A stretch of DNA of 64,000 nt from an uncultured candidate division WWE3 bacterium (GTDB taxonomy: Bacteria > Patescibacteriota > WWE3 > UBA101185 > UBA10185): positions 32,762-96,761 of the forward strand of contig CAIRNR010000004.1 of assembly GCA_903879985.1 (NCBI GenBank), in the 5' to 3' direction. Shown here in pieces: positions 1 through 64,000 of this stretch. Below the pieces are notes generated by a model. That model was not told the origin of the DNA. It saw nothing but the letters and a program-made list of their open reading frames with translations, and did no database searches. Every line of letters starts with the position of its first letter. Positions within the stretch are counted from its first letter, which is position 1. The translations under genes were made by a program, and so were the position numbers.

Positions 1-8
1 TTATTTAT

Positions 9-638
9 ATGAATGAACAAAAGAGATCAAATAATAGTACGATTTTTGGTTTAGTAAGTTTCGTAATTATTTCATTACTTGGATTTTTTGCTTTTAAGTC
101 TAATAAAAGTGCCGCCGAAGTAGGAACAAATACAGTTCCGGATACATCTCTACAGGTTACATCAACTCCTGAGTCTGTTTTTAGTGTATATCAAACTTCT
201 CCTTCTACCACACCAACAGATACTCCTACACCTAGTCCAACCGCTACGGTAACACCAATGCCTACCGCGAAAGCTACCTCAACTCCTACGCCAACTCCGA
301 CATTAACTCCCACATTAACTCCCACCAAAGCTTTATCTCCATACAAAGATGGAACATATGAAGCTATGGGTAACTATGGAGCCCCAGACGGTTCTCAGCA
401 AATTGATGTAACTTTACAACTCACAAGTGGGTTGATAACAAGTGCTTCTGTAAAGGCACTCTCTCAACAACATACATCTTTAAGATATCAGCAAGATTTT
501 ATTCAGAACTATAAAGATCAAGTAGTAGGTAAAAAAATTGCAGATCTGAATCTAAATACCGTTTCCGGTGCATCTTTGACCACAGACGGATTTAACTCAG
601 CTCTGAACACTATAAAAAATGAAGCAAATACACTTTGA
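9..638 (+). CDS. Membrane-anchored extracytoplasmic FMN-binding domain protein (RnfG/NqrC/PplA-like).
   Basis: Seen in sequence: an N-terminal TM helix, a Thr/Pro-rich linker, then a C-terminal domain with FMN_bind-like sequence (DGTYEAMGNYG...VTLQL) and a candidate flavinylation motif, TVSGASLTT, resembling the D-x-x-SGAT consensus. It overlaps the apbE start by 20 nt, which suggests translational coupling. Confidence 0.6.
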   Translation: MNEQKRSNNSTIFGLVSFVIISLLGFFAFKSNKSAAEVGTNTVPDTSLQVTSTPESVFSVYQTSPSTTPTDTPTPSPTATVTPMPTAKATSTPTPTPTLTPTLTPTKALSPYKDGTYEAMGNYGAPDGSQQIDVTLQLTSGLITSASVKALSQQHTSLRYQQDFIQNYKDQVVGKKIADLNLNTVSGASLTTDGFNSALNTIKNEANTL

Positions 639-1482
639 AGCCATAGGTACTCGTTGGCAAATTGACTCATTGGACAAACCAATTGAGCAGCAAGTAGTTG
701 ATGCAATTAAGCATCGTGTAGAAATTTTCGAAGACACATATTCAAGGTTCCGCAACGGTTCTTTCGTTGCTAATCTTGCAAGCGATGCCGGAACTTACAC
801 ATTACCTGAAGATGCAAAGCCGCTTTTTGATTTGTACTTTGAACTATATAAAATTACAAATAAAAAATTTACGCCTTTAATTGGGCAAACTCTAGAAGAA
901 TTGGGTTACGATAAAACATATTCTTTTAAAGCAAATATTCCTACAAAGCTAGATGATTTGAGTCAGGTAGCGAGTTATCAATATCCTAAATTAACAATCG
1001 CAAAGCCTGTACGCTTAGACTTTGGTGCCGCAGGAAAAGGTTACATCATAGATATAGTCTCAGACTTACTAAAGGAAAGTGGTTATACTGAGTTTATTGT
1101 GGATGCCGGTGGCGATATTGTTCACTATTCTAAAAGTGGCAAGGCAGTCCCTGTAGGATTAGAGAATCCAATAAATATTTCAGAAGCAGTTGGTGTGGCA
1201 ACAATAGATAACCGTAGTATTTGCGGTTCGTCGGGGAATCGCCGCAAGTGGAGTGTTTACACTCATATAATTGACCCTGAAACTTTAGCTTCGCCAAAGA
1301 ATATTTTGGCTACATGGGTTGTTGCAAAAAACACTATGCTGGCCGATGCGCTATCCACTTGTTTATTTTTAGCCGATCCAGCAAAACTTCAAGAGCATTA
1401 CGACTTTGAATACCTTATAATATATGAAGGTCAGAAAGTCTCCGTTTCCGATAATTTTCCGGCCGAACTTTTCTATGTTTAA
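619..1482 (+). CDS. apbE: ApbE-family FAD:protein FMN transferase (flavin transferase).
   Basis: The 287-aa product has the ApbE hallmark DFGAAGKGYIIDIV, matching the conserved D-x-G-[GA]-I-A-K-G-Y stretch, and the length and order expected of ApbE. It sits between an FMN_bind protein and an RnfD-like reductase. Confidence 0.75.
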   Translation: MKQIHFEAIGTRWQIDSLDKPIEQQVVDAIKHRVEIFEDTYSRFRNGSFVANLASDAGTYTLPEDAKPLFDLYFELYKITNKKFTPLIGQTLEELGYDKTYSFKANIPTKLDDLSQVASYQYPKLTIAKPVRLDFGAAGKGYIIDIVSDLLKESGYTEFIVDAGGDIVHYSKSGKAVPVGLENPINISEAVGVATIDNRSICGSSGNRRKWSVYTHIIDPETLASPKNILATWVVAKNTMLADALSTCLFLADPAKLQEHYDFEYLIIYEGQKVSVSDNFPAELFYV

Positions 1483-2986
1483 GAAATACATCAACGATAA
1501 TTCCATGTACAGCATTGTACTCAATGCTTTAGTTGCTATTATTCTTGGCGCATTTTTGTTCGCAACATTTGGTTGGGTGTCTCTAAACGCTTGGAATTTA
1601 TTGTTGTCGCTATTTGTGATTTTAAGTGTTGGATTTGTTTCCAATTACACTTTAGGAAAAATATTTAAAGTACACGTTAATCGTGAATCTTCTATTATTG
1701 CTTCGCTAGTTTTGTTTTGTATTTTGGTTCCTGCCAAATCACCGCGAGAACTTCTAATACTTGCGTTGGTTTCGCTATTGGCGCAGCTATCAAAATACGC
1801 ATTTGTTTGGAACAGAATACATATATTTAACCCAGCTGCGGTTGGCGCGTTTATGGCAACCTTAATTTTCAATTACCCTGTTACTTGGTGGGTAAGTAGC
1901 AAAGTTATGCTGCCTTTAGTTGCTTTAGCTGGTTTAACTGTTGTCATGAAAACCGGTAGAAAATATATGGTAGCTGTATTTTTTGTTGTTGCCTATTTAA
2001 CTCTAATTTTAAATTATGGCGATAGTATTCCATTTTTAAATCTGTCAAAACAATTTTTCACCGCATGGCCAACAGTTTTCTTTGCCACAATAATGTTAAC
2101 TGAACCTTTAACGATGCCAAATATCAAACGTTTTCAAATTGGTTACGCTGTTTTTATAGGTTTATTGTTTGGTATGACCTTTAATATCGGTCCAATTTTT
2201 TCAACTCCTGAGCTAGTTTTGCTAATAGGAAACTTGGCTGTATTCGTTCTTAAACCTAGATCACGCTATATTTTATCTCTAAAAGAAATCAAGACATTAA
2301 ACCCTGAAACAAAAGAATTTGTGTTTAATACAGATAAAAAAATAAATTTTAAAGCCGGTCAATATATGGAACTTGAAGTCCCTCATAAGCATGCGGATTC
2401 TCGTGGTTTACGCCGATACTTTACAATATCCTCGTCACCCCAACAAAAAGAAACAAGCTTTGGAATTAAATTTAACAAAGGTGGCAGTAGCTATAAAAAC
2501 GCACTAAGTAAAATTAAAGTTGGAGAAGAAATTTACGCTACACAGTTAGGCGGAGACTTTGTTTTAAAAAACAACTCGGATAAATCTTCTAACTATGTAT
2601 TTATTGCTGGTGGCGTAGGTATAACTCCGTTTATAAGTATGATCAGGAATTTAATCGATAAGCCTACAGGTGCAAATGTCACTTTGTTCTATACTGTGAG
2701 GCGTGTTAAAGATATTGCTTACAGAGAATTATTAGAATTAGCGGCAAGTTCCAAGGTTATTAATTTATTTTATGTTGTTACAGACGAGCAGTCACTTATT
2801 GACGATAAGAATTTTATCTATGGGACACTTTATCCGATCAAGATTATAAACAATGTTAAAAACGCACTTAGTGCTAATTACTTTATTTCAGGTCCACCTG
2901 CAATGGTTGGACATTTTGCTGCCAATCTAAAGAAAAACGGTGTTAGTGGAAATAAAATTCATACTGACTTTTTCCCAGGTTTTTAA
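1475..2986 (+). CDS. Fusion of an RnfD/NqrB-like polytopic membrane domain with a C-terminal FNR-type FAD/NAD(P)-binding reductase domain.
   Basis: The ORF track gives 1424..2986. An ATG at 1475 (MFKKY...) overlaps the apbE stop, giving ATGTTTAA coupling. The N-terminal part (about 280 aa) has roughly 8 TM helices and the RnfD/NqrB-type motif HIFNPAAVG. The C-terminal part carries RRYFTISS (the FAD R-x-Y-S/T motif) and FIAGGVGITPF (NAD(P) G-G-x-G-x-x-P), as in the ferredoxin-NADP reductase family. Confidence 0.65.
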   Translation: MFKKYINDNSMYSIVLNALVAIILGAFLFATFGWVSLNAWNLLLSLFVILSVGFVSNYTLGKIFKVHVNRESSIIASLVLFCILVPAKSPRELLILALVSLLAQLSKYAFVWNRIHIFNPAAVGAFMATLIFNYPVTWWVSSKVMLPLVALAGLTVVMKTGRKYMVAVFFVVAYLTLILNYGDSIPFLNLSKQFFTAWPTVFFATIMLTEPLTMPNIKRFQIGYAVFIGLLFGMTFNIGPIFSTPELVLLIGNLAVFVLKPRSRYILSLKEIKTLNPETKEFVFNTDKKINFKAGQYMELEVPHKHADSRGLRRYFTISSSPQQKETSFGIKFNKGGSSYKNALSKIKVGEEIYATQLGGDFVLKNNSDKSSNYVFIAGGVGITPFISMIRNLIDKPTGANVTLFYTVRRVKDIAYRELLELAASSKVINLFYVVTDEQSLIDDKNFIYGTLYPIKIINNVKNALSANYFISGPPAMVGHFAANLKKNGVSGNKIHTDFFPGF

Positions 2987-3017
2987 CCTATATCTCATTC
3001 CAACATAAATAGTATAA

Positions 3018-3461
3018 TTGCCTCAGATGAAAAATATAAAAATATATCAATATATAGCAGCATTTCAAGCCTTAATAGCAATGCTTGGAAGTTTATACTT
3101 TAGTGAAATCTTGCATTTTATTCCGTGTTCGTTGTGTTGGTACCAACGAATTTGTATGTATCCGTTAGTAGCACTCATTTCAGTAGGTATTATTTTTAAA
3201 GATAAGAACTTTTACAAATATGTTTTACCCCTAAGTATTATCGGTTGGGGTATATCTTTGTACCACAATCTTTTGTACTTTAATATTTTGCCAGAAACCG
3301 TGACAGGAAAATGTTTGATTGGTGTGTCGTGTACATTTAGATATGTAACTTTTTTTGGCTTCGTAACGATTCCTTTGCTTTCGTTTCTTGCCTTTACTGT
3401 TATAAATATTTGTATGGGAATATCCGTTAAGTTACAAAAATCTTCTGTTGAACAAATTTAA
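3018..3461 (+). CDS. bdbC: Disulfide bond formation protein B (BdbC-type DsbB).
   Basis: The N-terminal half is near-identical in pattern to Bacillus BdbC: MLGSLYFSEI..FIPCSLCWYQRICMYPL. It has four TM helices and a second Cys pair, CLIGVSC. Confidence 0.8.
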   Translation: MPQMKNIKIYQYIAAFQALIAMLGSLYFSEILHFIPCSLCWYQRICMYPLVALISVGIIFKDKNFYKYVLPLSIIGWGISLYHNLLYFNILPETVTGKCLIGVSCTFRYVTFFGFVTIPLLSFLAFTVINICMGISVKLQKSSVEQI

Positions 3462-3463
3462 TT

Positions 3464-4159
3464 ATGTTTAGCACTATAAACGCATACATCACAAATCTAA
3501 TCGAAGCTCATCCAATAGATCCGTTTACAGATTCGGTGGGTGCGTTTTTATCTCACGGCAGTATCTTTCTACCATTCTTATTTCTGTTAATAGAAGAAGC
3601 TGGTGTGCCGGTTCCAATCCCGGGAGATGCTGTTATAGCCTTTATCGGTTACCAAATTTCACGTGGAAATATTAGTTATGCTGTTTCATTTATTTTATTT
3701 TTGATATCTGTATTGGCTGGTTCTTCAATTTTGTATTACCTGTCATATCGTTATGGTGAAAAGTTAGTAGTTATGGTCGGAAAATATTTGCATGTTAACG
3801 AAAAGAAGTTAACTTTGGCACGATCTGCATTTAAAGAATTCGGACCTATTGCAATTATCTTTGGTCGACATATACCAGGGTTTAGAATTCCAATCACAAT
3901 ATTTGCTGGTTTGTCGGAAATAAAATATAAAACGTTTATCTTATGTGAATTTATTTCAGTTGTGCTTTGGATACCTATTTATCTTTCGATTGGCGAAAGA
4001 TTAGGACCAAAAACAGTAAAGTTATTTCACGCGCATCACTGGTATTTTGTTATTGCAGCAATACCTTTGTTATTTTTCTTGGGCTCGTATATATACGTTA
4101 AGGTTAAAGAATTTCGTCAAAAGAGAAAGCACCAAAGGGAAACTAAAGACTCTGATTAA
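3464..4159 (+). CDS. DedA/SNARE-associated family membrane protein.
   Basis: It carries the DedA signature region HGSIFLPFLFLLIEEAGVPVPIPGDAVIAFIGY and has multiple TM helices. Only 2 nt separate it from dsbB. Confidence 0.7.
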   Translation: MFSTINAYITNLIEAHPIDPFTDSVGAFLSHGSIFLPFLFLLIEEAGVPVPIPGDAVIAFIGYQISRGNISYAVSFILFLISVLAGSSILYYLSYRYGEKLVVMVGKYLHVNEKKLTLARSAFKEFGPIAIIFGRHIPGFRIPITIFAGLSEIKYKTFILCEFISVVLWIPIYLSIGERLGPKTVKLFHAHHWYFVIAAIPLLFFLGSYIYVKVKEFRQKRKHQRETKDSD

Positions 4160-5322
4160 TTTCCAAAAACATATAATTCTTCTTCAGCTCTTGTAACTCC
4201 TGTATATAGCCAACGTCGCCACTGATCGTCATCCATTTTTGAAAAACGTTCTTCAAATATAACAACTCTTTTTGCCTGACTACCTTGAGCTTTATGTACT
4301 GTTAAGGCGTATCCAAAGTCAAACAGATCTCCGTCTTTTGCTTTAAGTCTGTCTTTTGTAAAGTTAACTGCTTCTGTGGCGCCAAACTGTGGAGCGTATA
4401 TTTTTCCACTATAAATTGCTCCCCTATCGTCCATGTCGATTTCAGCTTGATACCACATATCATTTAGCGCAATTATGTCGACAATAGTACCAAGCATGCC
4501 GTTATAAATTCCTTTTTTGTGATTATTTCTTAGGCAAATAACACGGTCGCCTGCTTGTGGTTCCGGTGTTTCATAGCCGAGTGCGTTTCTTACAAATTGA
4601 TTTATTTTGTTTCGTGTTGAATTGTAACCGCAAAGTATTAGCGTGTCTGTGGTGTAGTTTTCTAAAAGTTCCGTACTTGCTTCTGAATAATCAAAATCTT
4701 CATGTGTATATTTAATAACTTTATCGCTATATTTTTTGCCTGGAATCTTTCCAGATTCTCTAGCGTGAATAGAAACTGTAATAATTGGATTACCTTTTGC
4801 TTGTCGATGAATAGTTTCAAGTTTAAGTTGTGGTTCTTGCATCAAATTAAAACTTCCTCGTATTGGTGGCAATTGTCCGTGATCTCCAACTGCAATAATT
4901 GGAATACGATACGATAATAAATCTTGCCAAATTTGTTCGTCAATCATTGAGGCCTCGTCCACAATTATTAGTTCAGATTCTATTTCAAGTTTTTTTGTCC
5001 AACCCGTAATAACTCCTTTAGAGCTTTCAATTGGATCATAAATAAGTCCGTGAATTGTGCTCACTGAATCTGTTGATCTTAGAGTTTTGTTAGCGGTAAG
5101 TTTTTGTTTTAAGTTTTGAGCGGCACGTCCGGTGTAACTGCAAAATGCAACTTTTAGTTTGTCTTTTTGAAGATCGTTAATTTCTTTTTTTATGTGTGCG
5201 ATTAGTGTTGTCTTTCCTGTTCCTGCATATCCGCCTAAAGTAATAAAAGGTGCGCGATCGGGCATGAGATACCAGTTTAAGATTTGTGCTGATGCTACTT
5301 TTTGATCTGGGGAAAGTTCCAT
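4156..5322 (-). CDS. RecD/Pif1/Dda-like superfamily 1 helicase (AAA_30 plus UvrD_C_2 type).
   Basis: Motifs seen: Walker A GGYAGTGKTT, Walker B/motif II IIVDEASMI, and the C-terminal LTVHKAQGSQAKRVV typical of RecD/TraA-type helicases. The start is possibly internal (MPDRAPF), since the annotated start overlaps the dus stop by 28 nt. Confidence 0.6.
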   Translation of the reverse strand: MELSPDQKVASAQILNWYLMPDRAPFITLGGYAGTGKTTLIAHIKKEINDLQKDKLKVAFCSYTGRAAQNLKQKLTANKTLRSTDSVSTIHGLIYDPIESSKGVITGWTKKLEIESELIIVDEASMIDEQIWQDLLSYRIPIIAVGDHGQLPPIRGSFNLMQEPQLKLETIHRQAKGNPIITVSIHARESGKIPGKKYSDKVIKYTHEDFDYSEASTELLENYTTDTLILCGYNSTRNKINQFVRNALGYETPEPQAGDRVICLRNNHKKGIYNGMLGTIVDIIALNDMWYQAEIDMDDRGAIYSGKIYAPQFGATEAVNFTKDRLKAKDGDLFDFGYALTVHKAQGSQAKRVVIFEERFSKMDDDQWRRWLYTGVTRAEEELYVFGN

Positions 5323-6284
5323 TTGGCAATTGTATCATTTACTTGTTGATAGTTTTTGCACATCATTAAAGTTTGCCTAAGTTCATCGGCACCTTTAAAG
5401 TTATTTACGTACATTTTGAAAAACTTTTTTAATGTTTCGAAATATTTTGAGTCTCCGTATTTTTGGTAAAACATTTCGTTATGCTTTAAAAGTAGGTCTA
5501 TATAATTTTTTGTTGAATGTGGGGTTGTGTTTTCGTTTTTTTCAAATACCCAAGGATTGTAAAATATTCCGCGACCAATCATTATGCCGTCAACGCCATA
5601 AGTTTTATGTTTTTCTAAAACGTTTGCATAACTTTTAACATCGCCGTTTCCGATTATTACTGTTTCAGGTGCTAACGAATCGCGAAGTTTTACTGCTTTA
5701 CCTATTTCTTCCCAGTGCGCGTCAACTTTTGATAACTCCTTGGCGGTTCGTGCATGAAGTGTAAGTGCTGATATGTTTTGACTAAGTAAAAACGAAATCC
5801 ATGCTTGAGTATCCTCTGGTGTTTTATTCAAGCGTGTTTTTACACTTATTGGTAAATCTCCGCAACCGCGTCTAACAGCATCAATCAATTCGGCAGCAAC
5901 TTCAAAGTTTCCGATTAATGCCGCGCCGGATTTTTTAGCCATAACTGCGTGTGCCGGGCAAGCCATGTTTATGTCAATGCCGTCGAATCCTAGTTCTTTA
6001 ACCATTTGAGCTGACTGAAAAAAATGTTCAGGTGTTGATCCCCAAATTTGGGCGACAATCGGACGCTGGGTTTCGTTAAAAAATAATTTTCTACCTACTC
6101 TCTCTTTGTTTCCGCGAACTAATCCGTCGGCGCTGACAAATTCTGTAAACATAACATCAGGTTTTGCTGTGGTTGTTACAAGTTCTCTAAATACAACATC
6201 GGTTACGTCGTCCATGGGAGCCAGGACTGTAAAAGGTTTATTTAGTTTTATCCAAAAGTTTGATGTGTTTTGCACGGAAGACAT
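5295..6284 (-). CDS. dus: tRNA-dihydrouridine synthase (Dus family TIM-barrel flavoenzyme).
   Basis: It has the N-terminal LAPMDDVTDVVFR (compare Dus LAPMAGVTD..FR), a catalytic Cys region, and a length of 329 aa. Confidence 0.75.
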   Translation of the reverse strand: MSSVQNTSNFWIKLNKPFTVLAPMDDVTDVVFRELVTTTAKPDVMFTEFVSADGLVRGNKERVGRKLFFNETQRPIVAQIWGSTPEHFFQSAQMVKELGFDGIDINMACPAHAVMAKKSGAALIGNFEVAAELIDAVRRGCGDLPISVKTRLNKTPEDTQAWISFLLSQNISALTLHARTAKELSKVDAHWEEIGKAVKLRDSLAPETVIIGNGDVKSYANVLEKHKTYGVDGIMIGRGIFYNPWVFEKNENTTPHSTKNYIDLLLKHNEMFYQKYGDSKYFETLKKFFKMYVNNFKGADELRQTLMMCKNYQQVNDTIAKWNFPQIKK

Positions 6285-6291
6285 TTTATCA

Positions 6292-6570
6292 TTAAATGCT
6301 ATCGGACGTCATTGGGTGCAGTGTCGCGGATTTAGTTAGTTGGGCTTTTTCTGTGTGAGTAAGCTTTTTTAGCTGATATTCTCTTTTTAAGGATTCGCTG
6401 AGTGTTTGATATTCCTCAAAGTATTTAATAGTTATTGGTCTCTTGTTATGTGTATATTTAGCGCCTTTTTTAGAAGAATTGTGCTCGGTTTCGCGACGTT
6501 TAATATCGGTTGTATAGCCGCAGTAGTAGGTTTTGTCGGCGCATTGGGCAATGTAAACGAAGTAGGTCAT
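6292..6570 (-). CDS. GIY-YIG nuclease domain protein (UPF0213-like).
   Basis: The sequence YFVYIAQCADKTYYCGYTTDIKRRETEHN is a canonical GIY-x10-YIG...R...E...N arrangement. The protein is 92 aa. Confidence 0.65.
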   Translation of the reverse strand: MTYFVYIAQCADKTYYCGYTTDIKRRETEHNSSKKGAKYTHNKRPITIKYFEEYQTLSESLKREYQLKKLTHTEKAQLTKSATLHPMTSDSI

Positions 6571-6739
6571 TGTTATAGTCTAGCATTGTTCCCGCGCTGT
6601 GTTTGCCTATAGGTTACACGCCTGGTATAATGACCCAAGCGCAAAAACTAAATCGGCAAAATTTAGTTAAATATGTGGCATGGGCGAAAATTAGGCCTGA
6701 TGACGCCACAAAGGGCGATTTGCCCGAAGGAGATTTACA

Positions 6740-7330
6740 ATGTTTGGTTTGACGGAACGAGAGTTTTTTAAGATGTATGTCCGGAGCAATGTTAGCTTCT
6801 GGTTCCTTTCCATGGTGCCTTTTATATTTTTCACTGGACCTTTTTTGGTCTGGACTGGTGCCCAAAAGGAATACTGGTTTATGGTAAAAGATACGCCAGT
6901 GCTTCCTTTTTCCTGGATATCGTTCATTGTGGGATTCTTTATTCTCGCTGTGACGATTATCTTGGTGCTGAAAAAATGGAACCATGTTCGTAACGGGCTC
7001 ATTGCGAATCAGCAAAGGCGGATGCTTATGTTCTATCGCCATAGCCTTGATGAATTAGGTGAGAAGCTTAGTAAAGGTAATATCGCAAGTGACCAGATAC
7101 GGCGTGTTTTATATGCCGCTCGTGATGTGTTAACCTCCGAGATTGATGTGTCATTGGAGGAGCTAAATGGCATAGTACACGAGGATGGAACTTATACTAC
7201 GCTGGTGGCCTATGGTTTTTCAATTTATGTGGATATTATTGAAGATATTCCCACATATACTAAACGGTTGTATGCAAAGTACAATGATGCTCCTTCCGTT
7301 TATGTAAACATTTGGACAGTAAACATGTAG
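6740..7330 (+). CDS. Hypothetical membrane protein (2-3 TM).
   Basis: It has a protein-like composition with TM segments and is followed directly by an intrinsic terminator. The competing minus-strand ORFs (6614..7042 and 6691..7002) are low-complexity and basic. The patch is GC-elevated. Confidence 0.4.
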   Translation: MFGLTEREFFKMYVRSNVSFWFLSMVPFIFFTGPFLVWTGAQKEYWFMVKDTPVLPFSWISFIVGFFILAVTIILVLKKWNHVRNGLIANQQRRMLMFYRHSLDELGEKLSKGNIASDQIRRVLYAARDVLTSEIDVSLEELNGIVHEDGTYTTLVAYGFSIYVDIIEDIPTYTKRLYAKYNDAPSVYVNIWTVNM

Positions 7331-7352
7331 TTCTGATTTGCGCTAAACAGAA

Positions 7353-7386
7353 AACCTCGAACATGCCGATATTCGAGGTTTTTTTA
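7353..7386 (+). terminator. Rho-independent terminator.
   Basis: Hairpin CCTCGAA-(9 nt)-TTCGAGG followed by TTTTTTT. Confidence 0.6.
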
Positions 7387-7435
7387 CGCCCAAAATTCTC
7401 AGTCATTACAAAGCTATTCCTACTAAACTCCTTCC

Positions 7436-7765
7436 ATGAATCGTTATTATCAAAACTATCAAATGCAACCTAATTATCAGCTGCAGCCATATCAGCCTCA
7501 TTACCAAGTAGCCAATGCTTTTGGTCCAGGATTTTTTATACAAATCTTGTTTTGGGGTTTATTGATTCTTGGTTTCGTACTTCTATTTAAATATTTATTA
7601 AGTTCTCATCACGAGCATGAAGTTTCCGCGAAAGAAACTGTTGCTACTCCGATGGCATACGTCCCGCGTGACTCAAAATATTTAGACATAGTTAAAGAAC
7701 GATACGCAAAAGGTGAAATTAACAGAGAAGAATTTGAGCAGAAAAAACTCGATTTTTCGGCGTAA
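7436..7765 (+). CDS. SHOCT-domain membrane protein with a Q/Y-rich N-terminus.
   Basis: It has one TM helix, and the C-terminal AKGEINREEFEQKKLDF fits the SHOCT short C-terminal motif. Confidence 0.5.
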   Translation: MNRYYQNYQMQPNYQLQPYQPHYQVANAFGPGFFIQILFWGLLILGFVLLFKYLLSSHHEHEVSAKETVATPMAYVPRDSKYLDIVKERYAKGEINREEFEQKKLDFSA

Positions 7766-7780
7766 CCTTTTTCCATTAAA

Positions 7781-8677
7781 TTAAAATCCGTAAGTAGTCA
7801 TTGGGTAATTGCCGATTCTGATTCTTTCCAACGAATATATTTCACTATCGCATTGTGTTGCTCCGCTAATCGTTGAGAAAGCTGCAACGTAACCATTATT
7901 TTTTAGCATATCAATCACGTGATCGTTATATGATCCTGAAGGATACGTATAAACCGGATCAATTTTTCCTAAATCTTTTTGAAGTGTTGCAATAGAATTT
8001 TTTGTTTCACTGTTTACAACTTCATCAGTTTGAAAAGCTAGCAACAAGTGGTTAACACCATGTGGGTAGAACGCCGCATATTTTGATTTATCCATTGCTT
8101 GCAAAGTTTTTATTCCTAAGTAACCACCTTTATCTATAAATCCGGTTGGAATCATAAAGTTTAATAAAAATTTATATTTTTCACCTGTAGGCAATGCAAA
8201 TTCATTATTGTCGCTGTAACCGTCATCGAGAGTTATTATTATAGATTTTGCGGGTAACGTGGTTTTATTTTTTAAAGCGTTTACCAAATCCATAACGCCA
8301 ATTGTGTGGTAACCCTGTTTTAATAAGTACGCTAACTGTTGATCAAATACTTGTGGTTCTACAGTAAGTCCCTTTTGATTATTTGCTTCCGCACGTTTCA
8401 TTGGCTGAATATGGTGATACATTAAAATTGGAAGGTGTAAACAATAACCCAAATGCTCGTGAGCTGGTTTTGCTTTTAAGTCGTCGGTTGATTCTGAAGT
8501 TTGGTTTGTATCAATTATTGTAGACAAATCTTGGCTGGTTGGTGTTGTTGGCAGCGGCAGTGCTTGCTTGGGTAAGGATTGTTGCGAATACTTATATGTT
8601 GCAAAAAGGATCGCAATTGAAATTAAGGAGCTAACCAGAATAGTAATTAGGAATCTTGCACCGAACTTACTTTTCAT
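7781..8677 (-). CDS. Secreted polysaccharide deacetylase (NodB homology domain).
   Basis: It has an N-terminal TM or signal anchor, a Thr/Ser-rich linker, and IIITLDDGYSDN (the NodB TFDDG motif) with downstream His-rich motifs. Confidence 0.65.
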   Translation of the reverse strand: MKSKFGARFLITILVSSLISIAILFATYKYSQQSLPKQALPLPTTPTSQDLSTIIDTNQTSESTDDLKAKPAHEHLGYCLHLPILMYHHIQPMKRAEANNQKGLTVEPQVFDQQLAYLLKQGYHTIGVMDLVNALKNKTTLPAKSIIITLDDGYSDNNEFALPTGEKYKFLLNFMIPTGFIDKGGYLGIKTLQAMDKSKYAAFYPHGVNHLLLAFQTDEVVNSETKNSIATLQKDLGKIDPVYTYPSGSYNDHVIDMLKNNGYVAAFSTISGATQCDSEIYSLERIRIGNYPMTTYGF

Positions 8678-8684
8678 CAGATTA

Positions 8685-9293
8685 TTATACTAGAGTTACA
8701 CCTAAACGTTCTAACTCTGCTACAAAATCTGCAAAGTTTGTGTAAAGGAATGTGTTTATACCAAGACTTTTTGCACCCTCCATTTTACTTTCGTCGTCAT
8801 CAGAATAAAAAATCTCGTTTGGTTCAACCCCAGTTTTAGTAATTAATTGTTGGAATATTTCCGTACTAGGTTTATCTATGCCTGCTTCATAAGATAAAAC
8901 TATTGTGTCAAAATCATCTAGGAATCCAAATCTTTTTTGTAAGCCATTTATTCTTGCTGGAAAATTATTTGAACAAATTACAGTTTTGTATCCGGCACTT
9001 CTAACATTTTTAACATACTGAGCTGCTTCCTCGTTAACTTCATAGCCTTTTATTAATAGGTCACAAATTTCCTGAACTGATAAATTTAATCCCCATTCTT
9101 TTAAAGCCCATGTCCAAAATTCTGTGTCAGACATTTTTCCCAGTTTATACAGCTTATTCATTTGATCGGATTTTAGGAATACTCGTTTTGCTGCGTCTTC
9201 AGAAACTCCAAGTGCCTGAACAGCTTTAATAAAGTTGGATTTACCGTTTAAAAAATATACGCCGTCTAGGTCAAAACATATTGCTTTAATCAT
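8685..9293 (-). CDS. HAD-superfamily hydrolase.
   Basis: The ORF track extends the start to 9449, overlapping the upstream gene. The likely start is the ATG at 9293 (MIKAICFDLDGV = HAD motif I DxDGV). Motif III, SDDDE, lies near the C-terminus. Confidence 0.6.
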   Translation of the reverse strand: MIKAICFDLDGVYFLNGKSNFIKAVQALGVSEDAAKRVFLKSDQMNKLYKLGKMSDTEFWTWALKEWGLNLSVQEICDLLIKGYEVNEEAAQYVKNVRSAGYKTVICSNNFPARINGLQKRFGFLDDFDTIVLSYEAGIDKPSTEIFQQLITKTGVEPNEIFYSDDDESKMEGAKSLGINTFLYTNFADFVAELERLGVTLV

Positions 9294-9309
9294 ATGTGTA
9301 ATTTTATCA

Positions 9310-10641
9310 CTAGTTTGCAACACCCTTAGTTTTTGGAATAGCCAAAAGCATTTTTGCTTGGGGATACCAACTGCCGTCAGATTTTTGCCATGCGAATCCC
9401 ATGGCGCACGGATCCGAGCTTCTAAATATAAATGGTGTAATGGCAACAATTCTCGGATCGTTTAGCCAGTAGTTTGTATAAGCATCCTTAAATCGGTCGG
9501 AGGTTGTGTCAGCGGACAATAAACCGGCTTGAACATATTGGCTACAACTAGTCTGACCTTCTTTATGAAGCCAACCTGTTTCAGTAATAAATATTGGCAA
9601 CGCACTTAAGCTGAAATTGGCTTTAAGTAAATTCATTTCCCACGCGTAGTTATTTATTGTATCGCGGGCGGTGTAGCCAAAGGGTAAGTTGTTTATGTCG
9701 CCACTAAAGTTTGGTTGTGGATATGAGTGTGTGGACCAGCCGTCAATTTTTTTAAATATTCCGGGTACAGCGTCATTCATTTTTATAAGATAAGTATCTT
9801 CACTCATGTAGCGATCTTGAGTTCGTGCGCTGCTGTTAAAAGCTCCTGGCATAATAAAAAAGTCTTTGCTTTTAGCTTTAAAAGATTTAATAGCTTTGTC
9901 CAAAGCTTGGGCGTATTCGTCGGGAGCTATTCTTTGGCACCAATAGTCTTTAGCATTCATTTCATTAAACAAAGCTATATATCTGTGTTTACTAGGCCAT
10001 TTAACACTGTTTAAAGTTGAGGCCAATGCGTCGAAATCCATTTTGTCTGGTTTGCATACGCTGTCATTTGAAATTTGAATAATTGGAATTAGATGCGCCG
10101 AGGCAGCTGCATCAAACATACCTTGCCAAGATTTTTGATTGCGATCATTAATACTCATTGTTAATAAAACGTATCCCCAATCGCCGCCGTTACTGTTTAC
10201 TAATTTTGCTGCTGCTTTTATATCGTCCGATATATTGTGAACATACATGCCGACTTTATTGTTAGCGGTTCCTCTTCCGTAAAATACTTGGTCTGATGCG
10301 TCGGTTACTGCATCTGCCGTTGGTGTTGGTGTAGGCGTAGAAGTTGGTGTTGGCGTAGGTGTGGGTGTTGCGGAGGGAGACGTAGTCCCATTTGGAGTTT
10401 GGTCTGCTGGTGCTGCGTTTACAATAATTTTGGTTGGAGAATTCTCAGCGGAGTCGTTCGCGCCTAAAACATTTGCAGGTTCTGACATTGTATTTTGTGT
10501 TGGCATTAATACCGCGAGTTTTTGCTTATGAAAACTTGTATACGCGTATGTTCCTATAACCGCGATTACAAGTAAAGTTATGGAAGAAAAAAAGATTTTC
10601 GAAAAAATTGAGCCTTGAGAATGTTGTCTGATTTTTGGCAT
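9310..10641 (-). CDS. Membrane-anchored secreted glycoside hydrolase-like protein (clan GH-A-like TIM barrel; inference).
   Basis: It has an N-terminal TM helix, a TPTPTPTPTST linker, and IFITETGW resembling the GH-A nucleophile motif (I/V-T-E-x-G). Confidence 0.45.
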   Translation of the reverse strand: MPKIRQHSQGSIFSKIFFSSITLLVIAVIGTYAYTSFHKQKLAVLMPTQNTMSEPANVLGANDSAENSPTKIIVNAAPADQTPNGTTSPSATPTPTPTPTSTPTPTPTADAVTDASDQVFYGRGTANNKVGMYVHNISDDIKAAAKLVNSNGGDWGYVLLTMSINDRNQKSWQGMFDAAASAHLIPIIQISNDSVCKPDKMDFDALASTLNSVKWPSKHRYIALFNEMNAKDYWCQRIAPDEYAQALDKAIKSFKAKSKDFFIMPGAFNSSARTQDRYMSEDTYLIKMNDAVPGIFKKIDGWSTHSYPQPNFSGDINNLPFGYTARDTINNYAWEMNLLKANFSLSALPIFITETGWLHKEGQTSCSQYVQAGLLSADTTSDRFKDAYTNYWLNDPRIVAITPFIFRSSDPCAMGFAWQKSDGSWYPQAKMLLAIPKTKGVAN

Positions 10642-10684
10642 TTACCCATTTTGCTTTATGAAAGAGTTATTGTCAAAGGAGGAA

Positions 10685-10900
10685 TTAGATTTCAAAAACT
10701 TTATGTTTTGCGTTGTCACCTTGAATTAATTTAATGTGACTTTTAGGAATACTATAATGCTTGGAAAGTGCCTCTCTTATTGCATTGTTCGCTTTACCTT
10801 CCAATGGTGGTTCATTTACGTAAATATGAATATTTTCAAGTAAATCTGTGATTATTCTAGGTTTTTTGGAGTTTGGGTGAGCAACTACGTTTATTTTCAT
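10685..10900 (-). CDS. YggU/DUF167 family protein.
   Basis: The 71-aa product has the PPLEGKAN core typical of UPF0235/YggU. Confidence 0.6.
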   Translation of the reverse strand: MKINVVAHPNSKKPRIITDLLENIHIYVNEPPLEGKANNAIREALSKHYSIPKSHIKLIQGDNAKHKVFEI

Positions 10901-10976
10901 TTAGTTATTCTACTACACTATAAGCTTCTAAAACACAGTTAATCGTGATAGAATGGCGAAAATCTTAACATAGGAA

Positions 10977-12281
10977 ATGGGAGAGTGTGACATGGTAGCA
11001 AAAAAAGGTAGAAATGCCGGTGATTTCGAAGAAGATTCTGGTTTTGGTGTAGGTTCCGGAGGAAGCAAAGGAATGCTATATGAATTCCAGAGACTTACCC
11101 AGAAGATCAATGCCAAGGCCGCAAAGACGACAGCGCAACTCCCCATAAAAGGCGAAGCGACGTTGTTTCTTAGTGGGGGCCTTCAGATTGTAAAATTGGG
11201 GAAGGAAGCGCCAGAAGTTCGTGAGGCTGTGGAATATCTTATTAAAAACCCACGGATTCGTTATGCAAAAAGAATTGTTGTTCGTGAAAATGGTGTTGGT
11301 CTGGTGCCCGTGTTATTGGCACTTCAGTTTAAGGCCAAAACTTTTGATGTGTCGCTGTGGACTCTAAACACACTGCCGATACTGAGAAAAAACATTTTTG
11401 GAAACGGTGTCGAAGAACGTATTCGAATTTCCGTGGAAGCAAAAGCTTCAAGAAAGGGCGGTGTAGCAATTCTTGTACACGAACCTTTCCAGGCACGCGC
11501 AACAGTACTTGCTGAAATCCGGGACCTTTTGGGATTATCTCGTACCGGTATTGTTTACGTTATTTCTCACAAAAGCAAAGGTATTGAAACTTTGCTGCGG
11601 GACATAAATGAAAGCAATATGGTTGGAGAGGTCGTAGCGAGGGGTTTAGGTGGTGCAAGGGTGATTGAGGTTACTGCCGGGGTTTCGCAGAATTACAAAG
11701 ATTTTGTAGGAGATGCATCAGGTTTTGAGTGCACTGCCGCGGAGAAAAAAATATCGTTTCGTACCGCTTACTCATTATTTTCCCCGGAAAAAGTGGATGG
11801 CGGATCCGCAATGCTCATTCGGTATGTTTTTAAGATTACTGCTGCGGATAAGCTGGCAGCGCTTAAGGTATATGACATGGCGTGTGGCTACGGTGCGCTT
11901 GCATTGTCGATACTAAGCGCACGTGAAAACGCAACGGCGGTATTAAGCGACTCTGATGCTCGCGCCGTAAATTTGGCTCAGCTTAATGCAAAGTTACAGG
12001 GCATTGCTGCAAGGGTCAAAGTTGTATTGGCAGATGGACCGGATGGTGTGACTGGAGAATATGATTTGGTTGTTTCAAATCCTCCTTTGCATATTAGCCG
12101 TGGACATCTTGTTGAAGTACTTTACAACGCGCGTAAGTTGGTTAAAAAAGGAGGACGACTCATTTTGGTCGTGGAGGATTCTCGTGTTGTTGAGGTATGT
12201 GGTCTCATGAAAGACAAGGGAATCTATTTCACAAAAGTCTTCGATGGTGGAACGCATTCAGTTCTGGAGTACAAAAAGTAA
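10977..12281 (+). CDS. RsmC/RlmG-like rRNA (guanine-N2) methyltransferase: an N-terminal non-catalytic domain plus a C-terminal MTS domain.
   Basis: The C-terminal part has DMACGYGALAL (SAM motif I) and DLVVSNPPLH (the N/D-P-P-F/L-H motif of N2-guanine or N6 MTases). The gene is GC-elevated and its start is uncertain. Confidence 0.55.
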   Translation: MGECDMVAKKGRNAGDFEEDSGFGVGSGGSKGMLYEFQRLTQKINAKAAKTTAQLPIKGEATLFLSGGLQIVKLGKEAPEVREAVEYLIKNPRIRYAKRIVVRENGVGLVPVLLALQFKAKTFDVSLWTLNTLPILRKNIFGNGVEERIRISVEAKASRKGGVAILVHEPFQARATVLAEIRDLLGLSRTGIVYVISHKSKGIETLLRDINESNMVGEVVARGLGGARVIEVTAGVSQNYKDFVGDASGFECTAAEKKISFRTAYSLFSPEKVDGGSAMLIRYVFKITAADKLAALKVYDMACGYGALALSILSARENATAVLSDSDARAVNLAQLNAKLQGIAARVKVVLADGPDGVTGEYDLVVSNPPLHISRGHLVEVLYNARKLVKKGGRLILVVEDSRVVEVCGLMKDKGIYFTKVFDGGTHSVLEYKK

Positions 12282-12298
12282 AAGCTCCGGAAAAACAA

Positions 12299-12342
12299 AA
12301 AGCAGGCTCGTGTTTATTAAACATTAGCCTGCTATTTTTTTA
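12299..12342. terminator. Bidirectional intrinsic terminator.
   Basis: Hairpin AGCAGGCT-(17 nt)-AGCCTGCT flanked by A-runs and T-runs on both sides. It lies between convergent genes. Confidence 0.6.
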
Positions 12343-12355
12343 CTTCTCCCCTATT

Positions 12356-12598
12356 CTATTCCTTTAACAATGGCCACTCTCCTGCATTAACGCCATCCAT
12401 GATAACCAAAATGATGCAATTGTTTGGTACATCAAGGTAATATCTGTGGCCCGGTGTTCCAAAATCCGCGATATCTTTTGTTAGCATATCGCCACGCAGG
12501 TATCTGGTATATCCGGCACTCTTTGCCTGTGCAATGATCCCAGCTTGATCTGTTACCAGATGCTGCAAATGCGGAGGAATCGTCACGACGAATGGCAT
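12356..12598 (-). CDS. Hypothetical 80-aa protein, the last gene of the ECF transporter operon.
   Basis: It is co-oriented with ecfT and only 20 nt downstream of it. No motif was recognised. Confidence 0.3.
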   Translation of the reverse strand: MPFVVTIPPHLQHLVTDQAGIIAQAKSAGYTRYLRGDMLTKDIADFGTPGHRYYLDVPNNCIILVIMDGVNAGEWPLLKE

Positions 12599-12618
12599 AT
12601 CAAACTCCTTTCCCTTTC

Positions 12619-13395
12619 TTACTGAAAATAGACCAATTGTACGATCATAAGCGCAATGGTCACGATTACCAATGCTAAACCTTTTTTGCTTACGTGTACC
12701 TCGTTAAGTTCTGTGCGTGTTTTGTGTGCACCAAACCCTCGAACATCTAGAGCGATAGCTATTGTATCAACGCTCCGCATTTCTGTCGCTAAGAGCGCGG
12801 CCAATGTTGTCTTGATTCTTTCAAACCCTTTTTTGGATTTTCTAAGCGTTTGTACGTCATCAATGGCTTGAAGATCATATTGATACGTTGGAATCATACG
12901 TAGCGCTAGGTAGGCAATCCGTGAAAATCTATATGGAATGCCTACTTTTATCATCGACATTTCGAGTTCTTGAGGCGAGGTGCTAACGGAATACGCAATC
13001 GTGGATGCGACAAGCCCAAAAGTTCTTAGGACTATAGCGATTCCAACTTCCATACCTGTGTATGAAAGATTTAAAAACCAGATTGAAATCCCTTCCCCCG
13101 GTCTGGCCCAACCTTGGTATACAATCATTCCCCAACCTGAAATAGCCATAATTAAAGTAATTTTCAGGTACCGCCAAATATCAACGCGTGCGGCAAGAAA
13201 CGAAAAAATGGTGACTCCCAAAGTAACTGGCAACACTGTTTTAATGTCTCTCAGTGTGTATAACCAGCCAGCTATAATACAAATCCATACGAATTTCATT
13301 AGTGGATCTGTTCGGTTAAAAAGGGATCTGCCCGGTTTATATGCTAGAAGCATTTTGCACCTCCAGTTGGCTTGGACTTGTTGGTAGATTTGCAC
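12619..13395 (-). CDS. ECF transporter transmembrane (T) component (EcfT/CbiQ/YkoC-like).
   Basis: It has 5-6 TM helices and the CbiQ-type motif IALDVRGFG (A-x-x-x-R-G). It overlaps the upstream ATPase gene. Confidence 0.7.
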   Translation of the reverse strand: MQIYQQVQANWRCKMLLAYKPGRSLFNRTDPLMKFVWICIIAGWLYTLRDIKTVLPVTLGVTIFSFLAARVDIWRYLKITLIMAISGWGMIVYQGWARPGEGISIWFLNLSYTGMEVGIAIVLRTFGLVASTIAYSVSTSPQELEMSMIKVGIPYRFSRIAYLALRMIPTYQYDLQAIDDVQTLRKSKKGFERIKTTLAALLATEMRSVDTIAIALDVRGFGAHKTRTELNEVHVSKKGLALVIVTIALMIVQLVYFQ

Positions 13396-14941
13396 TTAGG
13401 TAGTGCATTGCTAAAGCTACCGTGGGATTTATGCTTGCATATCCCAAATCTGAATATAAGCGAGAGGTCAAATCCGAGGTGTGTCCGCTAAATTGGATAG
13501 CCCCGTTTTTTAACACAATCACTTCTTGCACGAAACTTCCCATTATCCTGGGGTCGTGCGTGATGTAGATCGAGGCGCCGGTAAAGGTGCTCAAGATCTC
13601 TTCGAAAAACTGAACTTGTTGTGCATCCAGTCCTGCGGTGGGTTCGTCGAGAATCAACAAATCCATAGGGCGTACTGTTGCAATCGCCAATGAAAGTCGT
13701 CGTTGTTCTCCACCTGATAGTTGAAAGGGCGAGGTGTCTTTATACTTAGACAGATCAAATCTTTCAAGCCACATTGCCACTTCTCTTGCCGAACATGTAG
13801 TGCCGTAAGCAATTTCATCGGCTACAGTCGTAGTGATAAAACCCAAACCAGGTTTTTGAGGCATCATTGCGATGTTACTGGCCAAAGTTTGAATTTTACC
13901 TTTAGATTGCTTTCGTAAGCCCGCAGCAAGTCGCGCCAATGTAGACTTACCGGATCCGTTGTGTCCTATTATTGCCACACGAACTCCGTTTTTAATAACT
14001 GCGGTTATATCCTTTAAGGCCAAAGTGCCGTCTGGATAACGATAGAAAACGTCATTGAGGTTCACGATATCTTTACCAGTACCGTTATTGTGTCTTTTAA
14101 CTGGCATCACTGTAACGTTAGCAGGCAAAAAAATCTTGCCTTTAACGATTCGAGTCAAAATATGTAGACCTGCGAGTTTTCTTTGGATCTGCATGACATG
14201 TGGTACTTCCACTTTGGCTTTTTTCATCGCCGTAAAACATTTTGGAAGTTTCTCGATATCAGTATCGATTGTCACTTTTCCGGAATCTAGCACGATTAAG
14301 CGTGTAGCTAGTTCAAGAAAAGGATCTAGCCAGTGCGTTGCCACTATTACGATGTCTACGGATTTTTTAATCTCCTTTAAGGCATCAATTACATCAGCAA
14401 CACCTTCTGGGTCTATATTGGCCAGCGGTTCGTCCAGAATCAGAATTTTCGGTCTGAGTGCGAGCAACGACGCTATTGCCAATCTTTGTAGCTGTCCACC
14501 CGACAATGTATCTACAGAAACATTTTCCAAATTTTCAAGGTGCATTAACTTAAGGGCATCTCTGCTTCGGCTTATTACCTCTTTTTTAGGGTAAAGAAAG
14601 TTACATAATGCTGCCGTTGCTTCTTCGATTACAGTTAAGTTACAAACCTGGCTGCCGGGATCTTGCAAAACAAAACCTACTCTGCCGGCAAGACCCTTAA
14701 TTCCCAAATTCTTTACCGATTTACCTCCAAAGGTAATTTCTCCTGTTATCTTTCCACCATAGTATTCGTATAAAATTCCCAAAATGGCTTGGAGCAATGT
14801 TGATTTGCCTCCGCCGTTTGGACCAGATAAGAGTACAAACTCGCCCGAAGATATTTGAATATCAACATTTGTTAAAGCTCTTACTCCGTTGATATACGAG
14901 TATGAAAGGTTGTTCACTGAAAGTTGCATAGTACCCTCCAA
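13337..14941 (-). CDS. Fused duplicated ECF/ABC ATPase (EcfA-EcfA', YkoD-like).
   Basis: One 534-aa polypeptide holds two complete ABC cassettes: Walker A GPNGGGKST and GHNGSGKST, signatures LSGGQLQRLAIA and LSGGEQRRLSLA, and Walker B ILILDEP and LLILDEP. Confidence 0.8.
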   Translation of the reverse strand: MEGTMQLSVNNLSYSYINGVRALTNVDIQISSGEFVLLSGPNGGGKSTLLQAILGILYEYYGGKITGEITFGGKSVKNLGIKGLAGRVGFVLQDPGSQVCNLTVIEEATAALCNFLYPKKEVISRSRDALKLMHLENLENVSVDTLSGGQLQRLAIASLLALRPKILILDEPLANIDPEGVADVIDALKEIKKSVDIVIVATHWLDPFLELATRLIVLDSGKVTIDTDIEKLPKCFTAMKKAKVEVPHVMQIQRKLAGLHILTRIVKGKIFLPANVTVMPVKRHNNGTGKDIVNLNDVFYRYPDGTLALKDITAVIKNGVRVAIIGHNGSGKSTLARLAAGLRKQSKGKIQTLASNIAMMPQKPGLGFITTTVADEIAYGTTCSAREVAMWLERFDLSKYKDTSPFQLSGGEQRRLSLAIATVRPMDLLILDEPTAGLDAQQVQFFEEILSTFTGASIYITHDPRIMGSFVQEVIVLKNGAIQFSGHTSDLTSRLYSDLGYASINPTVALAMHYLSANLPTSPSQLEVQNASSI

Positions 14942-14951
14942 TACAAAAGAA

Positions 14952-14996
14952 GGCCCGTCATTTTTTGTGTAAAAAAACGACGGGCCAGTTTAGACA
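14952..14996 (-). terminator. Strong intra-operon hairpin (terminator or attenuator) between the S-component gene and the ATPase gene.
   Basis: GGCCCGTC-ATTTTTT-GTGT-AAAAAAA-GACGGGCC forms a roughly 15-bp stem. It is followed on the minus strand by a T-rich tract. Confidence 0.5.
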
Positions 14997-15027
14997 CCGA
15001 ATATATAACTAACTGCTCCAGGCCTTC

Positions 15028-15627
15028 TTAATCAGGTACAAAGCCGGTTGCAGGAGTGGTGGCTTGAGATGCGGTTAATTTGCCCCACCCAGTTTTTGCA
15101 ATCGGAATCAATGCCCAGAAGACCATGACGCTGGTGAAGATCTTTCCGATGAAGCCCGGCCCGTAATATCCCAATAGTCCAGGAAGGGTTAACGGCACTG
15201 CATCGCGGTATCCATCCGGTAACCATCCCAGGGCCCATGCGATTAAGGATCCCAAAATCACCGTGCCCATATTGATATTACCGCGGAACCACCAGAAGGC
15301 GAGATCAACGCCAAGGCCTTCAATTCCGTCGGCAAGGATTACCCAAAGGCCGATCGGTGAGCCCAGCATCAACTCGACAACGCCTGACAGAAGTTTAACA
15401 ATCGTTGCAGCCCCAGGTTTCCTGATCCGCAGGATGATTAAGAAGCTGACGACGTTGAATCCAAAACTGCCAAAGAGGTCTTTCACGGCTGGGATAATTT
15501 GTGCGCCATAAATAAACTGCGCCCAACCCCACTGCCACAGACCGGCAACCACAACCATTCCCGCCATTTCGACAAAATCGCGCGTGGTAAAACCACCCCA
15601 TTTAGGTCGTGCCATTTTCGTTTCCAT
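15028..15627 (-). CDS. ECF transporter substrate-specific (S) component-like membrane protein (YkoE-like position).
   Basis: The ORF track start is 15735. A GGAGCAAGG RBS lies 7 nt before the ATG at 15627 (METKMARPKW). The protein has 5-6 TM helices and is Trp/Gly-rich. Gene order S then AA' then T matches ykoEDC-type ECF loci. It is GC-elevated. Confidence 0.45.
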   Translation of the reverse strand: METKMARPKWGGFTTRDFVEMAGMVVVAGLWQWGWAQFIYGAQIIPAVKDLFGSFGFNVVSFLIILRIRKPGAATIVKLLSGVVELMLGSPIGLWVILADGIEGLGVDLAFWWFRGNINMGTVILGSLIAWALGWLPDGYRDAVPLTLPGLLGYYGPGFIGKIFTSVMVFWALIPIAKTGWGKLTASQATTPATGFVPD

Positions 15628-15783
15628 AACCTTGCTCCTTTTTTCAAACGTATTGATATTTCTGATGTGATTTTTGACGAGTGAAAACTCGGTGTCTTCT
15701 AAATGACTTTCTTCTTCTGCGCGCCAATGTAACACACTTTATTTTGATATACAAGCATATAGTACTTAGACTATACTTTTAAA

Positions 15784-16008
15784 GTGCACATACTATTTCA
15801 CATAATCCTTTTACCATTCAGAATCATGTTTTTTATACTAAAAATGCTTTTTCACCTTATCAAATATCTTTTTATGCATGTAGGTCGCTTTTTGATTGTC
15901 ACGCTGGGCTTAAGTGATGATGTGGTTTTGGGTATTATGGCGGTTATTATGTTTCCTTTAACCTACTTTAAACTGATTCCAAAGCGCAAGGTTAAAAGAA
16001 CTTTTTAA
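15784..16008 (+). CDS. Small hydrophobic protein (74 aa).
   Basis: The ORF has two TM helices. It lies in an AT-rich intergenic region. Confidence 0.25.
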   Translation: MHILFHIILLPFRIMFFILKMLFHLIKYLFMHVGRFLIVTLGLSDDVVLGIMAVIMFPLTYFKLIPKRKVKRTF

Positions 16009-16039
16009 GCGTTGTATTTTTGTTATCATTAAGGAAGTT

Positions 16040-16369
16040 ATGTTCGAAGTTTACGATAAAAAAATTAAGCAACTTATAAACTCAAAATCAAAAGAAACTT
16101 CTTGGGCAGATGTATTAAGTACTCACCGCGAGATGATTTCCCTAATTCAGCACGAACGGCTTATTCATTTATTGGTTATGATTTTTGTGGGTATTGTAAT
16201 GGCAATGTCTTGCTTTGCTACTATCCTTTCAAGTGCGCCAAGCTTAATTATTTTGGACCTACCTTTGATGGTTCTTTTTATTGCTTATATCTTTCATTAC
16301 AGATTTTTAGAAAACACCACTCAAGCCTGGTATACGTATATTGAAAAAATTAAGGAGAAAATTAACTAA
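16040..16369 (+). CDS. Small membrane protein (109 aa, 2 TM).
   Basis: Its stop overlaps the mscL start in an ATGTTAA-type junction. Confidence 0.35.
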   Translation: MFEVYDKKIKQLINSKSKETSWADVLSTHREMISLIQHERLIHLLVMIFVGIVMAMSCFATILSSAPSLIILDLPLMVLFIAYIFHYRFLENTTQAWYTYIEKIKEKIN

Positions 16370-16776
16370 TGTTAAAAGGATTCAGGGATTTTATTATGAA
16401 AGGTAATGTAGTTGATATGGCAGTTGGAGTTGTGATTGGTGTCTCTTTTGGTGCTGTAGTTACTGCAATGGTTAAAGATTTAATTACACCACTCATCGGA
16501 GTATTCGGTGGAACTCCAGATTTTTCCGGTGTTTCATTTACATTGAATAATAGTAAGTTTTATGTCGGTGATTTTTTGAATACTTTAATTTCATTTCTTT
16601 TGCTTTCGGCTGTAATTTATTTTGCCGTAATACTTCCAATGAATAGACTAACGAAAAAAATGAAGGGAGATGTGAAACCTGAGCCAACTGAAAAGCAATG
16701 TGCCGAATGTTTAAGCATGATTCCCATTAAGGCTATGCGCTGTAAGTTTTGTACTGCTCTGCAGGAAAGTAACTAA
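16369..16776 (+). CDS. mscL: Large-conductance mechanosensitive channel MscL with a C-terminal CxxC...CxxC extension.
   Basis: The N-terminus MLKGFRDFIMKGNVVDMAVGVVIGVSFGAVV matches the MscL consensus, and there are two TM helices. The C-terminus is CAECLSMIPIKAMRCKFC. Confidence 0.8.
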   Translation: MLKGFRDFIMKGNVVDMAVGVVIGVSFGAVVTAMVKDLITPLIGVFGGTPDFSGVSFTLNNSKFYVGDFLNTLISFLLLSAVIYFAVILPMNRLTKKMKGDVKPEPTEKQCAECLSMIPIKAMRCKFCTALQESN

Positions 16777-16779
16777 TAA

Positions 16780-17466
16780 ATGAGCTTGGTTCATAAAACA
16801 AAAGTATCATGGCTTCGTGATTTTTTTCTTGGTGGTCAGGATGGCTTAGTAAATGTTTTGGGAATTGTACTTGGCCTTTTTGCCGCCGGTGGTGAATCTC
16901 ATATCATAATAGTAGCTGGAATGGCTGCCGCCTTTGCTGAGGCCGTTTCCATGGGAGCCGTTGCTTACACCTCTACCCTAGCCCAAAAAGATTTTTACGA
17001 TAAACAAAAACAAAACGAAAAAGCGCATATCGAAAAATTTCCTGAAGAAGAAAAACAAGAATTATATAAAATTTATTCTGCAAAAGGCTTTGAGGGAAAA
17101 CTTTTGGACGATATCGTGGATGAGATAGTTTCTGATAAAGAAGTTTGGGTAAATATAATGATGGAAGAGGAATTGGATTTATCAAAGGTTGATACTTCAA
17201 GCATTGTAAATAGCGCGTTAGTGGTTGGACTTTCAGCGTTGGTTGGTTCGTTTGTTCCGATTTTACCTTTGTTTTTTCTAGCCAGAACAGATGCTTTGAT
17301 AGCAAGTATTGTTGTTTCTGCATTGGCACTTTTTGCGGCCGGTGTTTATGAGGCAAAATCTTACGTGGGTAATTGGTTGCACAAAGGTTTGCAGATGGTA
17401 GCAATTGGTATGGGTGCAGCTCTTGTTGGATTTTTGGTCGGACGAGTTTTTAACGTAAATCCCTAA
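16780..17466 (+). CDS. VIT1/CCC1 (DUF125) family Fe/Mn transporter-like membrane protein.
   Basis: The N-terminal GGQDGLVNVLGIVLG pattern, the central cytoplasmic acidic helix region and the C-terminal TM bundle are typical of VIT-family proteins. Confidence 0.55.
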   Translation: MSLVHKTKVSWLRDFFLGGQDGLVNVLGIVLGLFAAGGESHIIIVAGMAAAFAEAVSMGAVAYTSTLAQKDFYDKQKQNEKAHIEKFPEEEKQELYKIYSAKGFEGKLLDDIVDEIVSDKEVWVNIMMEEELDLSKVDTSSIVNSALVVGLSALVGSFVPILPLFFLARTDALIASIVVSALALFAAGVYEAKSYVGNWLHKGLQMVAIGMGAALVGFLVGRVFNVNP

Positions 17467-17489
17467 TTAGATTTAGAAATTAATAAAAA

Positions 17490-17525
17490 AGAAACCCTCA
17501 GCGATTTTGTCGAAGAGGGTTTTAT
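17490..17525. terminator. Bidirectional intrinsic terminator.
   Basis: Hairpin AACCCTC-(15 nt)-GAGGGTT. It has a strong T-tract on the minus strand and a weaker one on the plus strand. Confidence 0.5.
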
Positions 17526-17538
17526 GCCGGTCGATTCA

Positions 17539-17985
17539 TTAATGTGTATCGGTTGTTCCGGTTAACATCATGTAGGCGCGACGTTTCATATCTGCCAATT
17601 CCTGGTTGTCTTCCAAAATAAGATCACAGGATTCATCCAAGAGCGTTGCCGGATTATCAGTACGTTCCAGGTCGCTTAAAAGAATTGGACCGCAAGAATA
17701 CCATTCAAACGTATCCTCATCGGGAATTACTATCATCATTATTTTGGCGCCATATTGTTTAATCAGTCTTGTCATTTCTTTTGATGCCGGAGTTGGAAAA
17801 ATGCCAAAAAATTTGATTGCTTTGAGTGGAATTGCCGGTGTGTTACAGATGCGCCAAAAGCCATCTGGTACATCCAGTGTTACCACCCAGCCTTCTGGTA
17901 CCTTGATACTGTCAAGAATGTCGGTTCTACCTCCGACGGCTCTTCCCAGGTCGGTCAAGTGCATAATTAAGTCACCGTTTTTCAT
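17539..17985 (-). CDS. Hypothetical cytoplasmic protein (148 aa); GC-elevated singleton.
   Basis: The ORF is clean and flanked by terminators. No motif was recognised. Confidence 0.3.
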   Translation of the reverse strand: MKNGDLIMHLTDLGRAVGGRTDILDSIKVPEGWVVTLDVPDGFWRICNTPAIPLKAIKFFGIFPTPASKEMTRLIKQYGAKIMMIVIPDEDTFEWYSCGPILLSDLERTDNPATLLDESCDLILEDNQELADMKRRAYMMLTGTTDTH

Positions 17986-18065
17986 TGCTGTCTCCTTTTA
18001 TCGTCGTCTATTTTGATGATGTTAGCATGTGCCCAATTCGTTTGCAACCTATAGGTCCTTTGGTG

Positions 18066-18605
18066 CTATTTACTTATAGTCGCGTAGACCTCGTACCAAT
18101 TCGTTGTAATTTCCTTTTGGGCCTCCGATAAAGTTATTTTTCCGCTGCAAACTTGCGCATGTAAAAAATTCTCTACTTGGTCTTTTTGTTTTGCTTGTTG
18201 AATTGGTTCAGGAAATAAGTTGTTTGGATCGCTTGGGTTTCCACCAATCTCTAAAGGTATTATATGATCTTCTTCGTAGTCAGCTAGCTTTGTGTCGTCG
18301 TATCCATAATCCTTAATGCCCTGCACTTTCAGCTTGTTTGTATAAGTAACGCTTGGTCTTACCCTTGCGGTATATCCTGAAACGCAAATAGTTGTCTTTA
18401 TGTTTTCCTGGGTTACGTTTGGATCGATTGTGCCGGGATTACATTCTGGATCAGGTAGAGTTCCGTTTAAGCTGCATTTAGAGGTTTTAGCTGGCGTGGC
18501 TGTTACTGCAGATGTAGATTGAGAAGTTTGCTGTATATTTGAGGAGTTTTTTGTTGGTGTAGCGCTTTTGAGTACAAAATAAATCACTGTAGCAACAAGC
18601 ACCAC
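18066..18605 (-). CDS. Membrane-tethered extracellular HNH-family nuclease-like protein.
   Basis: It has a hydrophobic N-terminus (start uncertain; GTG start, with in-frame hydrophobic codons upstream) and a Thr/Ser-rich linker. The C-terminal domain has DHIIPLEIGGNPSDPNNL, which fits the HNH core (D/H-H-I-x-P...N). Confidence 0.5.
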   Translation of the reverse strand: MVLVATVIYFVLKSATPTKNSSNIQQTSQSTSAVTATPAKTSKCSLNGTLPDPECNPGTIDPNVTQENIKTTICVSGYTARVRPSVTYTNKLKVQGIKDYGYDDTKLADYEEDHIIPLEIGGNPSDPNNLFPEPIQQAKQKDQVENFLHAQVCSGKITLSEAQKEITTNWYEVYATISK

Positions 18606-18709
18606 TATTATAGCTATTTTGGTTTCGCGTGAGAATTTATATATAAACGATTATACCTTGTTGTGCTATACTCGCCGCACAAATATTACCCCAAAAAAAG
18701 GAGAAGGTA

Positions 18710-19309
18710 ATGAAAACTCGTAATCGGTTTTGGACGATAGGTTTGTTGGTGTTTGTGTTTGTCCTGATTTCGGCCTGCGCACTTGGTGCTGCTCCCGTGC
18801 CCCCACCGCCTGACCCGTTACCGCTGTGGAAAGGAATGGACCCAAATGATATAGCGGGTTCGATGGGCATTTCAAAGGATACTCATGTGATTACTTACGA
18901 GGTGTCCATGAATATTAACCCGAAGTTTTACAAGGGTCCCGGCAAGTTAAGTTATACGAGTAACAAGCTGCTGTTATCTACGGACATCATGCCTACGTTT
19001 ATCAACGAATTTTCTGATTTCACCGTACTCTATGGATACGACGATCGGACGTTGATGTATAACGGAATTGCAACCAAGGCGGTTGTATTTGACGGCAGTA
19101 AGCAAGTTATAGCCGAGGCAAGATTAGAAGAAGGCGACGGCAGGACACTTACGCTTTTGGAGGTACATTACGACACCTCTGGAAATGTGATTTTCTGGTG
19201 CCACAGTACTATCAGTACTGGACTTGGGGACAAGATCGATGAGTACGATGTTAATGGTGTTAAGGCTAAAGAGTATTTCTTCCTTTGGCCGGTTTCTGCA
19301 TTCAACTAA
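18710..19309 (+). CDS. Lipoprotein, function unknown.
   Basis: The signal peptide has the lipobox LISAC. A poly-Pro linker (PVPPPPDPLP) follows, and a terminator lies downstream. Confidence 0.45.
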   Translation: MKTRNRFWTIGLLVFVFVLISACALGAAPVPPPPDPLPLWKGMDPNDIAGSMGISKDTHVITYEVSMNINPKFYKGPGKLSYTSNKLLLSTDIMPTFINEFSDFTVLYGYDDRTLMYNGIATKAVVFDGSKQVIAEARLEEGDGRTLTLLEVHYDTSGNVIFWCHSTISTGLGDKIDEYDVNGVKAKEYFFLWPVSAFN

Positions 19310-19330
19310 CTTTAGGATAGAGTTTTGCTT

Positions 19331-19368
19331 GGGCATACATTTTTTTTGGAAGTGTGTGCCCATTTTTA
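19331..19368 (+). terminator. Rho-independent terminator.
   Basis: GGGCATACA-(13 nt)-TGTGTGCCC followed by ATTTTT. Confidence 0.45.
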
Positions 19369-19502
19369 TAGGTCACAAATATATCGCTGCTTGTAGTCCT
19401 ATAGTAGGTATTTAATTTAATTAGTGTTATGTATTTTTTTTACCCTAAATTAATCCATTTTAAGTTTGTGTATATAGCTAAATTGCTGTTAATATAATAG
19501 TA

Positions 19503-20099
19503 ATGAAATTTTTAGATTTTAAAGGAAAAACCCTTAATTTGGGGGATCAATTTAGTGCTATATTTTCAAAGGCAAAACCTGTTCTAGTGCAATCCGGAAT
19601 TATTGTTACGGTTTTAGTTATAATAGCGGGATCTTGCGTCACTTATTACAATTATCTAACTTTAAAAGAACTTTCTGTCCTTGTAAAATCTCAATCGGAA
19701 ATTATTTCAAAATCTTCAAACTTTAAAGAAAGCGTTAAAAATTCTGATTCGACTTCGTTTGAAATTTCAAATATTAATAAACAACTCGCAATAGTGCTTT
19801 CAAAAATATCAAATAATTCTTCATCTAAAATTTCTGAACCTTCTACAAATGTAACCCCTACCCCAGATGCACCTGCCTATTTGGGAATGATTAGAACCGT
19901 CAATGACCCTACGACTACAGTAAATATATACGATGTGCCAAGCAATGGTGGCAACATTATTAGTACTGTTCCTTCAGATGATCTACTTTTTTATTATAAA
20001 ACTGCCCAGGGTTGGTATCAGATTGAACTAGAACCTGGGAATTTAGGTTGGATTCAGGCTGATTTGGTAATAGAATTACCTAGTACAACGAAAGAATGA
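19503..20099 (+). CDS. Membrane-anchored protein with a C-terminal bacterial SH3 (SH3b) domain.
   Basis: It has an N-terminal TM helix, a Ser-rich linker, and a C-terminal region (TVNIYDVPS...GWYQIELEPGNLGWIQADLV) typical of SH3_3. Confidence 0.5.
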   Translation: MKFLDFKGKTLNLGDQFSAIFSKAKPVLVQSGIIVTVLVIIAGSCVTYYNYLTLKELSVLVKSQSEIISKSSNFKESVKNSDSTSFEISNINKQLAIVLSKISNNSSSKISEPSTNVTPTPDAPAYLGMIRTVNDPTTTVNIYDVPSNGGNIISTVPSDDLLFYYKTAQGWYQIELEPGNLGWIQADLVIELPSTTKE

Positions 20100-20926
20100 A
20101 GATTATTAAAATAGTATTGAACTTATATTGTTTGCTCATAACACTGCCCCTGTTAGTGGTAGGGTTTAAGAATTTGAATTCATTTGCCAGTTTAACCTTA
20201 TTTTTATTTTTACTTCCTATCGCTCTTTATTTGCCTGTTAGTCTTTTTGGTAGATTAAAAAAAGTAAAAATTACTTTAGTAGTAATTAATTTTATTTTTT
20301 CACTAGTCATATTGGTTGTAGAGTTGTTAGCTGTAAAAAACCTAGTTGATGGTATTTTTGTATTTTTATTTTTACCGGTCTTTATTAACTTTTTAATGCT
20401 TTTGATTCAATGTTTTAAAAAATCCCCTGAAAAAGAAGTTATAGAGGCTGACGCTTTTGCAACCGATACACCTGCAGCAATCGATACCTTAATTTTTGAG
20501 CAAGAACACTTAGTTCAGGATGAAACTAGGCGTAAATTTATTAAGGTTATAGCCGGTGCGGGAATTGGCACTATCGTTTTATGTTTAATGAATCCTCAAA
20601 AGGCTGCAGCCGCATTTTTTGGAAGTATGCCTGGTCCTGGTGTCATTTCGATAAAGGATTCAGCAGGTACAAAGATTGATCCTTCAATAAAAGATCCAAC
20701 GGATAGTTACGGCATTAGTGATACAAGTGAAACTGGAGTAGCACATTACTATGGATTTATTCACTATAACGGTAGTGACTGGTATATTTTAAAAGATGCT
20801 GGAGATGGTACATTTGCTTACGCCACTAAGGCTAATAACGTAGGTGTTGCTTATGCAACTGCGTGGACAAATAAAGCTTCGAGTTTAGGTTACGGTTCCT
20901 TTTCTGCTGCCTTTAAAACAATATAA
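20096..20926 (+). CDS. Polytopic membrane protein with a C-terminal extracytoplasmic domain; hypothetical.
   Basis: It has an ATGA start-stop overlap with the upstream gene, about 4 TM helices, then a soluble 150-aa region. Confidence 0.4.
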   Translation: MKIIKIVLNLYCLLITLPLLVVGFKNLNSFASLTLFLFLLPIALYLPVSLFGRLKKVKITLVVINFIFSLVILVVELLAVKNLVDGIFVFLFLPVFINFLMLLIQCFKKSPEKEVIEADAFATDTPAAIDTLIFEQEHLVQDETRRKFIKVIAGAGIGTIVLCLMNPQKAAAAFFGSMPGPGVISIKDSAGTKIDPSIKDPTDSYGISDTSETGVAHYYGFIHYNGSDWYILKDAGDGTFAYATKANNVGVAYATAWTNKASSLGYGSFSAAFKTI

Positions 20927-20928
20927 AC

Positions 20929-23900
20929 TTACCACCACAACAAAACTCGCCACATTTCATTACCTGTATGTCTCATAACGTAAAGGTATCTTAAATGATC
21001 CTTTGGATAAGATGATGCGGTAGGATCAGCGTATTCTATAATTTCCATTCTATTACCAATAACTGCTGTACCCATACCATAAGGAACCGTTGCGGAAGGC
21101 ATTACAAGGTTAGTAACAATATCGTAATAGTTAATTCTACCAGTAGCCTCTTTTGTAAAATAAATTCTGTCGACGCCGTCATAACTGTACATAGAACCTG
21201 TTGTTAATGTTTCCATATTTGGGAACTGAGTGATCGTTTCCCAAACTCCATATGGAATATCGTATCTGTTAAGTTCGGTTGCCGCACCACCTCTAAAAGA
21301 ATACATAAATCTTGCCTTCATATTAGAAGTGCTTGGATCATATAATCTATCTAAATGTAAGCCAGTACCACGAGGTGTTATTGGATAAATAGCGTAAACA
21401 TCTGCGCCTGCTGTGGCACCAATGGTAAAACCAAAAGAAGTACCAAAAGCGGACATTTGTGTCTGACTGTTCTGTCCTGCGGCTACGACAGCTTGCTCAG
21501 CTGGGTTTGCGGTTCCTGGTACCTGACCTGCAAGCATTCGTGCTCTGTGACCTGCAAAGTATGCGTATGGCCAGTTCTGTGTGTAATCAATAATTGCTGT
21601 TGTGGAACCTCCTGTAGCAACTCCGTAACAATCTAATATTTCGTAAACTGTTGTTGCATCTGTCGTGGCGCTTAATGCTGTAGCTAATGTAAGCGTTGTT
21701 GCGGTGTTAGACAAAATCGCTGCCTGACTTCCCGCCCCTGCCCCAGCGACAATTTGTACAAGTCTTGCGTCGGTTCCTTTTATGGTTCTTATAACGGAAC
21801 CTGATTCTGTAGTTAAACCAGACGCGACTGTTAAAGTACCTGCCGCGGAGGTTACAACTTGGAACCAGCTATTGTTACCACTTTGCGAAAAGCCACTTAA
21901 TTTAATCCACATACCTACTGTGAATACTGCTAAACGGCTTGAAGAGTCTGTAATAGTTGTTGAGTTTGATACCTGAATTGTTGCATCACTAGCTGACACT
22001 ATAGTTTGTAATGTTTGGTTAAACCAGTTTACCGGCCAGTTTTTTGTTGCGTCGATAATTGTTTTAGCATCGCCGGCTGTTGATGTACAAACACCCCAAG
22101 TTCCTTGATTTGGTGTTCCTGAAGTGGCTCCTGGTGGAAAATACGAAGTTTTAGGCAAGGTTGAGTCAACTCCAAAGGGTTTCATATCTTGAATCATATA
22201 GCGTGTTGTACCATCAACTGGAGAGGCGCCTAAAACTAGAGTGCCCATTGTAAATGTTGTGGAGGTGTTTGCCGAAATTCTTCGTACATAGCCACCTGCA
22301 CCAATTTGTATGGATACAAGTTTGCCTACAAGTTCACTTGGTGCCCAATTTTTTGTAGCATCAACTATGATTAATGTAGTTTGTGCTTGGGTTACGGTTG
22401 CTGTACCTGTGGCTGTTGCTCCAACTGAAAGTCTAAAAATTAATGCTGTATCGTAACCGACAACTGGCCAAGCGCCGTTAATAGCTGCCGGTGCAAGAGC
22501 GCCCGCAACGGTTACAGAGTCACCAATTAAAAAGTTTGTAGAAAGAATAGTTGTAACCGCGGCAACGTTTGTAGTTGCGCCTGATGCCCACGAAACGGTA
22601 CATCCCGTGCCTCCTGCTGGTAAAACTGTTGTAACAATTGTTGATCCGGTAGTGTTATACGCGGTTCCCGCGTTTTCTAAAGCTATACTTGTTACAGCAC
22701 CAACTGAATCAACTCCTGTAACTCTATACTTTGCGGTAGTACCACCACCTCCGTTAACCGTCAAAATATTTCCAATAAAATAACCACTGCCTCCTGCGGC
22801 AATTGTAACCGGTTGTGTGCCTCCTGTATTACCTACTAATCCTCCGGCGGAAACTACAACACCTCCTGCAGCCACACCGTGTGCTCTGTCTCCAGTTTGA
22901 CCTGGTGCTGATAAAGAAATAGCTCTACAAATACCCCAATCTAATTGTGTTCCCGTTGTCCAATGATCTGCATCGATTCCGTATTGTTGCATGGCTGAAT
23001 GTGTAGCATACGTAGACCATATCTTGTCGGTGTCTGGCCATACCTCGTAGCCATCTCCATTCGCGGGATTAGAAAGCCAACTTTTTCCTATCGTAAAAGA
23101 TGTGGCATCGTTAGCTATGATTGTTCGATATTGGCCAATACTCGCTGCGGTGGTTGATGCGGTTATGCGTAATTGCATTCCTGCATATTGATTAATAACC
23201 ATATTAGCACCGGAGTTTACTAATCTTCTGGACGTTCCACTTGTTGCTGTAACGCCTGTTATTAATGCTGATGGACCGTCGTGTACTATTTCTGTAGCCA
23301 AATCAGTAGCTGCAGCATTTAAAAAGTTATACTGCACCGATTTAACGTGCCAGTAATCTGAAATTACATCATAATAGGAAAGTGAAAGCCATGGAGCTGC
23401 TGCAGAATTTAACAACCAAATTCCGCCACCTTTAACAACGAATCTTGATGTGGCATCAGGTGTAACGTCCCAAGCAACGGAGACTGTAATCATGGAAGCT
23501 TCAATATAGTAGTCACTACCTGCACCGGGTGCGGTCCATGGAGGATTTCCCCAAGGATCAATGGCTAAATACGCTGGGTCTGCTACGGTAAGAACGGTTG
23601 AAGTATTATATAAAATACGTCTAACCTGAGATTGACCAGTGCCTAACACAACTCTAACCTGATAATCCCGCCATTGATTTGGTTTCCATAGTCTATAAAT
23701 AGGTGGATTAACTGTTGCATCTGTTAACGATGTCGTCGCGCCCGCAGTTGCTACCCCGTAGTCATACGTTATAGGTTCACCAACATCTAATATTGTTCTT
23801 TCCTGACCTGCACCTGTTCCTGATAAGATTTTTATTTTTAATCCCTTTAAGGCTTTTCCATTTAAGGCAGCTGCATAAAAAGTTGTAGTAGTTGGTGCAG

Positions 23901-24177
23901 GTGAAGCTAAAACTCTTGAGTAATATCCGACGTCGTTGGAATAGCGTAACGGTGCATCTACAGCCGCGGTTACAGGTCCGTTAGCTAATTGGTGCCATGT
24001 GTCGTTGATTGTGTCATAACGATACATCGTAGCTGCAGTATAGTAATACATGTATCTGGGTGCTCCAGGAGGAGAACATGTAGCACAGATGTTTGTATTG
24101 GTAGCGACTGGTGCTAATTTACACCATTCCCATACCGGTTGATCAACTAAATTTTTTAAATTTAATGTAATAGCCAT
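20929..24177 (-). CDS. Giant (1082 aa) Thr/Gly/Ala/Val-rich fibrous protein, possibly a fibre or adhesin; no N-terminal signal peptide.
   Basis: It is one uninterrupted ORF with internal repeats (IIDATKNWP, IVDATKNWAP, IIDYTQNWPY) and beta-rich composition. It is co-oriented with two upstream small genes. Confidence 0.5.
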   Translation of the reverse strand: MAITLNLKNLVDQPVWEWCKLAPVATNTNICATCSPPGAPRYMYYYTAATMYRYDTINDTWHQLANGPVTAAVDAPLRYSNDVGYYSRVLASPAPTTTTFYAAALNGKALKGLKIKILSGTGAGQERTILDVGEPITYDYGVATAGATTSLTDATVNPPIYRLWKPNQWRDYQVRVVLGTGQSQVRRILYNTSTVLTVADPAYLAIDPWGNPPWTAPGAGSDYYIEASMITVSVAWDVTPDATSRFVVKGGGIWLLNSAAAPWLSLSYYDVISDYWHVKSVQYNFLNAAATDLATEIVHDGPSALITGVTATSGTSRRLVNSGANMVINQYAGMQLRITASTTAASIGQYRTIIANDATSFTIGKSWLSNPANGDGYEVWPDTDKIWSTYATHSAMQQYGIDADHWTTGTQLDWGICRAISLSAPGQTGDRAHGVAAGGVVVSAGGLVGNTGGTQPVTIAAGGSGYFIGNILTVNGGGGTTAKYRVTGVDSVGAVTSIALENAGTAYNTTGSTIVTTVLPAGGTGCTVSWASGATTNVAAVTTILSTNFLIGDSVTVAGALAPAAINGAWPVVGYDTALIFRLSVGATATGTATVTQAQTTLIIVDATKNWAPSELVGKLVSIQIGAGGYVRRISANTSTTFTMGTLVLGASPVDGTTRYMIQDMKPFGVDSTLPKTSYFPPGATSGTPNQGTWGVCTSTAGDAKTIIDATKNWPVNWFNQTLQTIVSASDATIQVSNSTTITDSSSRLAVFTVGMWIKLSGFSQSGNNSWFQVVTSAAGTLTVASGLTTESGSVIRTIKGTDARLVQIVAGAGAGSQAAILSNTATTLTLATALSATTDATTVYEILDCYGVATGGSTTAIIDYTQNWPYAYFAGHRARMLAGQVPGTANPAEQAVVAAGQNSQTQMSAFGTSFGFTIGATAGADVYAIYPITPRGTGLHLDRLYDPSTSNMKARFMYSFRGGAATELNRYDIPYGVWETITQFPNMETLTTGSMYSYDGVDRIYFTKEATGRINYYDIVTNLVMPSATVPYGMGTAVIGNRMEIIEYADPTASSYPKDHLRYLYVMRHTGNEMWRVLLWW

Positions 24178-24193
24178 AAATTAATTATTTTTA

Positions 24194-24499
24194 TTAAAAC
24201 GTAATGTTGTTTCTTATTCCGATTGCATATTCCATTCTTGCTCTGTCCATTATTTCGTATCTTTGATCAACAGGTTGTGCTGCTATAGAGACTGGTTGTG
24301 TACTTTGATAAAAAGTTCCTGTTACTGCTGTTGATGCCGCAGCTTCAACTACAACTCTCTGTCTTTGCTGGATATCACATACAGCACTTGGTTCTAATAA
24401 TTTAACAATTCTTCTTAAAAGGGAAACACTTTCATCTTGAGCTGGGTTTATAACTGTTCCGCTACTATCTGCGACTCTTGTTTGTTCAAAATATGACAA
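24194..24499 (-). CDS. Hypothetical 101-aa protein between the fibre-tip-like gene and the giant gene.
   Basis: The ORF is clean and co-oriented with its neighbours, with gaps of 17 nt and 36 nt. Confidence 0.3.
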   Translation of the reverse strand: MSYFEQTRVADSSGTVINPAQDESVSLLRRIVKLLEPSAVCDIQQRQRVVVEAAASTAVTGTFYQSTQPVSIAAQPVDQRYEIMDRARMEYAIGIRNNITF

Positions 24500-24534
24500 T
24501 TTAAATTCTCCTTAAAACTTTTTAAATATAATCC

Positions 24535-24912
24535 CTATATAATATACCAATTGGTACCTTTAGAGACAACCTGCATAGCAGAATTTTGAAATGCTAATAT
24601 AACGGTTGCGTTTCCATCATCAATTTTATCCGAACCTGCACCAGCTACGGTAACAGTATTTATCGTTGAATCAGTTTTTTTTATTTTATAAACCTTATTT
24701 GGGTGAGTTGTGGCATCTGGAAGTGTAATTGTTATATTTCCTGTTAGCGAACTAGAGGCGTCCGCCAGAATTACTGTTCCTGCGTCTGCAGCTGTATTTC
24801 CCGTAACGGTAACAGCATTTATTATGTCAATAACACCAGTGATAGAAAGATCACCAATTTGGTGAGAATGTAGTAACGGTTTTCCTAATAATTTATCGAT
24901 TGTGACGGGCAT
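24535..24912 (-). CDS. Small beta-rich protein resembling phage or adhesin receptor-binding tip domains (inference).
   Basis: The ORF track start at 25017 is a TTG and overlaps tatC. The ATG at 24912 (MPVTIDK...) is more likely. The C-terminal pattern YKIKKTDSTINTVTV...IDDGNATVIL...VVSKGTNWYII recalls tail-fibre tip modules. Confidence 0.3.
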   Translation of the reverse strand: MPVTIDKLLGKPLLHSHQIGDLSITGVIDIINAVTVTGNTAADAGTVILADASSSLTGNITITLPDATTHPNKVYKIKKTDSTINTVTVAGAGSDKIDDGNATVILAFQNSAMQVVSKGTNWYII

Positions 24913-24957
24913 AATTGCTTGTTTCCATGCTAACAATATTGTACCATTAATACAAGT

Positions 24958-25668
24958 ATGGATGATAAAAACGAGACGTACGAAATTTTCATAAAAGAGT
25001 TTATGGTACTTCGTCAAAAATTGATAAGTGTTTTTATTTTATTCTTCGCCGGATCGGCTATAGGATTACTTTTTAATCAACAAATATTAAAATTGGCACT
25101 CAAAATATTTAATTTCAGTGGTGTTAACATGGTTTTAACTTCTCCAGGGCAAATGATTGAAATTTCTATTTACACTGCTGTGTTAACAGGCCTGTTTTTT
25201 GCCACTCCTGTGCTAATATATCAAATTTACATGTATATTCGACCTGCATTTAAAGATAAGGAATATCACTTAATTATGTCTTTTGTTCCTTTGAGTCTTG
25301 TTCTTTTTATTTTGGGAGGAGCTTTTGGTGTTTGGATTAATCAATTAATGCTTGCCCTTTTTTCTAAATTTTCCAGCGACTTTAGACTGAATAATATTTG
25401 GGATTTACAACGATTTTTCTCTCAAGTAATTATGACAGCAATTTTGACCGGGCTTTTATTCCAAATGCCTTTGTTTTTATCTGCGCTAATAAGATTCAGA
25501 TTGTTGTCACGACAGCTTTTAGTGCAAAAAAGAAAAGTCGCATATGTTATCTTGTTAATAATCGCAGTTTTGCTGCCACCCACTGACATTTTGTCCTTAC
25601 TTATTCTTACAATTCCACTTATACTATTATATGAATTAACTTTGTTTTTAAATGTTGGACAACCTTAA
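24958..25668 (+). CDS. tatC: Sec-independent protein translocase TatC.
   Basis: It has 6 TM helices and TatC-type motifs, LTSPGQ and the YMYIRPAFKDKEY loop (compare F-I-x-P-G-L-Y-x-x-E). Confidence 0.7.
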   Translation: MDDKNETYEIFIKEFMVLRQKLISVFILFFAGSAIGLLFNQQILKLALKIFNFSGVNMVLTSPGQMIEISIYTAVLTGLFFATPVLIYQIYMYIRPAFKDKEYHLIMSFVPLSLVLFILGGAFGVWINQLMLALFSKFSSDFRLNNIWDLQRFFSQVIMTAILTGLLFQMPLFLSALIRFRLLSRQLLVQKRKVAYVILLIIAVLLPPTDILSLLILTIPLILLYELTLFLNVGQP

Positions 25669-25683
25669 AGGAGGTGCATTTTT

Positions 25684-25863
25684 GTGTTTGGAATAGAAAA
25701 TATTGGAACACCGGAGATTATCATTGTCGCAGTAGTGCTCTTGATTATTTTTGGACCTAAAAAGCTTCCAGAGTTTGCTAAGGGATTAGCTGATGCAGTT
25801 AAGGAAGTAGGAAATGCCTTCAAAGGCGATAAAGGAAAAGGACAGGAGAAAAAAGAAAGTTAA
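25684..25863 (+). CDS. tatA: TatA/E-family translocase subunit (59 aa; absent from the ORF track).
   Basis: A GTG start lies 10 nt after AGGAGG. The translation VFGIENIGTPEIIIVAVVLLIIFGPKKLPEFAKGLADAVKEVGNAFKG... has the TatA hallmark FGPKKLPE and an amphipathic helix. Confidence 0.65.
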   Translation: MFGIENIGTPEIIIVAVVLLIIFGPKKLPEFAKGLADAVKEVGNAFKGDKGKGQEKKES

Positions 25864-25868
25864 GGAAA

Positions 25869-28800
25869 ATGAAGAATGTGCGCATGCCCAAAAGTTTAAA
25901 AGTTCTTATTTTTGGAGTACTTTTTAGTATTCTCTATGTTGGGGCTGCCTCTAAAGTTATGGCAGCTCCTGCCGAATACCAACGCTGTGGACGCGGTGGT
26001 AGTTGTGAAATCGGTGAATTCTTATACGACGATTCATATTCGCCGATTACAACTGCGGGTATTTGTATTCTTACAAGTCGTACTTCATCTGGAAGCGTTT
26101 ATGCCGATCCTCCTTCAATAATGACTTCTTCCAGTGCGGGAGATGGTTGGTATTCATCTAACTGGACAGTTGGCGGTGCTCAAACCGAAGGACTTTATCC
26201 CACAACAGTTTGTTGTACTCCTGTTGGAGAAAATAAAATTTGTATCGATAAATCTTTTGTTATTGGTACAACTTTATTATCTGGCTCGGAAGTAGCCAAT
26301 GCCGTTTGGGATTCACAAACCAGCGATCACACAGGCGCAGGAACTTTTGGAAATGTATTAGGAAATATTTTATATAACATTTGGAATTACGGTACGCGCT
26401 CATTAACTTCTGCAACATTAGCCCTAGGAGAACAATTAGCTGTTAAATCTGAAGTAAATTCATCCATTACTGCATCACAAACAGCTGTCACAAGTGCTGT
26501 TAGTGGTTCACAGGGGTTGGTTATAGCAAATCAGAACTCAAATACAGGAACAGTTACCAGCGCCGTCACAGGTTCACAAGGTTTAGTGATCGCTAACCAA
26601 AATTCCAATACGGCTAGCGTAAACAGCGCGGTTGCAGGCTCTCAAGGATTGATTATTGCAAATCAAAATTCCAATACCGGAACAGTTACAAGTGCTGTTA
26701 GTGGTTCACAAGGATTAATTATTGCAAATCAAAATTCCAATACGGATAGTGTCAACAGTGCAGTTACAGGATCACAAGGTTTGGTAATTGCCAACCAAAC
26801 TGCCAATACATCTACAATTACCGGTTGGATAACTAGTACGCTCGCCGCACTACAAGCCGCAATACTTGGACAACAATCAAGCGATACCTCGTCATTAGCA
26901 GGCACTGTAACAAGTGCTATGTCTGGTTCACAAAACGCAATTATTGCCAATCAAAATTCAAATACAGATACCGTTACAAGTGCTGTTACTGGGTCTCAAG
27001 GTTTGGTAATCGCAAATCAAACAGCTAACACAAATACAATCACTGGTTGGATAACAAGTACGCTTGCATCATTACAAGCCGCAATACTTGGACAACAGTC
27101 ATCAGATACTTCTACATTGGCAGGAACCGTTACCAGCGCCGTCACAGGTTCACAAGGTTTAGTTATAGCAAATCAAAATTCAAATACTGGTACAGTTACA
27201 AGTTCAGTTTCCGTTGCACAAAACGCAATTATCGGAAACCAAAATTCAGCAACAGGAGTAATAACAGGCGCAGTTTCAAGTTCAGTATCGGCAGCTCAAG
27301 GTGCAATATTAGGTCAACAAACATCTGACACATCAACAATAACCGGTGCAATAACGGCAGGAACAGGCACAGTTACCAGCGCTGTTAGTGGTTCACAGGG
27401 CTTAATAATTGCCAGCCAAAGTGCTGCAACGGGCACAATAACAGGTGCAGTTTCAAGTTCTGTTTCTGGAGCACAAGCTGCAATTTTAGGTCAACAAACA
27501 TCTGATACTTCAACGCTTTTAGCACAAATGCTCGCAGACAAAACCTACTTGGGAAATGCAGTTACTTCTTCTCAATCAGCAATTATGGGACCCTCTGCTA
27601 AAAATCTAACGCAAATTGCAACAGGTGTTTCCGGATTACAATCAACAGCAGATTCTATTTCCACAAAAGTAGATTCATTGCAAACATCTATAGGTACGGT
27701 GGATACGAATGTTGACTCACTAATAACCAATTGGAATAATCTAGATTTGTCTCAGGTTTCTAGTGCCATGAGCGCAATAAGTACAAGCTTAGGTACTATT
27801 TCAGACGGATGTGCAAGTACAACTACTGTTTTTGGTGATATTCGCTGTTTAAAGGATAAATGGGGAGTTCAAGATGCCTCATCTTTGTATAATGCCGCAA
27901 ATAATGCTTATACAACATCTATAGCACTTCAGGGTGAATTGGATTATAACCAAAAATCGACAACAGCTTATAAAGATTTACAAAATTTAAAAACTTATGT
28001 GTTAGCTCTTCAAACTTCCTTAGGTACCGAAGCTGACGCGGCAACAGTGCCTACTATTTTTGGGCGTATTAAAAAATCTCAAGATACATTGGCAAATTTA
28101 AATACATCGGGAACCGGACTTGACGATTTACTAAGCAAGTGGGGTTCTTATGATGCCGCCGATATATATAACAAGGTTAAAAATCTTTCTGATGATATAG
28201 AAAAGGTTAATACAGTTCCCGACGTAGATTCGATTTTAAAATTATCTAAACAAAACTCTTCAGATATGAAAGAGTTGAAAAATACAACTTACGCATTAAA
28301 GGCTGTTGTAGATGTTAACAGAGTTTTACTTGATAAATTTTCAAATTCTCCAATTGTAAAAACATGGCTTGAAGATGGCTCGGTAATTTTCAAAACATTA
28401 ATTACTAACCCATCAACTATTTCTAAACAAACAGTTCCTCTAAAATTTTATCTACCTAAAGAAACCAGAAAAGAAGATTTAATTAAAGTAGATACAGGTT
28501 TGAATGTTGAATTTGATTCAAAAGAAGATGCATTTTTTGTTAGTGGTTTATTCCCATTAAATCCTGGTGAAACAAAAATAGTAGCTGTTGAGGTTAAGGA
28601 TGTTTGGAAAATAAATACAACTGAATTGGATTCATTAAGAATGCAAGCCGAAGATTTATCTGTTCCTCTAAAAGATAGTTCGTTTTTTGCGCAAGGTGTA
28701 ACTCTTAAGTCGGATATCGTCGTACGACTTGACGATATTAAACGTTTGCAAAGCGAGGCTTATACACCAGAAGATCGTATCAAAACTTTCAGAGACAATA

Positions 28801-29819
28801 TGACGCAATTAAGTTCTATTAAGCTTGAAATGGGAGAACTTAAATCATTAGTCGCGCAATCAGCGTCATCTAAGAATTTATTAGGATTTGTTGGCGGCGC
28901 ACAAGTTTCATCTATTTGGGGAATCGTGTTTGTATTACTCGCTGCCTTTGGATTTATTTTGATTTATACCAAGTTCTTGCTGGGTGCATTTAAACCTAAA
29001 GGAAAAGTTAAAAATGAGGTTCAGGAAACAACAACCAGCATTGGAATGCCCGATTTACCAGAACAAAAGAAAGTACTTCCAAATATTGTGTTGCCAGCTT
29101 TACCAAAGCCAACATTTGCTAAACTATCGATGAATGTCCATGTACTAAAATTGGTATTTATATCTGTAGCTTCATTTGCTGTAATGGGTGCAGGCGTATG
29201 GTTTATGTTAACAAGATTAACGCCAAGTAAACCTGTGTCTGTTCCACAAGAAATTAAAAAGGAAATAACACCTACGGTAGCTGAAGAACCAACTAATGTT
29301 GATTCTGCACCAAACGAAACTCAGATAACCACAGAAAAATCTGTATTGGGAGCTCAAAGTACAAATGTAGTAATCACAATTCCTTCATATTCCGACGGCG
29401 TAAATGTACGACAACAACCTGATATTACTTCTCCAGTATTAATTAGATATAACAAGGATACAGAGGTAATAAAATATTCTGAATCTGGAACTTGGACAGA
29501 AGTAGGAATAGATTTAACAGTTGCTGGTGTTAACTACACCCGTGGTTGGGTAAGCACTGGTTTAATTACAGTTCCTTCTTCCGTAAAGGTTGTTGCACCG
29601 GCAGATACCGATGGAGTAAATGTTAGAGCAAAGCCCGGATTAAGCTCTGACGTTATTGGTATCACTCCAGTTGAGTTTAATACAGTTAAATATGGTGAAT
29701 CCGCGGACGCCGATTGGGTTGAGATAGAAGTTGATATGAAAAAAGATGATACTAAATACACAAGAGGCTGGGTTAATAAGCAGTTTGTACAAAAAGCTGA
29801 ATCTACTCCATCATTATAA
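25869..29819 (+). CDS. Giant (1316 aa) secreted repeat protein with two late TM segments and tandem C-terminal SH3b domains.
   Basis: It has a Sec signal peptide, a Cys-rich head, about fifteen 22-aa repeats (VTSAVTGSQGLVIANQNSNTGT), a long helical or coiled region, two hydrophobic segments (around 28.90-28.97 kb and 29.13-29.21 kb), then two SH3_3-like modules (DGVNVR...YTRGWV, twice). Confidence 0.6.
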   Translation: MKNVRMPKSLKVLIFGVLFSILYVGAASKVMAAPAEYQRCGRGGSCEIGEFLYDDSYSPITTAGICILTSRTSSGSVYADPPSIMTSSSAGDGWYSSNWTVGGAQTEGLYPTTVCCTPVGENKICIDKSFVIGTTLLSGSEVANAVWDSQTSDHTGAGTFGNVLGNILYNIWNYGTRSLTSATLALGEQLAVKSEVNSSITASQTAVTSAVSGSQGLVIANQNSNTGTVTSAVTGSQGLVIANQNSNTASVNSAVAGSQGLIIANQNSNTGTVTSAVSGSQGLIIANQNSNTDSVNSAVTGSQGLVIANQTANTSTITGWITSTLAALQAAILGQQSSDTSSLAGTVTSAMSGSQNAIIANQNSNTDTVTSAVTGSQGLVIANQTANTNTITGWITSTLASLQAAILGQQSSDTSTLAGTVTSAVTGSQGLVIANQNSNTGTVTSSVSVAQNAIIGNQNSATGVITGAVSSSVSAAQGAILGQQTSDTSTITGAITAGTGTVTSAVSGSQGLIIASQSAATGTITGAVSSSVSGAQAAILGQQTSDTSTLLAQMLADKTYLGNAVTSSQSAIMGPSAKNLTQIATGVSGLQSTADSISTKVDSLQTSIGTVDTNVDSLITNWNNLDLSQVSSAMSAISTSLGTISDGCASTTTVFGDIRCLKDKWGVQDASSLYNAANNAYTTSIALQGELDYNQKSTTAYKDLQNLKTYVLALQTSLGTEADAATVPTIFGRIKKSQDTLANLNTSGTGLDDLLSKWGSYDAADIYNKVKNLSDDIEKVNTVPDVDSILKLSKQNSSDMKELKNTTYALKAVVDVNRVLLDKFSNSPIVKTWLEDGSVIFKTLITNPSTISKQTVPLKFYLPKETRKEDLIKVDTGLNVEFDSKEDAFFVSGLFPLNPGETKIVAVEVKDVWKINTTELDSLRMQAEDLSVPLKDSSFFAQGVTLKSDIVVRLDDIKRLQSEAYTPEDRIKTFRDNMTQLSSIKLEMGELKSLVAQSASSKNLLGFVGGAQVSSIWGIVFVLLAAFGFILIYTKFLLGAFKPKGKVKNEVQETTTSIGMPDLPEQKKVLPNIVLPALPKPTFAKLSMNVHVLKLVFISVASFAVMGAGVWFMLTRLTPSKPVSVPQEIKKEITPTVAEEPTNVDSAPNETQITTEKSVLGAQSTNVVITIPSYSDGVNVRQQPDITSPVLIRYNKDTEVIKYSESGTWTEVGIDLTVAGVNYTRGWVSTGLITVPSSVKVVAPADTDGVNVRAKPGLSSDVIGITPVEFNTVKYGESADADWVEIEVDMKKDDTKYTRGWVNKQFVQKAESTPSL
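26470..27510 (+). repeat. In-frame tandem repeat array with a 66-nt (22-aa) period, about 15 units with degenerate spacers.
   Basis: Direct reading: VTSAV[ST]GSQGL[VI]IANQNSNT[GD][TS] repeats, interspersed with ITGWITSTLAALQAAILGQQSSDTS units. Confidence 0.7.
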
Positions 29820-31302
29820 GTGGTTCTTCACCTTCAAAGTCTCGTTTACTTTCCTTAACAAATAATGCTGATAAACTTCCGACGAACATAAATGCTACTG
29901 CAGTTTTAAATACCGTAGCAAAAGATAAGATATTTGCCTTGACGGCCATTAAAGCTACAACTTCACCGTATATAGCCTGAGAATGCGCGTTAATAATTGT
30001 ATGTTGCTGTAAAGCTAATAAATTACTGTTAAAACTGTTGGTTAGGATTGTTGCAAATATAGCGATACCAAAAGCTCCGGCGATGTTACGTGCTAATGCT
30101 AAAACCGATGAAGCAATTCCGATTTCGTGAACAGGTACTGTTGATGTAGCGGCATTTGTTAATGGAGACATTCCCAAACCAAGTCCAAAAGCCATAACAA
30201 ACATGCGTATTGCAATATCCACGCCGGTCCACTTAACGTCTATTTGAGAAAACAAAGCCATGGCTATTGCACCAATAAACATTCCTACTGCAACTAGATA
30301 TCTTGGTTCAAATTTTGATGCTAGTTTTCCTCCAAGTGGCGCAGCGATTAACATACCAATTGCCATTGGTATAAATAATAAGCCTGTTTGAGTAACCGTA
30401 TATCCCATGTAGTTTTGTATAAAAATTGGAAGAATAAACATTCCGCCCATCATTCCCATGAATGAAATAAATGAAGTTACTATTGCTGCACTAAATGACG
30501 GAATCTTAAAAAACTTTAGGTCTACAACCGGTTCTTTAGCTCTTTGCTCAATAAGTACAAATCCAACAAATGACAAAGTAGTGACGATATAAGTGATAAT
30601 ACTGTTTGCACTCCCCCATCCCCAACCTTGACCTTGATCTAATACTAAAACCAAAGCTCCCAATGAAAGTCCTAAAGTTAGTGCACCTGCAATATCAAAG
30701 TTTTTCAATCCTTTAACTTCTTTGACTGGCTCGTCGATATATTTAATAGCCATAAAAGTACCAATCATTCCGATAGGAACGTTTATATAAAATACTGATC
30801 TCCATGAGAATGTGTCTATTAGAGGACCGCCCAATAATGGGCCAAATACTGCGGCAACAGCAAATATTGCTGACCACAAGCCCATTGCTTGAGCTCTCTG
30901 ACTTTTATCTTGAAATGTATGAGCAACAATAGAAAGTGCTATTGGATAATCGATTGAAACGGTGATAGCTTGAAGGACGCGGAATAAAAGTAAAGATTGT
31001 AAGTTAAAAGACAATCCAGCTAACATTGAGGTTACAACAAAGCCAACTATACCAAAAATGTATAAAGCTTTTCTTCCAATTAAGTCGCCGAGCTTTCCGA
31101 ATATTGGAACAAAAATCGCATTTGCAATTATGTAGCCTGTTGAAATCCAGCTTGCTTGAGAAACAGTTATACCAAAGTCTTTAATAATTTTTGGAAAGGC
31201 TAGGTTTACAATAGTACCGTCAAGTCGCCCTAAAAAACTGGCGATCATTACGGTTGCAAGCACTACCCATTGGTTTTTGTGAAATACTGTTTTTTCGGCC
31301 AT
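29803..31302 (-). CDS. MFS transporter, DHA2 (EmrB/QacA-like, 14 TM) family.
   Basis: It has 14 predicted TM helices and an MFS motif A-like region, GKLGDLIGRK. It is co-operonic with HlyD-type adaptors and a MarR regulator. Confidence 0.7.
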   Translation of the reverse strand: MAEKTVFHKNQWVVLATVMIASFLGRLDGTIVNLAFPKIIKDFGITVSQASWISTGYIIANAIFVPIFGKLGDLIGRKALYIFGIVGFVVTSMLAGLSFNLQSLLLFRVLQAITVSIDYPIALSIVAHTFQDKSQRAQAMGLWSAIFAVAAVFGPLLGGPLIDTFSWRSVFYINVPIGMIGTFMAIKYIDEPVKEVKGLKNFDIAGALTLGLSLGALVLVLDQGQGWGWGSANSIITYIVTTLSFVGFVLIEQRAKEPVVDLKFFKIPSFSAAIVTSFISFMGMMGGMFILPIFIQNYMGYTVTQTGLLFIPMAIGMLIAAPLGGKLASKFEPRYLVAVGMFIGAIAMALFSQIDVKWTGVDIAIRMFVMAFGLGLGMSPLTNAATSTVPVHEIGIASSVLALARNIAGAFGIAIFATILTNSFNSNLLALQQHTIINAHSQAIYGEVVALMAVKANILSFATVFKTAVAFMFVGSLSALFVKESKRDFEGEEPLIMME

Positions 31303-31332
31303 AGTTTATTCTTTGTGCTTAGACAACGGTTG

Positions 31333-31965
31333 TTACTTTGTGAACACAGTCATTTTTGCAGACATTCCGTTTTTAATTTCAGGATATTGTTCTGAATTGA
31401 ATTTTGCGAACACTTCAAACTGTTGTGTTGGACGTGTGCCTGAAATAGAAAATGCAGCTTGTGTTTGTTTAGCACTTTCACCTACTTCATCAACGTATCC
31501 CCAAAAAGTTTTTCCAGGTAAGGCATCGACTGTAAATGAAACGACCTGTCCGATTTTAATTTGATTTAAACCTTTGTTTTCGTCTATGGTTCCGTTAATT
31601 CTCATTTGAGTAGTGTCTATCATTTGAACAACCGGAACTTGTGCGGACACGATACTTCCTATTTGTTGATTTGTGTTTGATACTATTCCGTCGGAATAAG
31701 ATCGAATAACTTCTGAACCAACAACGCCTAAAACGTCACCTTTTTTAACTTTTTGACCTTCGATAACGTCAACACTTATAAGTTTTCCAGGCACGGTTGC
31801 TGACAATGATGTTATTGGTGCATCAACAAGAGAGTTTTCTATAGAAACTCTGGATGTTGTTTTTAATAAAAATAATGTTGTCCCGAAAATAATTCCAATA
31901 GCCAAAACAATTAATAATGTTCTTACGAATATTTTGTTTTTTAATGCATTTAATAAGTTTTTCAT
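31333..31965 (-). CDS. Short HlyD/EmrA-like membrane fusion protein (biotin-lipoyl-like plus beta-barrel, no long coiled coil).
   Basis: It has an N-terminal TM helix and periplasmic adaptor-like beta-rich sequence. Confidence 0.45.
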   Translation of the reverse strand: MKNLLNALKNKIFVRTLLIVLAIGIIFGTTLFLLKTTSRVSIENSLVDAPITSLSATVPGKLISVDVIEGQKVKKGDVLGVVGSEVIRSYSDGIVSNTNQQIGSIVSAQVPVVQMIDTTQMRINGTIDENKGLNQIKIGQVVSFTVDALPGKTFWGYVDEVGESAKQTQAAFSISGTRPTQQFEVFAKFNSEQYPEIKNGMSAKMTVFTK

Positions 31966-31989
31966 AATATTTTTTTAAGTGTATATACC

Positions 31990-33126
31990 TTATAAAACTA
32001 AGTACTTTTTGCTAACTATTGTTGATGGATCAACGATTATTTTGTCGTTAGCGTTTAATCCACTTACTATTTCGGTATATGCACCGTTTACGTTTCCGAT
32101 AACAACCTGTTTTAATACAGCGCTGCCGTTTTCTTCAACCCAAATATTTTGACCATTTAAGATCAGCCATGTTGGTGCTAAGAAAACTTGTTTATCATAA
32201 ATGTTTGTAATAAATGCAACACCACCTTGTTTATATTTTCCAAGTGTTGGGATTTGGTCACTCGCGATATCGACCTGATATACATTTTCTCCATTAGGCA
32301 AAGAAAGTTTATCCGGATAAATTTTAATAACGGTTCCGTCAAAAGTTTGGTCTTGCATACCGTTTAATTTTATTGTTGCCTTAGCTCCTCCACTTACATA
32401 ATTGATTTCATCTTCAGAAATATTAACTCTAAACACCAAAGCTTTTGGATCGATAATATTAAAGGTTGTTGAAGGTGTAGCCATTACGTATGGTGTATTT
32501 ATATCTTCGTGAGTAATAACACCGTTAAATGGTGCGTTAATTGATGCAAGTGTTAAAGCATACTGAGCTAACTCTATTTGAATAGCTGCATTATTAACAT
32601 TGTCTTTACTTTGTTGTCTCAAATGATCTACTGCTGTTTGAATAGCATCTGCTTTTTCATCGCCTTTTATCCCAGCTATTTGATAGTAGTCATAAGGATA
32701 AACTAATTGGGATTTTAATACTTTATCGTTAGCATTAGCTTTTGTTTGTTTGTAGGCTGCGTTTGCGGCATCGTAATTATTCATTGCTGCTTCAAGTTGT
32801 TTTTGGATTGTATATGTATCGAGTGATGCAATGGTCTGGCCTTGTTTAACGGTTGTTCCTTCTTTAAATGGAAGGTATACAACTTTACCTCCTGTTTGAA
32901 AATGTAATGAAGCTTCGTTTTGCGAACGAACAAATCCTTCTACCATTATTTGTGAATTAACAGCTTTAAGGTTAACTGTTTCAGATTTAATTTCTGAATT
33001 TTTGCTTTTTGTAATAAGTTTTGCTACTCCAAAGAATGTCCCTGTAGCAATTACTACCATAATGGCTAGCGAAATAATTAAATTTTTTGAAATACGCGTT
33101 TTCATATTATTTACCTTCCTTTTCAA
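31990..33126 (-). CDS. HlyD-family efflux periplasmic adaptor (membrane fusion protein).
   Basis: It has an N-terminal TM helix, a coiled-coil central part (AAMNNYDAANAAYKQTK...) and a C-terminal beta domain. Confidence 0.55.
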   Translation of the reverse strand: MKRKVNNMKTRISKNLIISLAIMVVIATGTFFGVAKLITKSKNSEIKSETVNLKAVNSQIMVEGFVRSQNEASLHFQTGGKVVYLPFKEGTTVKQGQTIASLDTYTIQKQLEAAMNNYDAANAAYKQTKANANDKVLKSQLVYPYDYYQIAGIKGDEKADAIQTAVDHLRQQSKDNVNNAAIQIELAQYALTLASINAPFNGVITHEDINTPYVMATPSTTFNIIDPKALVFRVNISEDEINYVSGGAKATIKLNGMQDQTFDGTVIKIYPDKLSLPNGENVYQVDIASDQIPTLGKYKQGGVAFITNIYDKQVFLAPTWLILNGQNIWVEENGSAVLKQVVIGNVNGAYTEIVSGLNANDKIIVDPSTIVSKKYLVL

Positions 33127-33553
33127 GTTTTTGATACAACTTTTTTAAAATTTCTAACAAATTACTTTTATCCTGTTCTGAAATGACATTTAATACGTAG
33201 GTCATTCTTTCGACCTTAGCTTTGGTTGATTTTTCTAAATCTTTTTTACCTTTTGTAGTTAATGTAATCAAAACTTTTCTTCTGTCGTTTTCGTCGTCTA
33301 CTCTTTCAACTAATCTGTTAACCAACAATCTGTCTATAAGAACGGTTGCAGTTGGTAGTTTAACATTAAGCTCTTTTGCTAACTGGCTCATTGTGACATT
33401 TTCTTTGTCGGCAATAAGCATTAAAGCTCGTAACTGCAACATACTAAGCTCGTGATCAATAGTCTCATTAAACTTAATATTTTTACCTACGGCTCTAATA
33501 ACCTTGTAGGAAAGTAGTATTATTTCTTGTTCTGATGCTTTTTGTTTAGTCAT
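33107..33553 (-). CDS. MarR-family transcriptional regulator.
   Basis: It has a winged HTH: SQLAKELNVKLPTATVLIDRLLVNRLVERVDDENDRRKVLITLTTKG. Confidence 0.7.
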   Translation of the reverse strand: MTKQKASEQEIILLSYKVIRAVGKNIKFNETIDHELSMLQLRALMLIADKENVTMSQLAKELNVKLPTATVLIDRLLVNRLVERVDDENDRRKVLITLTTKGKKDLEKSTKAKVERMTYVLNVISEQDKSNLLEILKKLYQKLEKEGK

Positions 33554-33624
33554 AAATACACCTATAGTGCTTAACGAAGCTAAAGGTTAGCATCACTTAG
33601 TATTTATGTCAAATTTGGGAAGGT

Positions 33625-34338
33625 TTATTTAGTGTATACGTCAGACCAATTTCCGGTCTTGCATCCGTTAATGGTTCTCATTTTCCAGTAGCCACCGAAC
33701 CATCCAAGAATAGATCCGAGCCCTGTTTTTTCGTGGCCGTCGTTTTTTAGTGTTAATTTAAATGGTAAAAAGGTTTTGGAATATCCAAAGTTTAGTTCAA
33801 CTTTGTTTCCGCCAACAGCAGACCATGTAAGTTGTTCAGTTTGAGAATTGTAACTGGACCATGTTATTAGTGGTGGTTTTGAATCTAGGCAACGTGTATC
33901 TTTTTTAAATGTGTGCGTTGGTTCAGTCGGTGGCGCAAGGAGCGTAAATGTCCACGTGGTATCTGCTTCTGTCATACACGATGGCGAGGATACAGAATAA
34001 TCGTCATTAAGTACGCAATTTGTTCTAAATAACACTGCTCTTATTCTGTGAGTTCCCCCACCGAATGTTTGATTTTCTACAGTCCAATTTCCTTGAGTAT
34101 TAAAAACGTGAAAATTAGTTATAGTATCTATATAAACGACTAATACGTTGCTACTATCAAAGCCTGATGTACCTGTTATATCCACTGGAGCATTAACTGT
34201 AGGTTGTGTTGACTCGTTAATTGATACCTCTAAACTTGGACGGGCATATGTTTTTGAAGTCATTGTTAGAGATAGTAAAAACACTATGGTTAGTGTTTTG
34301 AAAAGTGAAGATTTTATTTTAAAAGAATTAACAGACAT
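33625..34338 (-). CDS. Secreted protein carrying the shared TFKKDTRCL plus Cys-bracketed C-terminal module (subtype 2).
   Basis: It has a signal peptide. The C-terminal 95 aa are homologous to the C-terminus of the 61429..62805 product (FKKDTRCL...GWFGGYWKMRTINGCKTG). Confidence 0.45.
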   Translation of the reverse strand: MSVNSFKIKSSLFKTLTIVFLLSLTMTSKTYARPSLEVSINESTQPTVNAPVDITGTSGFDSSNVLVVYIDTITNFHVFNTQGNWTVENQTFGGGTHRIRAVLFRTNCVLNDDYSVSSPSCMTEADTTWTFTLLAPPTEPTHTFKKDTRCLDSKPPLITWSSYNSQTEQLTWSAVGGNKVELNFGYSKTFLPFKLTLKNDGHEKTGLGSILGWFGGYWKMRTINGCKTGNWSDVYTK

Positions 34339-34350
34339 AGAATAATTTTA

Positions 34351-34743
34351 CTACCTCTTATTCATAAATGTTATGGTCAATTGAAGTGTTGTAGCAAACG
34401 AAACCCACAACAAATAAAAAATGTTTAAATATACCACCCATGGTTTGTATGGCATGATTGCAATAAACGCCCAAAGTATTGTAAATAAAACTAAAATAAT
34501 ATCTGCTGCTGCGAGTTTATTGTTTTTTAAACCAAATTGAATGTATGTGAAAGAAAAGTTAAATATCAAATTTAAGGCAAAGGGTAACGTGATTAGCCAA
34601 GATATTTTTCCCAAAAATGTATCGTAAAATACGCTTCCAAAGCTTACTGCAATGATTATATAAAGGACAGTCCAAACAGGACCAAAAATCCAAGCTGGAG
34701 GTGACCACTTTGGTTTTTTAAGTTTTTGATAATACTTTTGCAC
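34351..34743 (-). CDS. TspO/MBR-like tryptophan-rich membrane protein (short form).
   Basis: The N-terminus KPKWSPPAWIFGPVWTVLYIIIAVSFG matches the TspO start pattern (L-x-K-P-x-W-x-P-P...P-V-W-x-x-L-Y). There are 4 TM helices. Confidence 0.45.
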   Translation of the reverse strand: MQKYYQKLKKPKWSPPAWIFGPVWTVLYIIIAVSFGSVFYDTFLGKISWLITLPFALNLIFNFSFTYIQFGLKNNKLAAADIILVLFTILWAFIAIMPYKPWVVYLNIFYLLWVSFATTLQLTITFMNKR

Positions 34744-34788
34744 TATATTTTAAGTATATGCTTTTGAGAAAAAATAGCTGTACTTAAC

Positions 34789-34817
34789 TTGGGATACTTG
34801 TTAACGCGTGATATACT
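34789..34817 (+). promoter_or_regulatory. Candidate sigma70-like promoter for the 34856 gene.
   Basis: TTGGGA-(17 nt)-TATACT, then RBS AAAGGAGAG before the ATG at 34856. Confidence 0.3.
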
Positions 34818-34855
34818 ATCGGGTATATTGAAGGATAAAATGAAAAGGAGAGATT

Positions 34856-35239
34856 ATGGCAGAGATAGTGAAAGTATTGAAGGCACTAGCCACAACGGAT
34901 GTAATCCCATCAAAGGTTTTTACCTTGGACAAGTTTTACGAAGTTTACACAGCATTGCCCAATGGTATATTGATTTTTAAAGTACAATACCTTTCAGCAG
35001 GAAATATTCCTTGGGTAGTTATTGTAAATGGAGATACTTGGTCTACAGTTGTAAATCCCCGACTTGCTAAGTTGTTTCCCTGCTTGACGGAAATTTTGCC
35101 CGCCGAAATTATCTCCGCTGACTGGTTTTTTGAACATCGTACGAAAATGTCCGCATTGCTTGGCAGAGGTTTGTTTATTTGGCAAGTTCTTAAGTTGGAA
35201 CGTCCTGGCCAAATAGAATGCAGAATTGAAGGTCCTTAA
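34856..35239 (+). CDS. Hypothetical 127-aa protein.
   Basis: It has an RBS, a clean ORF and a terminator immediately downstream. Confidence 0.35.
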   Translation: MAEIVKVLKALATTDVIPSKVFTLDKFYEVYTALPNGILIFKVQYLSAGNIPWVVIVNGDTWSTVVNPRLAKLFPCLTEILPAEIISADWFFEHRTKMSALLGRGLFIWQVLKLERPGQIECRIEGP

Positions 35240-35261
35240 AACAACAAGCCGTAAAAGGAAA

Positions 35262-35303
35262 AGCACCTAAGTTTATTTATATTCTTAGGTGCTTATTTTT
35301 TTG
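35262..35303. terminator. Bidirectional intrinsic terminator.
   Basis: AGCACCTAAG-(13 nt)-CTTAGGTGCT followed by TATTTTTTT. It lies between convergent genes. Confidence 0.6.
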
Positions 35304-35306
35304 TTT

Positions 35307-35693
35307 CTAATGTCTGTGTTTAAACTCATTTTCTGTATTATTTATGGCTATGGCAATTGTTGACACAAAAAAACCAAGCGCAAGTGCAATTACTCCAATG
35401 AAACTTAAATAAAAGTTTATAACCACAAATCCTGACAAAAATATTGCGGCTGATCCAAAAAGAATTATTATTGGCCAGTTTTTGTGGAATATAGGATGTT
35501 GCATGTTGAACACGTCCTTCAATTTAGCATCAGGGCTATATACGATATCTATAACGATCCATGAAAGCAGGATAACTCCAAAGCCTCCAATTATTCCTGC
35601 AAAAGTCGGATTAGCTTCTCTTGTAAAATATGCCGCAAGTGCGCATAAAACAACGCCAATACTTTCACAAACCAACGAAATAATTCTTCCCAT
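35307..35693 (-). CDS. Small membrane protein (4 TM), hypothetical.
   Basis: Hydrophobic ORF. Confidence 0.3.
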   Translation of the reverse strand: MGRIISLVCESIGVVLCALAAYFTREANPTFAGIIGGFGVILLSWIVIDIVYSPDAKLKDVFNMQHPIFHKNWPIIILFGSAAIFLSGFVVINFYLSFIGVIALALGFFVSTIAIAINNTENEFKHRH

Positions 35694-35779
35694 TTTAACT
35701 CCTCCTATTTTTATATGAATATTGTGGCAATTCTATATTTTGTAAATTTATTGTCAAACTTAATTTAAAAAAAGAAAAA

Positions 35780-35810
35780 GGCCGCAACTAGTATATTAAT
35801 AGTTACGGCC
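35780..35810 (-). terminator. Intrinsic terminator.
   Basis: GGCCGCAACT-(11 nt)-AGTTACGGCC with a long T-run on the minus strand. Confidence 0.55.
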
Positions 35811-35830
35811 TTTGGTTTAGTTTTTTGTTA

Positions 35831-36229
35831 TCAGCGCAGCAAGAAAAATACGGCTGTAAGGATAACGATTAGAACGATCAGCAGTTTCCAGATATTTCGC
35901 TGATCAAGAAACGGGTCGGTAATTTTGTCGGGAAGTCCGATGAAAATTCCAAGGCCCAGTCCAGCACCCGCCATACATGCAAAAATTTCTGCAAGGAATG
36001 TCGATAGGTCATAGGTGCGGTACATCGGTGTAACTGTACCGGAGCAGAACAGTAAGCACGCCAGGAGACACAATGCCCCAAATGCGGCAATTCCCCAACC
36101 GGCTGTGTCTGCTTTGGTTATACGTTTTTGTACTGAATTTGGCATCATCAAAAACAGCGAGATAATGCCCACTGCGAAGATTGTTATTGCAACTCCGCTG
36201 AAAATATATTTTAACGTAGTTCCATCCAT
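35831..36229 (-). CDS. Small membrane protein (4 TM), hypothetical.
   Basis: Hydrophobic ORF. It starts a GC-elevated patch. Confidence 0.3.
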   Translation of the reverse strand: MDGTTLKYIFSGVAITIFAVGIISLFLMMPNSVQKRITKADTAGWGIAAFGALCLLACLLFCSGTVTPMYRTYDLSTFLAEIFACMAGAGLGLGIFIGLPDKITDPFLDQRNIWKLLIVLIVILTAVFFLLR

Positions 36230-36253
36230 GATATTTTTTCTCTCTCTTTCGTT

Positions 36254-37222
36254 TTACTTCTTTTTGGGTTCTGCTGTTGCATCACATTCGCCTGGCATCA
36301 GCGAAGTGCAACCTTGCTGCAGGTTTTGAAGGGCGGCCAGCGAAGGTGTGGTAATCATTTTACTGTAACCTTCAGCAGCCGATTGATACAGTGTGCAAAT
36401 TCCTGCCACTGAATCCAAAGATACGCCATACATATAGGCATATTTTCCGGCGGGTAACATCGCGATGCCTTCGGGAGTGCCATCGTGAATTGCCTGGTAT
36501 TGCGAGCAAACTTTCATATCGCGGGTTTCAGCCTGCAGCGCTTTTGTGGGAAATCCCATAAACTGCGCCGGCAGAACCTGGTCAGCATTTTGTGATCCAA
36601 CAAATGTGGCAAAAGCTTTGTCGCCACTTTGGATCAGTTTCTGAATATCGGCGCCGTACTTATTATAAAAATCAATAATCACGGCTGTCTTCAGATCGCT
36701 AAGTTCCAGGTTTGAGATTTGACCATCAATCCTGAAAATTTCTCCTTTGATGTTCATGGCCTGAGCACGGTTTGATCGCATGTATACGGCGATATTTGTC
36801 GCGTGCTTTTGGCATTCCGTCACATCCCCAGGATAGGTTTGATTAACATGCAGCATATTCAATAGCGCCGGCGTTTCCTGGCCCATGCCCTTATCGCCAA
36901 ATGCGCCCGTTAAAGCTGCAATAAAGAATTCCTGCGAGTTGCTGTAGCAAAGTTTCATTACAGCCAGCTCGTCTTTGGTCTCAGACTGTGCATTTTCCAT
37001 TTGGGTTGTGTACAGTTTGAGTTGCTTCGTTTTCTCCACATCAAGGGCGACATGGGCGCTGTAAACTTTCGCAGCCTCCATGTACGCGATTTTCATTTCC
37101 TGCGTAAACTGTGTGGCTAACGGCGCAGGAGACGGTGCGGGAGCACAGGCGGATACCAGCATCATCAAAGTGATGAGCGTTACAAAGAGCAAATACGGAA
37201 TTTTCTTAAAATTGAGTTTCAT
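36254..37222 (-). CDS. Lipoprotein, function unknown (GC-elevated).
   Basis: The signal peptide has the lipobox LVSAC. The product is 322 aa with several Cys. Confidence 0.4.
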   Translation of the reverse strand: MKLNFKKIPYLLFVTLITLMMLVSACAPAPSPAPLATQFTQEMKIAYMEAAKVYSAHVALDVEKTKQLKLYTTQMENAQSETKDELAVMKLCYSNSQEFFIAALTGAFGDKGMGQETPALLNMLHVNQTYPGDVTECQKHATNIAVYMRSNRAQAMNIKGEIFRIDGQISNLELSDLKTAVIIDFYNKYGADIQKLIQSGDKAFATFVGSQNADQVLPAQFMGFPTKALQAETRDMKVCSQYQAIHDGTPEGIAMLPAGKYAYMYGVSLDSVAGICTLYQSAAEGYSKMITTPSLAALQNLQQGCTSLMPGECDATAEPKKK

Positions 37223-37248
37223 TTCTTCCTCATTTCACTGGATATTGA

Positions 37249-39039
37249 CTATTGATGAGTCCAGACAATAAGTCCGAACAAGACGCCACACACTAACTCG
37301 ATCACGAGAATAAGTGTTGGCCAGAACGTAAATCCCCCGGTAATTGCCGCTTGTTGTGAAACAGCTGCGGAAATCACTTGGTTTATTTCGTCCTGAGATA
37401 ATACAACGCGGTCGATGAGGTAATTGAAGTTATCCTCCATTGAGGGCTTCTTAGCGCCATACCTTTCCCAAAGTCCCATAGGGGTTCCTTGAGTACCGGT
37501 TAGGCTCAGTTTGCCATCGGCGGCGATGATTAAAGCGGGCTTTCCAAAAAACCCTTCCGGTGTAAACGGAATTTTCTGTAGTTCATCTGGAATACCGGAA
37601 GCCATAGCCTCTTTCAAGGTTTCGTTTCCTATGGGGAGTCCAGACATTACACGGCATCCTGCTGGTTTAATATAGCGGCCATCAGGTCCATTACTGACAA
37701 CGCACGTCGTCAGAATGGTGTTTTGCTGCATAATCGTGTACAGCGTTTTATCGCCGAACACTTTTTTCCACTTGCCGTTGTAGAGATCAGCCCGCATATT
37801 GTAGACGAGATCATCCAGCGAAACGCCCGTGGCATTCAATTCTTCCTCGGAAACAAACGCAAACGAGTTTGAAATATGCAGTACGTTGCCGTAGTACATG
37901 TTCACGTTCTGCGCGTCGGTGGTAAAACCGGCCCAGTCAACATTTTCGGCTCCAAATTTACCGAGTGGGTAAACAAAGTCAAAGTAAGTTGGCGTGTTTC
38001 CTTTGGCGGGGCTGTACAAATCGCGTGGCTCCAGCAGCATGTGTGCCGCTTGTAGCTTTGCAATGATAGCGGGATCACCAATAAATCCGGCGTTGGCGGT
38101 AGCCAGCAGTGGATTTGAATATTGGTGCCAGGACGTGGATCCTCGAGTCGTCTGTAAATTTACGTAATACATCCAGTCGACAGGAGCTGTGTAGTCGACC
38201 ATGTTGAATTTTGTCCTGAAATTTGAATACCAAAGGTCCTGATAATTTGGAGGAAGCATCCATCCAGAAAAAAACATCAACGGGTGGTTTGCATTTCCAG
38301 CATCTGGTACCAGGTTTGTTTCGGGTGTTGCGTATATGTCGGGTAGGTTAGATTGCCCTGCGTAGCGTAAAAGTGCTTTAACGTCAGGGTCGTGTTGATG
38401 GTGCCATCTCGTTTCCCAGTCATTACAAGTATCGTCGTCGTCGTCCCAACCTACGCATACCTGATACGGATCCACATCGTACACGTGCTCGAATTCCGGG
38501 CATGTGCTGTCAGCGTCTCTATTGCCAGTACAAACTTTAACCAGCATAGAGTTTTTGGTGAGATCGACACCTTGAAGAGGCAGCATTTCCGTGAACGTAT
38601 AGTTCAGCAGTTCTGCATACCTCATTGAAACTTCCGCTTTCTTTGCTGCAAGCCCTCCTTGGGATGCAGAATCCGCAGCCTTAGTCACCTCTCCCGGCGC
38701 CCGTTCCGTAATGGATTGGTACGTCGAAATTGACGAAAAGGTTGCGATAACGAAGAAAACGGCTGATATGCCCATGAATGCACCAGCTCCGGAATTTGCA
38801 GCAAAAAACGCCGCAATGATAAGCCCGGTAACAAGGATAGCCAAAAACACCAAAAATGGTGCCCAGTCGGCTGCCCCACGCCAGAGTGCCATGGATTGAT
38901 TATATGTCTGAGTCCAGACATATCTTAAGCTCGAGTTTCCTGATACCGTTGTGTCCGCCATAGTTGCCGGAGAGCACGAAACAGCAAGGAAAATGAGCAA
39001 TCCTAGGATCGCATAAATCCTTCTTTTCTTATCTTTCAT
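37249..39039 (-). CDS. Large (596 aa) secreted protein with an N-terminal signal, two TM segments near the N-terminus and a C-terminal TM anchor; function unknown (GC-elevated).
   Basis: The ORF has a Trp/Tyr/Asp-rich ectodomain and a hydrophobic C-terminal helix. It is 26 nt from the lipoprotein gene. Confidence 0.4.
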   Translation of the reverse strand: MKDKKRRIYAILGLLIFLAVSCSPATMADTTVSGNSSLRYVWTQTYNQSMALWRGAADWAPFLVFLAILVTGLIIAAFFAANSGAGAFMGISAVFFVIATFSSISTYQSITERAPGEVTKAADSASQGGLAAKKAEVSMRYAELLNYTFTEMLPLQGVDLTKNSMLVKVCTGNRDADSTCPEFEHVYDVDPYQVCVGWDDDDDTCNDWETRWHHQHDPDVKALLRYAGQSNLPDIYATPETNLVPDAGNANHPLMFFSGWMLPPNYQDLWYSNFRTKFNMVDYTAPVDWMYYVNLQTTRGSTSWHQYSNPLLATANAGFIGDPAIIAKLQAAHMLLEPRDLYSPAKGNTPTYFDFVYPLGKFGAENVDWAGFTTDAQNVNMYYGNVLHISNSFAFVSEEELNATGVSLDDLVYNMRADLYNGKWKKVFGDKTLYTIMQQNTILTTCVVSNGPDGRYIKPAGCRVMSGLPIGNETLKEAMASGIPDELQKIPFTPEGFFGKPALIIAADGKLSLTGTQGTPMGLWERYGAKKPSMEDNFNYLIDRVVLSQDEINQVISAAVSQQAAITGGFTFWPTLILVIELVCGVLFGLIVWTHQ

Positions 39040-39183
39040 TTCTAGTCCTCGATTCTATTAAGATTTCAAAGTTCTTGGGGCTTATAGTAACATAGTGATG
39101 GGGAGTATTCAACCTGTAGTAAGCGTTCTTTAACAACTTAATTTCAGGCTTATATTGACCTATATTAATGCTGGTTAGATGGA

Positions 39184-40422
39184 CTATTTTACGTGTACAA
39201 ACTTATTTAGGTATCTGAAAGGTACAATTGAAAATATCGAAATCAGTCCTACTATCAAAGGAATAAACCTAAGCGCTGCTGTTTGATCAAGTAATGCTAC
39301 AATTGGTATCAGTGCTAAGCCCAGGCATCGACCAAAATTATAACTAAGCTCACTATCGCAAATAAAAGCGTACTTACTCTTTCCTTTATCTTCTTCATCC
39401 ATTATCCCCATGACAACGGGGTAACTTAATGGTCCATATAGGGCATAAGCAATTGTAAAAGCGCCTATATATAAAAGTACTGCGGCAGGTCCAAAGTACA
39501 GAGCTAGTATTAATCCACCGAAAATACTTAAAATTCTACCCAAGCTTGCCATTTTCCAGACTTCTCTACTCGCTCCTTTACGGCCTACTAAGTAAACACA
39601 AATAGCGGAAAATAGTGCTGTACTTGAATTTACCAAACCAAGAGTTCCTTCTTTTCCTACGAGTACCAATACAAGTACGCTTGGTATTACAAACTCCGCT
39701 CCGGCAGCGATATTGGATAAAATGTTGTAAATTCTTACCATTTTCCATTTCTTGGTTGGTTTTTGAACTATTAATTCTTCATGGCCATTCCCTTGAACAT
39801 TAATGCCTTGAAGTATATAGCCGGATACTGCAACTAATACTAATCCCACAAGCATTAAAGCCTTATATGACAGGTTCAATGTTTCAAGGCCATAAATTGA
39901 GGCAAAAGCAATAAAACTGCCTGCTAAAAATGGAGTAAAAATATTAATTATCATTTCACCAGCACTAACTAGTCCTACATAGTAAACGCGGCTATCACCC
40001 TTACTTAAAATTAGTTCAATATAGTTTTTATTAGCCCAAAAAATGCCGGAACCAATGCCAGCAAAAAATCCATAAATCGCTAAAACATTTGAATTTATAG
40101 ATGGAAAAACAACTATGCAAACTGCCATTATTCCTTCGAGTAAACAACCTAACCAATATAAAGGAGCAGTTTGGATTTTGCGCAGTAGTAATCCGTTTAA
40201 ATAAAAGCCAAGTGGAAGTCCGATGCAGTACAAAAAGTTATATATAAATAGTGAATATAAATTTTGGCCATTACGCCACAGATACGCGTTTGTAAAAATA
40301 AAAAATAATGTGTAAGCCATTGCGTAGAGGTAATAAGAAATCGTAAGTTTTTGTAAATCTTTTGAAAGTTTTTGATAGAGACTTATTTCTGAAAGTAGAA
40401 TTTTTTTAATCGAATTATACAT
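39184..40422 (-). CDS. 12-TM transporter-like membrane protein (possibly MFS-type).
   Basis: The product is 412 aa with about 12 hydrophobic helices. No diagnostic motif was found. Confidence 0.35.
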   Translation of the reverse strand: MYNSIKKILLSEISLYQKLSKDLQKLTISYYLYAMAYTLFFIFTNAYLWRNGQNLYSLFIYNFLYCIGLPLGFYLNGLLLRKIQTAPLYWLGCLLEGIMAVCIVVFPSINSNVLAIYGFFAGIGSGIFWANKNYIELILSKGDSRVYYVGLVSAGEMIINIFTPFLAGSFIAFASIYGLETLNLSYKALMLVGLVLVAVSGYILQGINVQGNGHEELIVQKPTKKWKMVRIYNILSNIAAGAEFVIPSVLVLVLVGKEGTLGLVNSSTALFSAICVYLVGRKGASREVWKMASLGRILSIFGGLILALYFGPAAVLLYIGAFTIAYALYGPLSYPVVMGIMDEEDKGKSKYAFICDSELSYNFGRCLGLALIPIVALLDQTAALRFIPLIVGLISIFSIVPFRYLNKFVHVK

Positions 40423-40489
40423 ATGCTGAGGTTAATTATAGCGCGTAGTTACGGGTTGGGTAAGGTGTAGGGTTTATGGATGTTGCGTG

Positions 40490-40530
40490 CGAAAAAGAAA
40501 AGGACAAACGTTTTTGGGTTTGTCCTTTGT
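40490..40530 (-). terminator. Intrinsic terminator.
   Basis: AAGGACAAAC-(8 nt)-GTTTGTCCTT followed by a T-run on the minus strand. Confidence 0.55.
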
Positions 40531-40542
40531 GGGGTTTTTAAA

Positions 40543-40797
40543 CTAGGCTGTTTTACTATTATTTACATTCACAGCCAAACTTAAAAATTCGCGTTTAACT
40601 TCCGGTGTTGCATCAGCAGTTAAATGGTTAAGCAGTGCAATCAGATCCGAAAAGGTTTTGCATTTTTCGGAGATTTTCTGATTCGTGTAGACGCCTTTTG
40701 GAAGACCCTTGCTTCTGACTTCGGGTAACCCAGCATCACTAAATGCCTTTTGAATTAAAAGCTTTCCTTGTAACGTATTACTCCAATGAACCGTCAT
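40543..40797 (-). CDS. Hypothetical 84-aa protein.
   Basis: The ORF is clean with a terminator downstream. Confidence 0.3.
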   Translation of the reverse strand: MTVHWSNTLQGKLLIQKAFSDAGLPEVRSKGLPKGVYTNQKISEKCKTFSDLIALLNHLTADATPEVKREFLSLAVNVNNSKTA

Positions 40798-40845
40798 TTT
40801 TAATTCCTTTCATTTATAGGATATCGGGATTATACGTGATAATTA

Positions 40846-40875
40846 TTGACAGGTCAACCTATAGCGTGGTAAATT
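40846..40875 (+). promoter_or_regulatory. Candidate sigma70 promoter with an extended -10.
   Basis: TTGACA-(18 nt, ending TGg)-TAAATT lies upstream of the 40918 gene, and the RBS GGAGG sits 7 nt before the ATG. Confidence 0.4.
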
Positions 40876-40917
40876 ACGTCGATTGTTATTAAACCAAAAA
40901 TCAATTGGAGGCTAAAA

Positions 40918-41217
40918 ATGTCAAGTTTGCGTTACCAAATTAACAAGAGTAATGAGGAATTGTACACGCATCTGCTCAATTACGAGCAGTCCATGTACCA
41001 CTCACTGGCTTTTCTTTTCATCATTAGTATGGTGTTAGTTGGCCTGGTGATTTTCCTGCTTTTCAAATCAAGCTTTCAGGATGCAGTTTTTTCGATTTGC
41101 GTCACGGAAGCAATACTTTTTTTCTTTGGCTGGGGATTCATTTCGCCGCGTGTCGCCTGGAAAACCATTCCGGTTGCAAAGCCTGACGAAGATCCTGATC
41201 TCGCAACTGCAGAATAG
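40918..41217 (+). CDS. Small membrane protein (99 aa, 2 TM).
   Basis: It has a strong RBS and a terminator-like hairpin at 41225..41270. Confidence 0.4.
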   Translation: MSSLRYQINKSNEELYTHLLNYEQSMYHSLAFLFIISMVLVGLVIFLLFKSSFQDAVFSICVTEAILFFFGWGFISPRVAWKTIPVAKPDEDPDLATAE

Positions 41218-41346
41218 CTAGCTTAACCCGACCTTACTGTCAAAAGACTTAAGGCCGGGTTATTTTTTTGATGTAACTTAGTGTGTTTAAGCAAAAAAAT
41301 AGCCTGATTTGATTTTTGGTCATATCAGGCTTATTTGTAACATTAA

Positions 41347-42660
41347 CTATTTATTCTTTTTTCCTTTATCCTCCTTATCTCCTTTTTTATCACCGCCGCC
41401 GTTGTTTTGACCTGTATTTTGGTCGTGATTCTGTTGGCCTGCGGGTTTGTCGGGTTGATGATTTTCAGCAGGTTTCACAGATGTGTCATTTTTGGGTTTA
41501 TCTGTGTCCTGATGATCACCGCCGGATGGTTTTTGGTCGGAATTATTCCCGGGTTTATCGTTGTTTCCGGGTTTCCCTTTGTCGTCACCACCTGGCTTGC
41601 TACCGTTATCGTTGGGTTTACCATCGTTGCCGGGTTTTCCCTTGTCGTCGCCTGGATTCTTGTGATCGTCATTGCCAGGTTTATCCTTATCCCCATCGCA
41701 TGGTTTTGTGGGTTCTACATGCTTTGTGGGTTCGGGAGATTTGGTCGGCTTTGGCTGCTCGGTCGGCTCGTGAGTTTTGGTTGGCGCTGGTGACTTAGTC
41801 GGACAAGGATCTGTCGGCTTTGGCTGCTCGGTCGGCTCGTGAGTTTTGGTTGGCGCTGGTGACTTAGTCGGACAAGGATCTGTCGGCTTTGGGGGCTTGG
41901 TCGGCTCGTGAGTTTTGGTTGGCGCCGGTGACTTAGTCGGGCAAGGATCTGTCGGCTTTGGAGTCCTAGTAGGCTCGTGAGTTTTGGTTGGCGCCGGTGA
42001 CTTAGTCGGACAAGGATCTGTCGGTTTAGGAGTCCTTGTTGGTTCGTCAGTTTTGGTCGGCTCGTGAGTCTTCGTGGGCTCCGGGGACTTAGTCGGCTCG
42101 TGAGTCTTCGTGGGTTCTGGTGATTTAGTCGGTACACCTGTGCCGGTTTTAGTTGGCTCCGGAGTTGGTGTATCTGTCTTTGGTGCGGTTGTGCCCGTTG
42201 GAGTGTAAGTAGGAGCAGGTGTGGGCGTATCCGTTTTCGGCGCGCTGGTGCTTGTCGGTGTGTACGTTACCACTGTTTTGGTAATGGTTCCGGTTGGCGT
42301 CGGTGTGTAAGTTGACGTAGGTGTCGGAGTCGGCGTTGGGGTTGCGGTGTTTGTTGCCGTTTCAGTCATCGTGGTTGTTACAACTGGCGTAACGGTCGTA
42401 GGTACCTGAGTTGGGCATCCACAATTGCAACAGCAGCAACAACAACAGCAGCAAGAATTGCCACCGTTCTGATTCTGCGTCCGATAGGATGCGGAAACAT
42501 TCATCTGCGCCGACGTTGGGTTATTTTGGCTCGTGGTGGTAAGTAAAGTTTTCGGCATACTTGAAGCAACGATTGTTGCACCGATTACAATTCCACCACC
42601 GATGAACACGCTCGAAAGTACAAGCGCGAAGGCCAGTACAATAGCATTAAATTTGCTCAT
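41347..42660 (-). CDS. Secreted low-complexity Thr/Pro/Lys-rich repeat protein with a poly-Cys tract.
   Basis: The likely start is the second Met (MSKFNAI...), which has an AAAGGA RBS. It has a signal peptide and the tract CCCCCCCCCNCGC, followed by a T/P-rich region, then 23-aa repeats (PTDPCPTKSPAPTKTHEPT...) and a KPGNDD/KGDK-rich tail. It is GC-elevated. Confidence 0.5.
   Translation of the reverse strand: MSKFNAIVLAFALVLSSVFIGGGIVIGATIVASSMPKTLLTTTSQNNPTSAQMNVSASYRTQNQNGGNSCCCCCCCCCNCGCPTQVPTTVTPVVTTTMTETATNTATPTPTPTPTSTYTPTPTGTITKTVVTYTPTSTSAPKTDTPTPAPTYTPTGTTAPKTDTPTPEPTKTGTGVPTKSPEPTKTHEPTKSPEPTKTHEPTKTDEPTRTPKPTDPCPTKSPAPTKTHEPTRTPKPTDPCPTKSPAPTKTHEPTKPPKPTDPCPTKSPAPTKTHEPTEQPKPTDPCPTKSPAPTKTHEPTEQPKPTKSPEPTKHVEPTKPCDGDKDKPGNDDHKNPGDDKGKPGNDGKPNDNGSKPGGDDKGKPGNNDKPGNNSDQKPSGGDHQDTDKPKNDTSVKPAENHQPDKPAGQQNHDQNTGQNNGGGDKKGDKEDKGKKNK
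41715..42140 (-). repeat. 69-nt tandem DNA repeat array (about 5-6 units) encoding 23-aa Pro/Thr/Lys repeats.
   Basis: Direct reading: GGCTGCTCGGTCGGCTCGTGAGTTTTGGTTGGCGCTGGTGACTTAGTCGGACAAGGATCTGTCGGCTTT is reiterated with few substitutions. Confidence 0.7.
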
Positions 42661-42869
42661 CTCATTTTCCTTTCTTTTGTAGTCATGGGTTTTCAAAGTT
42701 CCGAATTTGTCTTACCTGAAACGTTTAGTCCTCTTCAATAATGCCTCCTTTTTATCTCTTTATGTTTGATTATTCACGGGATATTATCATGCTATAGGGC
42801 CTTAGTCAAAAAAAAGAAAGGCACCAGAGATGGTATAAACCACGCAATGGTGCCTTTTAATAACTCTAG

Positions 42870-43124
42870 CTATGCGCTTAATTGATAAGTAATGGCGAGT
42901 TTAAACAAATCCCCCATTAATCGCGCGGCTGGTTCTGGCATAGCCGTCATAATCGGGAGTTTATTCAGGGCTTCAAGAACTGCATCTTTTGTTCCTCGAC
43001 GTTCCACATATTCCACAAGGGCCGTGGAATAATTCAATGCAAGACGTCCTAAGCCTGACTCTACTTCATCGAGTTCTTTGATTATCATTGATGCTACCTG
43101 TTTGAAGGTTGCTGTATCTAACAT
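42870..43124 (-). CDS. Hypothetical 84-aa protein.
   Basis: It is co-oriented with the 261-aa gene and 12 nt downstream of it. Confidence 0.3.
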   Translation of the reverse strand: MLDTATFKQVASMIIKELDEVESGLGRLALNYSTALVEYVERRGTKDAVLEALNKLPIMTAMPEPAARLMGDLFKLAITYQLSA

Positions 43125-43136
43125 TTTGAGGCTCCT

Positions 43137-43922
43137 TTACTTGATGTCCCACCAATTGGATCTGACTATTATGCCCAGTGTTGTATCGTTCTTGTGTTCT
43201 TCCCAAATAGCTCCAATCGCATCATTCTGATCAGGGTTATATTTATTGATTTTGGATTGCGTGTTATTTGCAATGAATTCCAACAACTTTAGAGGATTTG
43301 GTGTGACCAAGTCCCAGTAAATTGCTTTTGTTGGCTGCGCTTCGTTATAAAAATGTTCAATCCAACATGGTCGTTGCTTGCGTTCACCTGAAATCTTGAA
43401 GTAATACCGCTGCTTAGCGTCTACTACTTTTTTAATCGCTTTCACATGGTTATTATCTTCGGCCGCCTCAATAGCCAGGTTCATATCTCTCAATGTAGGA
43501 TAAATGAAACCTACATGATGCAATACAATGTCGTTGTTGAGTCCGTGAATTAACATTAACGCGATCATAGCATCGGTTCTTTGAGATAAGCCACGGCAGG
43601 AAACAATTGCATGAAGATCATTATTTCCATGGAGTTTTACTCTGACGCCACCCATATAGCCGAAGCCTAAAGCAAAATTCTCGGTAGGTGTCATTGCGAT
43701 GGCTTCTTTTGGGTCCAACGTATTTCGTAATTCCGCTTCCATCCCGGGGCCAACAATTGATGCTTTTGATGCTAAAAGCGGTTTATCTCCTGACCATCCT
43801 CCGTGGTACATATGAACTTCTTGTTGTGTATCCACCACCGAAATTGTTGTATACAGATGAAGTTTTGCTAACTTCATCATCGCGTGAGCACGCTCATACA
43901 AATAATCCACTTTATTTTGCAT
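43137..43922 (-). CDS. Hypothetical 261-aa cytoplasmic protein (His-rich motifs).
   Basis: The ORF is clean. No family was recognised. Confidence 0.3.
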   Translation of the reverse strand: MQNKVDYLYERAHAMMKLAKLHLYTTISVVDTQQEVHMYHGGWSGDKPLLASKASIVGPGMEAELRNTLDPKEAIAMTPTENFALGFGYMGGVRVKLHGNNDLHAIVSCRGLSQRTDAMIALMLIHGLNNDIVLHHVGFIYPTLRDMNLAIEAAEDNNHVKAIKKVVDAKQRYYFKISGERKQRPCWIEHFYNEAQPTKAIYWDLVTPNPLKLLEFIANNTQSKINKYNPDQNDAIGAIWEEHKNDTTLGIIVRSNWWDIK

Positions 43923-43993
43923 TTTCGTCTCCTTATCTATTAGTCTGATTTTGACAACGTCGACATTATACCTTTATGGTCCTATAGTATCAA

Positions 43994-44533
43994 CTATAAA
44001 TTCAAAGTTTGAGCCATCGCATCTATCAATTTATTTAGATCAAAGTTATTTTGTTCGTATTTGCAGGCTGTTTTGTTTGGATCATCGTAATTAGCGCATT
44101 GTGGAAATCCCAGTGTAAATGTGAACTTAACTACTTTATCTTTCTTTTGATAGGTGTAGCTATAGCTATTAAAAATTGTGCCTGCGGCGCCTTCGCTTGT
44201 AGTTTGTATACAGTACGTTGTACCACTACTGGCTATGGTTGCTATTTCGCCTTTACAAGAAAAAATGTCGCTGGAAATTTCTACTTCAGGTGGCCACGTT
44301 TGCGCGTTAATATATGTTGTGCCTAATTCGGGATATTTGAATGTACTACCTTCAACGTTTGTAGTTGCCGTGTTCCAATATGTTGTTGGATCAACTGCAA
44401 CATTATTTAATGCCTGTTGCTCCTGGATTTGTTTTATCTTCTTTTGATTTTGTAGCTCCACTTGAGTAAATATTAATGCAATAGAACTTATTACTATTAA
44501 TAATGATATTGGTATCAATAATTTTTTATTCAT
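43994..44533 (-). CDS. Secreted or membrane-anchored hypothetical protein with 4 Cys.
   Basis: It has an N-terminal signal anchor. Confidence 0.35.
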   Translation of the reverse strand: MNKKLLIPISLLIVISSIALIFTQVELQNQKKIKQIQEQQALNNVAVDPTTYWNTATTNVEGSTFKYPELGTTYINAQTWPPEVEISSDIFSCKGEIATIASSGTTYCIQTTSEGAAGTIFNSYSYTYQKKDKVVKFTFTLGFPQCANYDDPNKTACKYEQNNFDLNKLIDAMAQTLNL

Positions 44534-44607
44534 ACTTATATCTTACTTCTTTAGTTAAAAGTTGTTTTATGTTTTATTGATATTCTGCTGAAGGGTATAC
44601 TGTAATA

Positions 44608-45450
44608 ATGAAAGACGAACAAAAACCAACAAGTGATTTTCTTGGTGAGGAATTAAGATCAATAAATGAAGTTGCTTCAACACTTGACGAGAAAGCTGGT
44701 TTAATTACAGATTTAGCCTTCAGAGTTTTTGTTGAAAATCGTGTCACCCATACGGATTACGACGCCAGAGAATATACTTTTTTGCCGAAGGTTCACGGAA
44801 TTTTATATAAATTGCCCAATCATCCAAATCAAGTTATAGAGGCATTACCTGAAAGATATTTTCATGGAGAATCTGTTGAGGGAAATGCAAAAGTAATGCC
44901 GTCATTTGTAACACGTGGACTTATTACAGCTGAAGGTCAGCAAGTTATTCATTCGGATCAGCAATCTTTATTAGAATTATCTAAAGGTAAGGAAAATGTA
45001 GTTATGGCTATATTATCTGATTGCGCTGTAATCGTTGGTGAAAACAATGACTCGTTGTTTTTTGCGCACATTGGTTATGGCGAAATTGGAAATATACAAA
45101 ATGTATTAACACTTTTAAAAGAAAAAGGTGTTGATATCAAAAAATTAGTTGCTGTAGTAATGGAAAGACCTGAAGCAACCGACATAGGTTGGAATAAGAC
45201 TGTAACTAAAGAAGATTTACTAGAAATGGGCTTTATTGAAAGTAATATCACTGTGGGACATTCTGAATTTGTTGAAGAGACACAAAATGGAAAAAAACTT
45301 TTTGGCCACAATAATATTCTACAAGTTACGGCAACACCTGAATTTGTTACCGTTCAATCATTTGATTATCGAGATAAATCAGGCTTTGAAGGGCGTATAC
45401 CCTACAGTGTAACCGCTCACGACGCCATTAAAGTTTTTACATTAGAGTAA
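44608..45450 (+). CDS. Hypothetical 280-aa cytoplasmic protein.
   Basis: The ORF is clean. No motif was recognised. Confidence 0.3.
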   Translation: MKDEQKPTSDFLGEELRSINEVASTLDEKAGLITDLAFRVFVENRVTHTDYDAREYTFLPKVHGILYKLPNHPNQVIEALPERYFHGESVEGNAKVMPSFVTRGLITAEGQQVIHSDQQSLLELSKGKENVVMAILSDCAVIVGENNDSLFFAHIGYGEIGNIQNVLTLLKEKGVDIKKLVAVVMERPEATDIGWNKTVTKEDLLEMGFIESNITVGHSEFVEETQNGKKLFGHNNILQVTATPEFVTVQSFDYRDKSGFEGRIPYSVTAHDAIKVFTLE

Positions 45451-45459
45451 ATATTCAAG

Positions 45460-47496
45460 TTATTTTATATTGTACCAACCGTTTTGGAAGCTATCGGCCG
45501 AAACAGGAACGCTATACTCTCCGCTTTTGCAGTGATTTATTGGTTTAATTTTTATATTCTGCCAACTTGCAACGTTTGGCAAAAATTCATGACCGTCATT
45601 ACTCATATTTGAAATATTCCATGGATAATTTCCGGTGCCATCATCTATTTTTACAGAAATTTTATCGGCACCATATTGAGTCCAAATTAAGTTCATGCCC
45701 GATACACCGTTTACTGTTGCCGGTTCTAATTTAATCCAAGTCGTTTTTCCTGGTTTACTCCATAGGCAGCGTGTATCTTTTTTAAATGTTTTAAAGCTTG
45801 CAGCTGCTGACTGTGTTTCTGAATAACTAAATTCTTGTACGCGACTTCGTGCGTTATCAGTAACAAAAACGTTTTCATCCTTATCTACAACTATTCCGTA
45901 AGGTTTATAAAATTGGCCAAGATCTATACCTGGAGTGCCATAGATTTGCCACGTATTACCGTTATACATTTGTATACGACTATTAAAATCGTCAGCGACA
46001 TATAAATTCCCGAGTGAATCAAAAGCAATATCTGAAGCGCCTTCAAATTGTCCTGGATCAGAACCTTCTCCTTGGGCAACAACGTTCCAAGTTGTACTAC
46101 CCACGGGTAAAACGCTAATACTACTGTCTCCAGAAGAAACAACGTAAACATCACCATTTTCAGCTATAGCAATGCCCACAGGATTATCAAATGTTGTGTC
46201 TGTTCCTAATTCAGTCCATGTATCGTTTATATATTCATAAACTTTTCCGAAATCTGTATCCGTAACATAGACATTGTCGTTTTTATCAACAGCTATTCCC
46301 ATTGGAGTATCTAATACCTCGTTAGAATTTTGAAAAATGGACCAGTCTTCCCCATTGTAAGTCATTACGTTTCTGTTTTCCGGATTTGTAACATAAATAA
46401 CTCCGTGAGAATCTACCGCAATACCATAAGGCATAAAATCTTCTCTGTCCTCAGTTGTAGAAATAGTTGACCAGTTTGTGCCATCGAACACTTGTATTTG
46501 GTTATTAGTTGAATCAGACACATAAATATGACCATTTTTATCAGTGGCTATTTTGGTTGGGTTATCAAACTTTCCTGCTCCAGTGTAACCACCATATGTT
46601 GTTAGCTCATCTTCAAAAATATCGTATTTGATTATAGAATGTGCTCCTGTGTCTGCTACAAATATATTGTTACCATCTGGAGTTACGGCTATTCCGTAGT
46701 TGTAGTCAAAACTACCTGACAAAACTTCTGACCAATTTTCGCCATCAAATCTTACAATTCGGCCATTAGATGTATCAGATACATATACTTCTCTGTTGTT
46801 ATCTACGGCTATTCCTGAAGGGTATGATAGTGCTCCGATTCCGCTACTAGCACTATCGAATGCGTGCCAATCGTTACCATCATACATTTGGAATCTTTGG
46901 TTCATTGTGTCTATTACGTAAAGTTTATCTAGTGGATCAATAGCAATTTGACGAGGACTGTTAAATTGTCCAACACCCGCTCCGGAAGTGCCTATTATTG
47001 TCCAGGTCTCTCCATCAAACTTTTGTATACGATTATTCCCTTGATCTGATACATAAATATTTCCTTGTGAGTCAGTTACAACGCCATAAGGTTGGTTAAA
47101 CTCTCCTAGCCCACTTCCACCACTTCCAATTATTACCCAAGTTTCACTTGTAGCATCGTATTTTTGAATTTGATTGTTATAGGTATCTGCTACGTAAACA
47201 TTGTCATTTGTGTCAACGAATACTCCAAACGGAGTGTTCATATTTTGTTGATCTGAATTAGCAAAAATTGTCCACGCGGAGTTTTCATATCTTATTATTC
47301 TGTTATTTCCGGAGTCAGCTGCATACATATTTCCATGGCTATCTAATGCTACAGAACGTGGTTGGCTAAAAAGAATTTCGGGCCAGGCTTTAATTGTTGA
47401 AGGGTGGGTAAAGTCAATTGCAGCGTAAGTCTTTGCGTTAAAAAAAACGCAACTACATGCTACAAACACTAGCAGTTTAAGATAAAAAGGTTTCAT
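45460..47496 (-). CDS. Secreted NHL-repeat beta-propeller protein with the shared C-terminal module (subtype 1).
   Basis: It has a signal peptide and about 10 NHL-type repeats (YAADSGNNRIIRY, YVADTYNNQIQKY, YVSDQGNNRIQKF and others), then FKKDTRCL plus a 95-aa C-terminal module ending NHCKSGEYSVPVSAD. Confidence 0.6.
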   Translation of the reverse strand: MKPFYLKLLVFVACSCVFFNAKTYAAIDFTHPSTIKAWPEILFSQPRSVALDSHGNMYAADSGNNRIIRYENSAWTIFANSDQQNMNTPFGVFVDTNDNVYVADTYNNQIQKYDATSETWVIIGSGGSGLGEFNQPYGVVTDSQGNIYVSDQGNNRIQKFDGETWTIIGTSGAGVGQFNSPRQIAIDPLDKLYVIDTMNQRFQMYDGNDWHAFDSASSGIGALSYPSGIAVDNNREVYVSDTSNGRIVRFDGENWSEVLSGSFDYNYGIAVTPDGNNIFVADTGAHSIIKYDIFEDELTTYGGYTGAGKFDNPTKIATDKNGHIYVSDSTNNQIQVFDGTNWSTISTTEDREDFMPYGIAVDSHGVIYVTNPENRNVMTYNGEDWSIFQNSNEVLDTPMGIAVDKNDNVYVTDTDFGKVYEYINDTWTELGTDTTFDNPVGIAIAENGDVYVVSSGDSSISVLPVGSTTWNVVAQGEGSDPGQFEGASDIAFDSLGNLYVADDFNSRIQMYNGNTWQIYGTPGIDLGQFYKPYGIVVDKDENVFVTDNARSRVQEFSYSETQSAAASFKTFKKDTRCLWSKPGKTTWIKLEPATVNGVSGMNLIWTQYGADKISVKIDDGTGNYPWNISNMSNDGHEFLPNVASWQNIKIKPINHCKSGEYSVPVSADSFQNGWYNIK

Positions 47497-47563
47497 GGGC
47501 TACCTATAATCATAATACTTGTTAATATATTTGAGCAATAACTTTAAATTAGCTGATTATTTA

Positions 47564-47830
47564 CTATTTAGACCAGCGTTTTAATTTTGGTAAGTTATCA
47601 GTGGCCATGTTGCGAGCTTCTTCCTCGGACATGCCCATTTGTGTAGCCATTCCTGCCTGTTTATTGATCATCTCTTCTAAAGTTCCGTTCCATGTGAATT
47701 CGCCATCTTGAAAACAATATGTACAGTATTCATCGTTTTGCGATCCGTCCTTGTTTGTTCCAAAATCTTCTGTTGCCATCATTGGCATTCCGCAACTTTG
47801 ACAAACTACTACTTCATTAGTGCTATCCAT
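47564..47830 (-). CDS. Putative zinc-ribbon domain protein (88 aa).
   Basis: It has CQSCGMPM...YCTYC (CxxC-x(n)-CxxC) with a conserved Trp/Gly tail. Confidence 0.4.
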   Translation of the reverse strand: MDSTNEVVVCQSCGMPMMATEDFGTNKDGSQNDEYCTYCFQDGEFTWNGTLEEMINKQAGMATQMGMSEEEARNMATDNLPKLKRWSK

Positions 47831-47875
47831 ATTTTTTGCCTTTCAATTAAATAACATAGAATTAAGACAATTATA

Positions 47876-47917
47876 AATAAAAAAATGCACCCGATAAATG
47901 ATTAGTTCATCGAGTGC
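47876..47917 (-). terminator. Intrinsic terminator.
   Basis: GCACTCGAT-(13 nt)-ATCGGGTGC followed by an 8-T run on the minus strand. Confidence 0.5.
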
Positions 47918-47956
47918 AAAATAGTAGGCACAAACTGTGCTTGTTTAGCGGGTCAG

Positions 47957-48193
47957 TCAGGTTGGGTCAAATCCGTCGACATTTGTTCCGGCAGGTGACC
48001 ATTGTGTTATCTTTCCATCAGGTTCTACCGTGTGTCCTCCGCCAACATAATTGCCTTCAGCATCTGTATCCCATGATATGCGTGTACCTGGGCGATACAA
48101 TGTGTGGTGCGCACCATCTGGCCTATGTGACTCACCCATTCTGCCTAAATCTCCTTCATCGTAAGGATTATTTGTAGCTGTGGGTCCGCCCAT
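47957..48193 (-). CDS. Small Gly/Pro-rich hypothetical protein (about 78 aa; GC-rich).
   Basis: The ORF track start is 48313. An internal ATG at 48193 follows the RBS AAAGGAGGT (MGGPTATNNPY...). Confidence 0.35.
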   Translation of the reverse strand: MGGPTATNNPYDEGDLGRMGESHRPDGAHHTLYRPGTRISWDTDAEGNYVGGGHTVEPDGKITQWSPAGTNVDGFDPT

Positions 48194-48248
48194 ATTTACC
48201 TCCTTTATTAGTAGATTAAGGTAATAATATTCTCTAACCAATGGCTGA

Positions 48249-48785
48249 TCAATCTCCCAGGCCGGCGGATACAAACTGGCGGGTATTTTCTGCGCCATTT
48301 CCTGCTTGTACAAACTTGCCTTGATTAAAATCGTAGGCTGAGTTCACCGAACCGCTGGAATTTTTGAGCACAAATCTTGTTAAGTAGCCATCGGCTGTTA
48401 AGGTAATGGTACCGGTACCTTGATCATTTCCTCCATTATCCCAGTGTGTGGTTACAGTGTGCACGCCGTTTTGATTCACGACCTCGTACCAGTATTTGCC
48501 GCCGGAAGTGGTTTTGTAATCGAATCTGGTTGAACCTTCAACAAACTTAAGTGCTTTGTCCCAGATACCCTTCATATAGTACGGAAGGATCGTGAACGCC
48601 AGGTAACCATTCATCATTACGGCCACATACTTGCCGCGGGCTTTGGCCATATGGTCAATCACCCATTGGTTAAGCTGTTCCTTGGAATACTTTTTGAAGT
48701 CTTCTTTTTCACCGAGGGTTGGTTCTCTACCATACACAGACTTAAACAGGTCAGAGAAAGAAATGTAACACCACCAAGCAGACAT
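48249..48785 (-). CDS. Hypothetical 178-aa protein (GC-rich).
   Basis: The ORF is clean and Trp/Tyr-rich. Confidence 0.3.
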   Translation of the reverse strand: MSAWWCYISFSDLFKSVYGREPTLGEKEDFKKYSKEQLNQWVIDHMAKARGKYVAVMMNGYLAFTILPYYMKGIWDKALKFVEGSTRFDYKTTSGGKYWYEVVNQNGVHTVTTHWDNGGNDQGTGTITLTADGYLTRFVLKNSSGSVNSAYDFNQGKFVQAGNGAENTRQFVSAGLGD

Positions 48786-48863
48786 AATATTCTCCTTTCG
48801 ATAGGTTCCCTCTTGGTGTGAGGGTTATAAGATTGCACGAATACTACATCCGACAAAAGTATT

Positions 48864-49634
48864 TTGCAAACAGCCTGTTTTTCGCATGCTATAATTACGC
48901 AAGTGCTTACGCCAAACACCAACAAAAAAAGATATATATTAAAAGTAAGTGGCGAGCTATTTTCCTCTAAAGACAAAAACATAGACTTTGAAAAATACGA
49001 TGAGTTTTCTAAACAGCTTATACAAATGGTTGATAAAACTGGTATTCAGTTAGCCTTGGTTGTTGGTGGTGGAAATATTTTTCGCGGTCGAGAACGAAAT
49101 CAAAATGTAGATTCTGCTGAAGCTGATTCAATTGGAATGCTTGCTACGGTTATAAACGGGATCGCCCTCCGAGAAGCATTTGTTCGTAATGGTGCCACTG
49201 AAACCAGATTAATGACTGCTTTTCACTTACCTGAATTTGCTGAACCTTATATTCGTTTAAAAGGGAAATCTCATTTAGATAGACATAGAATAGTAATATT
49301 AGCCGGTGGTTTAGGTAAACCAAATTTTTCAACCGACTCTGCTGTTGCTCAATACGCTGGAGAGCTTGATTGTAGTATGGTTTTAAAAGCAAGTACTATT
49401 GATGGTGTTTACGACAAAGATCCTAAGAAAAGTAATGACGCGGTTAAATACACTAAGTTAACTTTTCAAGAGGCATTGGAAAAGAGGTTAAAGGTTATGG
49501 ATACTACGGCTTTTGCGATGTGTATGAATTCGGAAATTCCAATCTTTGTTTTTGACGGTAAGGACCTTAATAGGTTGCCAGATATTGTTAATGGCGACTT
49601 TAGTTTCGGCAGTTTAGTTTGCCCTATAGTATAG
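48864..49634 (+). CDS. pyrH: UMP kinase.
   Basis: It has KRYILKVSGELF and VVGGGNIFRG, the amino-acid kinase family PyrH motifs. The ORF track start at 48864 is a TTG. A GTG at 48903 gives a canonical PyrH N-terminus length and lies 7 nt after a TATAAT box. Confidence 0.7.
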   Translation: MQTACFSHAIITQVLTPNTNKKRYILKVSGELFSSKDKNIDFEKYDEFSKQLIQMVDKTGIQLALVVGGGNIFRGRERNQNVDSAEADSIGMLATVINGIALREAFVRNGATETRLMTAFHLPEFAEPYIRLKGKSHLDRHRIVILAGGLGKPNFSTDSAVAQYAGELDCSMVLKASTIDGVYDKDPKKSNDAVKYTKLTFQEALEKRLKVMDTTAFAMCMNSEIPIFVFDGKDLNRLPDIVNGDFSFGSLVCPIV

Positions 49635-49686
49635 ACTTTTTACCCATTTTCTGTTAAAATCCTCGCAATATCTTAAACTATCTGAA

Positions 49687-49995
49687 ATGGAAAAGGAGTC
49701 AACTATGGCTGAACCTCGTAAGTCTTTGAGCACTAAGATCATTGAAAAGTTTCCACTTATTGGAAGCGTCTTAGTCATCTTAGTTGTTATGCTGACGTGT
49801 GCAACTACCCCGTACTACACGCTATTAAAGTACATACTCTGCATTATTGTTATCGCGCTGTATGGGGCACATGCATTAAGCAGGGCCGAGAACAAAAAAT
49901 ACGCCTTTGGTGATGTTCCGATTAACTTCGTTATCATCTTGCTTGTTCTCGTGTATATGGTCGGCCTGGTTGTTACCGGTATGTTTTTTAAGTAA
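49687..49995 (+). CDS. Small membrane protein (102 aa, 3 TM).
   Basis: It has an RBS GGAG and a terminator at 50004..50046 (AAGCGTCTTTA-(16 nt)-TAAGGACGCT followed by TTTTTT). Confidence 0.4.
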   Translation: MEKESTMAEPRKSLSTKIIEKFPLIGSVLVILVVMLTCATTPYYTLLKYILCIIVIALYGAHALSRAENKKYAFGDVPINFVIILLVLVYMVGLVVTGMFFK

Positions 49996-50055
49996 AATGG
50001 GAAAGCGTCTTTATATCCTCATGGAGTATAAGGACGCTATTTTTTGCCCGATTCT

Positions 50056-50235
50056 CTAATATGCTTGTCCTGGTGGTAATAAAGGAGCGTTTCGGTACAT
50101 ACATGAATTACTAAGTTTTCCAGGCAGGCACTGTCCGCCGGAAGTGTACTTATATAGGAATATCCCGATTGCAACCAGCAAAGCTGTTATTACGCAGAAA
50201 AGTATTATCAACCTAGTTTTTTTAGTGAATTTCAT
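50056..50235 (-). CDS. Candidate 59-aa small membrane protein (below the ORF-track cutoff).
   Basis: ATG..TAG ORF MKFTKKTRLIILFCVITALLVAIGIFLYKYTSGGQCLPGK... with one TM helix. No clear RBS. Confidence 0.2.
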   Translation of the reverse strand: MKFTKKTRLIILFCVITALLVAIGIFLYKYTSGGQCLPGKLSNSCMYRNAPLLPPGQAY

Positions 50236-50265
50236 TAATAAATTATGATACTTTGAGTTTTAGAG

Positions 50266-50308
50266 TCAACAAAAAAGGGTATCAATGCTTTGTTTGCAAA
50301 TGATACCC
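50266..50308 (-). terminator. Intrinsic terminator.
   Basis: GGGTATCA-(16 nt)-TGATACCC with a T7 run on the minus strand. Confidence 0.55.
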
Positions 50309-50327
50309 TATGTTTTACGTTACATAT

Positions 50328-50834
50328 TTATCCTATTCCTAGTCTAGTGAGAAGGTGTGCTTTGACCATTTCAATATTGTCTTTAGGCACACCCATACGT
50401 AGTAGAACGTTCGTTAAATAATCCCGAAGTTCTACCCGATCATCGCATAGTATTGCGACACTTTCACCATCGTCGCGTTCTTCCGAGGCGTAATCCACGA
50501 CAGGCTCATGTTTTTTCATGATAAGTATTCGACCACCATTTGTCGTAGAAATTGCCTCGATGTGCTTCCAGGAATACGGTAGGTACATCGAAACTTCTAC
50601 TCGGGCACATGGTTGCTTTGCGCGTTCTTTTTCACCAAAAAACGATGGTTCCTGTGCAGCAGCAATAATTCTTCCGCCAAATACATCATAAGAAATATTT
50701 CCGCTATTTTGGAAATAATCAAATTTAACAAAGCGGAAGATCTTTAACGTACCGTACTGACCTTCTTTAAGCCGCGATGCCACAAAGAATCCGTGGTTGT
50801 ATGTCTTACCCGGGTTATTAAACAGATTATTCAT
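50328..50834 (-). CDS. Hypothetical 168-aa protein.
   Basis: The ORF is clean and lies 1 nt downstream of the 78-aa gene. Confidence 0.3.
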   Translation of the reverse strand: MNNLFNNPGKTYNHGFFVASRLKEGQYGTLKIFRFVKFDYFQNSGNISYDVFGGRIIAAAQEPSFFGEKERAKQPCARVEVSMYLPYSWKHIEAISTTNGGRILIMKKHEPVVDYASEERDDGESVAILCDDRVELRDYLTNVLLRMGVPKDNIEMVKAHLLTRLGIG

Positions 50835-50835
50835 G

Positions 50836-51072
50836 TTAAAATCCCAGGCTAGATCCGTCTAAAACCAGTGTTTGTGGCCTGTTAGCGTTGTTTTCGATGT
50901 TTTTGATTCGAAGTTGTCCCATAATACTGTTGGGGCTAACCGTTTGGCCTGGTTTAGGTTCCACAAGTAAATCTATTTCGCCGGTGGAAACAGCCATTAG
51001 GGTATGTCTTCTTTCTCTTCCCATTCTACGGGAGTCCGGTAAATCAACACGATAAAAATATTTCATTCTCAC
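50836..51072 (-). CDS. Hypothetical 78-aa protein.
   Basis: The ORF is clean and tightly coupled to the 168-aa gene. Confidence 0.3.
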   Translation of the reverse strand: MRMKYFYRVDLPDSRRMGRERRHTLMAVSTGEIDLLVEPKPGQTVSPNSIMGQLRIKNIENNANRPQTLVLDGSSLGF

Positions 51073-51169
51073 TCCTTTAACATCTATATTTGGATTAATT
51101 AGCCGTAGTTTAGGCTAAAATATCGAAAAAGTCAAAGCTATAGGATACGTAATCGCCGTAGGCGCTAAG

Positions 51170-52540
51170 TTACTTTTCTATCGCAACAATCTTTATTTGA
51201 GTAACATCGTGAAAGCCGAATTTTCCGTGTTCCCTACCCATACCGGACTTTTTGTAACCACCAAAAGGATTTGATTCTTTACAATACCCTAAATTATTTT
51301 GGCTCACCATTCCTGTATTAATTTGTAAGGCTACCCTTTCAAATTTTGCTTTGTCTTGTGTAAAAACGTAACCGCCAAGTCCATACATTGTGTCATTTGC
51401 CAAAGCTATGGCTTCTTCTTCGGTTTCAAAACTGACCACGGGCAAAACCGGCCCAAATACTTCTTCCTGCCAAACCTGCATATCTTTTGTGACGCCTGTT
51501 AATAATGTGGGAAGATAGAAAGCACCGTTTAAACCTTCGGGCCTTATACCGCCAACTAATATTTTTGCACCCTTTGAAACTGCGTCTGCAACTTGTGCTT
51601 CTAGTGCGATTACTTGTCGTTCAGCAACGAGCGGTCCCATATTATTAATTTCATCTGTAGCAATTCCTACTTTTTTCTCAGCTATCTTTTCTAATAACAG
51701 TTTAATAGTTTCATCGAACCTAGATTTATGAACAATTAATCTTTTTAAACCATCACAAATCTGACCGCAGTTTAAGAATCTATTTAAAATAATTGTGTCG
51801 ATAACGGCCGGAATGTCGGCATCCTCGAAAATAATTCCCGGAGCTGAACCGCCCATTTCTAATAGCACTGGTATAAATTTTTCGGCTGCTACTTTATATA
51901 GCTGCTGACCAATTTTAGTGCTACCTGTAAAGCAAATCATGTCTACATTTTGGTGAGCTAATACATCTCCTACAATTCCGTCGCCGTATACAATACTTAA
52001 TACACACTCTGGTAAACCTGATTCCGTGGTAATTTCTTCGAGCATTTTGGAAAACAAAGGAACTTCTTCTGATGTTTTTAAAACGATAACATTACCGGCA
52101 ACTAAATTTTGTCCGCACTGCCACACAAAATTGGACATTGGAAAGTTCCAAGCAATTATGACTGCGACTACACCACGGGGTTCGTAGTAAACAACGTTTT
52201 TTTCGTTGTCGTCTTCATATGTAACCTCTGGTGATAAGGATTCGTTTGCGTGAGCACTGTACCAACGTAAATATTTAATTCCACCTGCTACATCTTCTTT
52301 GGCTTCGTTAATGGGCATTCCCATTTCTTTTGATTGTAGTAAAGCTAGTTCGTCGGCATGTTGTTCAATAGTGTCATAAAATTTTAAAAGATATTTGTTA
52401 CGCCCTTCTATACCCAAGTTTTTCCAGTTTTCTTTTGCTTTGTGCGCTTTTTCAACTATGTTTTGAATTTCTTCGGCGGTGGTTATTTCAACTTCGCCAA
52501 TTACTGAATTGTCTGATGGGTTTATTGATGTTAGTTTCAT
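51170..52540 (-). CDS. NAD(P)-dependent aldehyde dehydrogenase.
   Basis: It has ALDH motifs: FTGSTKIGQ, the Glu active-site region LLEMGGSAPGIIF, and the catalytic Cys region GQICDGLKRLIVH. The product is 456 aa. Confidence 0.8.
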   Translation of the reverse strand: MKLTSINPSDNSVIGEVEITTAEEIQNIVEKAHKAKENWKNLGIEGRNKYLLKFYDTIEQHADELALLQSKEMGMPINEAKEDVAGGIKYLRWYSAHANESLSPEVTYEDDNEKNVVYYEPRGVVAVIIAWNFPMSNFVWQCGQNLVAGNVIVLKTSEEVPLFSKMLEEITTESGLPECVLSIVYGDGIVGDVLAHQNVDMICFTGSTKIGQQLYKVAAEKFIPVLLEMGGSAPGIIFEDADIPAVIDTIILNRFLNCGQICDGLKRLIVHKSRFDETIKLLLEKIAEKKVGIATDEINNMGPLVAERQVIALEAQVADAVSKGAKILVGGIRPEGLNGAFYLPTLLTGVTKDMQVWQEEVFGPVLPVVSFETEEEAIALANDTMYGLGGYVFTQDKAKFERVALQINTGMVSQNNLGYCKESNPFGGYKKSGMGREHGKFGFHDVTQIKIVAIEK

Positions 52541-52620
52541 ACTGGAATTATACAGCAGTTATTCTATAAGGACTCCCTTTAGCGGTCACCATCTCCCACA
52601 CACCAACAAATACCTGTATA

Positions 52621-54267
52621 ATGCTTAGTGCAATGCCTACTGAAGAAGTATTAATACAACTAAATAACGCCTCTTTTAGATACGGTGCTGAAGAATTTCT
52701 TTTTAAAGACGTTAAGCTAACCGTTAAAAAAGGTGACCGTACAGCCATTGTTGGCATTAACGGCAGTGGTAAGAGCACGCTCTTAAAGCTCTTAACAGGA
52801 CAGCTTCCTATAGAAGAAGGCGAAATTTCAATTAACTGCAAGCCTTACTACGTTCCTCAAATAGACCTATCTGTTAACCAAGAAAACTTGACTGTGTATG
52901 AATATATCGAAAAGTATTATACCGAATGGTGGGAAATTCCAAGTGAAGTTGAACGACTATTTGGCCTAACAATTAATACTGACGCTTTAGCAAAAACTTT
53001 AAGCGGTGGCGAACTCATGAAACTAAACTTGGCAATAGCACTAAAACATAACCCGGACGTTTTAATCTTGGACGAACCAACAAACCATTTAGACGTTAAA
53101 GCCATAAAATCTCTTATCGACTTTATACAGGCTCCTGTAAATCAAAAATATACTTTTATTGTAGTTTCACACGACATATTTTTCATTAACACCGTTATAA
53201 ATAAAATTTGGGAATTGGATAAACAAACAATAACAACTTATGGCGGTAATTACGATTTTTATGTTCAGCAAAAAGAATTTCAGGTAAATGGATTAAGAAA
53301 ACAATTTGAAGTCGCTAAAAACCAGTTAGAACGCGCAAAAGAAACCGAACAAAAGGAAATTGAAAAACGTGCCAACAAAGCTAATCAAGCAAAACGTGCA
53401 TTTATAAAAGGAAGTATTGATAAAACTGAATTCAGTGAAGGTAAAAATTCGGCCGGTTCCTCTATGCACACAATTACTGCTGCTATTGAAAAGTTAAAAG
53501 AAGACGCTGCCGAAGATTTGGAATTATTTGAAACCGAAGAACGCAAATTAGCTTTTATGAATATTAAAAACACAAAAGAAAATTTGGGCAGAACAATTTT
53601 CGAGTTAAAAGATAACAAGCTTTTAGTTGACGATAAAGTTTTGTTAACCGAGGTTAATCTGAAAGTTTTATACGGAGACAGAATAGTTTTGGCTGGAGAT
53701 AATGGTACAGGAAAATCCTCACTAATAAAGGCGCTTTTACAAAAAGGCACAGGTTATGCAGGTAGTCCAAACATTAAACTTGAGGGCGAAAACTATGTGG
53801 GCGCTAATATGGCTTGGGTTTATATCGATCAAAACTACAGTTTAATAAAACCAGATTTAGATTTAATCCAAAACCTAATGACTTATAACAACACTTTTAC
53901 CGAAGATATTGCTAAGGAACAATTAGGTAAGTTTAAGTTCAGAACAAAAGCTGAGCACAATAAACTTGGTAAAAATCTTAGTGGTGGTGAAATGGTTCGA
54001 CTTGTTATGGCTATGATCACGTCAAATCCTGTTGATTTGTTAATTATGGACGAACCTACAAATAATTTAGACGTTGCTACTGTGGAAGTTTTGGTTAAAT
54101 CGTTAACTTTTTTCCGAGGTTCATTAATTATTATTTCTCATAATATCGACTTTTTGACTAAGATTAATATTCAAACTGCCTATTTGATAAAAAATAAAAA
54201 GATTAAGCCGTTAAATGTAGCTCCAAGTAATCGCGAGGAATTTTATAAGGCGTTGTTAGCCGCTTAA
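52621..54267 (+). CDS. ABC-F family ATPase (two ABC cassettes, no TMD; EttA/Uup/YheS-like).
   Basis: It has Walker A GINGSGKST and GDNGTGKSS, signatures LSGGELMKLNLA and LSGGEMVRLVMA, and a coiled linker (KETEQKEIEKRANKANQAKRA). Confidence 0.8.
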   Translation: MLSAMPTEEVLIQLNNASFRYGAEEFLFKDVKLTVKKGDRTAIVGINGSGKSTLLKLLTGQLPIEEGEISINCKPYYVPQIDLSVNQENLTVYEYIEKYYTEWWEIPSEVERLFGLTINTDALAKTLSGGELMKLNLAIALKHNPDVLILDEPTNHLDVKAIKSLIDFIQAPVNQKYTFIVVSHDIFFINTVINKIWELDKQTITTYGGNYDFYVQQKEFQVNGLRKQFEVAKNQLERAKETEQKEIEKRANKANQAKRAFIKGSIDKTEFSEGKNSAGSSMHTITAAIEKLKEDAAEDLELFETEERKLAFMNIKNTKENLGRTIFELKDNKLLVDDKVLLTEVNLKVLYGDRIVLAGDNGTGKSSLIKALLQKGTGYAGSPNIKLEGENYVGANMAWVYIDQNYSLIKPDLDLIQNLMTYNNTFTEDIAKEQLGKFKFRTKAEHNKLGKNLSGGEMVRLVMAMITSNPVDLLIMDEPTNNLDVATVEVLVKSLTFFRGSLIIISHNIDFLTKINIQTAYLIKNKKIKPLNVAPSNREEFYKALLAA

Positions 54268-54276
54268 AGTTCGAAT

Positions 54277-55800
54277 TTAGTTTAAGTTGTACCAACCACC
54301 AGGAAACTTGTCGGCTGACACAGGAACACTTTCAACTCCTGATTTGCAGTGATTTTTTGGTTTGATGGCTATGTTCTGCCAGCTTTGTACATTTGGTATA
54401 AACTGATGGCCATCGTTTGTTGAGTCAGCTATTCTCCATGGATAGTTTCCTGTACCATCGTCAATTTTTATTGAGACTTTGTCGGCACCATATTGTGTCC
54501 AAGTTAAATTTACGCCTTTTACTCCGTTTATTGTTGTAGCTTCAGCTTTTATCCAAGTTGTTTTAACGGGTTTGCTCCATAAACATCGTAGATCTTTGTT
54601 AAATGTTTTAATCGTTGTTTCACTCGATATTGAGCCTCCAATGGAGTCATCGTAAATCGCTACTCTATTATTACCTGAATCTAAAACGTAAAAATTTACG
54701 CCGTCGTTACCTAATGCAGATGGCTGATTGAATCCAGCAGAATTTACTGATTCACTATTATTGTTTGTGTTGTTAGATACAAAATCCGGTTGGCCTAAAA
54801 CTCCAGTAGCATTTTGGCCATTTTGTGTGGGCAAAGTATCCCAAATTAATACTCTATTGTTACCTGGATCGCCAACATACAAAACATCATTTTGAATTAC
54901 TATTCCCATAGGGTATGCAAGTGTATTAGCTGCGGGAAGATCATGTCCCCTGTTAACCTCGTAACCTGTAAAGTCTTCCTGTCCTAGCACTAGATCTGCT
55001 TCTTTATCATTCGAGTCCGGAATTGAGTTCCAGATTAGTACTCTTTGCATGCCTCCATCGGAAATATATAATTTGCTTTTATATACATAAATACCATTCG
55101 GTCTGTTAATAGACGTACTGGAGCCATAAGTATCTGCAGCTGACGTAAGTGTCGCAGCACCTAAAACTAGATCTGCGTCTTGACCATTTTGGTTAGGAAG
55201 TGTTGTCCAAATTAAAACGCGTCCGTTGTTTACATCGGAAACGTATAAACGTGTACCGTCGTAAAATACTGTCATTGGTGTACCCATGCTGTTGGCCGCG
55301 GGATCTTCCCCTCTGTTGTAGCCTACACTTAGCATGTTATCCTGTCCCAAAACTAAATCTGCTGTGCCTGCAACGGTATCTTCAGTGGGAATCTCATTCC
55401 ACATCAAAACTCGATTATTAAAGGTATCGGTTACAAACAATTTTGTATTGTCAGTAAAAACTCCCATTGGTCCGTTAAGTCCAGTAATTACAACATCATA
55501 AGGTTCTTCGTTTGTGGTTGGAATGTGATCCCAAATTATTACCCTGTTATTTATGGCGTCAGCTACAGCAACATATTTATCGGTAACACACAAATCGCCC
55601 GCCGGACCTTCCCCCATGACATTTAAATTTCCGCTTTCTAGTGTTCTATCAATTAGTGAACTGGAGTTAAGTGCGGCTGCCGAAACATTCGGTGCAAAAC
55701 AAATAGCTGTTAAGATTATTGAGAAAATTGTGAATGAATGGGCAAATCTCTTATACATTGAATTAATTATAGAAGTTAGGTCTTTAGTGTAAATAGACAT
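54277..55800 (-). CDS. Secreted NHL-repeat beta-propeller protein with the shared C-terminal module (subtype 1 paralogue).
   Basis: It has a signal peptide and NHL-type repeats (FVTDTFNNRVLMW, YVSDVNNGRVLIW, YVGDPGNNRVLIW, YVLDSGNNRVAIY), then FNKDLRCL plus a module ending NHCKSGVESVPVSAD. Confidence 0.6.
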   Translation of the reverse strand: MSIYTKDLTSIINSMYKRFAHSFTIFSIILTAICFAPNVSAAALNSSSLIDRTLESGNLNVMGEGPAGDLCVTDKYVAVADAINNRVIIWDHIPTTNEEPYDVVITGLNGPMGVFTDNTKLFVTDTFNNRVLMWNEIPTEDTVAGTADLVLGQDNMLSVGYNRGEDPAANSMGTPMTVFYDGTRLYVSDVNNGRVLIWTTLPNQNGQDADLVLGAATLTSAADTYGSSTSINRPNGIYVYKSKLYISDGGMQRVLIWNSIPDSNDKEADLVLGQEDFTGYEVNRGHDLPAANTLAYPMGIVIQNDVLYVGDPGNNRVLIWDTLPTQNGQNATGVLGQPDFVSNNTNNNSESVNSAGFNQPSALGNDGVNFYVLDSGNNRVAIYDDSIGGSISSETTIKTFNKDLRCLWSKPVKTTWIKAEATTINGVKGVNLTWTQYGADKVSIKIDDGTGNYPWRIADSTNDGHQFIPNVQSWQNIAIKPKNHCKSGVESVPVSADKFPGGWYNLN

Positions 55801-55821
55801 TTAAATTAACCGCCAGTGTAC

Positions 55822-56019
55822 TTATTTTTCTTGGCTGTAAGTCATTCCCCAAGGTGTATCACAATAGTTTGGACAACCTTTGCAATTTAACAATCTAACG
55901 GAATAATGTGCTTTTACGCATGAATCGTAGTCATGTATATTGCGTGTGACCAAAAAGTATAGCGAAATTACCAATGTAACAATTACTAAGCTAATAATTG
56001 CCAATATTTTACTTCGCAT
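55822..56019 (-). CDS. Small membrane protein with a Cys-rich tail (65 aa).
   Basis: It has one TM helix and the C-terminus CVKAHYSVRLLNCKGCPNYC. Confidence 0.3.
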   Translation of the reverse strand: MRSKILAIISLVIVTLVISLYFLVTRNIHDYDSCVKAHYSVRLLNCKGCPNYCDTPWGMTYSQEK

Positions 56020-56069
56020 AATATGAGTATATATCAGATTGAGTTAATAATATAGACGCATACAATTAC

Positions 56070-57419
56070 TTGTATAATAAGAGAGTGATACCTAACATTT
56101 TTTTCTTTGAGACAAAACCCTTTATGGCAGTTGAGATGCTGGACGTCCTAAAAGACAATTTTTACTTGCTTTCCTATTTTGCTAATGATAGTTATGAAAA
56201 ACTTAAAGATTCCGGCTATCTGGTTAAAACATATGGTAATACCTCAGTCGAGATAGACTACGATAACGCTTTACTTAATACTCTTAAAGATACTAACTTT
56301 ATTAATAGCTATATAACTACCAAAGATTACGTTTTGTTCTTTGGTATGAATGAAAAAATGGATGCGACCCTTAAGAAATTACGTATAAAAATGGCACTGC
56401 CAGAGCTCTCGGTCCAAGAAAAATTAGGAAATAAGTTGGTTCTGAATGATATGTGTAAATCATTAGGCATAGAGGTTAATAAGTCCCTAGAATTTACCAA
56501 AACACCAATTGATACAGAAAAACTTTATTCCGCTTGTACAAATGAGTTAGGCTTACCTTTTATTATTCAAGGTGGTCATGGTGCGTCTGGTGCTGATACA
56601 TCTTTAATAAATAATCTGGAAAGTTTTACTGTAAAAATATCTAAATTAGGTAACACTTTTAAGGCGAGCAGGTACATTAGTAAACATATTCCACTATCCA
56701 CGCATATATGCATAACTAAAGACAAAATATATTCTGAGGGACCATTTGTACAGCTCCTAGGTTTTAAAGAACTTGCCATAAATCCATTTCAGTTTTCAGG
56801 TAATGATACAAACCAAAGTTGCATACACAAGGATATAAAGAAAAAGGTTTTGCAATATAACAAAAAAATAGCGGATTATGCGAAGAAGTTGGGATTTAAA
56901 GGAATTATGGGTATTGATTACCTTTGGGATACGCAAGAAAACAAAGTTTTCGTTCAAGAAATAAATAGTAGATTAGTTGGATTAACTAGGTTATTAACAG
57001 GCATTCAAAAGGAACAAGGTATAACCCCGCATTTATTGTTACACCTAAATGAGTTTGTGCCTCTTGATGAATATATTAAGGAATCAGTTAGTAAGTCTCT
57101 GGACAACAGAAATTATTCTCAAGTTTATATTTCATATAACGTTACTGAGGTGAAAAATGTAAAAAATAGCATTACGCCGGGAATCTACGGGTTGGTTAGC
57201 GGTAAACTGAAAATTTTAAGCAGCTCGCTTTTTGTAAAAGACATGACGGTAGACGATATTCTAATAACTATGACTGTGCCAAAAGGAATGGAAACCTATG
57301 AAGATCAGGTATTGCTGAAGATAATTCTTAAAAAAAGTGTATTAGAAAATAATAAATATGAACTTTCGAAAGAATTTAAGGATTTGGTAGGTTTATTACG
57401 TAGTGAACTGTTAGACTAA
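56070..57419 (+). CDS. ATP-grasp fold protein (carboxylate-amine ligase-like; substrate unknown).
   Basis: The 449-aa product has VFVQEINSRLVG, resembling the ATP-grasp E-x-N-x-R Mg-binding motif, and a Gly-rich HGASGAD loop. Confidence 0.4.
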   Translation: MYNKRVIPNIFFFETKPFMAVEMLDVLKDNFYLLSYFANDSYEKLKDSGYLVKTYGNTSVEIDYDNALLNTLKDTNFINSYITTKDYVLFFGMNEKMDATLKKLRIKMALPELSVQEKLGNKLVLNDMCKSLGIEVNKSLEFTKTPIDTEKLYSACTNELGLPFIIQGGHGASGADTSLINNLESFTVKISKLGNTFKASRYISKHIPLSTHICITKDKIYSEGPFVQLLGFKELAINPFQFSGNDTNQSCIHKDIKKKVLQYNKKIADYAKKLGFKGIMGIDYLWDTQENKVFVQEINSRLVGLTRLLTGIQKEQGITPHLLLHLNEFVPLDEYIKESVSKSLDNRNYSQVYISYNVTEVKNVKNSITPGIYGLVSGKLKILSSSLFVKDMTVDDILITMTVPKGMETYEDQVLLKIILKKSVLENNKYELSKEFKDLVGLLRSELLD

Positions 57420-57429
57420 TATTTCACTA

Positions 57430-58134
57430 TCATTTAACCTCTATCCAATACGAACCCCTTAAGTAGTAAAAAGGAAAGATAGCTAAAATACTGTAAACAT
57501 TTCTTAAGAAGTTATTAAGTAAATTACTTTTAAAAAATGTACAACGTTCTAAATACTCAAATTTTGTTGGAAACGAAAAACTAAACTTAGTAAAACCAAA
57601 AGTTTTTAAAAAACTAACCCACTCCCCTTTTGTTTTTAAGTTTACATGTCCCATTGAAGTTAGTTGACGTTCTTTAGAGTCAAATAAACAAAATTGTGGG
57701 GAATCTATGTTAGGAACTACTATAAAGATGCTTCCTCCTGGGTTTAGTTTTGACTTAACGTCAGTTAAAAGTTTAGTTAGATTTTCATCATAAATATGTT
57801 CGATAATGCTGGCCAATATTATAAAATCATATTTTTTGTCGGGTGCTTTATAATCGTATTTTAAGTAAAAGTTGTCGTAATACTTTTCGCCTTTTTTCTT
57901 AGCTTCTTCAGATATATCCACGCCGTCTATTGCGATATCCAGTTTAAAAACATCTCTCAAATAGTATGCTGTTTTTCCCATTCCACAACCAAAATCTAAT
58001 ACAGTTTTATATTTGTTTTTAACAATAATGTCGCGTATTACCTCAACAAATGGTTCGTAGACAATTTCGTCGTAGGTTTTCCAGTCTCTGTTTGATAGTT
58101 GCTGGTTAATTGATATATCTGATTCAGGCATCAT
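57430..58134 (-). CDS. Class I SAM-dependent methyltransferase.
   Basis: It has motif I VLDFGCGMGKTA and the motif post I/II spacing. Confidence 0.6.
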   Translation of the reverse strand: MMPESDISINQQLSNRDWKTYDEIVYEPFVEVIRDIIVKNKYKTVLDFGCGMGKTAYYLRDVFKLDIAIDGVDISEEAKKKGEKYYDNFYLKYDYKAPDKKYDFIILASIIEHIYDENLTKLLTDVKSKLNPGGSIFIVVPNIDSPQFCLFDSKERQLTSMGHVNLKTKGEWVSFLKTFGFTKFSFSFPTKFEYLERCTFFKSNLLNNFLRNVYSILAIFPFYYLRGSYWIEVK

Positions 58135-58226
58135 TGATGTAATTTTAGCAGATAAGTTTTGGGATTTATAATTGACTTATAGTGTGTTCGATAGAACGTC
58201 TAGAAATTTAGTGCTACTATTTACGT

Positions 58227-59285
58227 ATGAAAGTTTTGATAAAACTTGTTTTAGCTTTTGCAGTTTTGGTTATAGGAGTATTATTTCTGACCGGTGTTCT
58301 TAACTTAAGTTTGTTAATGAAAAGTGTTAAATATTCTGCAAGTCCCCAAGGTAATACCTATTTCACAACTGGCAGCGATTACGAGGGGAATTACGTTTTT
58401 GGTGGAGCGATGCAGTTGGCCATTAACGAGCTTAATGCCAATATTCTTCATAGCAAGTTACAACTAAATTTATCTGCAAATGATGTAGAAACCCGACGAA
58501 TACTTAATATCTTTAACAAAGCAGAATTTACCACAAATGATTTAGACCTACAAAGTTACTACGTTAAAAGTGGTTATGGTGAGCAAACGATAACAGCCAT
58601 AAATACAGAGTCAAAGGCAAAATTTCCAAACAAGTCATTTAAGGATCTTATGCTTTCGCTTTCACCAAGAGATATTATTTCTTATGCCTATTTTTTAAAA
58701 CAGGTTGCATACACAATCCCATTTACGTCCAACTATACAACGTTTCTTAATGAAAGTGTAAAGGGTTATAAAGCTACTTCTGTTGATCAAAAAAAGAATG
58801 TACAAATAGTAGACTATAAAAGCGGCGATAACTTTATAGTTAAATTGGAATTAAAAGACAATAGCGATGAGCTTTATTTGGCTAAAGGGTATGACATGAC
58901 AAACCCTTTAGATGCGATAAAAACTATAAACAGCAATATTTTGAGAACTACTATGGCGGAGGATGATATCTTTTACGCTCCGGAAATTCATTTAGATATG
59001 AATAGAAACTATTTTGGTTTTACGGGAAAAAGCTTATTAAACAATGGTTTTAATGATTACGTAATCAGTTATATGTACGAGGATATTAAGTTCGATATGG
59101 ATAATGTTGGAGCACGCGTTGAAAACCAGGCGGTTTTTGGTGGCGCTATTACGGGTTTACCTGAAAAACATACGTTCAAAAGTTTGGAGCTTGATAAACC
59201 TTTTTGGGTAATTATGAAAAGAGCAAACAGTTATAATCCTTACTTTGTGCTTGGCGTGAAGAACTCCCAAATAATGTTTAAGTAG
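58227..59285 (+). CDS. Membrane-anchored serpin-like protein (inference).
   Basis: It has an N-terminal TM helix. The C-terminus FKSLELDKPFWVIMKRANSYNPYFVLGVKN resembles the serpin C-terminal consensus (F-x-x-D/N-R/K-P-F-L/W-F/V-x-I...P-x-F-x-G-x-V). Confidence 0.3.
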   Translation: MKVLIKLVLAFAVLVIGVLFLTGVLNLSLLMKSVKYSASPQGNTYFTTGSDYEGNYVFGGAMQLAINELNANILHSKLQLNLSANDVETRRILNIFNKAEFTTNDLDLQSYYVKSGYGEQTITAINTESKAKFPNKSFKDLMLSLSPRDIISYAYFLKQVAYTIPFTSNYTTFLNESVKGYKATSVDQKKNVQIVDYKSGDNFIVKLELKDNSDELYLAKGYDMTNPLDAIKTINSNILRTTMAEDDIFYAPEIHLDMNRNYFGFTGKSLLNNGFNDYVISYMYEDIKFDMDNVGARVENQAVFGGAITGLPEKHTFKSLELDKPFWVIMKRANSYNPYFVLGVKNSQIMFK

Positions 59286-59297
59286 TAAAATTAAGCT

Positions 59298-60287
59298 ATG
59301 TTAGCTGCAATACCTGCCGAATCTAAAAATGAAACAGCGCAGATCGAATATGAACCTTCTGTAGTTAAACTTATAGAAAACTTTACCCAAGAAATAGAAA
59401 CGCCAGCTTCAAATTATTTTGGTATTAAACCAGAAGCTGTTGTTGTTATTCAAGAGCAATTATCCGACATTGGTATCATGCCACCTAAAACCGATCTTAA
59501 GAAAATGAGAACTTATTGTGCCGATCTTAAACCGGAATTGCAAAAATTTGTTTATGCAGGAACCGAAGCTGACGCAGAAATAAGCTTATTTACAGGAACT
59601 GTAGAGGTAGATATATCTAAAACACCAAAAGCACCACCAGAAGAAGTACACGATCGTGATGGAAAATTAATTGCTCGCTTACATCCGGGAAGAGGCGCCC
59701 GCGACGAAAGATTAGTTTTAGGTCTAAATAGATTCGATGTTATACTTCCGAATACAGAAATTAGGAGTAGCTCCGTATTCCCACACGAAGGAGTTTTCAA
59801 TGGTGATTTAACTATAGTATCTTTAGATCCACAAATGGAAGTTCCACATGGCCTTTTATCAATTAATGCTGAGATGCCTTCCCACCACCGAAATCATATT
59901 TGTATAACAGCATTAGAACATGCAAAAACTAGAAAAGTAATTCCCACAGCAGCTGAAGTTTATGGTAGCTCTGCCCTAGGAGCGCAGGCATATTACACAC
60001 TAGAAGGTAAACCTCATTCTATTGCGTCATACTTTAAAGTTAATGGTGCACGCGCATTTGGTGTTTATTATCAAGGATCATCTGAGGAAGCAGCTTATAA
60101 ATGGATTGGAAAAGGTAGAGATGAAGTTTTTGTTGGTGAAAAGCCGGAAGTAACTGTTGAAGCTGGTGTTGTTTCAGTAAAAAGAGGCGGTTGTGAGTAT
60201 AAGTTTGATGCTGAAATTGATGTGGATGGTATGCTCAAAAATATTTCAAATAATTTGTTAAAGAAGTTGAATGTTTTGGATTTGTGA
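59298..60287 (+). CDS. Hypothetical 329-aa protein.
   Basis: It lies 12 nt after the serpin-like gene. No motif was recognised. Confidence 0.3.
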   Translation: MLAAIPAESKNETAQIEYEPSVVKLIENFTQEIETPASNYFGIKPEAVVVIQEQLSDIGIMPPKTDLKKMRTYCADLKPELQKFVYAGTEADAEISLFTGTVEVDISKTPKAPPEEVHDRDGKLIARLHPGRGARDERLVLGLNRFDVILPNTEIRSSSVFPHEGVFNGDLTIVSLDPQMEVPHGLLSINAEMPSHHRNHICITALEHAKTRKVIPTAAEVYGSSALGAQAYYTLEGKPHSIASYFKVNGARAFGVYYQGSSEEAAYKWIGKGRDEVFVGEKPEVTVEAGVVSVKRGGCEYKFDAEIDVDGMLKNISNNLLKKLNVLDL

Positions 60288-60300
60288 AAGTTGGTTGAAA

Positions 60301-60855
60301 CTAAATCTTCTCTAAAACTCGTTTCTTAATATCTTCCACGGATAACTCTTCCCGAGCACTAAACCTAACTAAAGGCATATTTGATTCCTCCAGTATTTGT
60401 TCTACGTTCCTATCTCTTGATATGCGGTCCTTACGATTATGTGAGGAATCATCGAGTTCAATTGCCACAAGCGGTTTAAGATGTTTTTTATCGCAAACCA
60501 AATAATCCACTGACTTCTGATTCACGTGTGAAAAAGCACCTTCCCACCATTGTTCTCCAACTTCATGGTCAAGAAACGCCGATAAATGAATTTGAGGGAA
60601 AATATTGTATTCATTTCCTACAGCATCCTTTAATAATTCAAAAAATTTAGTCTCGGTGCTTGTCATTAGATATCCTCTTTTTTTGTATTGATATTTTGAT
60701 TTGGCGAAGCCGTGATATTTTTTAAAGTGTAATGCTATGTCTAAAACGTAAAGTCCAATTACGAAGAGCCCTAGGTACCAGTAGTGGACGATAGCATACG
60801 TAAATGAATTAACTAAACCGATTAGCATTGTGTTGTTAACGTTGTATGGTGTCAT
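60301..60855 (-). CDS. DUF2726-like (PD-(D/E)xK nuclease-related) membrane-anchored protein.
   Basis: It has an N-terminal TM helix. The core ...QKSVDYLVCDKKHLKPLVAIELDDSSHNRKDRISRD... matches the DUF2726 pattern (VDF..-x-P-x-x-AIE-x-D-x-x-H...RD). Confidence 0.5.
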   Translation of the reverse strand: MTPYNVNNTMLIGLVNSFTYAIVHYWYLGLFVIGLYVLDIALHFKKYHGFAKSKYQYKKRGYLMTSTETKFFELLKDAVGNEYNIFPQIHLSAFLDHEVGEQWWEGAFSHVNQKSVDYLVCDKKHLKPLVAIELDDSSHNRKDRISRDRNVEQILEESNMPLVRFSAREELSVEDIKKRVLEKI

Positions 60856-60900
60856 ATCTATATATTAGATTACGCTATTGTATGAGTATGTGGAATAGTG

Positions 60901-61422
60901 CTAATTTAAAACTTTCACTTCAATGACTTTAGGAATATTTGGTTTACCATTTTGATCAAATGTTACTGTGATTGGGTCATTTTCCAATTGTCTACGGGTA
61001 CTATCTGAAAATCCGGCTACGTTTACTTGAGCTACTCCTTTTCCTTTTAATTCTTCAAAGGTAAATCCTGTACGATAGTCACAAGCACCTCGGGCCATAC
61101 GCATATCAGAACCTACAGGGTTGTAGTGAAAACCTGCTGTGTAAGAACTATCTTTAACGACACCTTTCGCAAAGCTTAATTTAATTATTATGTCAGATTT
61201 ATCTATCCACCCGCATAACCTATCTTCTTCAACAGGTGTTGGGGTTACGATTGTGTTAGTACTCTGTGTTGTTTGCTTTGCTGGTGTGGTGCTTACTGAA
61301 TTTTTAGTTTGAACCTTGTTTACCGGCTTTATATTATGTTTATTAGCATTGTTTAGCGTATATCCTAATAAAATTAGTAACCCTGTGATTATTATAGCTG
61401 CAATTATTTTTTTGTTTTTCAT
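60901..61422 (-). CDS. Secreted hypothetical protein (173 aa) with an N-terminal TM anchor and a Thr-rich linker.
   Basis: It lies 6 nt downstream of the Kelch-like propeller gene. Confidence 0.35.
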   Translation of the reverse strand: MKNKKIIAAIIITGLLILLGYTLNNANKHNIKPVNKVQTKNSVSTTPAKQTTQSTNTIVTPTPVEEDRLCGWIDKSDIIIKLSFAKGVVKDSSYTAGFHYNPVGSDMRMARGACDYRTGFTFEELKGKGVAQVNVAGFSDSTRRQLENDPITVTFDQNGKPNIPKVIEVKVLN

Positions 61423-61428
61423 ATTAAT

Positions 61429-62805
61429 TTATAAGTGATAAATTTGTGACCACGGGCCTATTTTACACCCATTAATTGTGCGCATCTTCCAGAAGCCCCC
61501 AAACCATCCCATAACTGTACCAACACCAGTTTGGATATGCCCTGTGTTTGGTACTTTTACTGTAAACGGAAGCTCTGTGTTACCCCAACCAAATTTTATT
61601 TCTACTGTATCTCCTGAATATGCGATCCAAGATAAAATATTAGTAAGTGGGTTGAACGTGGATCTTGCTACTGCTGGAGGTGTTATTCCTAAGCATCTGG
61701 TGTCTTTTTTGAAGGTGTTACTTTTTACATGCCTTTCCGATTGAGACGATTCCGAGGATTCAACCGCTTCCAAGCTTCCCCTAATAAGTTGTTCCTGATA
61801 ATGCGGATCTTCATACGAACTTAAGCTTCCGAGGATATAGATACTATCACCAAAGCTCACGGAAGCTGCCCAAAATACGCCAGCAGGAAGTGTTGCAGAA
61901 TCTAAAGTCCATGTAACATCATTACCGTTAACTGTACCCACATATGCGGTGTCTAAACCAGCCATACCTTGTCCAAGTCCGCCAATCATATAAATATCGT
62001 GGTTTAGTATAGTTGGAGACATGAGAATCCTATTGTCTGGAAATCTATCGCTACTTTGATGCCAGGAAATTTCCCCATTTTCAAGCGTTCCCGTATAAAC
62101 TAGTAATATTTGTTCTTCTTGATCGGGAGTAATAATAAATATTTTATTTCCGTCCGCTACGGATTCGAAAATCGGAAACATGGACATTACCACGGTAAAA
62201 GGTAACGAAGTTGAATCGGTAGTCCAAGTAATATCTCCATCAGAAATGGTTCCAATAAAGCCATTCGCTTGTGCATGACCCTCAAGAGTATATCCACCAG
62301 CATAATAGACGTGGTCGTTATCAATTGCTACAGCTCCGCCGGCAAATGCTTCTGGCAGCGTGTGTGCACTTGTTGTCCAAGTAATATCACCGTCGTTAGT
62401 AAAAGTTCCTATGTATACAGCATCGGAAGTTGTATCAGCTAAAGATCCTCCAATTACGTAAATTGTATTTCCATCTACTAAGGTGCTACCCAACGCTATG
62501 CCACCAGGAAGGTGATGAGAACTTATTGTCCATGTAATGTCACCGTTATCGGCTACAGTGCCAATGTTAATAGTATCCAACATGTTGTTATCCCAATCCG
62601 AACCTCCGATAGCATATATTTTTCCGTTGTGCGTCGCGGTTATATAACCCATCACCGATCCAGGTAAACTGTTTGCGTTCTTCCAAACCATATGTTCGGT
62701 TGCGGCTTGTGATTTAAGTGGGGTAAATGTAATAAGAGCTGCGATTATAGCTACAAAAGAAAAGCTTTTAAGATAGGCAGAATACTTAATCATATGTGTA
62801 TACAT
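61429..62805 (-). CDS. Secreted Kelch-like/beta-propeller repeat protein with the shared C-terminal module (subtype 2).
   Basis: It has a signal peptide and five or more repeats of [ND]GDITWT...LP...G...I[YV]..GG, then FKKDTRCL plus a module ending GWFGGFWKMRTINGCKIG. Confidence 0.5.
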   Translation of the reverse strand: MYTHMIKYSAYLKSFSFVAIIAALITFTPLKSQAATEHMVWKNANSLPGSVMGYITATHNGKIYAIGGSDWDNNMLDTINIGTVADNGDITWTISSHHLPGGIALGSTLVDGNTIYVIGGSLADTTSDAVYIGTFTNDGDITWTTSAHTLPEAFAGGAVAIDNDHVYYAGGYTLEGHAQANGFIGTISDGDITWTTDSTSLPFTVVMSMFPIFESVADGNKIFIITPDQEEQILLVYTGTLENGEISWHQSSDRFPDNRILMSPTILNHDIYMIGGLGQGMAGLDTAYVGTVNGNDVTWTLDSATLPAGVFWAASVSFGDSIYILGSLSSYEDPHYQEQLIRGSLEAVESSESSQSERHVKSNTFKKDTRCLGITPPAVARSTFNPLTNILSWIAYSGDTVEIKFGWGNTELPFTVKVPNTGHIQTGVGTVMGWFGGFWKMRTINGCKIGPWSQIYHL

Positions 62806-62863
62806 ATATGGTACAGCTAAGGAAAGTTATTGCGCAATAGTAAGACTGTCTAGTGTTTAGGAT

Positions 62864-63571
62864 TTATTTTACAGCGCTAACAACAATCACTTTATTATAT
62901 ATGGGTAATACTAATTCTAAAGGTTTACATACGCTACCAAAAGATTTTATATTTGTGGATTCAAATCCATTTACTTTGTACAAGCGTTTTATGCCAAAAT
63001 AAGAATTGTCGTTTTTATGTTCATATTTGTTTCCGTAAAGTTCCTTTTGCATAAACGAAGTTGAAAGAATGGAGTTTGTTCTATATTTACTACTTGTGAC
63101 CTGTGTAACAGGTTCTTGCCCCAAGACCAAAGACACAATATTATCAAGTGAAGCAATGTTTTCGGTAGCTAGCATAAACAATCCACCTTTTTTTAAAATC
63201 CTATGCACTTCTGCTATGAGAAAGTCCTTATCTAGTAAGTGTTCTATTACCTGATTGCATATAACAATATCAATCGAATTAGCACTAAATGGATATTTAT
63301 CTTTTTCTACATCCAGTTTTTTATAAAGCAATGTTTTATCAATGATTTTTTCGGTTGGTAAAATATCTAACCCGTAAATATCCAAAATTTTATGCTTAGG
63401 AAGTTTAGACAGCATTTTTATGGTTTTATCCCCTATACCACATCCAACATCTACTATAGTTACTTTTTTATTGGAGGTTAGAGTAAATTCTAAAGTTTTA
63501 GTAGAAATAAACTTTTCAGCATCGTCGAAGGCTTGTGCTACAATTTTTGAGAAGTATTTTTTAATAAACAT
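62864..63571 (-). CDS. Class I SAM-dependent methyltransferase.
   Basis: It has motif I VTIVDVGCGIGDKT and the acidic motif II. Confidence 0.6.
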   Translation of the reverse strand: MFIKKYFSKIVAQAFDDAEKFISTKTLEFTLTSNKKVTIVDVGCGIGDKTIKMLSKLPKHKILDIYGLDILPTEKIIDKTLLYKKLDVEKDKYPFSANSIDIVICNQVIEHLLDKDFLIAEVHRILKKGGLFMLATENIASLDNIVSLVLGQEPVTQVTSSKYRTNSILSTSFMQKELYGNKYEHKNDNSYFGIKRLYKVNGFESTNIKSFGSVCKPLELVLPIYNKVIVVSAVK

Positions 63572-63587
63572 AATGAAAATTCTTTGT

Positions 63588-63968
63588 TCATTTCTTAAAT
63601 AATCCTAGTATTGTCCTAGTAAATACATCTATAGTAGCTTTTGGTGTAATTTCTAAACCATTTGTTTCTAAAATTGGTATCCATACTGGTTTAGCAAAAA
63701 AGTTTGGATCAGTTTTCATTTTTTCTTTTTCCGGGGATTCTCCTAATACCGGTTCTCCGCTAACGTATGTGCATTCAAATATATGTTGAACTCTTTCCGT
63801 GTTACCCGCAGTATATGTAACTGTTTCTATAAGTTTTGGTGAAGTTACTACTATACTTGTTTCTTCTAATACTTCTCTAATAACTGTTTCTTCCAGGGTT
63901 TCATTTTCTTCTCTTTTACCGCCGGGTAATACGTAGTGCTCGTGGTTACTTTCTTTTTCAAAAAGCAA
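63588..63968 (-). CDS. NUDIX hydrolase.
   Basis: The Nudix box GGKREENETLEETVIREVLEETSI fits G-x5-E-x7-R-E-U-x-E-E-x-G-U. The N-terminus lies near the window edge, so the start may sit further upstream. Confidence 0.65.
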   Translation of the reverse strand: MLFEKESNHEHYVLPGGKREENETLEETVIREVLEETSIVVTSPKLIETVTYTAGNTERVQHIFECTYVSGEPVLGESPEKEKMKTDPNFFAKPVWIPILETNGLEITPKATIDVFTRTILGLFKK

Positions 63969-64000
63969 TAATACACTGTTATTTTTGCAGACTATGGCTC

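Follow-up and report, generated by a model that had tools for sequence, protein, structure and literature searches.

We analysed a 64-kb stretch of DNA, referred to below as the window, which begins with three overlapping genes on the forward strand at 9-2986 (Table 1). They encode an FMN_bind protein, an ApbE-family enzyme and a fusion of an RnfD/NqrB-like membrane domain to an FNR-type reductase domain. The initial annotation described three overlapping or coupled genes followed on the same strand by dsbB and dedA; all five ORFs were confirmed on the forward strand, the last two also through their Pfam and NCBIfam matches. The apbE gene shares 20 nt with the FMN_bind gene. For the fusion gene, the ORF spans 1424-2986 (520 aa, with FAD_binding_6 and NAD_binding_1 over residues 285-497), and the start was placed at 1475 on the basis of a family alignment and database gene calls, which gives a protein of 503 aa. 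In the longer contig, a 126-aa ORF upstream of the three genes revealed nothing suggestive. Rfam predicts no RNA genes in the window and hence no rRNA for its taxonomic placement; the assignment to Patescibacteria comes from the names given to homologues.

Table 1. Positions of the features discussed in the text, numbered from the first nucleotide of the window
Feature	Position	Strand	Basis
FMN_bind subunit, 209 aa	9..638	+	ORF call, Pfam, family profile
Flavinylation-type motif S186-G-A-S189	564..575	+	aligns with VSGAT of 8p2a_A
ApbE-family FAD:protein FMN transferase, 287 aa	619..1482	+	Pfam ApbE (PF02424), E = 3e-39
RnfD/NqrB-fold membrane domain, residues 1-265	1475..2269	+	AF2 model, Foldseek, hhalign
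FNR-type FAD/NAD(P)H reductase domain, predicted cytoplasmic, stop codon included	2270..2986	+	PF00970, PF00175
DsbB-family disulfide oxidoreductase ("BdbC-type" in the initial annotation)	3027..3461 (ORF 3018-3461)	+	PF02600, 6.9e-11; NF002849
DedA/VTT-domain membrane protein (UptA-like)	3464..4159	+	Pfam and NCBIfam

Domain architecture and membrane topology

The FMN_bind protein consists of a single N-terminal hydrophobic helix (residues 8-32), a Pro/Thr-rich linker (approximately residues 40-110) and a C-terminal FMN-binding domain. The Pfam FMN_bind model scores the whole protein just below its cutoff of 22 bits (20.3 bits) and the isolated domain just above it (22.3 bits), and a profile built from 20 members of the family matches the solved FMN-binding domain 8p2a_A with E = 1.1e-17. 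The sequence VSGAS occupies residues 185-189, and a [ST]G[AS][ST] motif is found at the equivalent C-terminal position in 20/25 family members, the window's own included. S189 is the predicted site of phosphoester-linked FMN. Having both the fold and a [ST]GA[ST]-type motif, the 209-aa protein is a putative flavinylation substrate, and its description as a membrane-tethered FMN-binding protein with an SGAS motif agrees with our results. The flanks of the anchor carry a mean net charge of +2.0 on the N-terminal and -0.45 on the C-terminal side (20 family members). This obeys the positive-inside rule for an N-in/C-out anchor and predicts that the domain faces outward.

Neither the protein nor its family showed significant similarity to E. 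coli RsxG in BLASTP and hhalign comparisons apart from the motif, and for this reason an RnfG/NqrC-like label based on sequence was dropped. The subunit instead resembles stand-alone FMN-bind domains (8p2a, 3o6u). A jackhmmer match labelled FMNbind, to a 443-aa cellulase-like ORF at 9310-10641, lacks the motif and was discarded as a low-complexity/anchor artefact.

The fusion protein contains the three strings from which it was initially recognized (HIFNPAAVG, RRYFTISS and GGVGITPF). Its FNR part is readily identified by PF00970 (8e-6), PF00175 (2.4e-11) and many NCBIfam and PDB matches within the FNR family, and FNR-family chains are all that a phmmer search of the PDB with the full fusion returned. 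The isolated N-terminal 265 residues matched nothing in Pfam even at E ≤ 10, hence no PF03116, and a profile of the N-terminal family was needed to reach RnfD in the PDB (8ahx_D, E 0.0029). Of the Pfam families anticipated for the three proteins, ApbE, FAD_binding_6/NAD_binding_1 and FMN_bind (the isolated domain) were thus recovered, while NQR2_RnfD_RnfE (PF03116) was not. The structural comparison was clearer. The AF2 model of the membrane domain has a pLDDT of 91.1 (89.9 for the full-length fusion), and its best 15 PDB matches in Foldseek are all RnfD/NqrB (TMq 0.60-0.73). With hhalign, the membrane-domain family aligns to E. coli RsxD at a probability of 90-92% (E 7e-7 for the alignment at 92%), and RsxD directly matches six members of the fusion family in phmmer. 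As judged from the modelled fold and the family profile, the N-terminal domain is RnfD/NqrB-like, as had been proposed for the fusion from the outset.

One deletion of ~79 aa relative to RsxD takes out SQAT187 in the hhalign alignment, which indicates a membrane domain without the FMN-bearing loop of RnfD/NqrB. The membrane domains of the window protein and of the related loci are free of [ST]G[AS][ST] motifs, except for one non-conserved SGST (residue 200, L084). The domain has ten membrane crossings with both termini inside, and its loops hold 16 Lys and Arg residues on the inside versus 3 on the outside. Together with the charge bias of the FMN_bind anchor, this predicts an FNR domain inside and an FMN_bind domain outside the membrane, the same orientation as in the initial annotation.

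Class assignment and alternative readings

[quoted passage not shown] 2021 (eLife; PMC8238504). [quoted passage not shown] The system was also described, and modelled for Ktedonobacter racemifer, by Huang et al. 2024 (mSystems; PMC11334425), who noted that the flavinylated Thr conserved in NqrB/RnfD is missing from its membrane domain and described the two subunits as docked, the covalent FMN reaching a non-covalent flavin pocket. In the window, homology to NqrB/RnfD is evident from fold, profile and relatives in place of a literal PF03116 match; PF00175 lies behind a membrane domain whose C-terminus is predicted inside; ApbE and FMN_bind are encoded directly upstream in overlapping genes, with an N-terminal signal-anchor on FMN_bind; and the flavinylated Thr is lost, as in the published members. 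The genes and their order (anchored FMN_bind, ApbE, RnfD/NqrB-like::PF00175 fusion) are identical, the taxa are the same, CPR included, and a homologue from Ktedonobacteria (L013, 34% identity) belongs to the family of the window protein. The window differs in a longer ApbE subtype (~287 aa), a long Pro/Thr linker, DsbB and DedA downstream, and a membrane domain too diverged for PF03116, and so missed by Pfam-based censuses.

We consider it quite likely that 9-2986 encodes a full NQR/RNF-like system in the sense of both papers, that is, a two-subunit transmembrane flavin wire with its maturation enzyme. The architecture is already in print (PMC8238504; PMC11334425), and the window is one more member of a bioinformatically defined kind. 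Of 32 other loci with the fusion gene, 23 have ApbE next to it and 24 an anchored FMN_bind, and the same three genes are found together in CPR, Chloroflexota, Actinomycetota and Alphaproteobacteria. The stand-alone minimal Rnf/Nqr-like conduit suggested initially is therefore upheld by the domains, the topology, the recurring unit and the lack of nearby Rnf subunits, but it is not new. Of the 120 best homologues of the fusion, 75 have a recorded PF03116 match and 45 have none, which suggests that the first census, with 127 clusters, underestimates the family; the window contributes a diverged member overlooked by a definition based on Pfam.

The subunits expected of a canonical Rnf or Nqr complex (RnfA/E or NqrD/E, RnfB, and RnfC or NqrA/F) are absent from the 64-kb window and the 9 kb upstream, where phmmer searches with E. 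coli RsxA, RsxB, RsxC, RsxE and RsxG found none, and the covalent FMN site of a D/B subunit is absent from the window membrane domain. Likewise, in the related loci (~30 genomes) no RnfA/B/C/E/G is encoded up to 6 kb away from the fusion gene. The RnfD/NqrB fold could still belong to a dispersed subunit of a conventional multi-subunit complex encoded elsewhere in the genome. However, here this fold is covalently fused to an FNR domain and lacks the FMN-bearing loop on which conventional complexes depend, its FMN_bind partner resembles the stand-alone type, and the self-contained unit recurs across these genomes; such a dispersal is exceedingly improbable. Even less credible is a NOX/ferric-reductase-type, heme-based transmembrane reductase instead of a flavin wire. 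A weak PF08030 (ferric reductase NAD-binding) match and the presence of the bacterial FR-type proteins 8qq7 and 8qt6 among the best PDB sequence matches of the FNR part point that way, but the membrane domain matches only RnfD/NqrB and, weakly, urea channels, not the six-helix ferric-reductase domain, and its single invariant His (H116) is too few for bis-His heme ligation.

The initial annotation also raised, as speculation, a redox coupling between the flavin conduit and DsbB. One form this could take is a conduit that replaces the quinone pool as the oxidant of DsbB in a CPR cell without quinones. The DsbB protein scores 127.4 bits against NF002849 (cutoff 124), a family named only 'disulfide oxidoreductase', and its translation, which probably starts at the ATG at 3027, contains the Cys pairs C37xxC40 and C99/C105. 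The five genes share a strand and are never more than 40 nt apart, no terminator is predicted in the interval separating the fusion gene from dsbB (2986-3027), and no quinone-related genes were seen among the window ORFs scanned; all of this is compatible with coupling. On the other hand, a consensus TATAAT -10 box (3013-3018) lies just upstream of dsbB, and DsbB and DedA are adjacent in 0/32 other loci, including those of the 4 closest homologues (Pfam-annotated neighbours); both are neighbours in the window's lineage only and not conserved parts of the module. The chemistry runs the wrong way as well. A flavin chain supplied with NAD(P)H is a source of electrons, a reductant. DsbB requires the opposite, an oxidant with more oxidising power than its own cysteines, and transfer from DsbB via FMN to NAD(P)+ would be uphill. 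A literature search on DsbB and quinones in Patescibacteria found nothing. Coupling is highly unlikely, and the DsbB link, the source of most of the original appeal of the locus, falls away.

ApbE and its predicted outward-facing substrate

The window ApbE also matches solved FAD:protein FMN transferases (PDB ApbE/Ftp chains), and its AGKGY and HIIDP stretches fall within the region aligned to them. Its conserved core motif FEAIGT begins at about residue 6. The catalytic domain of the extracytoplasmic lipoprotein-type ApbE/Ftp is therefore present, but no signal peptide, lipobox or hydrophobic segment was detected in the window protein. The closest 120 ApbE homologues are all 261-307 aa long and none (0/120) has an N-terminal hydrophobic stretch; the enzyme is signal-less in 23/23 related clusters that carry an ApbE. 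By contrast, the lipoprotein signal of E. coli ApbE (Ftp), our positive control, was detected. Since they have no signal peptide, the window ApbE and these relatives are predicted to be cytoplasmic.

The only plausible substrate of this enzyme is predicted to face outward. How ApbE would reach it is unexplained, a gap in the maturation scheme; the initial notion of an ApbE that loads the FMN_bind subunit holds for the identity of the enzyme and leaves its access to the substrate unaccounted for. The missing export signal is not discussed in PMC8238504 or PMC11334425 and seems to be new to the literature. Its consistency leaves the published model with a concrete gap that can be put to the test.

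One way out is that the signal-less ApbE modifies FMN_bind before export, or that the FMN_bind domain is a cytoplasmic shuttle between the FNR and RnfD-like domains; the latter would mean that the accepted topology of the system is wrong. ApbEs that start straight at the catalytic core in the window, the related clusters and the closest homologues argue for cytoplasmic flavinylation, as does the contrast with the E. coli enzyme, and a cytoplasmic ApbE is known from Klebsiella (PMC12052999). Against this, the charge bias of the anchor fits N-in/C-out, a Pro/Thr-rich linker is typical of exported tethers, and the FMN_bind N-termini carry KK or KR, not a twin-arginine Tat motif. Tat export of pre-flavinylated FMN_bind, considered because of a tatC gene in the window, was rejected as a general explanation because of these KK/KR N-termini. 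We know of no precedent for the export of an already flavinylated chain and regard cytoplasmic flavinylation as improbable for this locus. The wider proposal, that the whole Nqr/Rnf-like family is matured by cytoplasmic ApbE, with FMN attached before FMN_bind crosses the membrane or with a domain that is not extracytoplasmic, is doubtful but deserves somewhat more weight. If true, it would contradict the current picture of ApbE flavinylating exported proteins outside the cytoplasm, and it would make FAD export unnecessary, which would fit cells as reduced as CPR bacteria.

Proposed electron path and comparison with known systems

The domain identities, the fold, the missing loop, the topology from charge bias and the conserved three-gene unit are results of the analysis; for the two-subunit flavin wire, cofactors, course of the electrons and acceptor are inferred, as follows. 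NAD(P)H would reduce the FAD of the cytoplasmic FNR domain, as expected from family membership. Electrons would then traverse the membrane via the fused RnfD/NqrB-fold domain which, in place of its own covalent-FMN loop, presumably uses the non-covalent flavin pocket retained by NqrB/RnfD (after Huang et al. 2024; PMC11334425). They would reach the FMN covalently bound at Ser189 of the outward, membrane-tethered FMN_bind subunit, put there by ApbE, and be handed to an extracytoplasmic acceptor. The whole would correspond to one half of Rnf, RnfC-RnfD-RnfG, in which an FNR module takes the position of RnfC.

NQR/RNF-like systems have so far been described by comparative genomics and AlphaFold models only: our literature search found bioinformatic descriptions and no demonstration of cofactor, activity or acceptor for any member. 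Such a system may be the simplest protein wire known to connect cytoplasmic NAD(P)H with the outside of the cell. CPR bacteria have no respiratory chains, and its function there would bear on extracellular redox handling, for instance the reduction of iron or a redox exchange between cell and host.

With the RnfC-RnfD-RnfG branch of Rnf (PDB 8ahx, 9eri, 7zc6; E. coli RsxCDG) the window system shares the membrane-domain fold, the FNPA and LT(D/E)P motifs and, by prediction, an outward-facing covalent-FMN subunit that takes electrons from the membrane domain. Unlike Rnf, it has no RnfA/E/B subunits in the 64-kb window, and its FMN_bind subunit is not detectably RsxG-like outside the motif. Ion pumping is also not implied, although as a weaker possibility two conserved acidic residues within the membrane, E71 and E210, might keep an RnfD/NqrB-type ion path, which would make the system a minimal redox-driven ion pump. 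The likeness to Na+-NQR (NqrF-NqrB-NqrC; PDB 7xk3, 8a1t) lies in the NqrB fold (TMq 0.60-0.68) and in an FNR domain distantly similar to the FAD/NAD module of NqrF, whereas the 2Fe-2S domain, NqrD/E, NqrA and covalent FMN on the B-like domain are missing. Flavin-based extracellular electron transfer in Listeria (FmnB/PplA/Ndh2/EetAB) draws on a quinone pool via NDH-2 and EetA/B, and its ApbE is a lipoprotein located outside the cell. In the window the donor would be the fused FNR domain and ApbE carries no export signal, but in both cases an ApbE-family enzyme accompanies a membrane-tethered, outward flavinylated protein (predicted in the window system) as the electron exit.

Membrane domain of the fusion protein

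The window opens (1-4200) with five closely packed ORFs, all on the forward strand, three of which overlap and form the module at 9-2986: an FMN_bind protein, ApbE, and a fusion of a membrane domain with a C-terminal FNR-type reductase domain. The gene content described in the initial annotation was confirmed, and every sequence string it quoted occurs in the window. According to the family alignment and to gene calls in the databases, the fusion gene starts at 1475, giving a 503-aa protein and an 8-nt overlap with apbE, and dsbB at the ATG at 3027.

Coordinates and assignments of features in the window
Feature	Position	Strand	Evidence or remark
FMN_bind gene	9-638	+	weak Pfam FMN_bind match, 20.3 bits vs cutoff 22
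ApbE gene	619-1482	+	Pfam/NCBIfam, ApbE 3e-39
Fusion ORF	1424-2986	+	FAD_binding_6 and NAD_binding_1, C-terminal half only
DsbB gene	3018-3461	+	NF002849, 127 bits vs cutoff 124
DedA/VTT gene	3464-4159	+	Pfam/NCBIfam
CbiQ/EcfT	12619-13395	-	part of ECF-type transporter set
Duplicated ABC ATPase	13337-14941	-	part of ECF-type transporter set
ABC_cobalt-type membrane component	15028-15735	-	part of ECF-type transporter set
MscL	16369-16776	+	accompanies VIT1 gene
VIT1-family iron transporter	16780-17466	+	Pfam 1e-58
1082-aa ORF	20929-24177	-	no Pfam match at E <= 1e-5
TatC homologue	24958-25668	+	Pfam 1.7e-39
1316-aa ORF	25869-29819	+	C-terminal SH3_3 domain only
596-aa ORF	37249-39039	-	no Pfam match at E <= 1e-5
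449-aa ORF	41347-42696	-	no Pfam match at E <= 1e-5

The membrane domain of the fusion protein (residues 1-265) has no Pfam match at E <= 10. The protein falls in a large family with members of ~505 aa, and a PF03116 match is on record in 75 of its 120 best homologues (labelled 'faint' in both homologues whose records were inspected, n = 2). A profile of 26 N-terminal domains matches Azotobacter RnfD (8ahx_D, E = 0.0029), comparison with E. coli RsxD gives an hhalign probability of 90-92%, and phmmer with E. coli RsxD directly finds six members of the family. The AlphaFold2 model of residues 1-265 is confident (pLDDT 91.1, pTM 0.89), as is the full-length model (pLDDT 89.9). In a Foldseek search of the PDB with the membrane-domain model, the best 15 matches were all RnfD or NqrB chains (E 6e-6 to 7.5e-4, TMq 0.60-0.73); urea channels rank next, well behind. 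Taken together, these results make the RnfD/NqrB assignment sound. In the window protein, the RnfD-like domain escapes PF03116, which is also not on record for 45 of the 120 best homologues. Hence, Pfam-based counts of NQR/RNF-like systems (127 clusters in 2021) are probably underestimates.

The hhalign alignment is near-global (domain residues 3-265 versus RsxD 9-348), with one gap of ~79 residues that takes out the RsxD loop with SQAT187, the covalent-FMN site. The membrane domain of the window protein contains no [ST]G[AS][ST] motif, and among the membrane domains of related loci the only instance is a non-conserved SGST at residue 200 in locus L084. Conserved positions include ES (71-72), K107, H116-x-FNP (118-120), WW (138-139) and MLTEPxT (207-213). 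Loops assigned to the inside on the model helices contain 16 K+R residues and those assigned to the outside contain 3, which gives a predicted N-in, C-in topology. This topology would place the FNR domain in the cytoplasm and have the shortened loop (130-148) face outward.

Conservation across related loci

A scan of species-representative genomes returned ~28 full-length fusion homologues, and four closer metagenomic homologues were added. They occur in Patescibacteria (Nomura-, Ames-, Levyi-, Adler- and Saccharibacteria, Peribacteraceae) as well as in Chloroflexota (Ktedonospora, Anaerolineales), Actinomycetota and Alphaproteobacteria. In the 32 loci counted, the window's own contig being left out, ApbE adjoins the fusion gene in 23 and an anchored FMN_bind gene in 24. 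A near-C-terminal [ST]G[AS][ST] motif is present in 19 of these 24 FMN_bind proteins and in the window's own. Homologues of E. coli-type RsxA/B/C/E/G were found neither within 6 kb in any related locus nor anywhere in the 64-kb window, and the 32 loci share no conserved terminal oxidoreductase. The sole recurrent extra genes encode two-component regulators (6-7 loci) and MacB-type ABC proteins (5-7 loci). A paired histidine kinase and response regulator is found at most 6 kb from the module in 6-7 loci (L002, L008, L014, L017, L019, L022, L085); no such pair was seen adjoining the window copy. Given this recurrence, the system could be regulated. Two subtypes were also apparent: a short ApbE (~246 aa, 'MGMPITVEV' start) occurs with an FMN_bind protein bearing 'VDIVSGAT', and a longer one (~287 aa, 'FEAIGT' start) with 'VSG(A/S)SLT'. 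The longer form is found in the window, in Saccharibacteria loci and in Actinomycetota loci L028 and L029.

NQR/RNF-like systems were defined as flavinylation-associated clusters in which an NqrB/RnfD-like N-terminal domain is fused to PF00175 (Meheust et al. 2021, PMC8238504), and a two-subunit complex of Ktedonobacter racemifer, whose membrane domain likewise lacks a flavinylation site, has been modelled (Huang et al. 2024, PMC11334425). By this definition and model, the initial annotation's reading of the module as a minimal Rnf/Nqr-like conduit is correct and matches an already known predicted class, to which the window adds a diverged member. A literature search found no experimental work on this family; its absence, together with the localisation of ApbE, is where the main interest of the module lies.

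FMN_bind topology and the localisation of ApbE

A profile built from an alignment of 20 FMN_bind family members matches the solved FMN-binding domain 8p2a_A (E = 1.1e-17), and the profile alignment sets the window VSGAS (186-189) against VSGAT of 8p2a_A. Apart from the motif, comparison with E. coli RsxG gave no significant similarity. Across the 20 proteins, the mean net charge of the anchor flanks is +2.0 on the N-terminal and -0.45 on the C-terminal side, and a Pro/Thr/Ser-rich linker follows the anchor. Taken together, the two features point to an anchor with its N-terminus inside and the domain outside.

The window ApbE opens with its catalytic core (MKQIHFEAIGT...) and contains no hydrophobic segment anywhere along the protein. 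A signal peptide or lipobox is absent from it, from its 120 closest database homologues and from 23 of 23 cluster-associated ApbEs in the related loci. These 23, which include ApbEs of Gram-negative Alphaproteobacteria, likewise begin with the core and lack a hydrophobic segment. None of the 120 closest database homologues (261-307 aa, core motif starting at median residue 8) has an N-terminal hydrophobic stretch; the E. coli ApbE control has a lipoprotein signal and ~48 additional N-terminal residues. Cytoplasmic ApbEs are known, with cytoplasmic substrates (PMC12052999), but the only motif-bearing substrate in the cluster is the FMN_bind protein, predicted to face outward. An ApbE without an export signal is not discussed in PMC8238504 or PMC11334425. 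It is possible that FMN_bind flavinylation precedes Sec export, that ApbE leaves the cytoplasm by a route not yet recognised, or that the predicted FMN_bind topology is wrong. Tat export is available to the organism, as the TatC homologue in the window attests. Passage of FMN_bind through it is unlikely, since the N-termini of the family carry KK or KR and no twin-arginine motif.

Proposed electron path and neighbouring genes

The analysis shows the domain identities, fold, predicted topology and loop loss, and we infer the cofactors, electron direction and acceptor of the conduit as follows. Cytoplasmic NAD(P)H would reduce the FAD of the FNR domain, electrons would pass to a flavin bound non-covalently in the RnfD-like domain and then to the covalent FMN at Ser189 of the tethered outer subunit, and they would exit to an external acceptor. 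For the K. racemifer complex, Huang et al. 2024 (PMC11334425) suggest that the outer subunit's covalently bound FMN samples the pocket in which the membrane domain binds flavin non-covalently.

The initial annotation also speculated that the conduit is redox-coupled to the adjoining DsbB. This part of its interpretation did not hold up, and we regard such coupling as very improbable. No terminator is predicted between the fusion gene and dsbB, but the 40 nt that separate them contain a perfect consensus TATAAT (3013-3018). It precedes the dsbB ATG by 8 nt and suggests that dsbB may have its own promoter. Moreover, the adjacency is lineage-specific: neither DsbB nor DedA adjoins the fusion gene in any of the 32 other loci. 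An NAD(P)H-fed flavin chain would in any case supply electrons, whereas DsbB requires an oxidant.

Six NQR/RNF-like clusters were reported to contain VIT1 iron transporters, and a role in iron reduction has been suggested (Meheust et al., PMC8238504). The VIT1 gene of the window lies ~14 kb downstream of the module, not adjacent to it, and is therefore only a hint. Rfam found no family at gathering score in the whole 64 kb (tRNA, rRNA, riboswitch or other known RNA). The window also encodes an ECF-type transporter set (12619-15735); ECF modules transport flavins in the Listeria flavinylation system.

Follow-up and report, generated by a model that had tools for sequence, protein, structure and literature searches.

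We report a chromosomal locus of a candidate division WWE3 bacterium in which three adjacent genes, whose products are homologous in sequence to the parts of a phage virion module, lie beside tatC and tatA. As the best explanation, inferring in part and giving it an even chance of being correct, we put forward that the locus is a chromosomal copy of this three-part module and encodes a phage-type distal fibre complex that would be exported in folded form via the adjacent TatAC. The linkage between module and Tat suggests that a phage-type complex reaches the surface of CPR bacteria by Tat export.

Layout and gene content of the locus

The window (the whole stretch of 64,000 nucleotides analysed here) carries the trio as three intact minus-strand ORFs whose listed coordinates (Table 1) agree with the preliminary description of three co-oriented genes with short gaps; these measure 35 nt between the P125 gene and SMALL and 16 nt between SMALL and BIG. 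An AAGGAG ribosome-binding site lies 8 nt 5' of the SMALL start. The Pfam-annotated ORFs of the window are cellular, with ApbE, Dus, helicase, ABC/ECF transporters, MscL, VIT1, MFS, HlyD, MarR and aldehyde dehydrogenase among them, and several ORFs have no match. Pfam identified no phage genes beyond the trio in the ORFs scanned across 64 kb, in line with the initial observation that capsid, terminase and integrase genes are missing nearby, and the window contains no tRNA genes. Since the flanking genes are cellular and syntenic loci sit on contigs of 0.2-1.3 Mb, the locus is chromosomal and cellular, and no prophage is present. Synteny and best matches indicate that the window probably belongs to a member of Patescibacteria (CPR).

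Table 1. Features of the locus and its immediate neighbours (window positions).
Feature	Coordinates	Strand	Description
198-aa protein	19503..20099	+	SH3_3 C-terminal; 4-nt overlap with TM276 gene
TM276	20096..20926	+	276-aa membrane protein; convergent with BIG, 2-nt gap
BIG	20929..24177	-	1082 aa, ATG start
SMALL	24194..24499	-	101 aa, TTG start
P125	24535..24912	-	125 aa after start revision; originally 25017..24535, 160 aa, TTG
tatC	24958..25668	+	PF00902, E 1.7e-39; divergent from trio
tatA	25684..25863	+	59 aa; PF02416, 50.8 bits vs cut-off 21
1316-aa surface protein	25869..29819	+	two C-terminal SH3_3 domains; E 4e-12

The three proteins and their phage relatives

The first gene was originally described as encoding a 160-aa protein. 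The gene stands, but its start and length require revision: the sequence places the true start almost certainly at an internal ATG (Met36, position 24912), because the homologues are 123-127 aa long and all start with MPVTIDKLLG, because a 99% identical gene call is 125 aa long, and because the revised start abolishes the overlap with tatC, leaving 45 nt between both starts. P125 consists of a short N-terminal segment containing HxH and an all-beta domain of ~90 aa, and its C-terminal pattern YKIKKTD...NWYII recurs as the conserved core across an extremely large domain family, with 53,653 cluster representatives recorded at E<=1e-3. AF2 models residues 30-125 with a pLDDT of about 88, and a Foldseek search of the PDB matched tailspike and baseplate domains. 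The matches comprise the tailspike gp83 of Solidus (E 4e-6, TMq 0.59), the KP1 baseplate, the CBA120 TSP4 N-terminus and 5iv5_AC of the T4 baseplate-tail tube complex, a chain that we take to be gp10 of T4; residues 30-125 align with these domains at Foldseek probability 1.0, TMq 0.51-0.59 and rmsd 2.4-5 Å. In about 20 viral loci the ORF just 5' of SMALL has a P125 HMM match at its extreme C-terminus, and a Pfam scan of two such fibre ORFs (L043, L095) located collagen repeats in both; another viral locus (L056) encodes the domain as a separate gene. The suggested resemblance of the C-terminal pattern to phage fibre or receptor-binding tips is hence well founded, as the domain ends phage fibre proteins, many of them collagen-like, and P125 is, on its predicted structure, a phage fibre-end domain with a docking-type fold of the gp10/tailspike kind.

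HMM searches place SMALL directly 5' of BIG in almost every one of about 100 loci from phages and CPR. Its core motifs are INPAxDE-LLRRIVKLLE..D..QRQRV and, at the C-terminus, D.R...D.AR..Y..GIR..L.F, and its alignment (A2) takes in a 164-aa protein of a T4-like phage, gp65 of phage Pam2 and a 306-aa protein from locus L007. The SMALL protein of the window has no signal peptide.

BIG was correctly depicted as a beta-rich protein abounding in Thr (13%), Ala (12%) and Gly (10%), and its IIDATKNWP-type internal repeats are real: profile-profile comparison with hhalign delimits six related units of about 70 aa (roughly at 100-165, 150-235, 310-385, 598-668, 700-850 and 855-935; probability 92-99.8%). 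Kelch-like blades are predicted at the N- and C-terminal ends and Ig-like domains in the middle. As initially stated, BIG has no signal peptide or transmembrane segment (top 19-residue Kyte-Doolittle mean, 1.41). Its start cannot be moved: 71 homologues, those of phages included, share M1 and the N-terminal motif with hardly any change. Searches recovered over 246 homologues but no Pfam or NCBIfam model that fits BIG, and by homology BIG is a member of a large uncharacterised family of phage virion proteins. AF2 predicts a compact, all-beta, multi-domain body (pLDDT 82, pTM 0.84) that aligns with a BFVD family member at TM 0.82/0.92. In the PDB, BIG matches no fibre, receptor-binding-protein or S-layer fold, and its only structural matches are weak propellers (Kelch, galactose-oxidase, DDB1). 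The compact prediction and the absence of a fibre fold match in the PDB rule out the initial reading of BIG as a fibre; it is predicted to be a compact body.

These results bear on the proposal that the locus encodes a tailocin-like device or an intact, elongated trimeric tail fibre acting as weapon or adhesin. The tailspike/baseplate-type fold of P125 agrees with such a device, but the window ORFs scanned include no genes for a sheath, tube, baseplate or collagen shaft and BIG is predicted to be compact, so that we see almost no likelihood in this proposal, which the gene content contradicts.

At least 392 IMG/VR viral contigs encode a relative of BIG, with SMALL and BIG forming a two-gene cassette. 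The cassette is flanked by the portal and prohead protease genes in a 186-kb T4-like phage and lies beside sheath, TerL or MCP genes in other myophage loci, and it is also carried by the siphophage Pam2 as gp65 (SMALL) and gp66 (BIG, 875 aa). Both Pam2 proteins are marked as detected by mass spectrometry in virions (Table S2 of PMC9382816), showing that this type of pair is located in the phage virion. The phage gene order comprises a fibre gene, often collagen-like, with a docking-type C-terminal domain of ~90 aa, followed by SMALL and by an all-beta protein of ~950 aa. Of the prophage-derived fibre module proposed in the preliminary description, the kinship with a phage fibre/receptor-binding module persists, and its interpretation as a remnant or as a tailocin-like structure does not.

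Linkage to the Tat pathway

In every CPR locus with enough flanking sequence (L001, L006/L009, L008, L010-L013, L015-L019 and L023; a Buchananbacteria contig that ends inside BIG was left out), tatC lies within a few kb of SMALL and BIG. This linkage spans two gene orders and at least eight candidate phyla, including Saccharibacteria, Doudna-, Nomura-, Collier-, Taylor- and Parcubacteria and Sungiibacteriota. The tatA gene takes the same position in L001 and L006 as in the window. Long CPR SMALL proteins carry, in all ten cases, a (K/R)R-x-F-L-(K/R) motif together with a hydrophobic stretch and an AxA site; several have KR in place of RR, and just two pass the cut-off of TIGR01409, the curated Tat-signal model. 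No such twin-arginine motif occurs in the 85 viral SMALL proteins, and these putative Tat-type signals are thus confined to the CPR copies.

The signal is placed on SMALL in one CPR layout and on TM276 in that of the window. The N-terminal half of TM276 is hydrophobic, poorly conserved and can be read as several membrane helices; its middle contains a conserved twin-arginine-like module (ETRRKFIKVIAGAGIG...QKAAAA and then FFGSMPGPGVISIKDSAGTKIDP), followed by a C-terminal domain of ~100 aa. TM276 is the sole window ORF of at least 80 aa in which RR precedes a hydrophobic stretch. The twin-arginine block is kept in five orthologues, with R146 invariant, and residues 141-200 align by BLAST with the Tat-signal region at the N-terminus of all long CPR SMALL proteins (35-47% identity, E 1e-5 to 8e-11). 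TIGR01409 scores on two orthologues, 14.8 and 9.4 bits, are both below threshold, and none is reported for the TM276 of the window. These features make TM276 a candidate Tat-targeted partner or anchor. In L008, a small ORF with RKDFLK and a hydrophobic stretch lies between tatC and P125.

The preliminary description had overlooked what tells most about the locus: tatC and tatA alongside it and the twin-arginine module within TM276.

The remaining neighbours are envelope proteins. The 198-aa protein has an apparent N-terminal membrane anchor and an SH3_3 match (E 1.4e-5, 25.6 bits) just under the 27-bit cut-off, and its homologues occupy the same position in L001 and L006. The 1316-aa protein, which by eye begins with a Sec-type signal and has hydrophobic segments towards its C-terminal end, contains 22-aa tandem repeats that appear as a 66-nt period in the DNA at 26486-27209. 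It is a conserved neighbour directly 3' of tatA in both CPR layouts, with homologues beside tatC/tatA in L001, L006, L011-L013, L015, L016, L018 and L023 and a homologue fragment upstream of SMALL in L019. The other CPR layout has a weakly glucosaminidase-like, CPR-specific gene 3' of BIG.

Proposed mechanism of export

The non-classical export route envisaged for BIG becomes plausible because the locus is linked to Tat. We infer complex formation, Tat export of BIG, surface display and an adhesin role as follows. CPR genomes lack the shaft and keep the docking domain (here the free-standing 125-aa protein), SMALL and BIG, placed by tatC/tatA, the giant SH3-domain wall protein and other envelope proteins. 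BIG would fold in the cytoplasm, as in phage assembly, and bind its small partner, and the complex would cross the membrane by TatAC as a hitchhiker on the twin-arginine signal of a partner protein. SMALL itself bears this putative signal in most lineages of CPR; in the layout of the window its bearer is the paralogous TM276, which may also tether the complex. Outside, the complex would constitute a wall-associated binding device, most plausibly attaching to host cells or other surfaces.

The putative export of BIG has its weakest case in this window, where all three proteins lack a signal and the Tat-type motif sits in mid-sequence of a separate membrane protein. The Tat substrate could instead be the signal-bearing SMALL or TM276 alone, with BIG and the SMALL and P125 of the window remaining cytoplasmic or being released otherwise, or tatAC might be adjacent on account of the envelope proteins. 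Such partial export or coincidental linkage, unlikely on balance and still of appreciable probability, fits with the signal-less trio and with the giant SH3 protein that always accompanies tatA. That protein does not explain the Tat link, however, because its N-terminus is, by eye, of Sec type and has no RR pair. A Tat signal has, moreover, been added specifically to the phage-derived SMALL, which is co-inherited with BIG in nearly all of the loci and occurs together with it in the Pam2 virion.

Evolution of the cassette

The neighbourhood is kept in several candidate phyla, whose proteins share about 35-45% identity. In the BIG tree, CPR sequences interleave with genuine phage, CPR monophyly being recovered in 0/100 bootstraps and several CPR+phage clades in 100, and the cassette has therefore undergone repeated exchange and not one clean domestication. 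The CPR copies have evidently gained additions, namely the Tat signal, TM276 and the glucosaminidase-like gene.

Strongly supported interleaving implies ongoing exchange, and exchange with CPR phages could maintain the locus as a set of defence genes. In this view, host-encoded copies of fibre ends would act as cytoplasmic decoys that capture phage fibre components, whether incoming or under assembly, and so spoil the building of virions. We assign a small probability to this alternative, with which the missing signal peptides of the window trio are consistent, but which leaves the tatC/tatA adjacency, the Tat signals of SMALL and the wall-related neighbours unexplained. Far less probable is a prophage relic in decay, or inert cargo of phage origin that does nothing for the cell: beyond the homology to phage virion genes that prompts it, the scanned ORFs reveal no further phage genes, the three ORFs are intact, CPR-specific additions are present, and the idea is contradicted by synteny conserved next to tatC across many CPR phyla.

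Comparison with known systems

A close counterpart of SMALL and BIG is found in the Pseudanabaena siphophage Pam2 (ON014754), where gp66 is a full-length relative of BIG (tblastn, 34% identity, E 1e-31) and gp65 aligns with SMALL, the two genes being adjacent and in the same order. In Pam2, however, the pair lies in the phage tail/fibre gene region, while that of the window is chromosomal, and it has no Tat signal, tatAC neighbour or separate P125 gene. The label of gp66, 'flagellar hook-length control protein FliK', derives from BLASTp to a Parcubacteria protein (PMC9382816). Pfam and NCBIfam provide no support for it on BIG, its window homologue.

The predicted fold of P125 resembles T4 gp10-type and branched tailspike XD domains (CBA120 TSP4, Acinetobacter phage Solidus gp83, Klebsiella phage KP1 baseplate). 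Such domains are trimeric docking modules that join fibres or spikes to each other or to the baseplate. Identity with P125 is 13-22%, and these domains form the N-terminus of spikes, whereas the domain lies at the C-terminal end of fibres in cassette phages and P125 is a free-standing cellular protein.

For export, precedents exist in Tat hitchhikers, such as the small and large hydrogenase subunits and DmsAB of E. coli, in which, as proposed here, the gene of a signal-less folded protein lies next to that of a partner with a twin-arginine signal, and in phoD-tatAd-tatCd of B. subtilis, a dedicated translocase in which tatA and tatC adjoin the substrate gene, as they adjoin the presumed substrate genes in the window. 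These systems carry redox-cofactor enzymes or a phosphodiesterase, and the cargo proposed for the window would be a phage-type structural complex. A parallel for a signal internal to a membrane protein is offered by the Rieske proteins of actinobacteria, whose insertion uses Sec as well as Tat.

Like R/F-type tailocins, eCIS/PVC, T6SS and gene transfer agents, the locus has chromosomal phage structural genes, no complete phage and an apparent cellular purpose. Those systems keep tube, sheath, baseplate or capsid genes and operate by contraction or packaging; the window locus, in contrast, appears from its gene content to maintain the distal fibre-end module alone, tied to a general protein-export pathway.

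Organization of the locus

The preliminary description had singled out three co-oriented minus-strand open reading frames (ORF) with short gaps between them, and these are present in the window as described; we refer to their products, from first to third, as P125, SMALL and BIG (see table). The gene for the tip-like first protein is real, but its length of 160 aa is better revised to 125 aa, because all P125 homologues span 123-127 aa and share the N-terminus MPVTIDKLLG, and because the overlap with tatC disappears with the revised start. The composition reported for BIG was confirmed (rich in Thr, Ala and Gly), and its internal repeats resolve into six related units, each about 70 aa long (hhalign 92-99.8%). 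A relationship between these repeats and the P125 domain was rejected (hhalign probability 0.7%).

BIG had also been described as devoid of an N-terminal signal, and a cleavable Sec peptide is absent even when start-codon revision is considered. The ORF already uses the earliest start codon available after the stop, BIG contains no hydrophobic segment (the top 19-residue hydrophobicity is 1.41), and conservation of M1 and the N-terminal motif in 71 homologues, phage homologues included, excludes a hidden signal peptide.

Coordinates of the features discussed in the text, in the numbering of the window
Feature	Coordinates	Strand	Length	Remark
179-aa protein	18066-18605	-	179 aa	
SH3_198	19503-20099	+	198 aa	SH3_3 protein
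TM276	20096-20926	+	276 aa	membrane protein
BIG	24177..20929	-	1082 aa	third of trio
Insertion in BIG	about 21775-22011		residues 723-801	within repeat unit 5
SMALL	24499..24194	-	101 aa	16-nt gap to BIG
First ORF, original start	25017..24535	-	160 aa	first of trio; 35-nt gap to next
P125 (revised start)	24535-24912	-	125 aa	
tatC	24958-25668	+		
tatA	25684-25863			layout A
Giant SH3 protein	25869-29819	+	1316 aa	after tatA
Repeat array in giant SH3 protein	26486-27209			22-aa unit, about ten copies
NHL-repeat protein	45460-47496	-		PF01436, E 2.6e-70
NHL-repeat protein	54277-55800	-		PF01436, E 5.5e-11

The surrounding DNA is cellular, with ApbE, Dus, helicase, ECF/ABC transporters, MscL, VIT1, MFS, HlyD, MarR and aldehyde dehydrogenase among the annotated ORFs. 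Pfam searches on about 39 ORFs across the window returned cellular families or no match and no phage hallmark genes, and the window holds no tRNA genes. Capsid, terminase, portal and integrase genes were not found among the window ORFs scanned, in agreement with the earlier view that no intact prophage is present. A scan of positions 19300-26000 for promoters and terminators gave counts not above those of shuffled sequence. Elsewhere in the window, two beta-propeller proteins carry NHL repeats, and a 179-aa protein combines an N-terminal hydrophobic segment, a Ser/Thr-rich linker and a DHIIPLEIGG motif recalling HNH nucleases, with no Pfam family above threshold.

Correspondence with a phage virion cassette

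Searches of Pfam, NCBIfam and PHROGs with the trio yielded no trusted family, and BIG belongs to no Pfam or NCBIfam family; weak matches (PHROG 'head closure Hc2', E 0.003; PHROG 'tail fiber protein', E 0.006; Pfam DUF6182, E 0.011) were not relied on. BIG nevertheless has hundreds of homologues of about 950 aa (phmmer E-values 1e-134 to 1e-221), and relatives are found on at least 392 IMG/VR contigs. In the viral loci compiled here (L038-L117) homology extends over the full length of the large protein. On a 186-kb T4-like contig the BIG gene has the portal gene on one side and the genes for prohead protease, scaffold and major capsid protein on the other, and other viral contigs have it close to genes for sheath, TerL or MCP. 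A search of 50,697 phage records gave a single match to the BIG family from a cultured phage, gp66 of the Pseudanabaena siphophage Pam2.

An alignment and an HMM scan of about 100 loci established that SMALL is homologous to the gene directly upstream of BIG in phage loci, Pam2 gp65 included, with a conserved LLRR..QRQR core and the same partner position immediately upstream of BIG. Both gp65 and gp66 are marked as detected by mass spectrometry of Pam2 virions (PMC9382816, Table S2). Virion incorporation of the cassette is known for Pam2 only; the window pair is like the Pam2 pair in homology and in having SMALL directly upstream, and unlike it in being chromosomal and cellular, outside any phage genome.

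In the same table, the label 'flagellar hook-length control protein FliK' on gp66 (ON014754, 65292-67919) derives from a BLASTp match to a Parcubacteria protein (PMC9382816, Table S2), and a protein of Parcubacteria bacterium C7867-004 bears that name. No Pfam or NCBIfam model supports the label on window BIG, and one homologue carries PF13861 only; the label on gp66 looks like a propagated misannotation.

At E<=1e-3, the family of the P125 domain (about 90 aa) comprises 53,653 cluster representatives. The domain is often tandem (up to 24 copies per protein) or C-terminal, and it co-occurs with beta-helix, Gp5_C, BppU_N and depolymerase domains; no Pfam model matched this domain in window P125. 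In about 20 viral loci the ORF just before SMALL encodes a fibre protein of 245-1948 aa that ends in the P125 domain, with collagen repeats in both scanned examples (n = 2), and in L056 the domain forms a separate gene. The predicted model of P125 (overall pLDDT 78, about 88 over residues 30-125) matches 24qj, 9f4b, 5iv5_AC and 7rej/7rfv in the PDB (Foldseek probability 1.0, TMq 0.51-0.59). These folds come from the Solidus gp83 tailspike, the Klebsiella phage KP1 baseplate, the T4 baseplate-tail tube complex (chain 5iv5_AC, which we take to be gp10) and the N-terminus of CBA120 TSP4. By structural similarity of the predicted model, P125 resembles the gp10/tailspike XD fold, and XD-type domains are docking modules within branched receptor-binding complexes. 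The receptor-binding resemblance first noticed in this protein is borne out by these tailspike and baseplate matches.

As BIG, SMALL and P125 each correspond to phage parts in the same order, the window trio matches the phage arrangement part for part (fibre end, small protein, large protein). Neither this module nor a Tat link for it in CPR was described in the literature searched. A prophage remnant was considered as an explanation and is very unlikely, given the cellular gene content of the window ORFs scanned and the conservation of the locus across CPR chromosomes described below. A tailocin or fibre apparatus had been suggested at the outset; sheath, tube and baseplate genes were not found among the window ORFs scanned by Pfam.

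Predicted structure of BIG

The fibre component of the latter explanation also depends on the shape of BIG. An AlphaFold model built from a 71-sequence alignment is all-beta (pLDDT 82, pTM 0.84). Foldseek retrieved only weak Kelch, galactose-oxidase and DDB1 propeller matches from the PDB (global TM below 0.15), with Keap1 blade fragments aligning locally (TMt 0.48), and one strong match from BFVD, an uncharacterised family member (TM 0.82/0.92). The BIG alignment, run as a profile against PDB sequences, gave nothing meaningful, and Kelch (PF01344) is carried by three BIG homologues, window BIG having no Pfam match. From the model and these matches, BIG is predicted to be a compact multi-domain body and not a fibre. 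The proposal of a giant fibre, receptor-binding or S-layer protein is thus not sustained: no elongated fibre, beta-helix or S-layer fold was recovered.

Window BIG exceeds most homologues in length by about 120 aa. A low-confidence insertion (pLDDT <50) accounts for part of this difference, and it contains a motif that resembles a mid-protein small beta-barrel segment (VGMWIKLSGF...WFQVVTSAAGTLTV). The repeat unit also occurs outside the BIG family, because proteins from Bryobacterales/Bryobacteraceae (L026-L034, L036) and from L035 and L037 share only 43-100 aa with BIG, mostly inside one unit of about 70 aa; the Bryobacterales proteins have about 1185-1340 aa, those of two CPR genomes about 2400 aa.

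Linkage to tatC in CPR chromosomes

Among the GTDB species genomes scanned, full-length BIG genes occur almost only in CPR (Saccharibacteria, Doudna-, Nomura-, Buchanan-, Collier-, Taylor- and Parcubacteria, and Sungiibacteriota). In every chromosomal CPR locus with enough flank, tatC lies within a few kb of SMALL and BIG, usually together with a giant SH3_3 protein. Two layouts were distinguished. In layout A (the window, L001, L006 and L018, with L020 agreeing over the extent of its contig), one strand carries the giant SH3 protein, tatA and tatC, P125, SMALL and BIG diverge from them, and the TM276 and SH3_198 genes converge with BIG. In layout B (L010-L013, L015, L016, L019 and L023), SMALL and BIG are followed by a CPR-specific gene of about 300 aa, then by tatC and the giant SH3 protein; L017 differs in having tatC upstream.

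The gene of about 300 aa directly follows BIG in L010-L013, L015-L017, L019 and L023. Its product shows by eye an N-terminal coiled coil, no signal peptide and a Ser/Thr/Pro-rich tail, and its central region matches Glucosaminidase (PF01832) weakly, at 26.6-28.1 bits against a cut-off of 30.2. This glucosaminidase-like gene was found neither in viral loci nor in layout A, that of the window. The syntenic locus L006/L009 (CAZDWN010000002.1) has a separate tatC-tatA pair on either side of the cassette. The loci of L009 (in CAZDWN01, 'uncultured Pseudomonadales') and of L015 (in CAZHXI01, 'uncultured Gammaproteobacteria') are of typical CPR type, with a Tat-signal SMALL or TM276, tatC and the giant SH3 protein, and the proteobacterial labels on these assemblies are probably erroneous. 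A phage-like cassette that lacks tatC occurs on two small 'Schlesneria' contigs (L021, L022).

A neighbor-joining (NJ) tree of 84 BIG proteins was computed with 100 bootstraps. A single domestication event was rejected, CPR monophyly being recovered in 0/100 replicates. The layout-A clade of L001, L006, L018 and L020 has 100% support, or 66% once the window is added, and several layout-B BIG genes form groups of 100% support with sequences from viral contigs, among them L100, which bears TerL and sheath genes. The closest database relative of window BIG (P0002, 45% identity) sits behind a collagen-like fibre gene. It appears unlikely that the viral neighbours are misclassified CPR DNA: L059, L039, L108 and L085 carry phage-like proteins by eye and none of the CPR marker genes used. 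The interleaving in the tree and the context of P0002 indicate that the BIG family is exchanged between phages and CPR chromosomes, with the chromosomal site beside tatC persisting.

Twin-arginine-type signals

Layout-B SMALL proteins are 207-282 aa long and begin with (K/R)R-x-F-L-(K/R), a hydrophobic stretch and an AxA site, as in DDDRRNFLKILGGASVGAAVLSMIPSKAQA. A strict search recovered the motif in 8/10 of them, the remaining two showing it by eye, and in 0/85 viral SMALL proteins. Two pass the TIGR01409 cut-off of 16.7 (L012, 19.7 bits; L010, 17.4 bits); the others fall below threshold or show the motif by eye only. Window P125, SMALL and BIG have neither an RR motif nor a hydrophobic N-terminus. 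In layout A a homologous module lies in the middle of TM276 (ETRRKFIKVIAGAGIG...KAAAA followed directly by FFGSMPGPGVISIKDSAGTKIDP); it is conserved in five orthologues and matches by BLAST the signal region of every layout-B SMALL protein. TM276 is the sole window ORF with RR plus a hydrophobic stretch, and TIGR01409 does not report it. Putative Tat-type signals on the module thus occur in CPR copies only.

A third placement of a Tat-like signal is seen in L008, where a small ORF (6664-6936; 52-90 aa by start chosen) with MDRKDFLKYSGLVILGLAGF (RKDFLK plus a hydrophobic stretch) sits between tatC and a longer P125 homologue (237 aa).

Interpretation

In the window, a conserved homologue of a phage fibre-end virion module resides on the chromosome, with no prophage and with tight tatAC linkage. 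In the reading we favour, which is about as likely as not, BIG would fold in the cytoplasm, bind SMALL and, in the window, possibly also TM276 and P125, cross the membrane by Tat hitchhiking, and end as a binding device associated with the wall; genes for SH3_3 proteins and for a putative peptidoglycan hydrolase are found nearby. A more far-reaching and less probable version is that CPR bacteria export a fully folded phage-derived receptor-binding complex through a dedicated TatAC by signal hitchhiking, as a wall-mounted attachment organelle for epibiotic life whose genes are repeatedly refreshed by phage exchange.

The hitchhiking reading is weakest for the window itself, where the trio is signal-less and the TM276 motif is not recognised by a curated model. 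The same signal-less trio would suit export of the signal-bearing partner only, or a coincidental linkage, which we considered as a less likely alternative. A cytoplasmic anti-phage decoy was likewise considered and is unlikely; it would accommodate a BIG protein without a signal, but would not explain the Tat-type signals of CPR copies.

The giant SH3 protein could be a cellular shaft or anchor replacing the phage collagen-like fibre. It has by eye a Sec-type N-terminus, a long coiled-coil-like region and hydrophobic segments near the C-terminus, together with two C-terminal SH3_3 domains and an array of the unit SAVTGSQGLVIANQNSNTGTVT (period 66 nt, higher-order 132 and 222 nt).

CPR constitute a large share of bacterial diversity, and their cultivated members live attached to other microbes. 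To our knowledge, little is established about CPR host binding beyond type IV pili, and we know of no clear Tat cargo in CPR, given their few cofactor enzymes; the locus offers a concrete, testable candidate for both. Were a folded complex exported via a dedicated TatAC, it would represent a new class of phage-derived cell-surface device and the first defined major Tat cargo of these metabolically reduced bacteria. The analysis also defines a very common, unnamed phage virion module, identifies an abundant family of putative docking domains that no Pfam model matched in window P125, and flags a 'FliK' name without model support that passed, by the table of the Pam2 paper, from a Parcubacteria protein to phage Pam2. 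The locus belongs with phage structural genes retained for cellular use, its coupling to the Tat pathway being the unusual and testable feature.

Follow-up and report, generated by a model that had tools for sequence, protein, structure and literature searches.

In Gram-positive bacteria, a minimal TatAC translocase can be encoded together with its substrate, as in the phoD-tatAd-tatCd operon of Bacillus subtilis. Long α-helical surface fibres are represented by the streptococcal M proteins, the stalks of trimeric autotransporters and tetrabrachion with its 11-residue repeats. The ultra-small bacteria of the CPR account for a large part of all bacterial diversity; to our knowledge, hardly anything has been established about the genes behind their envelope and host-contact structures. 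Dual Sec/Tat membrane proteins, such as the actinobacterial Rieske protein Sco2149, the MoCo protein Sco3746 and the MLMS-1 polyferredoxin, are characterized by an even number of transmembrane (TM) segments before an RR motif, a single final TM segment of low hydrophobicity, basic residues C-terminal to this segment and an extracytoplasmic C-terminal domain that binds a cofactor (Tooke et al., 2017; PMC5449189).

The window analysed here, a stretch of 64,000 nucleotides from an uncultured candidate division WWE3 bacterium, encodes TatC, TatA and a giant protein in direct succession. With a probability of roughly 0.5, these three genes form the centre of a Tat-linked envelope module that is conserved in the CPR class Microgenomatia; in this module, a neighbouring twin-arginine (RR) protein would be exported by Tat, and the giant protein would be a fibre exported by Sec. 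The combination of tat genes, giant fibre gene and RR-protein gene suggests an undescribed module for the assembly of a surface structure, and no published description was found. Besides this core, the locus contains the RR protein, a small TM-SH3b protein and large proteins without signal peptides, joined in most relatives by a PrsW-type protease (Table 1). The preliminary description of this DNA had proposed a dedicated surface-appendage locus. The membrane- and wall-anchored architecture of the fibre fits that proposal, but a dedication of Tat to the giant protein is unsupported; the latter has no RR motif, which the probable cognate substrate family keeps almost without exception.

Table 1. 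Features of the locus and their positions in the window.
Feature	Position	Strand	Basis or remark
198-aa protein, N-terminal TM anchor and C-terminal SH3b	19503-20099	+	SH3_3 match, 1.4e-5, 25.6 bits
276-aa RR protein	20096-20926	+	four TM-like segments, internal twin-arginine signal
Internal Tat consensus T-R-R-K-F-I-K, residues 144-150	20525-20545	+	h-region VIAGAGIGTIVLCLM, then c-region NPQKAAA/AFFGS
1082-aa protein	20929-24177	-	signal peptide and TM segments absent; gene converges on that of the RR protein
101-aa protein	24194-24499	-	kept with the 1082-aa gene in L015, L088, L090
125-aa protein	24535-24912	-	divergent from tatC, 45-nt intergenic gap
tatC, 236 aa	24958-25668	+	Pfam TatC (PF00902) match
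tatA, 59 aa, GTG start	25684-25863	+	TatA_B_E (PF02416) match
Giant protein (FAM), 1316 aa, read as Sec-exported fibre	25869-29819	+	ORF, family, AlphaFold2 model
Sec-type signal peptide, residues 1-33	25869-25967	+	hydrophobic ~8-33, cleavage ~VMA/A, no RR
Cys-rich Ig-like/macroglobulin-like beta-sandwich, residues 38-132	25980-26264	+	six invariant Cys, pLDDT >90
22-aa repeat array, residues 206-548	26484-27512	+	12 canonical copies and several variant units
Conserved membrane-proximal block, residues 788-1012	28230-28904	+	alignment, profile, AlphaFold2
TM1, residues ~1013-1033	28905-28967	+	hydropathy; conserved GFVGGAQ motif just before
TM2, residues ~1095-1115	29151-29213	+	less hydrophobic than TM1; basic residue after, no RR before
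Two tandem SH3b domains, residues ~1165-1229 and ~1237-1309	29361-29795	+	Pfam SH3_3, AlphaFold2, Foldseek

The Tat Translocase and Its TatA Paralogues

Both components of the minimal TatAC translocase recognized in the preliminary description are borne out by Pfam profiles. TatC scores 136.2 bits (1.7e-39; cut-off 25.1) over profile positions 6-208 of 208, and the NCBIfam TatC equivalog models also match it, with scores under their strict curated cut-offs. The previously unannotated TatA, whose sequence begins MFGIENIGTPEIIIVAVVLLIIFGPKKLPEFAKGL, combines a short N-terminal TM helix with an FG hinge and an amphipathic helix, and matches its family with 50.8 bits (1e-13; cut-off 21). An AGGAGG ribosome-binding site lies about 9 nt 5′ of its GTG codon, gene callers report tatA in other assemblies, and the 5-nt gap between its stop codon and the giant gene is as described before.

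As judged by alignment of the two signal-binding glutamates of E. coli TatC, the equivalent of E103 is kept in the window TatC and in 44 of 44 TatC sequences, and that of E15 is a Glu in 39 of the 44; canonical RR recognition is therefore expected across the class. In the same alignment the E15 position is Val in the window TatC and Lys (L006) or Gln (L005) in its two closest relatives, so receptor function in this clade may be altered.

The preliminary description also held that Tat systems are sparse in reduced genomes. This is not so for the Microgenomatia, from which TatA and TatC have been reported before (PMC9166423); some related loci carry up to nine tatA paralogues with a single tatC. 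The TatAs encoded beside giant genes form a separate orthologue group, to which the window TatA, immediately 5′ of its giant gene, belongs. Among the top five BLAST matches, 155 of 225 are likewise giant-adjacent for TatAs of this kind, against 49 of 615 for other TatAs.

Conservation of the Linkage in Relatives

The five nearest homologues of the giant protein share 29-39% identity with it and are all tat-linked. In a sample of 50 Microgenomates-type genome loci with upstream sequence, a tat gene lies within 150 nt of the giant gene in 38 and within 3.5 kb in 48. By our own estimate, a tat locus would fall within a random 7-kb interval of a ~1-Mb genome less than 1% of the time, and the linkage exceeds chance. 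A lack of conserved linkage, which by the preliminary description would have made the arrangement a coincidence, is strongly contradicted by these counts. The RR gene is found within 8 kb of the fibre gene in only 9 of 77 genome loci. Tat genes are present at 12 of the 18 RR loci with wide flanks, and in independent metagenome loci RR genes directly adjoin tatA or tatC, near the genes of FAM, the PrsW-like protein and two kinds of signal-less protein (c5 and c6, see below).

It is conceivable, if rather unlikely, that this adjacency reflects an inherited operon structure or envelope co-regulation without mechanistic coupling, Tat serving unrelated substrates and the fibre acting as an independent adhesin or spacer. 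The fibre indeed has an ordinary Sec signal without RR, two FAM loci (L017, L062) have no tat gene nearby, and all loci belong to one class, so that shared ancestry inflates the counts. Omnitrophota relatives of the membrane-proximal block also work with no tat genes in the neighbourhood, and the block itself thus does not need Tat. Against this, the adjacency survives in three gene orders and through strand inversions, with unrelated outer flanks, among FAM proteins that are merely 29-39% identical overall. The particular TatA paralogue stays beside the fibre gene even where the main tat operon lies on the opposite strand, and the tat cluster adjoins the fibre gene in some loci and the RR-protein gene in others, an alternation typical of one functional network.

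The RR Protein and Its Small SH3b Neighbour

The preliminary description saw no RR-signal substrate in the window. A probable one is in fact encoded 4 kb 5′ of tatC, the 276-aa protein with an internal TRRKFIK signal. Its order is four N-terminal TM-like segments, a cytoplasmic linker, the internal Tat signal and a C-terminal domain of ~100 aa. Hydropathy places about four TM-like segments in residues 1-109 and one after the motif at 146-167, and by the same estimate 52 of 66 family members have two or four upstream TM segments. R146, F148 and K150 are the invariant positions of the family. Of 66 distinct members, 57 open the motif (RRxFLK) with RR and 9 with KR; position +3 is F in 64 of 65, and position +5 is K in 62 of 65. 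The h-region has a hydrophobicity of 1.82, compared with 2.68 for the upstream TM segments, and a basic c-region residue precedes A-FFGS in all 74 of 74 sequences. The C-terminal domain has no Pfam match and no conserved Cys or His. Among the loci examined, the family is seen only in those of Microgenomates type. These sequence features make the RR protein a probable cognate Tat substrate and a candidate dual Sec/Tat membrane protein, whose family would be new and is apparently cofactor-less.

The small TM-SH3b protein is encoded directly upstream, its stop codon overlapping the start of the RR-protein gene (ATGA). Its SH3_3 score is slightly below the 27-bit gathering score. In 30 of 60 metagenome loci, a gene for a homologous small SH3b protein ends no more than 120 nt before that of the RR protein.

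The Giant Protein

The 1316-aa protein recurs unchanged on 11 contigs, drawn from several assemblies (ENA, JGI and NCBI records), and is therefore not an assembly artefact; the ORF is intact in independent assemblies. Much of its earlier description holds: the Sec-type signal peptide without RR motif, only two hydrophobic segments beyond it, both late in the chain, and two C-terminal SH3b modules. The sequence S/T-R-R-x-F-L-K before a hydrophobic segment, taken as the mark of a Tat substrate, is absent from the giant protein, and a conserved RR or KR was found neither in 156 N-termini of the family nor before TM2 in 52 homologues.

The Ig-like N-terminal domain, putatively the distal tip of the fibre, yields generic MG/Ig-type matches only in Foldseek. 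The count of about fifteen 22-aa repeats was roughly right, given the copies and variants in Table 1; the repeat DNA has TRF periods of 66, 132 and 222 nt. A choice between beta-helix and coiled coil had been expected from AlphaFold. The hydrophobic periodicity of the repeats (~3.67-3.69 residues) favours helices, and the array is probably α-helical, with a beta-solenoid as a formal alternative; the AlphaFold2 model itself has low confidence there.

The family is defined by its membrane-proximal block, which consists of helices, a seven-strand beta-sandwich (WLEDGS...NPS...Q.VPLK.YLPKE) and a helical hairpin leading into TM1. AlphaFold2 models the block with a pLDDT of ~95 or higher. It has no match in Pfam or the PDB, and a search with its profile brings up 886 representative clusters (E<=1e-3). 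In the C-terminal region, SH3_3 (PF08239) matches two stretches (4.1e-12, 46.5 bits, cut-off 27), AlphaFold2 models two beta domains, and the Foldseek matches include the tandem SH3b proteins 9a7d and 4krt. The positive-inside rule, together with the AlphaFold2 model, predicts that fibre and SH3b domains lie outside the membrane. Such an architecture suits a surface fibre that is fixed by its TM hairpin and binds the wall through SH3b domains on the outside.

It is unlikely that the giant protein is itself the Tat client. TM2 would then be an RR-less internal Tat signal-anchor of the dual Sec/Tat kind, or the N-terminal signal a non-canonical Tat signal, and the upstream TatA would serve biogenesis of the giant protein, as in phoD-tatAd-tatCd. 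The tatA gene only a few nucleotides 5′, with its own orthologue group, and the loss of the E15 equivalent in TatC of the window clade would suit such a role. TM2, too, is consistently less hydrophobic than TM1, rich in Ser, Gly and Thr and often followed by a basic residue, which gives it two of the three published dual Sec/Tat features (PMC5449189). In many N-terminal signals the cleavage site directly follows P-(K/R)-x-x-x-A, and basic residues are modestly enriched there (27 of 65 against 46 of 180 other signal-like ORFs, p=0.018), in a weak test with a crude predictor and noisy controls. However, a conserved RR or KR is missing at both positions, whereas a bona fide substrate family of the same lineage is nearly invariant in RRxFLK, and receptor specificity for this reason looks canonical. 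A fibrous ectodomain of ~1,000 aa with six invariant Cys suits export by Sec and folding outside the cell, and SH3b domains require no cofactor.

Signal-Less Neighbours and a PrsW-Type Protease

The 1082-aa protein holds six to eight copies of a ~70-aa unit, which elsewhere occurs singly in ~170-aa proteins encoded directly 3′ of RR genes. It has no match in Pfam or NCBIfam, and the 101-aa protein has no family match. The 125-aa protein starts at an ATG and not at the upstream TTG at 25017; gene callers of other assemblies also give 125 aa. Its sole family hit is a weak PHROG match (see below). Homologues of the 125-aa and 1082-aa proteins are found in L015, L088 and L090, those of the latter at the same position.

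In relatives, the signal-less proteins encoded between the RR gene and tat are a beta-helix protein (c5) and a large protein (c6). Neither has an N-terminal hydrophobic segment. Their genes are co-oriented with the tat genes and tightly spaced, with gaps of ~40 nt in L105. Some c6 proteins exceed 2,800 aa (L106), and we know of no Tat cargo of this size. Relatives also have, 3′ of the giant gene, a gene for a PrsW-like protein of 133 aa. Of 20 members of this family, 12 match PrsW (PF13367; best E 1.2e-8); the EExxK and HxxxN motifs are present, and the residues E-E, K, F..SE, H and H...N vary little or not at all. The window has neither c5 nor c6, nor the PrsW-like gene present in most relatives.

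A phage-derived or mobile module, with tail-fibre-like signal-less beta-helix and repeat proteins and a phage- or lysis-related giant SH3b protein, is very improbable: set against weak PHROG matches (125-aa protein to tail fibre, 1082-aa protein to head closure, E 0.003 each), tandem SH3b domains like those of phage endolysin 4krt and a beta-helix protein without signal peptide (c5), tblastn of c5 and the giant N-terminal region against 50,697 phage records gave no match, PHROG has no counterpart of the giant protein, c5, c6 or the PrsW-like protein, the flanks (read without a profile scan) showed no gene for an integrase, terminase, capsid, sheath or tube, and the neighbourhood is chromosomally conserved class-wide beside housekeeping genes, such as GroEL/ES in L013, at a fixed position in complete genomes.

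A Possible Mechanism and Its Significance

In the favoured Tat-linked envelope module, the giant protein would be exported by Sec through its ordinary signal peptide to form a long extracellular fibre, and would not be a canonical Tat client. The fibre would comprise the Ig-like Cys-rich tip, the helical 22-aa repeats and a base of conserved beta-sandwich and helices, held in the membrane by the TM hairpin. As the chain would re-emerge after TM2, its SH3b domains could bind peptidoglycan. The minimal TatAC would export the ~100-aa C-terminal domain of the RR protein in folded form, the last TM segment of this protein being its internal RRxFLK signal. The 1082-, 101- and 125-aa proteins, or c5 and c6 in relatives, may travel with the RR protein as Tat hitchhikers or cooperate with it in another way, and the fibre may be a wall-anchored scaffold for them. 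A link between the translocase and the fibre base may be provided by the TatA paralogue, which is co-translated with the fibre.

A full, hitherto unrecognized Tat-dependent surface assembly of the Microgenomatia, with four working parts, is a doubtful proposal. An enlarged set of TatA paralogues and one TatC would export very large signal-less beta-helix and repeat proteins, folded in the cytoplasm, on a membrane-tethered carrier with the internal RRxFLK signal; these would be mounted on the giant fibre, which the TM hairpin anchors in the membrane and the SH3b domains pin to peptidoglycan, and the PrsW-type protease would process one membrane component. If true, no cell-surface appendage or coat built by Tat would precede it, and it would be a candidate for the host-contact organelle of these episymbiont-like bacteria; the hitchhiker and scaffold model would then tie the export of folded proteins to the construction of an organelle on the cell surface.

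The analysis extends a single gene adjacency to a class-wide conserved neighbourhood of defined families, namely TatC, one to nine TatAs, the giant fibre family (~890 clusters), the RR family, signal-less beta-helix proteins and a PrsW-type protease. To the study of Tat it adds an apparently cofactor-less candidate dual Sec/Tat family, an unusual TatA expansion in ~1-Mb genomes and a TatA paralogue linked to a non-RR membrane protein.

Comparison With Known Systems

Like the dual Sec/Tat proteins (PMC5449189), the RR protein has an even number of TM segments (four) followed by a twin-arginine consensus and a final TM segment of low hydrophobicity with a basic C-terminal end. The RR family differs from them in its unrelated sequence and in its small exported domain (~100 aa) without conserved cofactor Cys or His. 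A further difference is the AxA site after the signal, at which cleavage may release the C-terminal domain. The giant protein resembles this group in its late TM segment but, having no RR motif, does not belong to it.

The tandem SH3_3 domains of the giant protein have the same fold as the wall-binding SH3b modules of the Clostridium phage phiSM101 endolysin Psm (4krt), B. subtilis YrvJ (9a7d) and NlpC/P60 proteins, and would presumably serve non-covalent attachment to peptidoglycan. Unlike these, they are not part of a hydrolase. They follow the TM hairpin that ends a ~1,000-aa fibre and, so placed, would tether a membrane protein to the wall.

With M proteins, autotransporter stalks and tetrabrachion, the giant protein has in common long low-complexity repeats, a helical periodicity of the 11/3 type and a globular distal domain. 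Neither sequences nor profiles relate it to these fibres, and the anchor is a TM hairpin with SH3b domains instead of LPXTG/sortase or an outer-membrane barrel. In Omnitrophota (L071-L084), a giant ORF and a small anchor protein share the membrane-proximal block, with beta-sandwich, helices and conserved TM segment, at the base of a giant extracellular protein. There, in contrast to FAM, the block is split. The giant ORF ends at the first beta-strand (...KPVVQTWFEFK, then stop) and a separate secreted, TM-anchored protein of 232-254 aa supplies the rest, in a setting without SH3b, second TM segment or nearby tat.

A parallel in gene order is phoD-tatAd-tatCd, where TatA and TatC without TatB also stand directly beside the gene of a specific exported protein, an arrangement that implies a dedicated or preferred client. 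In the locus described here, the adjoining giant gene has no RR signal, and the probable canonical RR client is a different, polytopic protein encoded a few kilobases away. Relatives have up to nine tatA paralogues with one tatC, and the neighbourhood adds large signal-less proteins, an SH3b anchor protein and a PrsW-type protease.

A TatAC pair beside a giant protein gene

Three closely packed, co-directional ORFs of the window encode TatC, TatA and a giant protein, read as a Sec-exported surface fibre (see the table). The preliminary description had noted this arrangement from the sequence alone, and profile searches confirm it: the window encodes a bona fide TatAC pair, with the giant gene starting almost directly behind it. 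A scan for promoters and terminators was uninformative: shuffled sequence gave more promoter-like sites than the real one, and no terminator-like site turned up between the three genes. An Rfam search of the window matched no RNA elements. Because the identical giant protein occurs on 11 contigs (ENA, JGI and NCBI records) and the window TatC sequence on 18, the giant ORF is intact and not an assembly artefact. At its 3′ end, the giant gene overlaps by 17 nt the 3′ end of an MFS transporter gene, which belongs to a converging operon.

Positions of the genes discussed, in the window unless a compared genome or metagenome locus (L number) is named
Feature	Position	Strand	Remarks
Lipoprotein-like protein	18710-19309	+	199 aa; N-terminus …VLISAC…; poly-Pro linker; immediately 5′ of the SH3b and RR genes
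Small TM-anchored SH3b protein	19503-20099	+	stop overlaps RR gene start (ATGA)
RR protein	20096-20926	+	276 aa
1082-aa protein	20929-24177	-	6-8 copies of a ~70-aa unit
tatC	24958-25668	+	236 aa; Pfam TatC across whole profile, 1.7e-39
tatA	25684-25863	+	59 aa; GTG start; AGGAGG ~9 nt upstream; TatA_B_E at 1e-13
Giant gene	25869-29819	+	1316 aa; start 5 nt past TatA stop
Converging operon	29803-33553	-	MFS transporter, two YknX/HlyD-like adaptor proteins, MarR regulator
PrsW-like protein	L006 4683-5087; L008 6153-6554		133 aa; four TM segments
c5 protein	L029 10676-11974		~432 aa
c6 protein	L023 12582-14600		670-1030 aa
DeoR-type HTH protein	L042 5430-6380		~316 aa
Putative further Tat client	L063 4432-5643	-	403 aa
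Split block, Omnitrophota	L072 3-8150 and 8171-8914		two genes

Conservation of the linkage

TatA and TatC are known to occur in Microgenomatia (PMC9166423); we found no published description of their linkage to a giant gene. The ORFs of 77 genome loci were scanned with TatA and TatC profiles built for this analysis, and linkage was counted in the 50 loci of Microgenomates type for which 1.5 kb or more of upstream sequence was available. The giant gene has a tat gene within 150 nt in 38 of these loci and within 3.5 kb in 48, the exceptions being L017 and L062; tatC itself is found within 3.5 kb in 38. Three gene orders recur, namely tatC-tatA(n)-giant, as in the window, tatA(n)-tatC-giant, and tatA-giant accompanied by a converging tatA-tatC-tatA-tatA operon, while the outer flanks are unrelated from locus to locus. 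Tat genes also adjoin the giant gene in all five nearest homologues, and the synteny proposed for checking in the preliminary description is retained. Across the class, tat genes thus neighbour the gene of a giant protein that has a Sec-type signal, a hairpin of two TM segments and SH3b domains outside the membrane.

The tatA immediately preceding the giant gene forms a separate orthologue group: the top five BLAST hits of giant-adjacent TatAs in other loci are themselves giant-adjacent in 155 of 225 cases, compared with 49 of 615 for other TatAs. Expansion of tatA paralogues (45-70 aa each) alongside one tatC reaches nine copies in L026 and is also seen in L027, L039, L050 and others, in genomes of ~1 Mb.

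Architecture of the giant protein and its family

Hydropathy analysis of the giant protein reveals three hydrophobic segments, at residues ~8-33, ~1013-1033 (TM1) and ~1095-1115 (TM2). The first is signal-like, ends in VMA|A and lacks RR. Cleavage of this signal and the Lys-rich loop joining TM1 and TM2 imply a topology with the ectodomain outside, the loop inside and the C-terminus, containing two SH3_3 domains (Pfam), again outside. For the ~100 residues following the signal, which include six invariant Cys, AlphaFold2 predicts a Cys-rich beta-sandwich (pLDDT >90), whose Foldseek matches are only generic Ig or macroglobulin-like folds, too unspecific to assign a function.

Residues 206-548 hold 12 clear 22-aa repeats (consensus TVTSAVSGSQGLIIANQNSNTG) as well as variant units. 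Between the beta-helix and coiled-coil forms raised in the preliminary description, the hydrophobic periodicity of 3.69 residues (22/6) speaks for amphipathic 11/3-type helices rather than a beta-helix. AlphaFold2 models the repeats with low confidence, leaving some room for a beta-solenoid.

An AlphaFold2 model of residues 760-1316, built from an 80-sequence alignment (mean pLDDT 82.7), shows helices and a beta-sandwich of seven strands (residues ~829-909), then a helical hairpin and one long helix running on into TM1, all with pLDDT ~95 or higher; TM2 and two SH3b-like beta domains follow. Foldseek matched this model to the PDB only in the tandem SH3b part (YrvJ 9a7d, phiSM101 endolysin 4krt and NlpC/P60 proteins). 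For the conserved membrane-proximal block (residues 788-1012), searches of Pfam, NCBIfam, PHROG, PDB profiles and, with Foldseek, PDB structures gave no match, the SH3b part of the protein alone being recognised.

The nearest giant homologues are 29-39% identical and have the whole architecture in common: Sec-type signal, Cys-rich tip, variable middle, block, TM1, loop, TM2 and one or two SH3b domains. The signature of the block is WLEEGS..F..L..NPS...Q.VPLK.YLPKE ... GFVGGAQ-TM1. An exhaustive search of its profile (alignment A2) against 1.84 billion proteins recovered 886 representative clusters at E≤1e-3, of which 392 reach E≤1e-30, where a word-indexed search gave mostly fragments. Among GTDB species genomes the block occurs in Microgenomates lineages, including Levyi-, Shapiro-, Roizman-, Woese-, Davies-, Collier-, Ames- and Beckwithbacteria, WWE3 and Dojkabacteria. 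Many signal peptides of the family start with a conserved n-region, M-x-T-A-(R/Q), and end in a c-region with a basic residue, P-(K/R)-x-x-x-A|A.

Distant relatives of the block occur in Omnitrophota, and the TatA/TatC profile scan of their locus ORFs found no tat genes nearby. In these loci (L071-L084) the block is split over two genes: the giant ORF stops after the first beta-strand (...KPVVQTWFEFK*), the sandwich being completed by a separate secreted, TM-anchored protein of 232-254 aa. This division between giant ORF and small anchor suggests that the Omnitrophota giant may be attached by beta-strand complementation.

A membrane protein with an internal Tat signal

No RR-signal substrate had been visible in the window at first reading, a statement that the RR protein overturns. 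The first match of an RR-motif scan was a 157-aa WWE3 protein (L013) with the motif ERRKFFK, encoded two genes upstream of tatC, and its homologues include the window ORF for the RR protein. The RR protein consists of about four N-terminal TM-like segments, a linker, the signal DETRRKFIKVIAGAGIGTIVLCLMNPQKAAA|AFFGS... and a ~100-aa domain without a Pfam match; its Tat signal comprises TRRKFIK, a Gly/Ala-rich h-region and NPQKAAA|AFFGS. With 239 relatives found by searching metagenome contigs with the C-terminal profile, it founds an unannotated family.

Across 66 distinct sequences of this family the motif reads RR in 57 and KR in 9, with F at +3 in 64/65, L or I at +4 and K at +5 in 62/65. 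A median of 132 residues precedes it, among which 2 or 4 TM-like segments are usual. Hydrophobicity is lower in the h-region (1.82) than in the upstream TMs (2.68), and all 74 members scored carry a basic residue ahead of the A-FFGS site. The RR gene directly adjoins tatA/tatC in metagenome loci L105, L108, L109, L112, L121, L122, L124 and L161, and occurs together with the c5, c6, giant and PrsW-like genes in L088, L100, L116, L126 and L156. A canonical internal-RR membrane protein is part of the tat-giant neighbourhood. A gene for a small TM-anchored SH3b protein lies directly upstream of the RR gene in 30 of 60 metagenome loci; in the window, a gene for a lipoprotein-like protein precedes this pair. 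L063 encodes, a few kb from its tat cluster, another likely Tat client, a protein of 403 aa whose N-terminal Tat signal reads GLTRRDFFKVAGAAAAGAF.

Signal-less proteins and other neighbours

The genes between RR gene and tatC differ by clade, encoding an 800-aa protein in L013, proteins of 716 and 78 aa in L005, and proteins of 1082, 101 and 125 aa in the window, as in L015, L088 and L090. In these three types, none of the encoded proteins has a signal peptide. In 17/60 loci, a single copy of the repeated unit of the 1082-aa protein (..G.G.GQ.R.I..NT..T......W...P...S.Y.I) is found in a ~170-aa protein that has a Lys-rich tail and whose gene directly follows the RR gene. By eye, both ends of the 1082-aa protein look Kelch-like.

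All-against-all clustering of locus ORFs identified further conserved neighbours. Genes of two families, c5 (a right-handed beta-helix protein, PF13229) and c6 (large and unannotated), share strand and operon with the tat genes, which they precede, in ~30 loci. An N-terminal hydrophobic segment is missing from 20/21 c5 and 23/23 c6 members, and c6 exceeds 2,800 aa in L106. Large signal-less proteins are co-oriented with the tat genes, and the second gene order lies wholly on one strand as c6-c5-tatA(n)-tatC-giant-PrsW. The C-terminal c5 motif IADAVWDE..H..GT.G weakly resembles ANAVWDS...H..GTFG after the giant tip domain; the shared motif (IAxAVWD) is not taken as a sign of homology, hhalign giving a 24-column match at 4% probability.

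Directly 3′ of the giant gene, 54 loci encode a four-TM protein belonging to the PrsW family of intramembrane proteases (12/20 members match PF13367, best E 1.2e-8), with conserved EExxK and HxxxN. It is absent from the window, where the MFS gene occupies its place. In 15 loci (including L018, L023, L026, L027 and L029), a divergent gene immediately 5′ of the tatA-giant pair encodes a DeoR-type HTH protein (cluster 9), a candidate regulator whose C-domain weakly matches SoFic-like proteins.

Is the giant protein exported by Tat?

By the defining RR motif, the giant protein does not appear to be a Tat client. No RR or KR is conserved among 156 N-termini, where a small subclade alone starts MRRLL, and before TM2 these pairs are only sporadic in 52 homologues. 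The giant could still be a non-canonical client, a reading that we consider unlikely. Some traits recall Tat signals: TM2 has lower hydrophobicity than TM1, often with a basic residue after it, and P-(K/R)-x-x-x-A stands ahead of the cleavage site in many N-terminal signals. In addition, the window TatC has Val at the position (residue ~19) of E15, which with E103 binds the signal in E. coli TatC; Lys is found there in L006 and Gln in L005. Against this, the E103 equivalent is present in 44/44 Microgenomates TatCs and a Glu at the E15 position in 39/44, and the RR family of the same lineage keeps RRxFLK. A Sec-avoiding basic residue in the c-region was also considered: it occurs in 27/65 giant signals vs 46/180 other signal-like ORFs (odds ratio 2.1, p=0.018), an enrichment too weak, and from too crude and noisy a comparison, to use.

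Proposed role and comparison with known systems

The surface-appendage reading of the preliminary description stands in part, as regards the class-wide tat linkage and the TM-hairpin/SH3b giant; its mechanism we infer as follows. The giant protein, exported by Sec, would be a surface fibre pinned to the wall, with an estimated length of about 50-100 nm, given about 640 helical residues at 1.5 Å each. The C-domain of the RR protein would be exported by Tat in folded form. As its passengers, the signal-less proteins may travel to the surface with the RR protein, or otherwise cooperate with it, the evidence for such hitchhiking being gene context and absent signals. The fibre could then act as a scaffold, with the fibre-adjacent TatA coupling the translocase to it. 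As Tat cargo, the c6 protein of >2,800 aa would be unprecedented.

The giant proteins and their block, the RR family, c6 and the small proteins are all without a curated family, and a phage origin was set aside when PHROG scans and tblastn against phage genomes gave no significant match. The locus belongs to a class-wide, apparently undescribed, Tat-associated envelope gene neighbourhood.

In Bacillus subtilis, phoD-tatAd-tatCd constitutes a substrate-linked minimal TatAC operon, which the window locus resembles. The RR protein would work like the membrane proteins that depend on both Sec and Tat for their integration, whose defining features were shown by Tooke et al. (2017; PMC5449189). It differs from them in having no evident cofactor-binding residues, and is like them in its upstream TM-like segments, RR motif, low h-region hydrophobicity and basic c-region.
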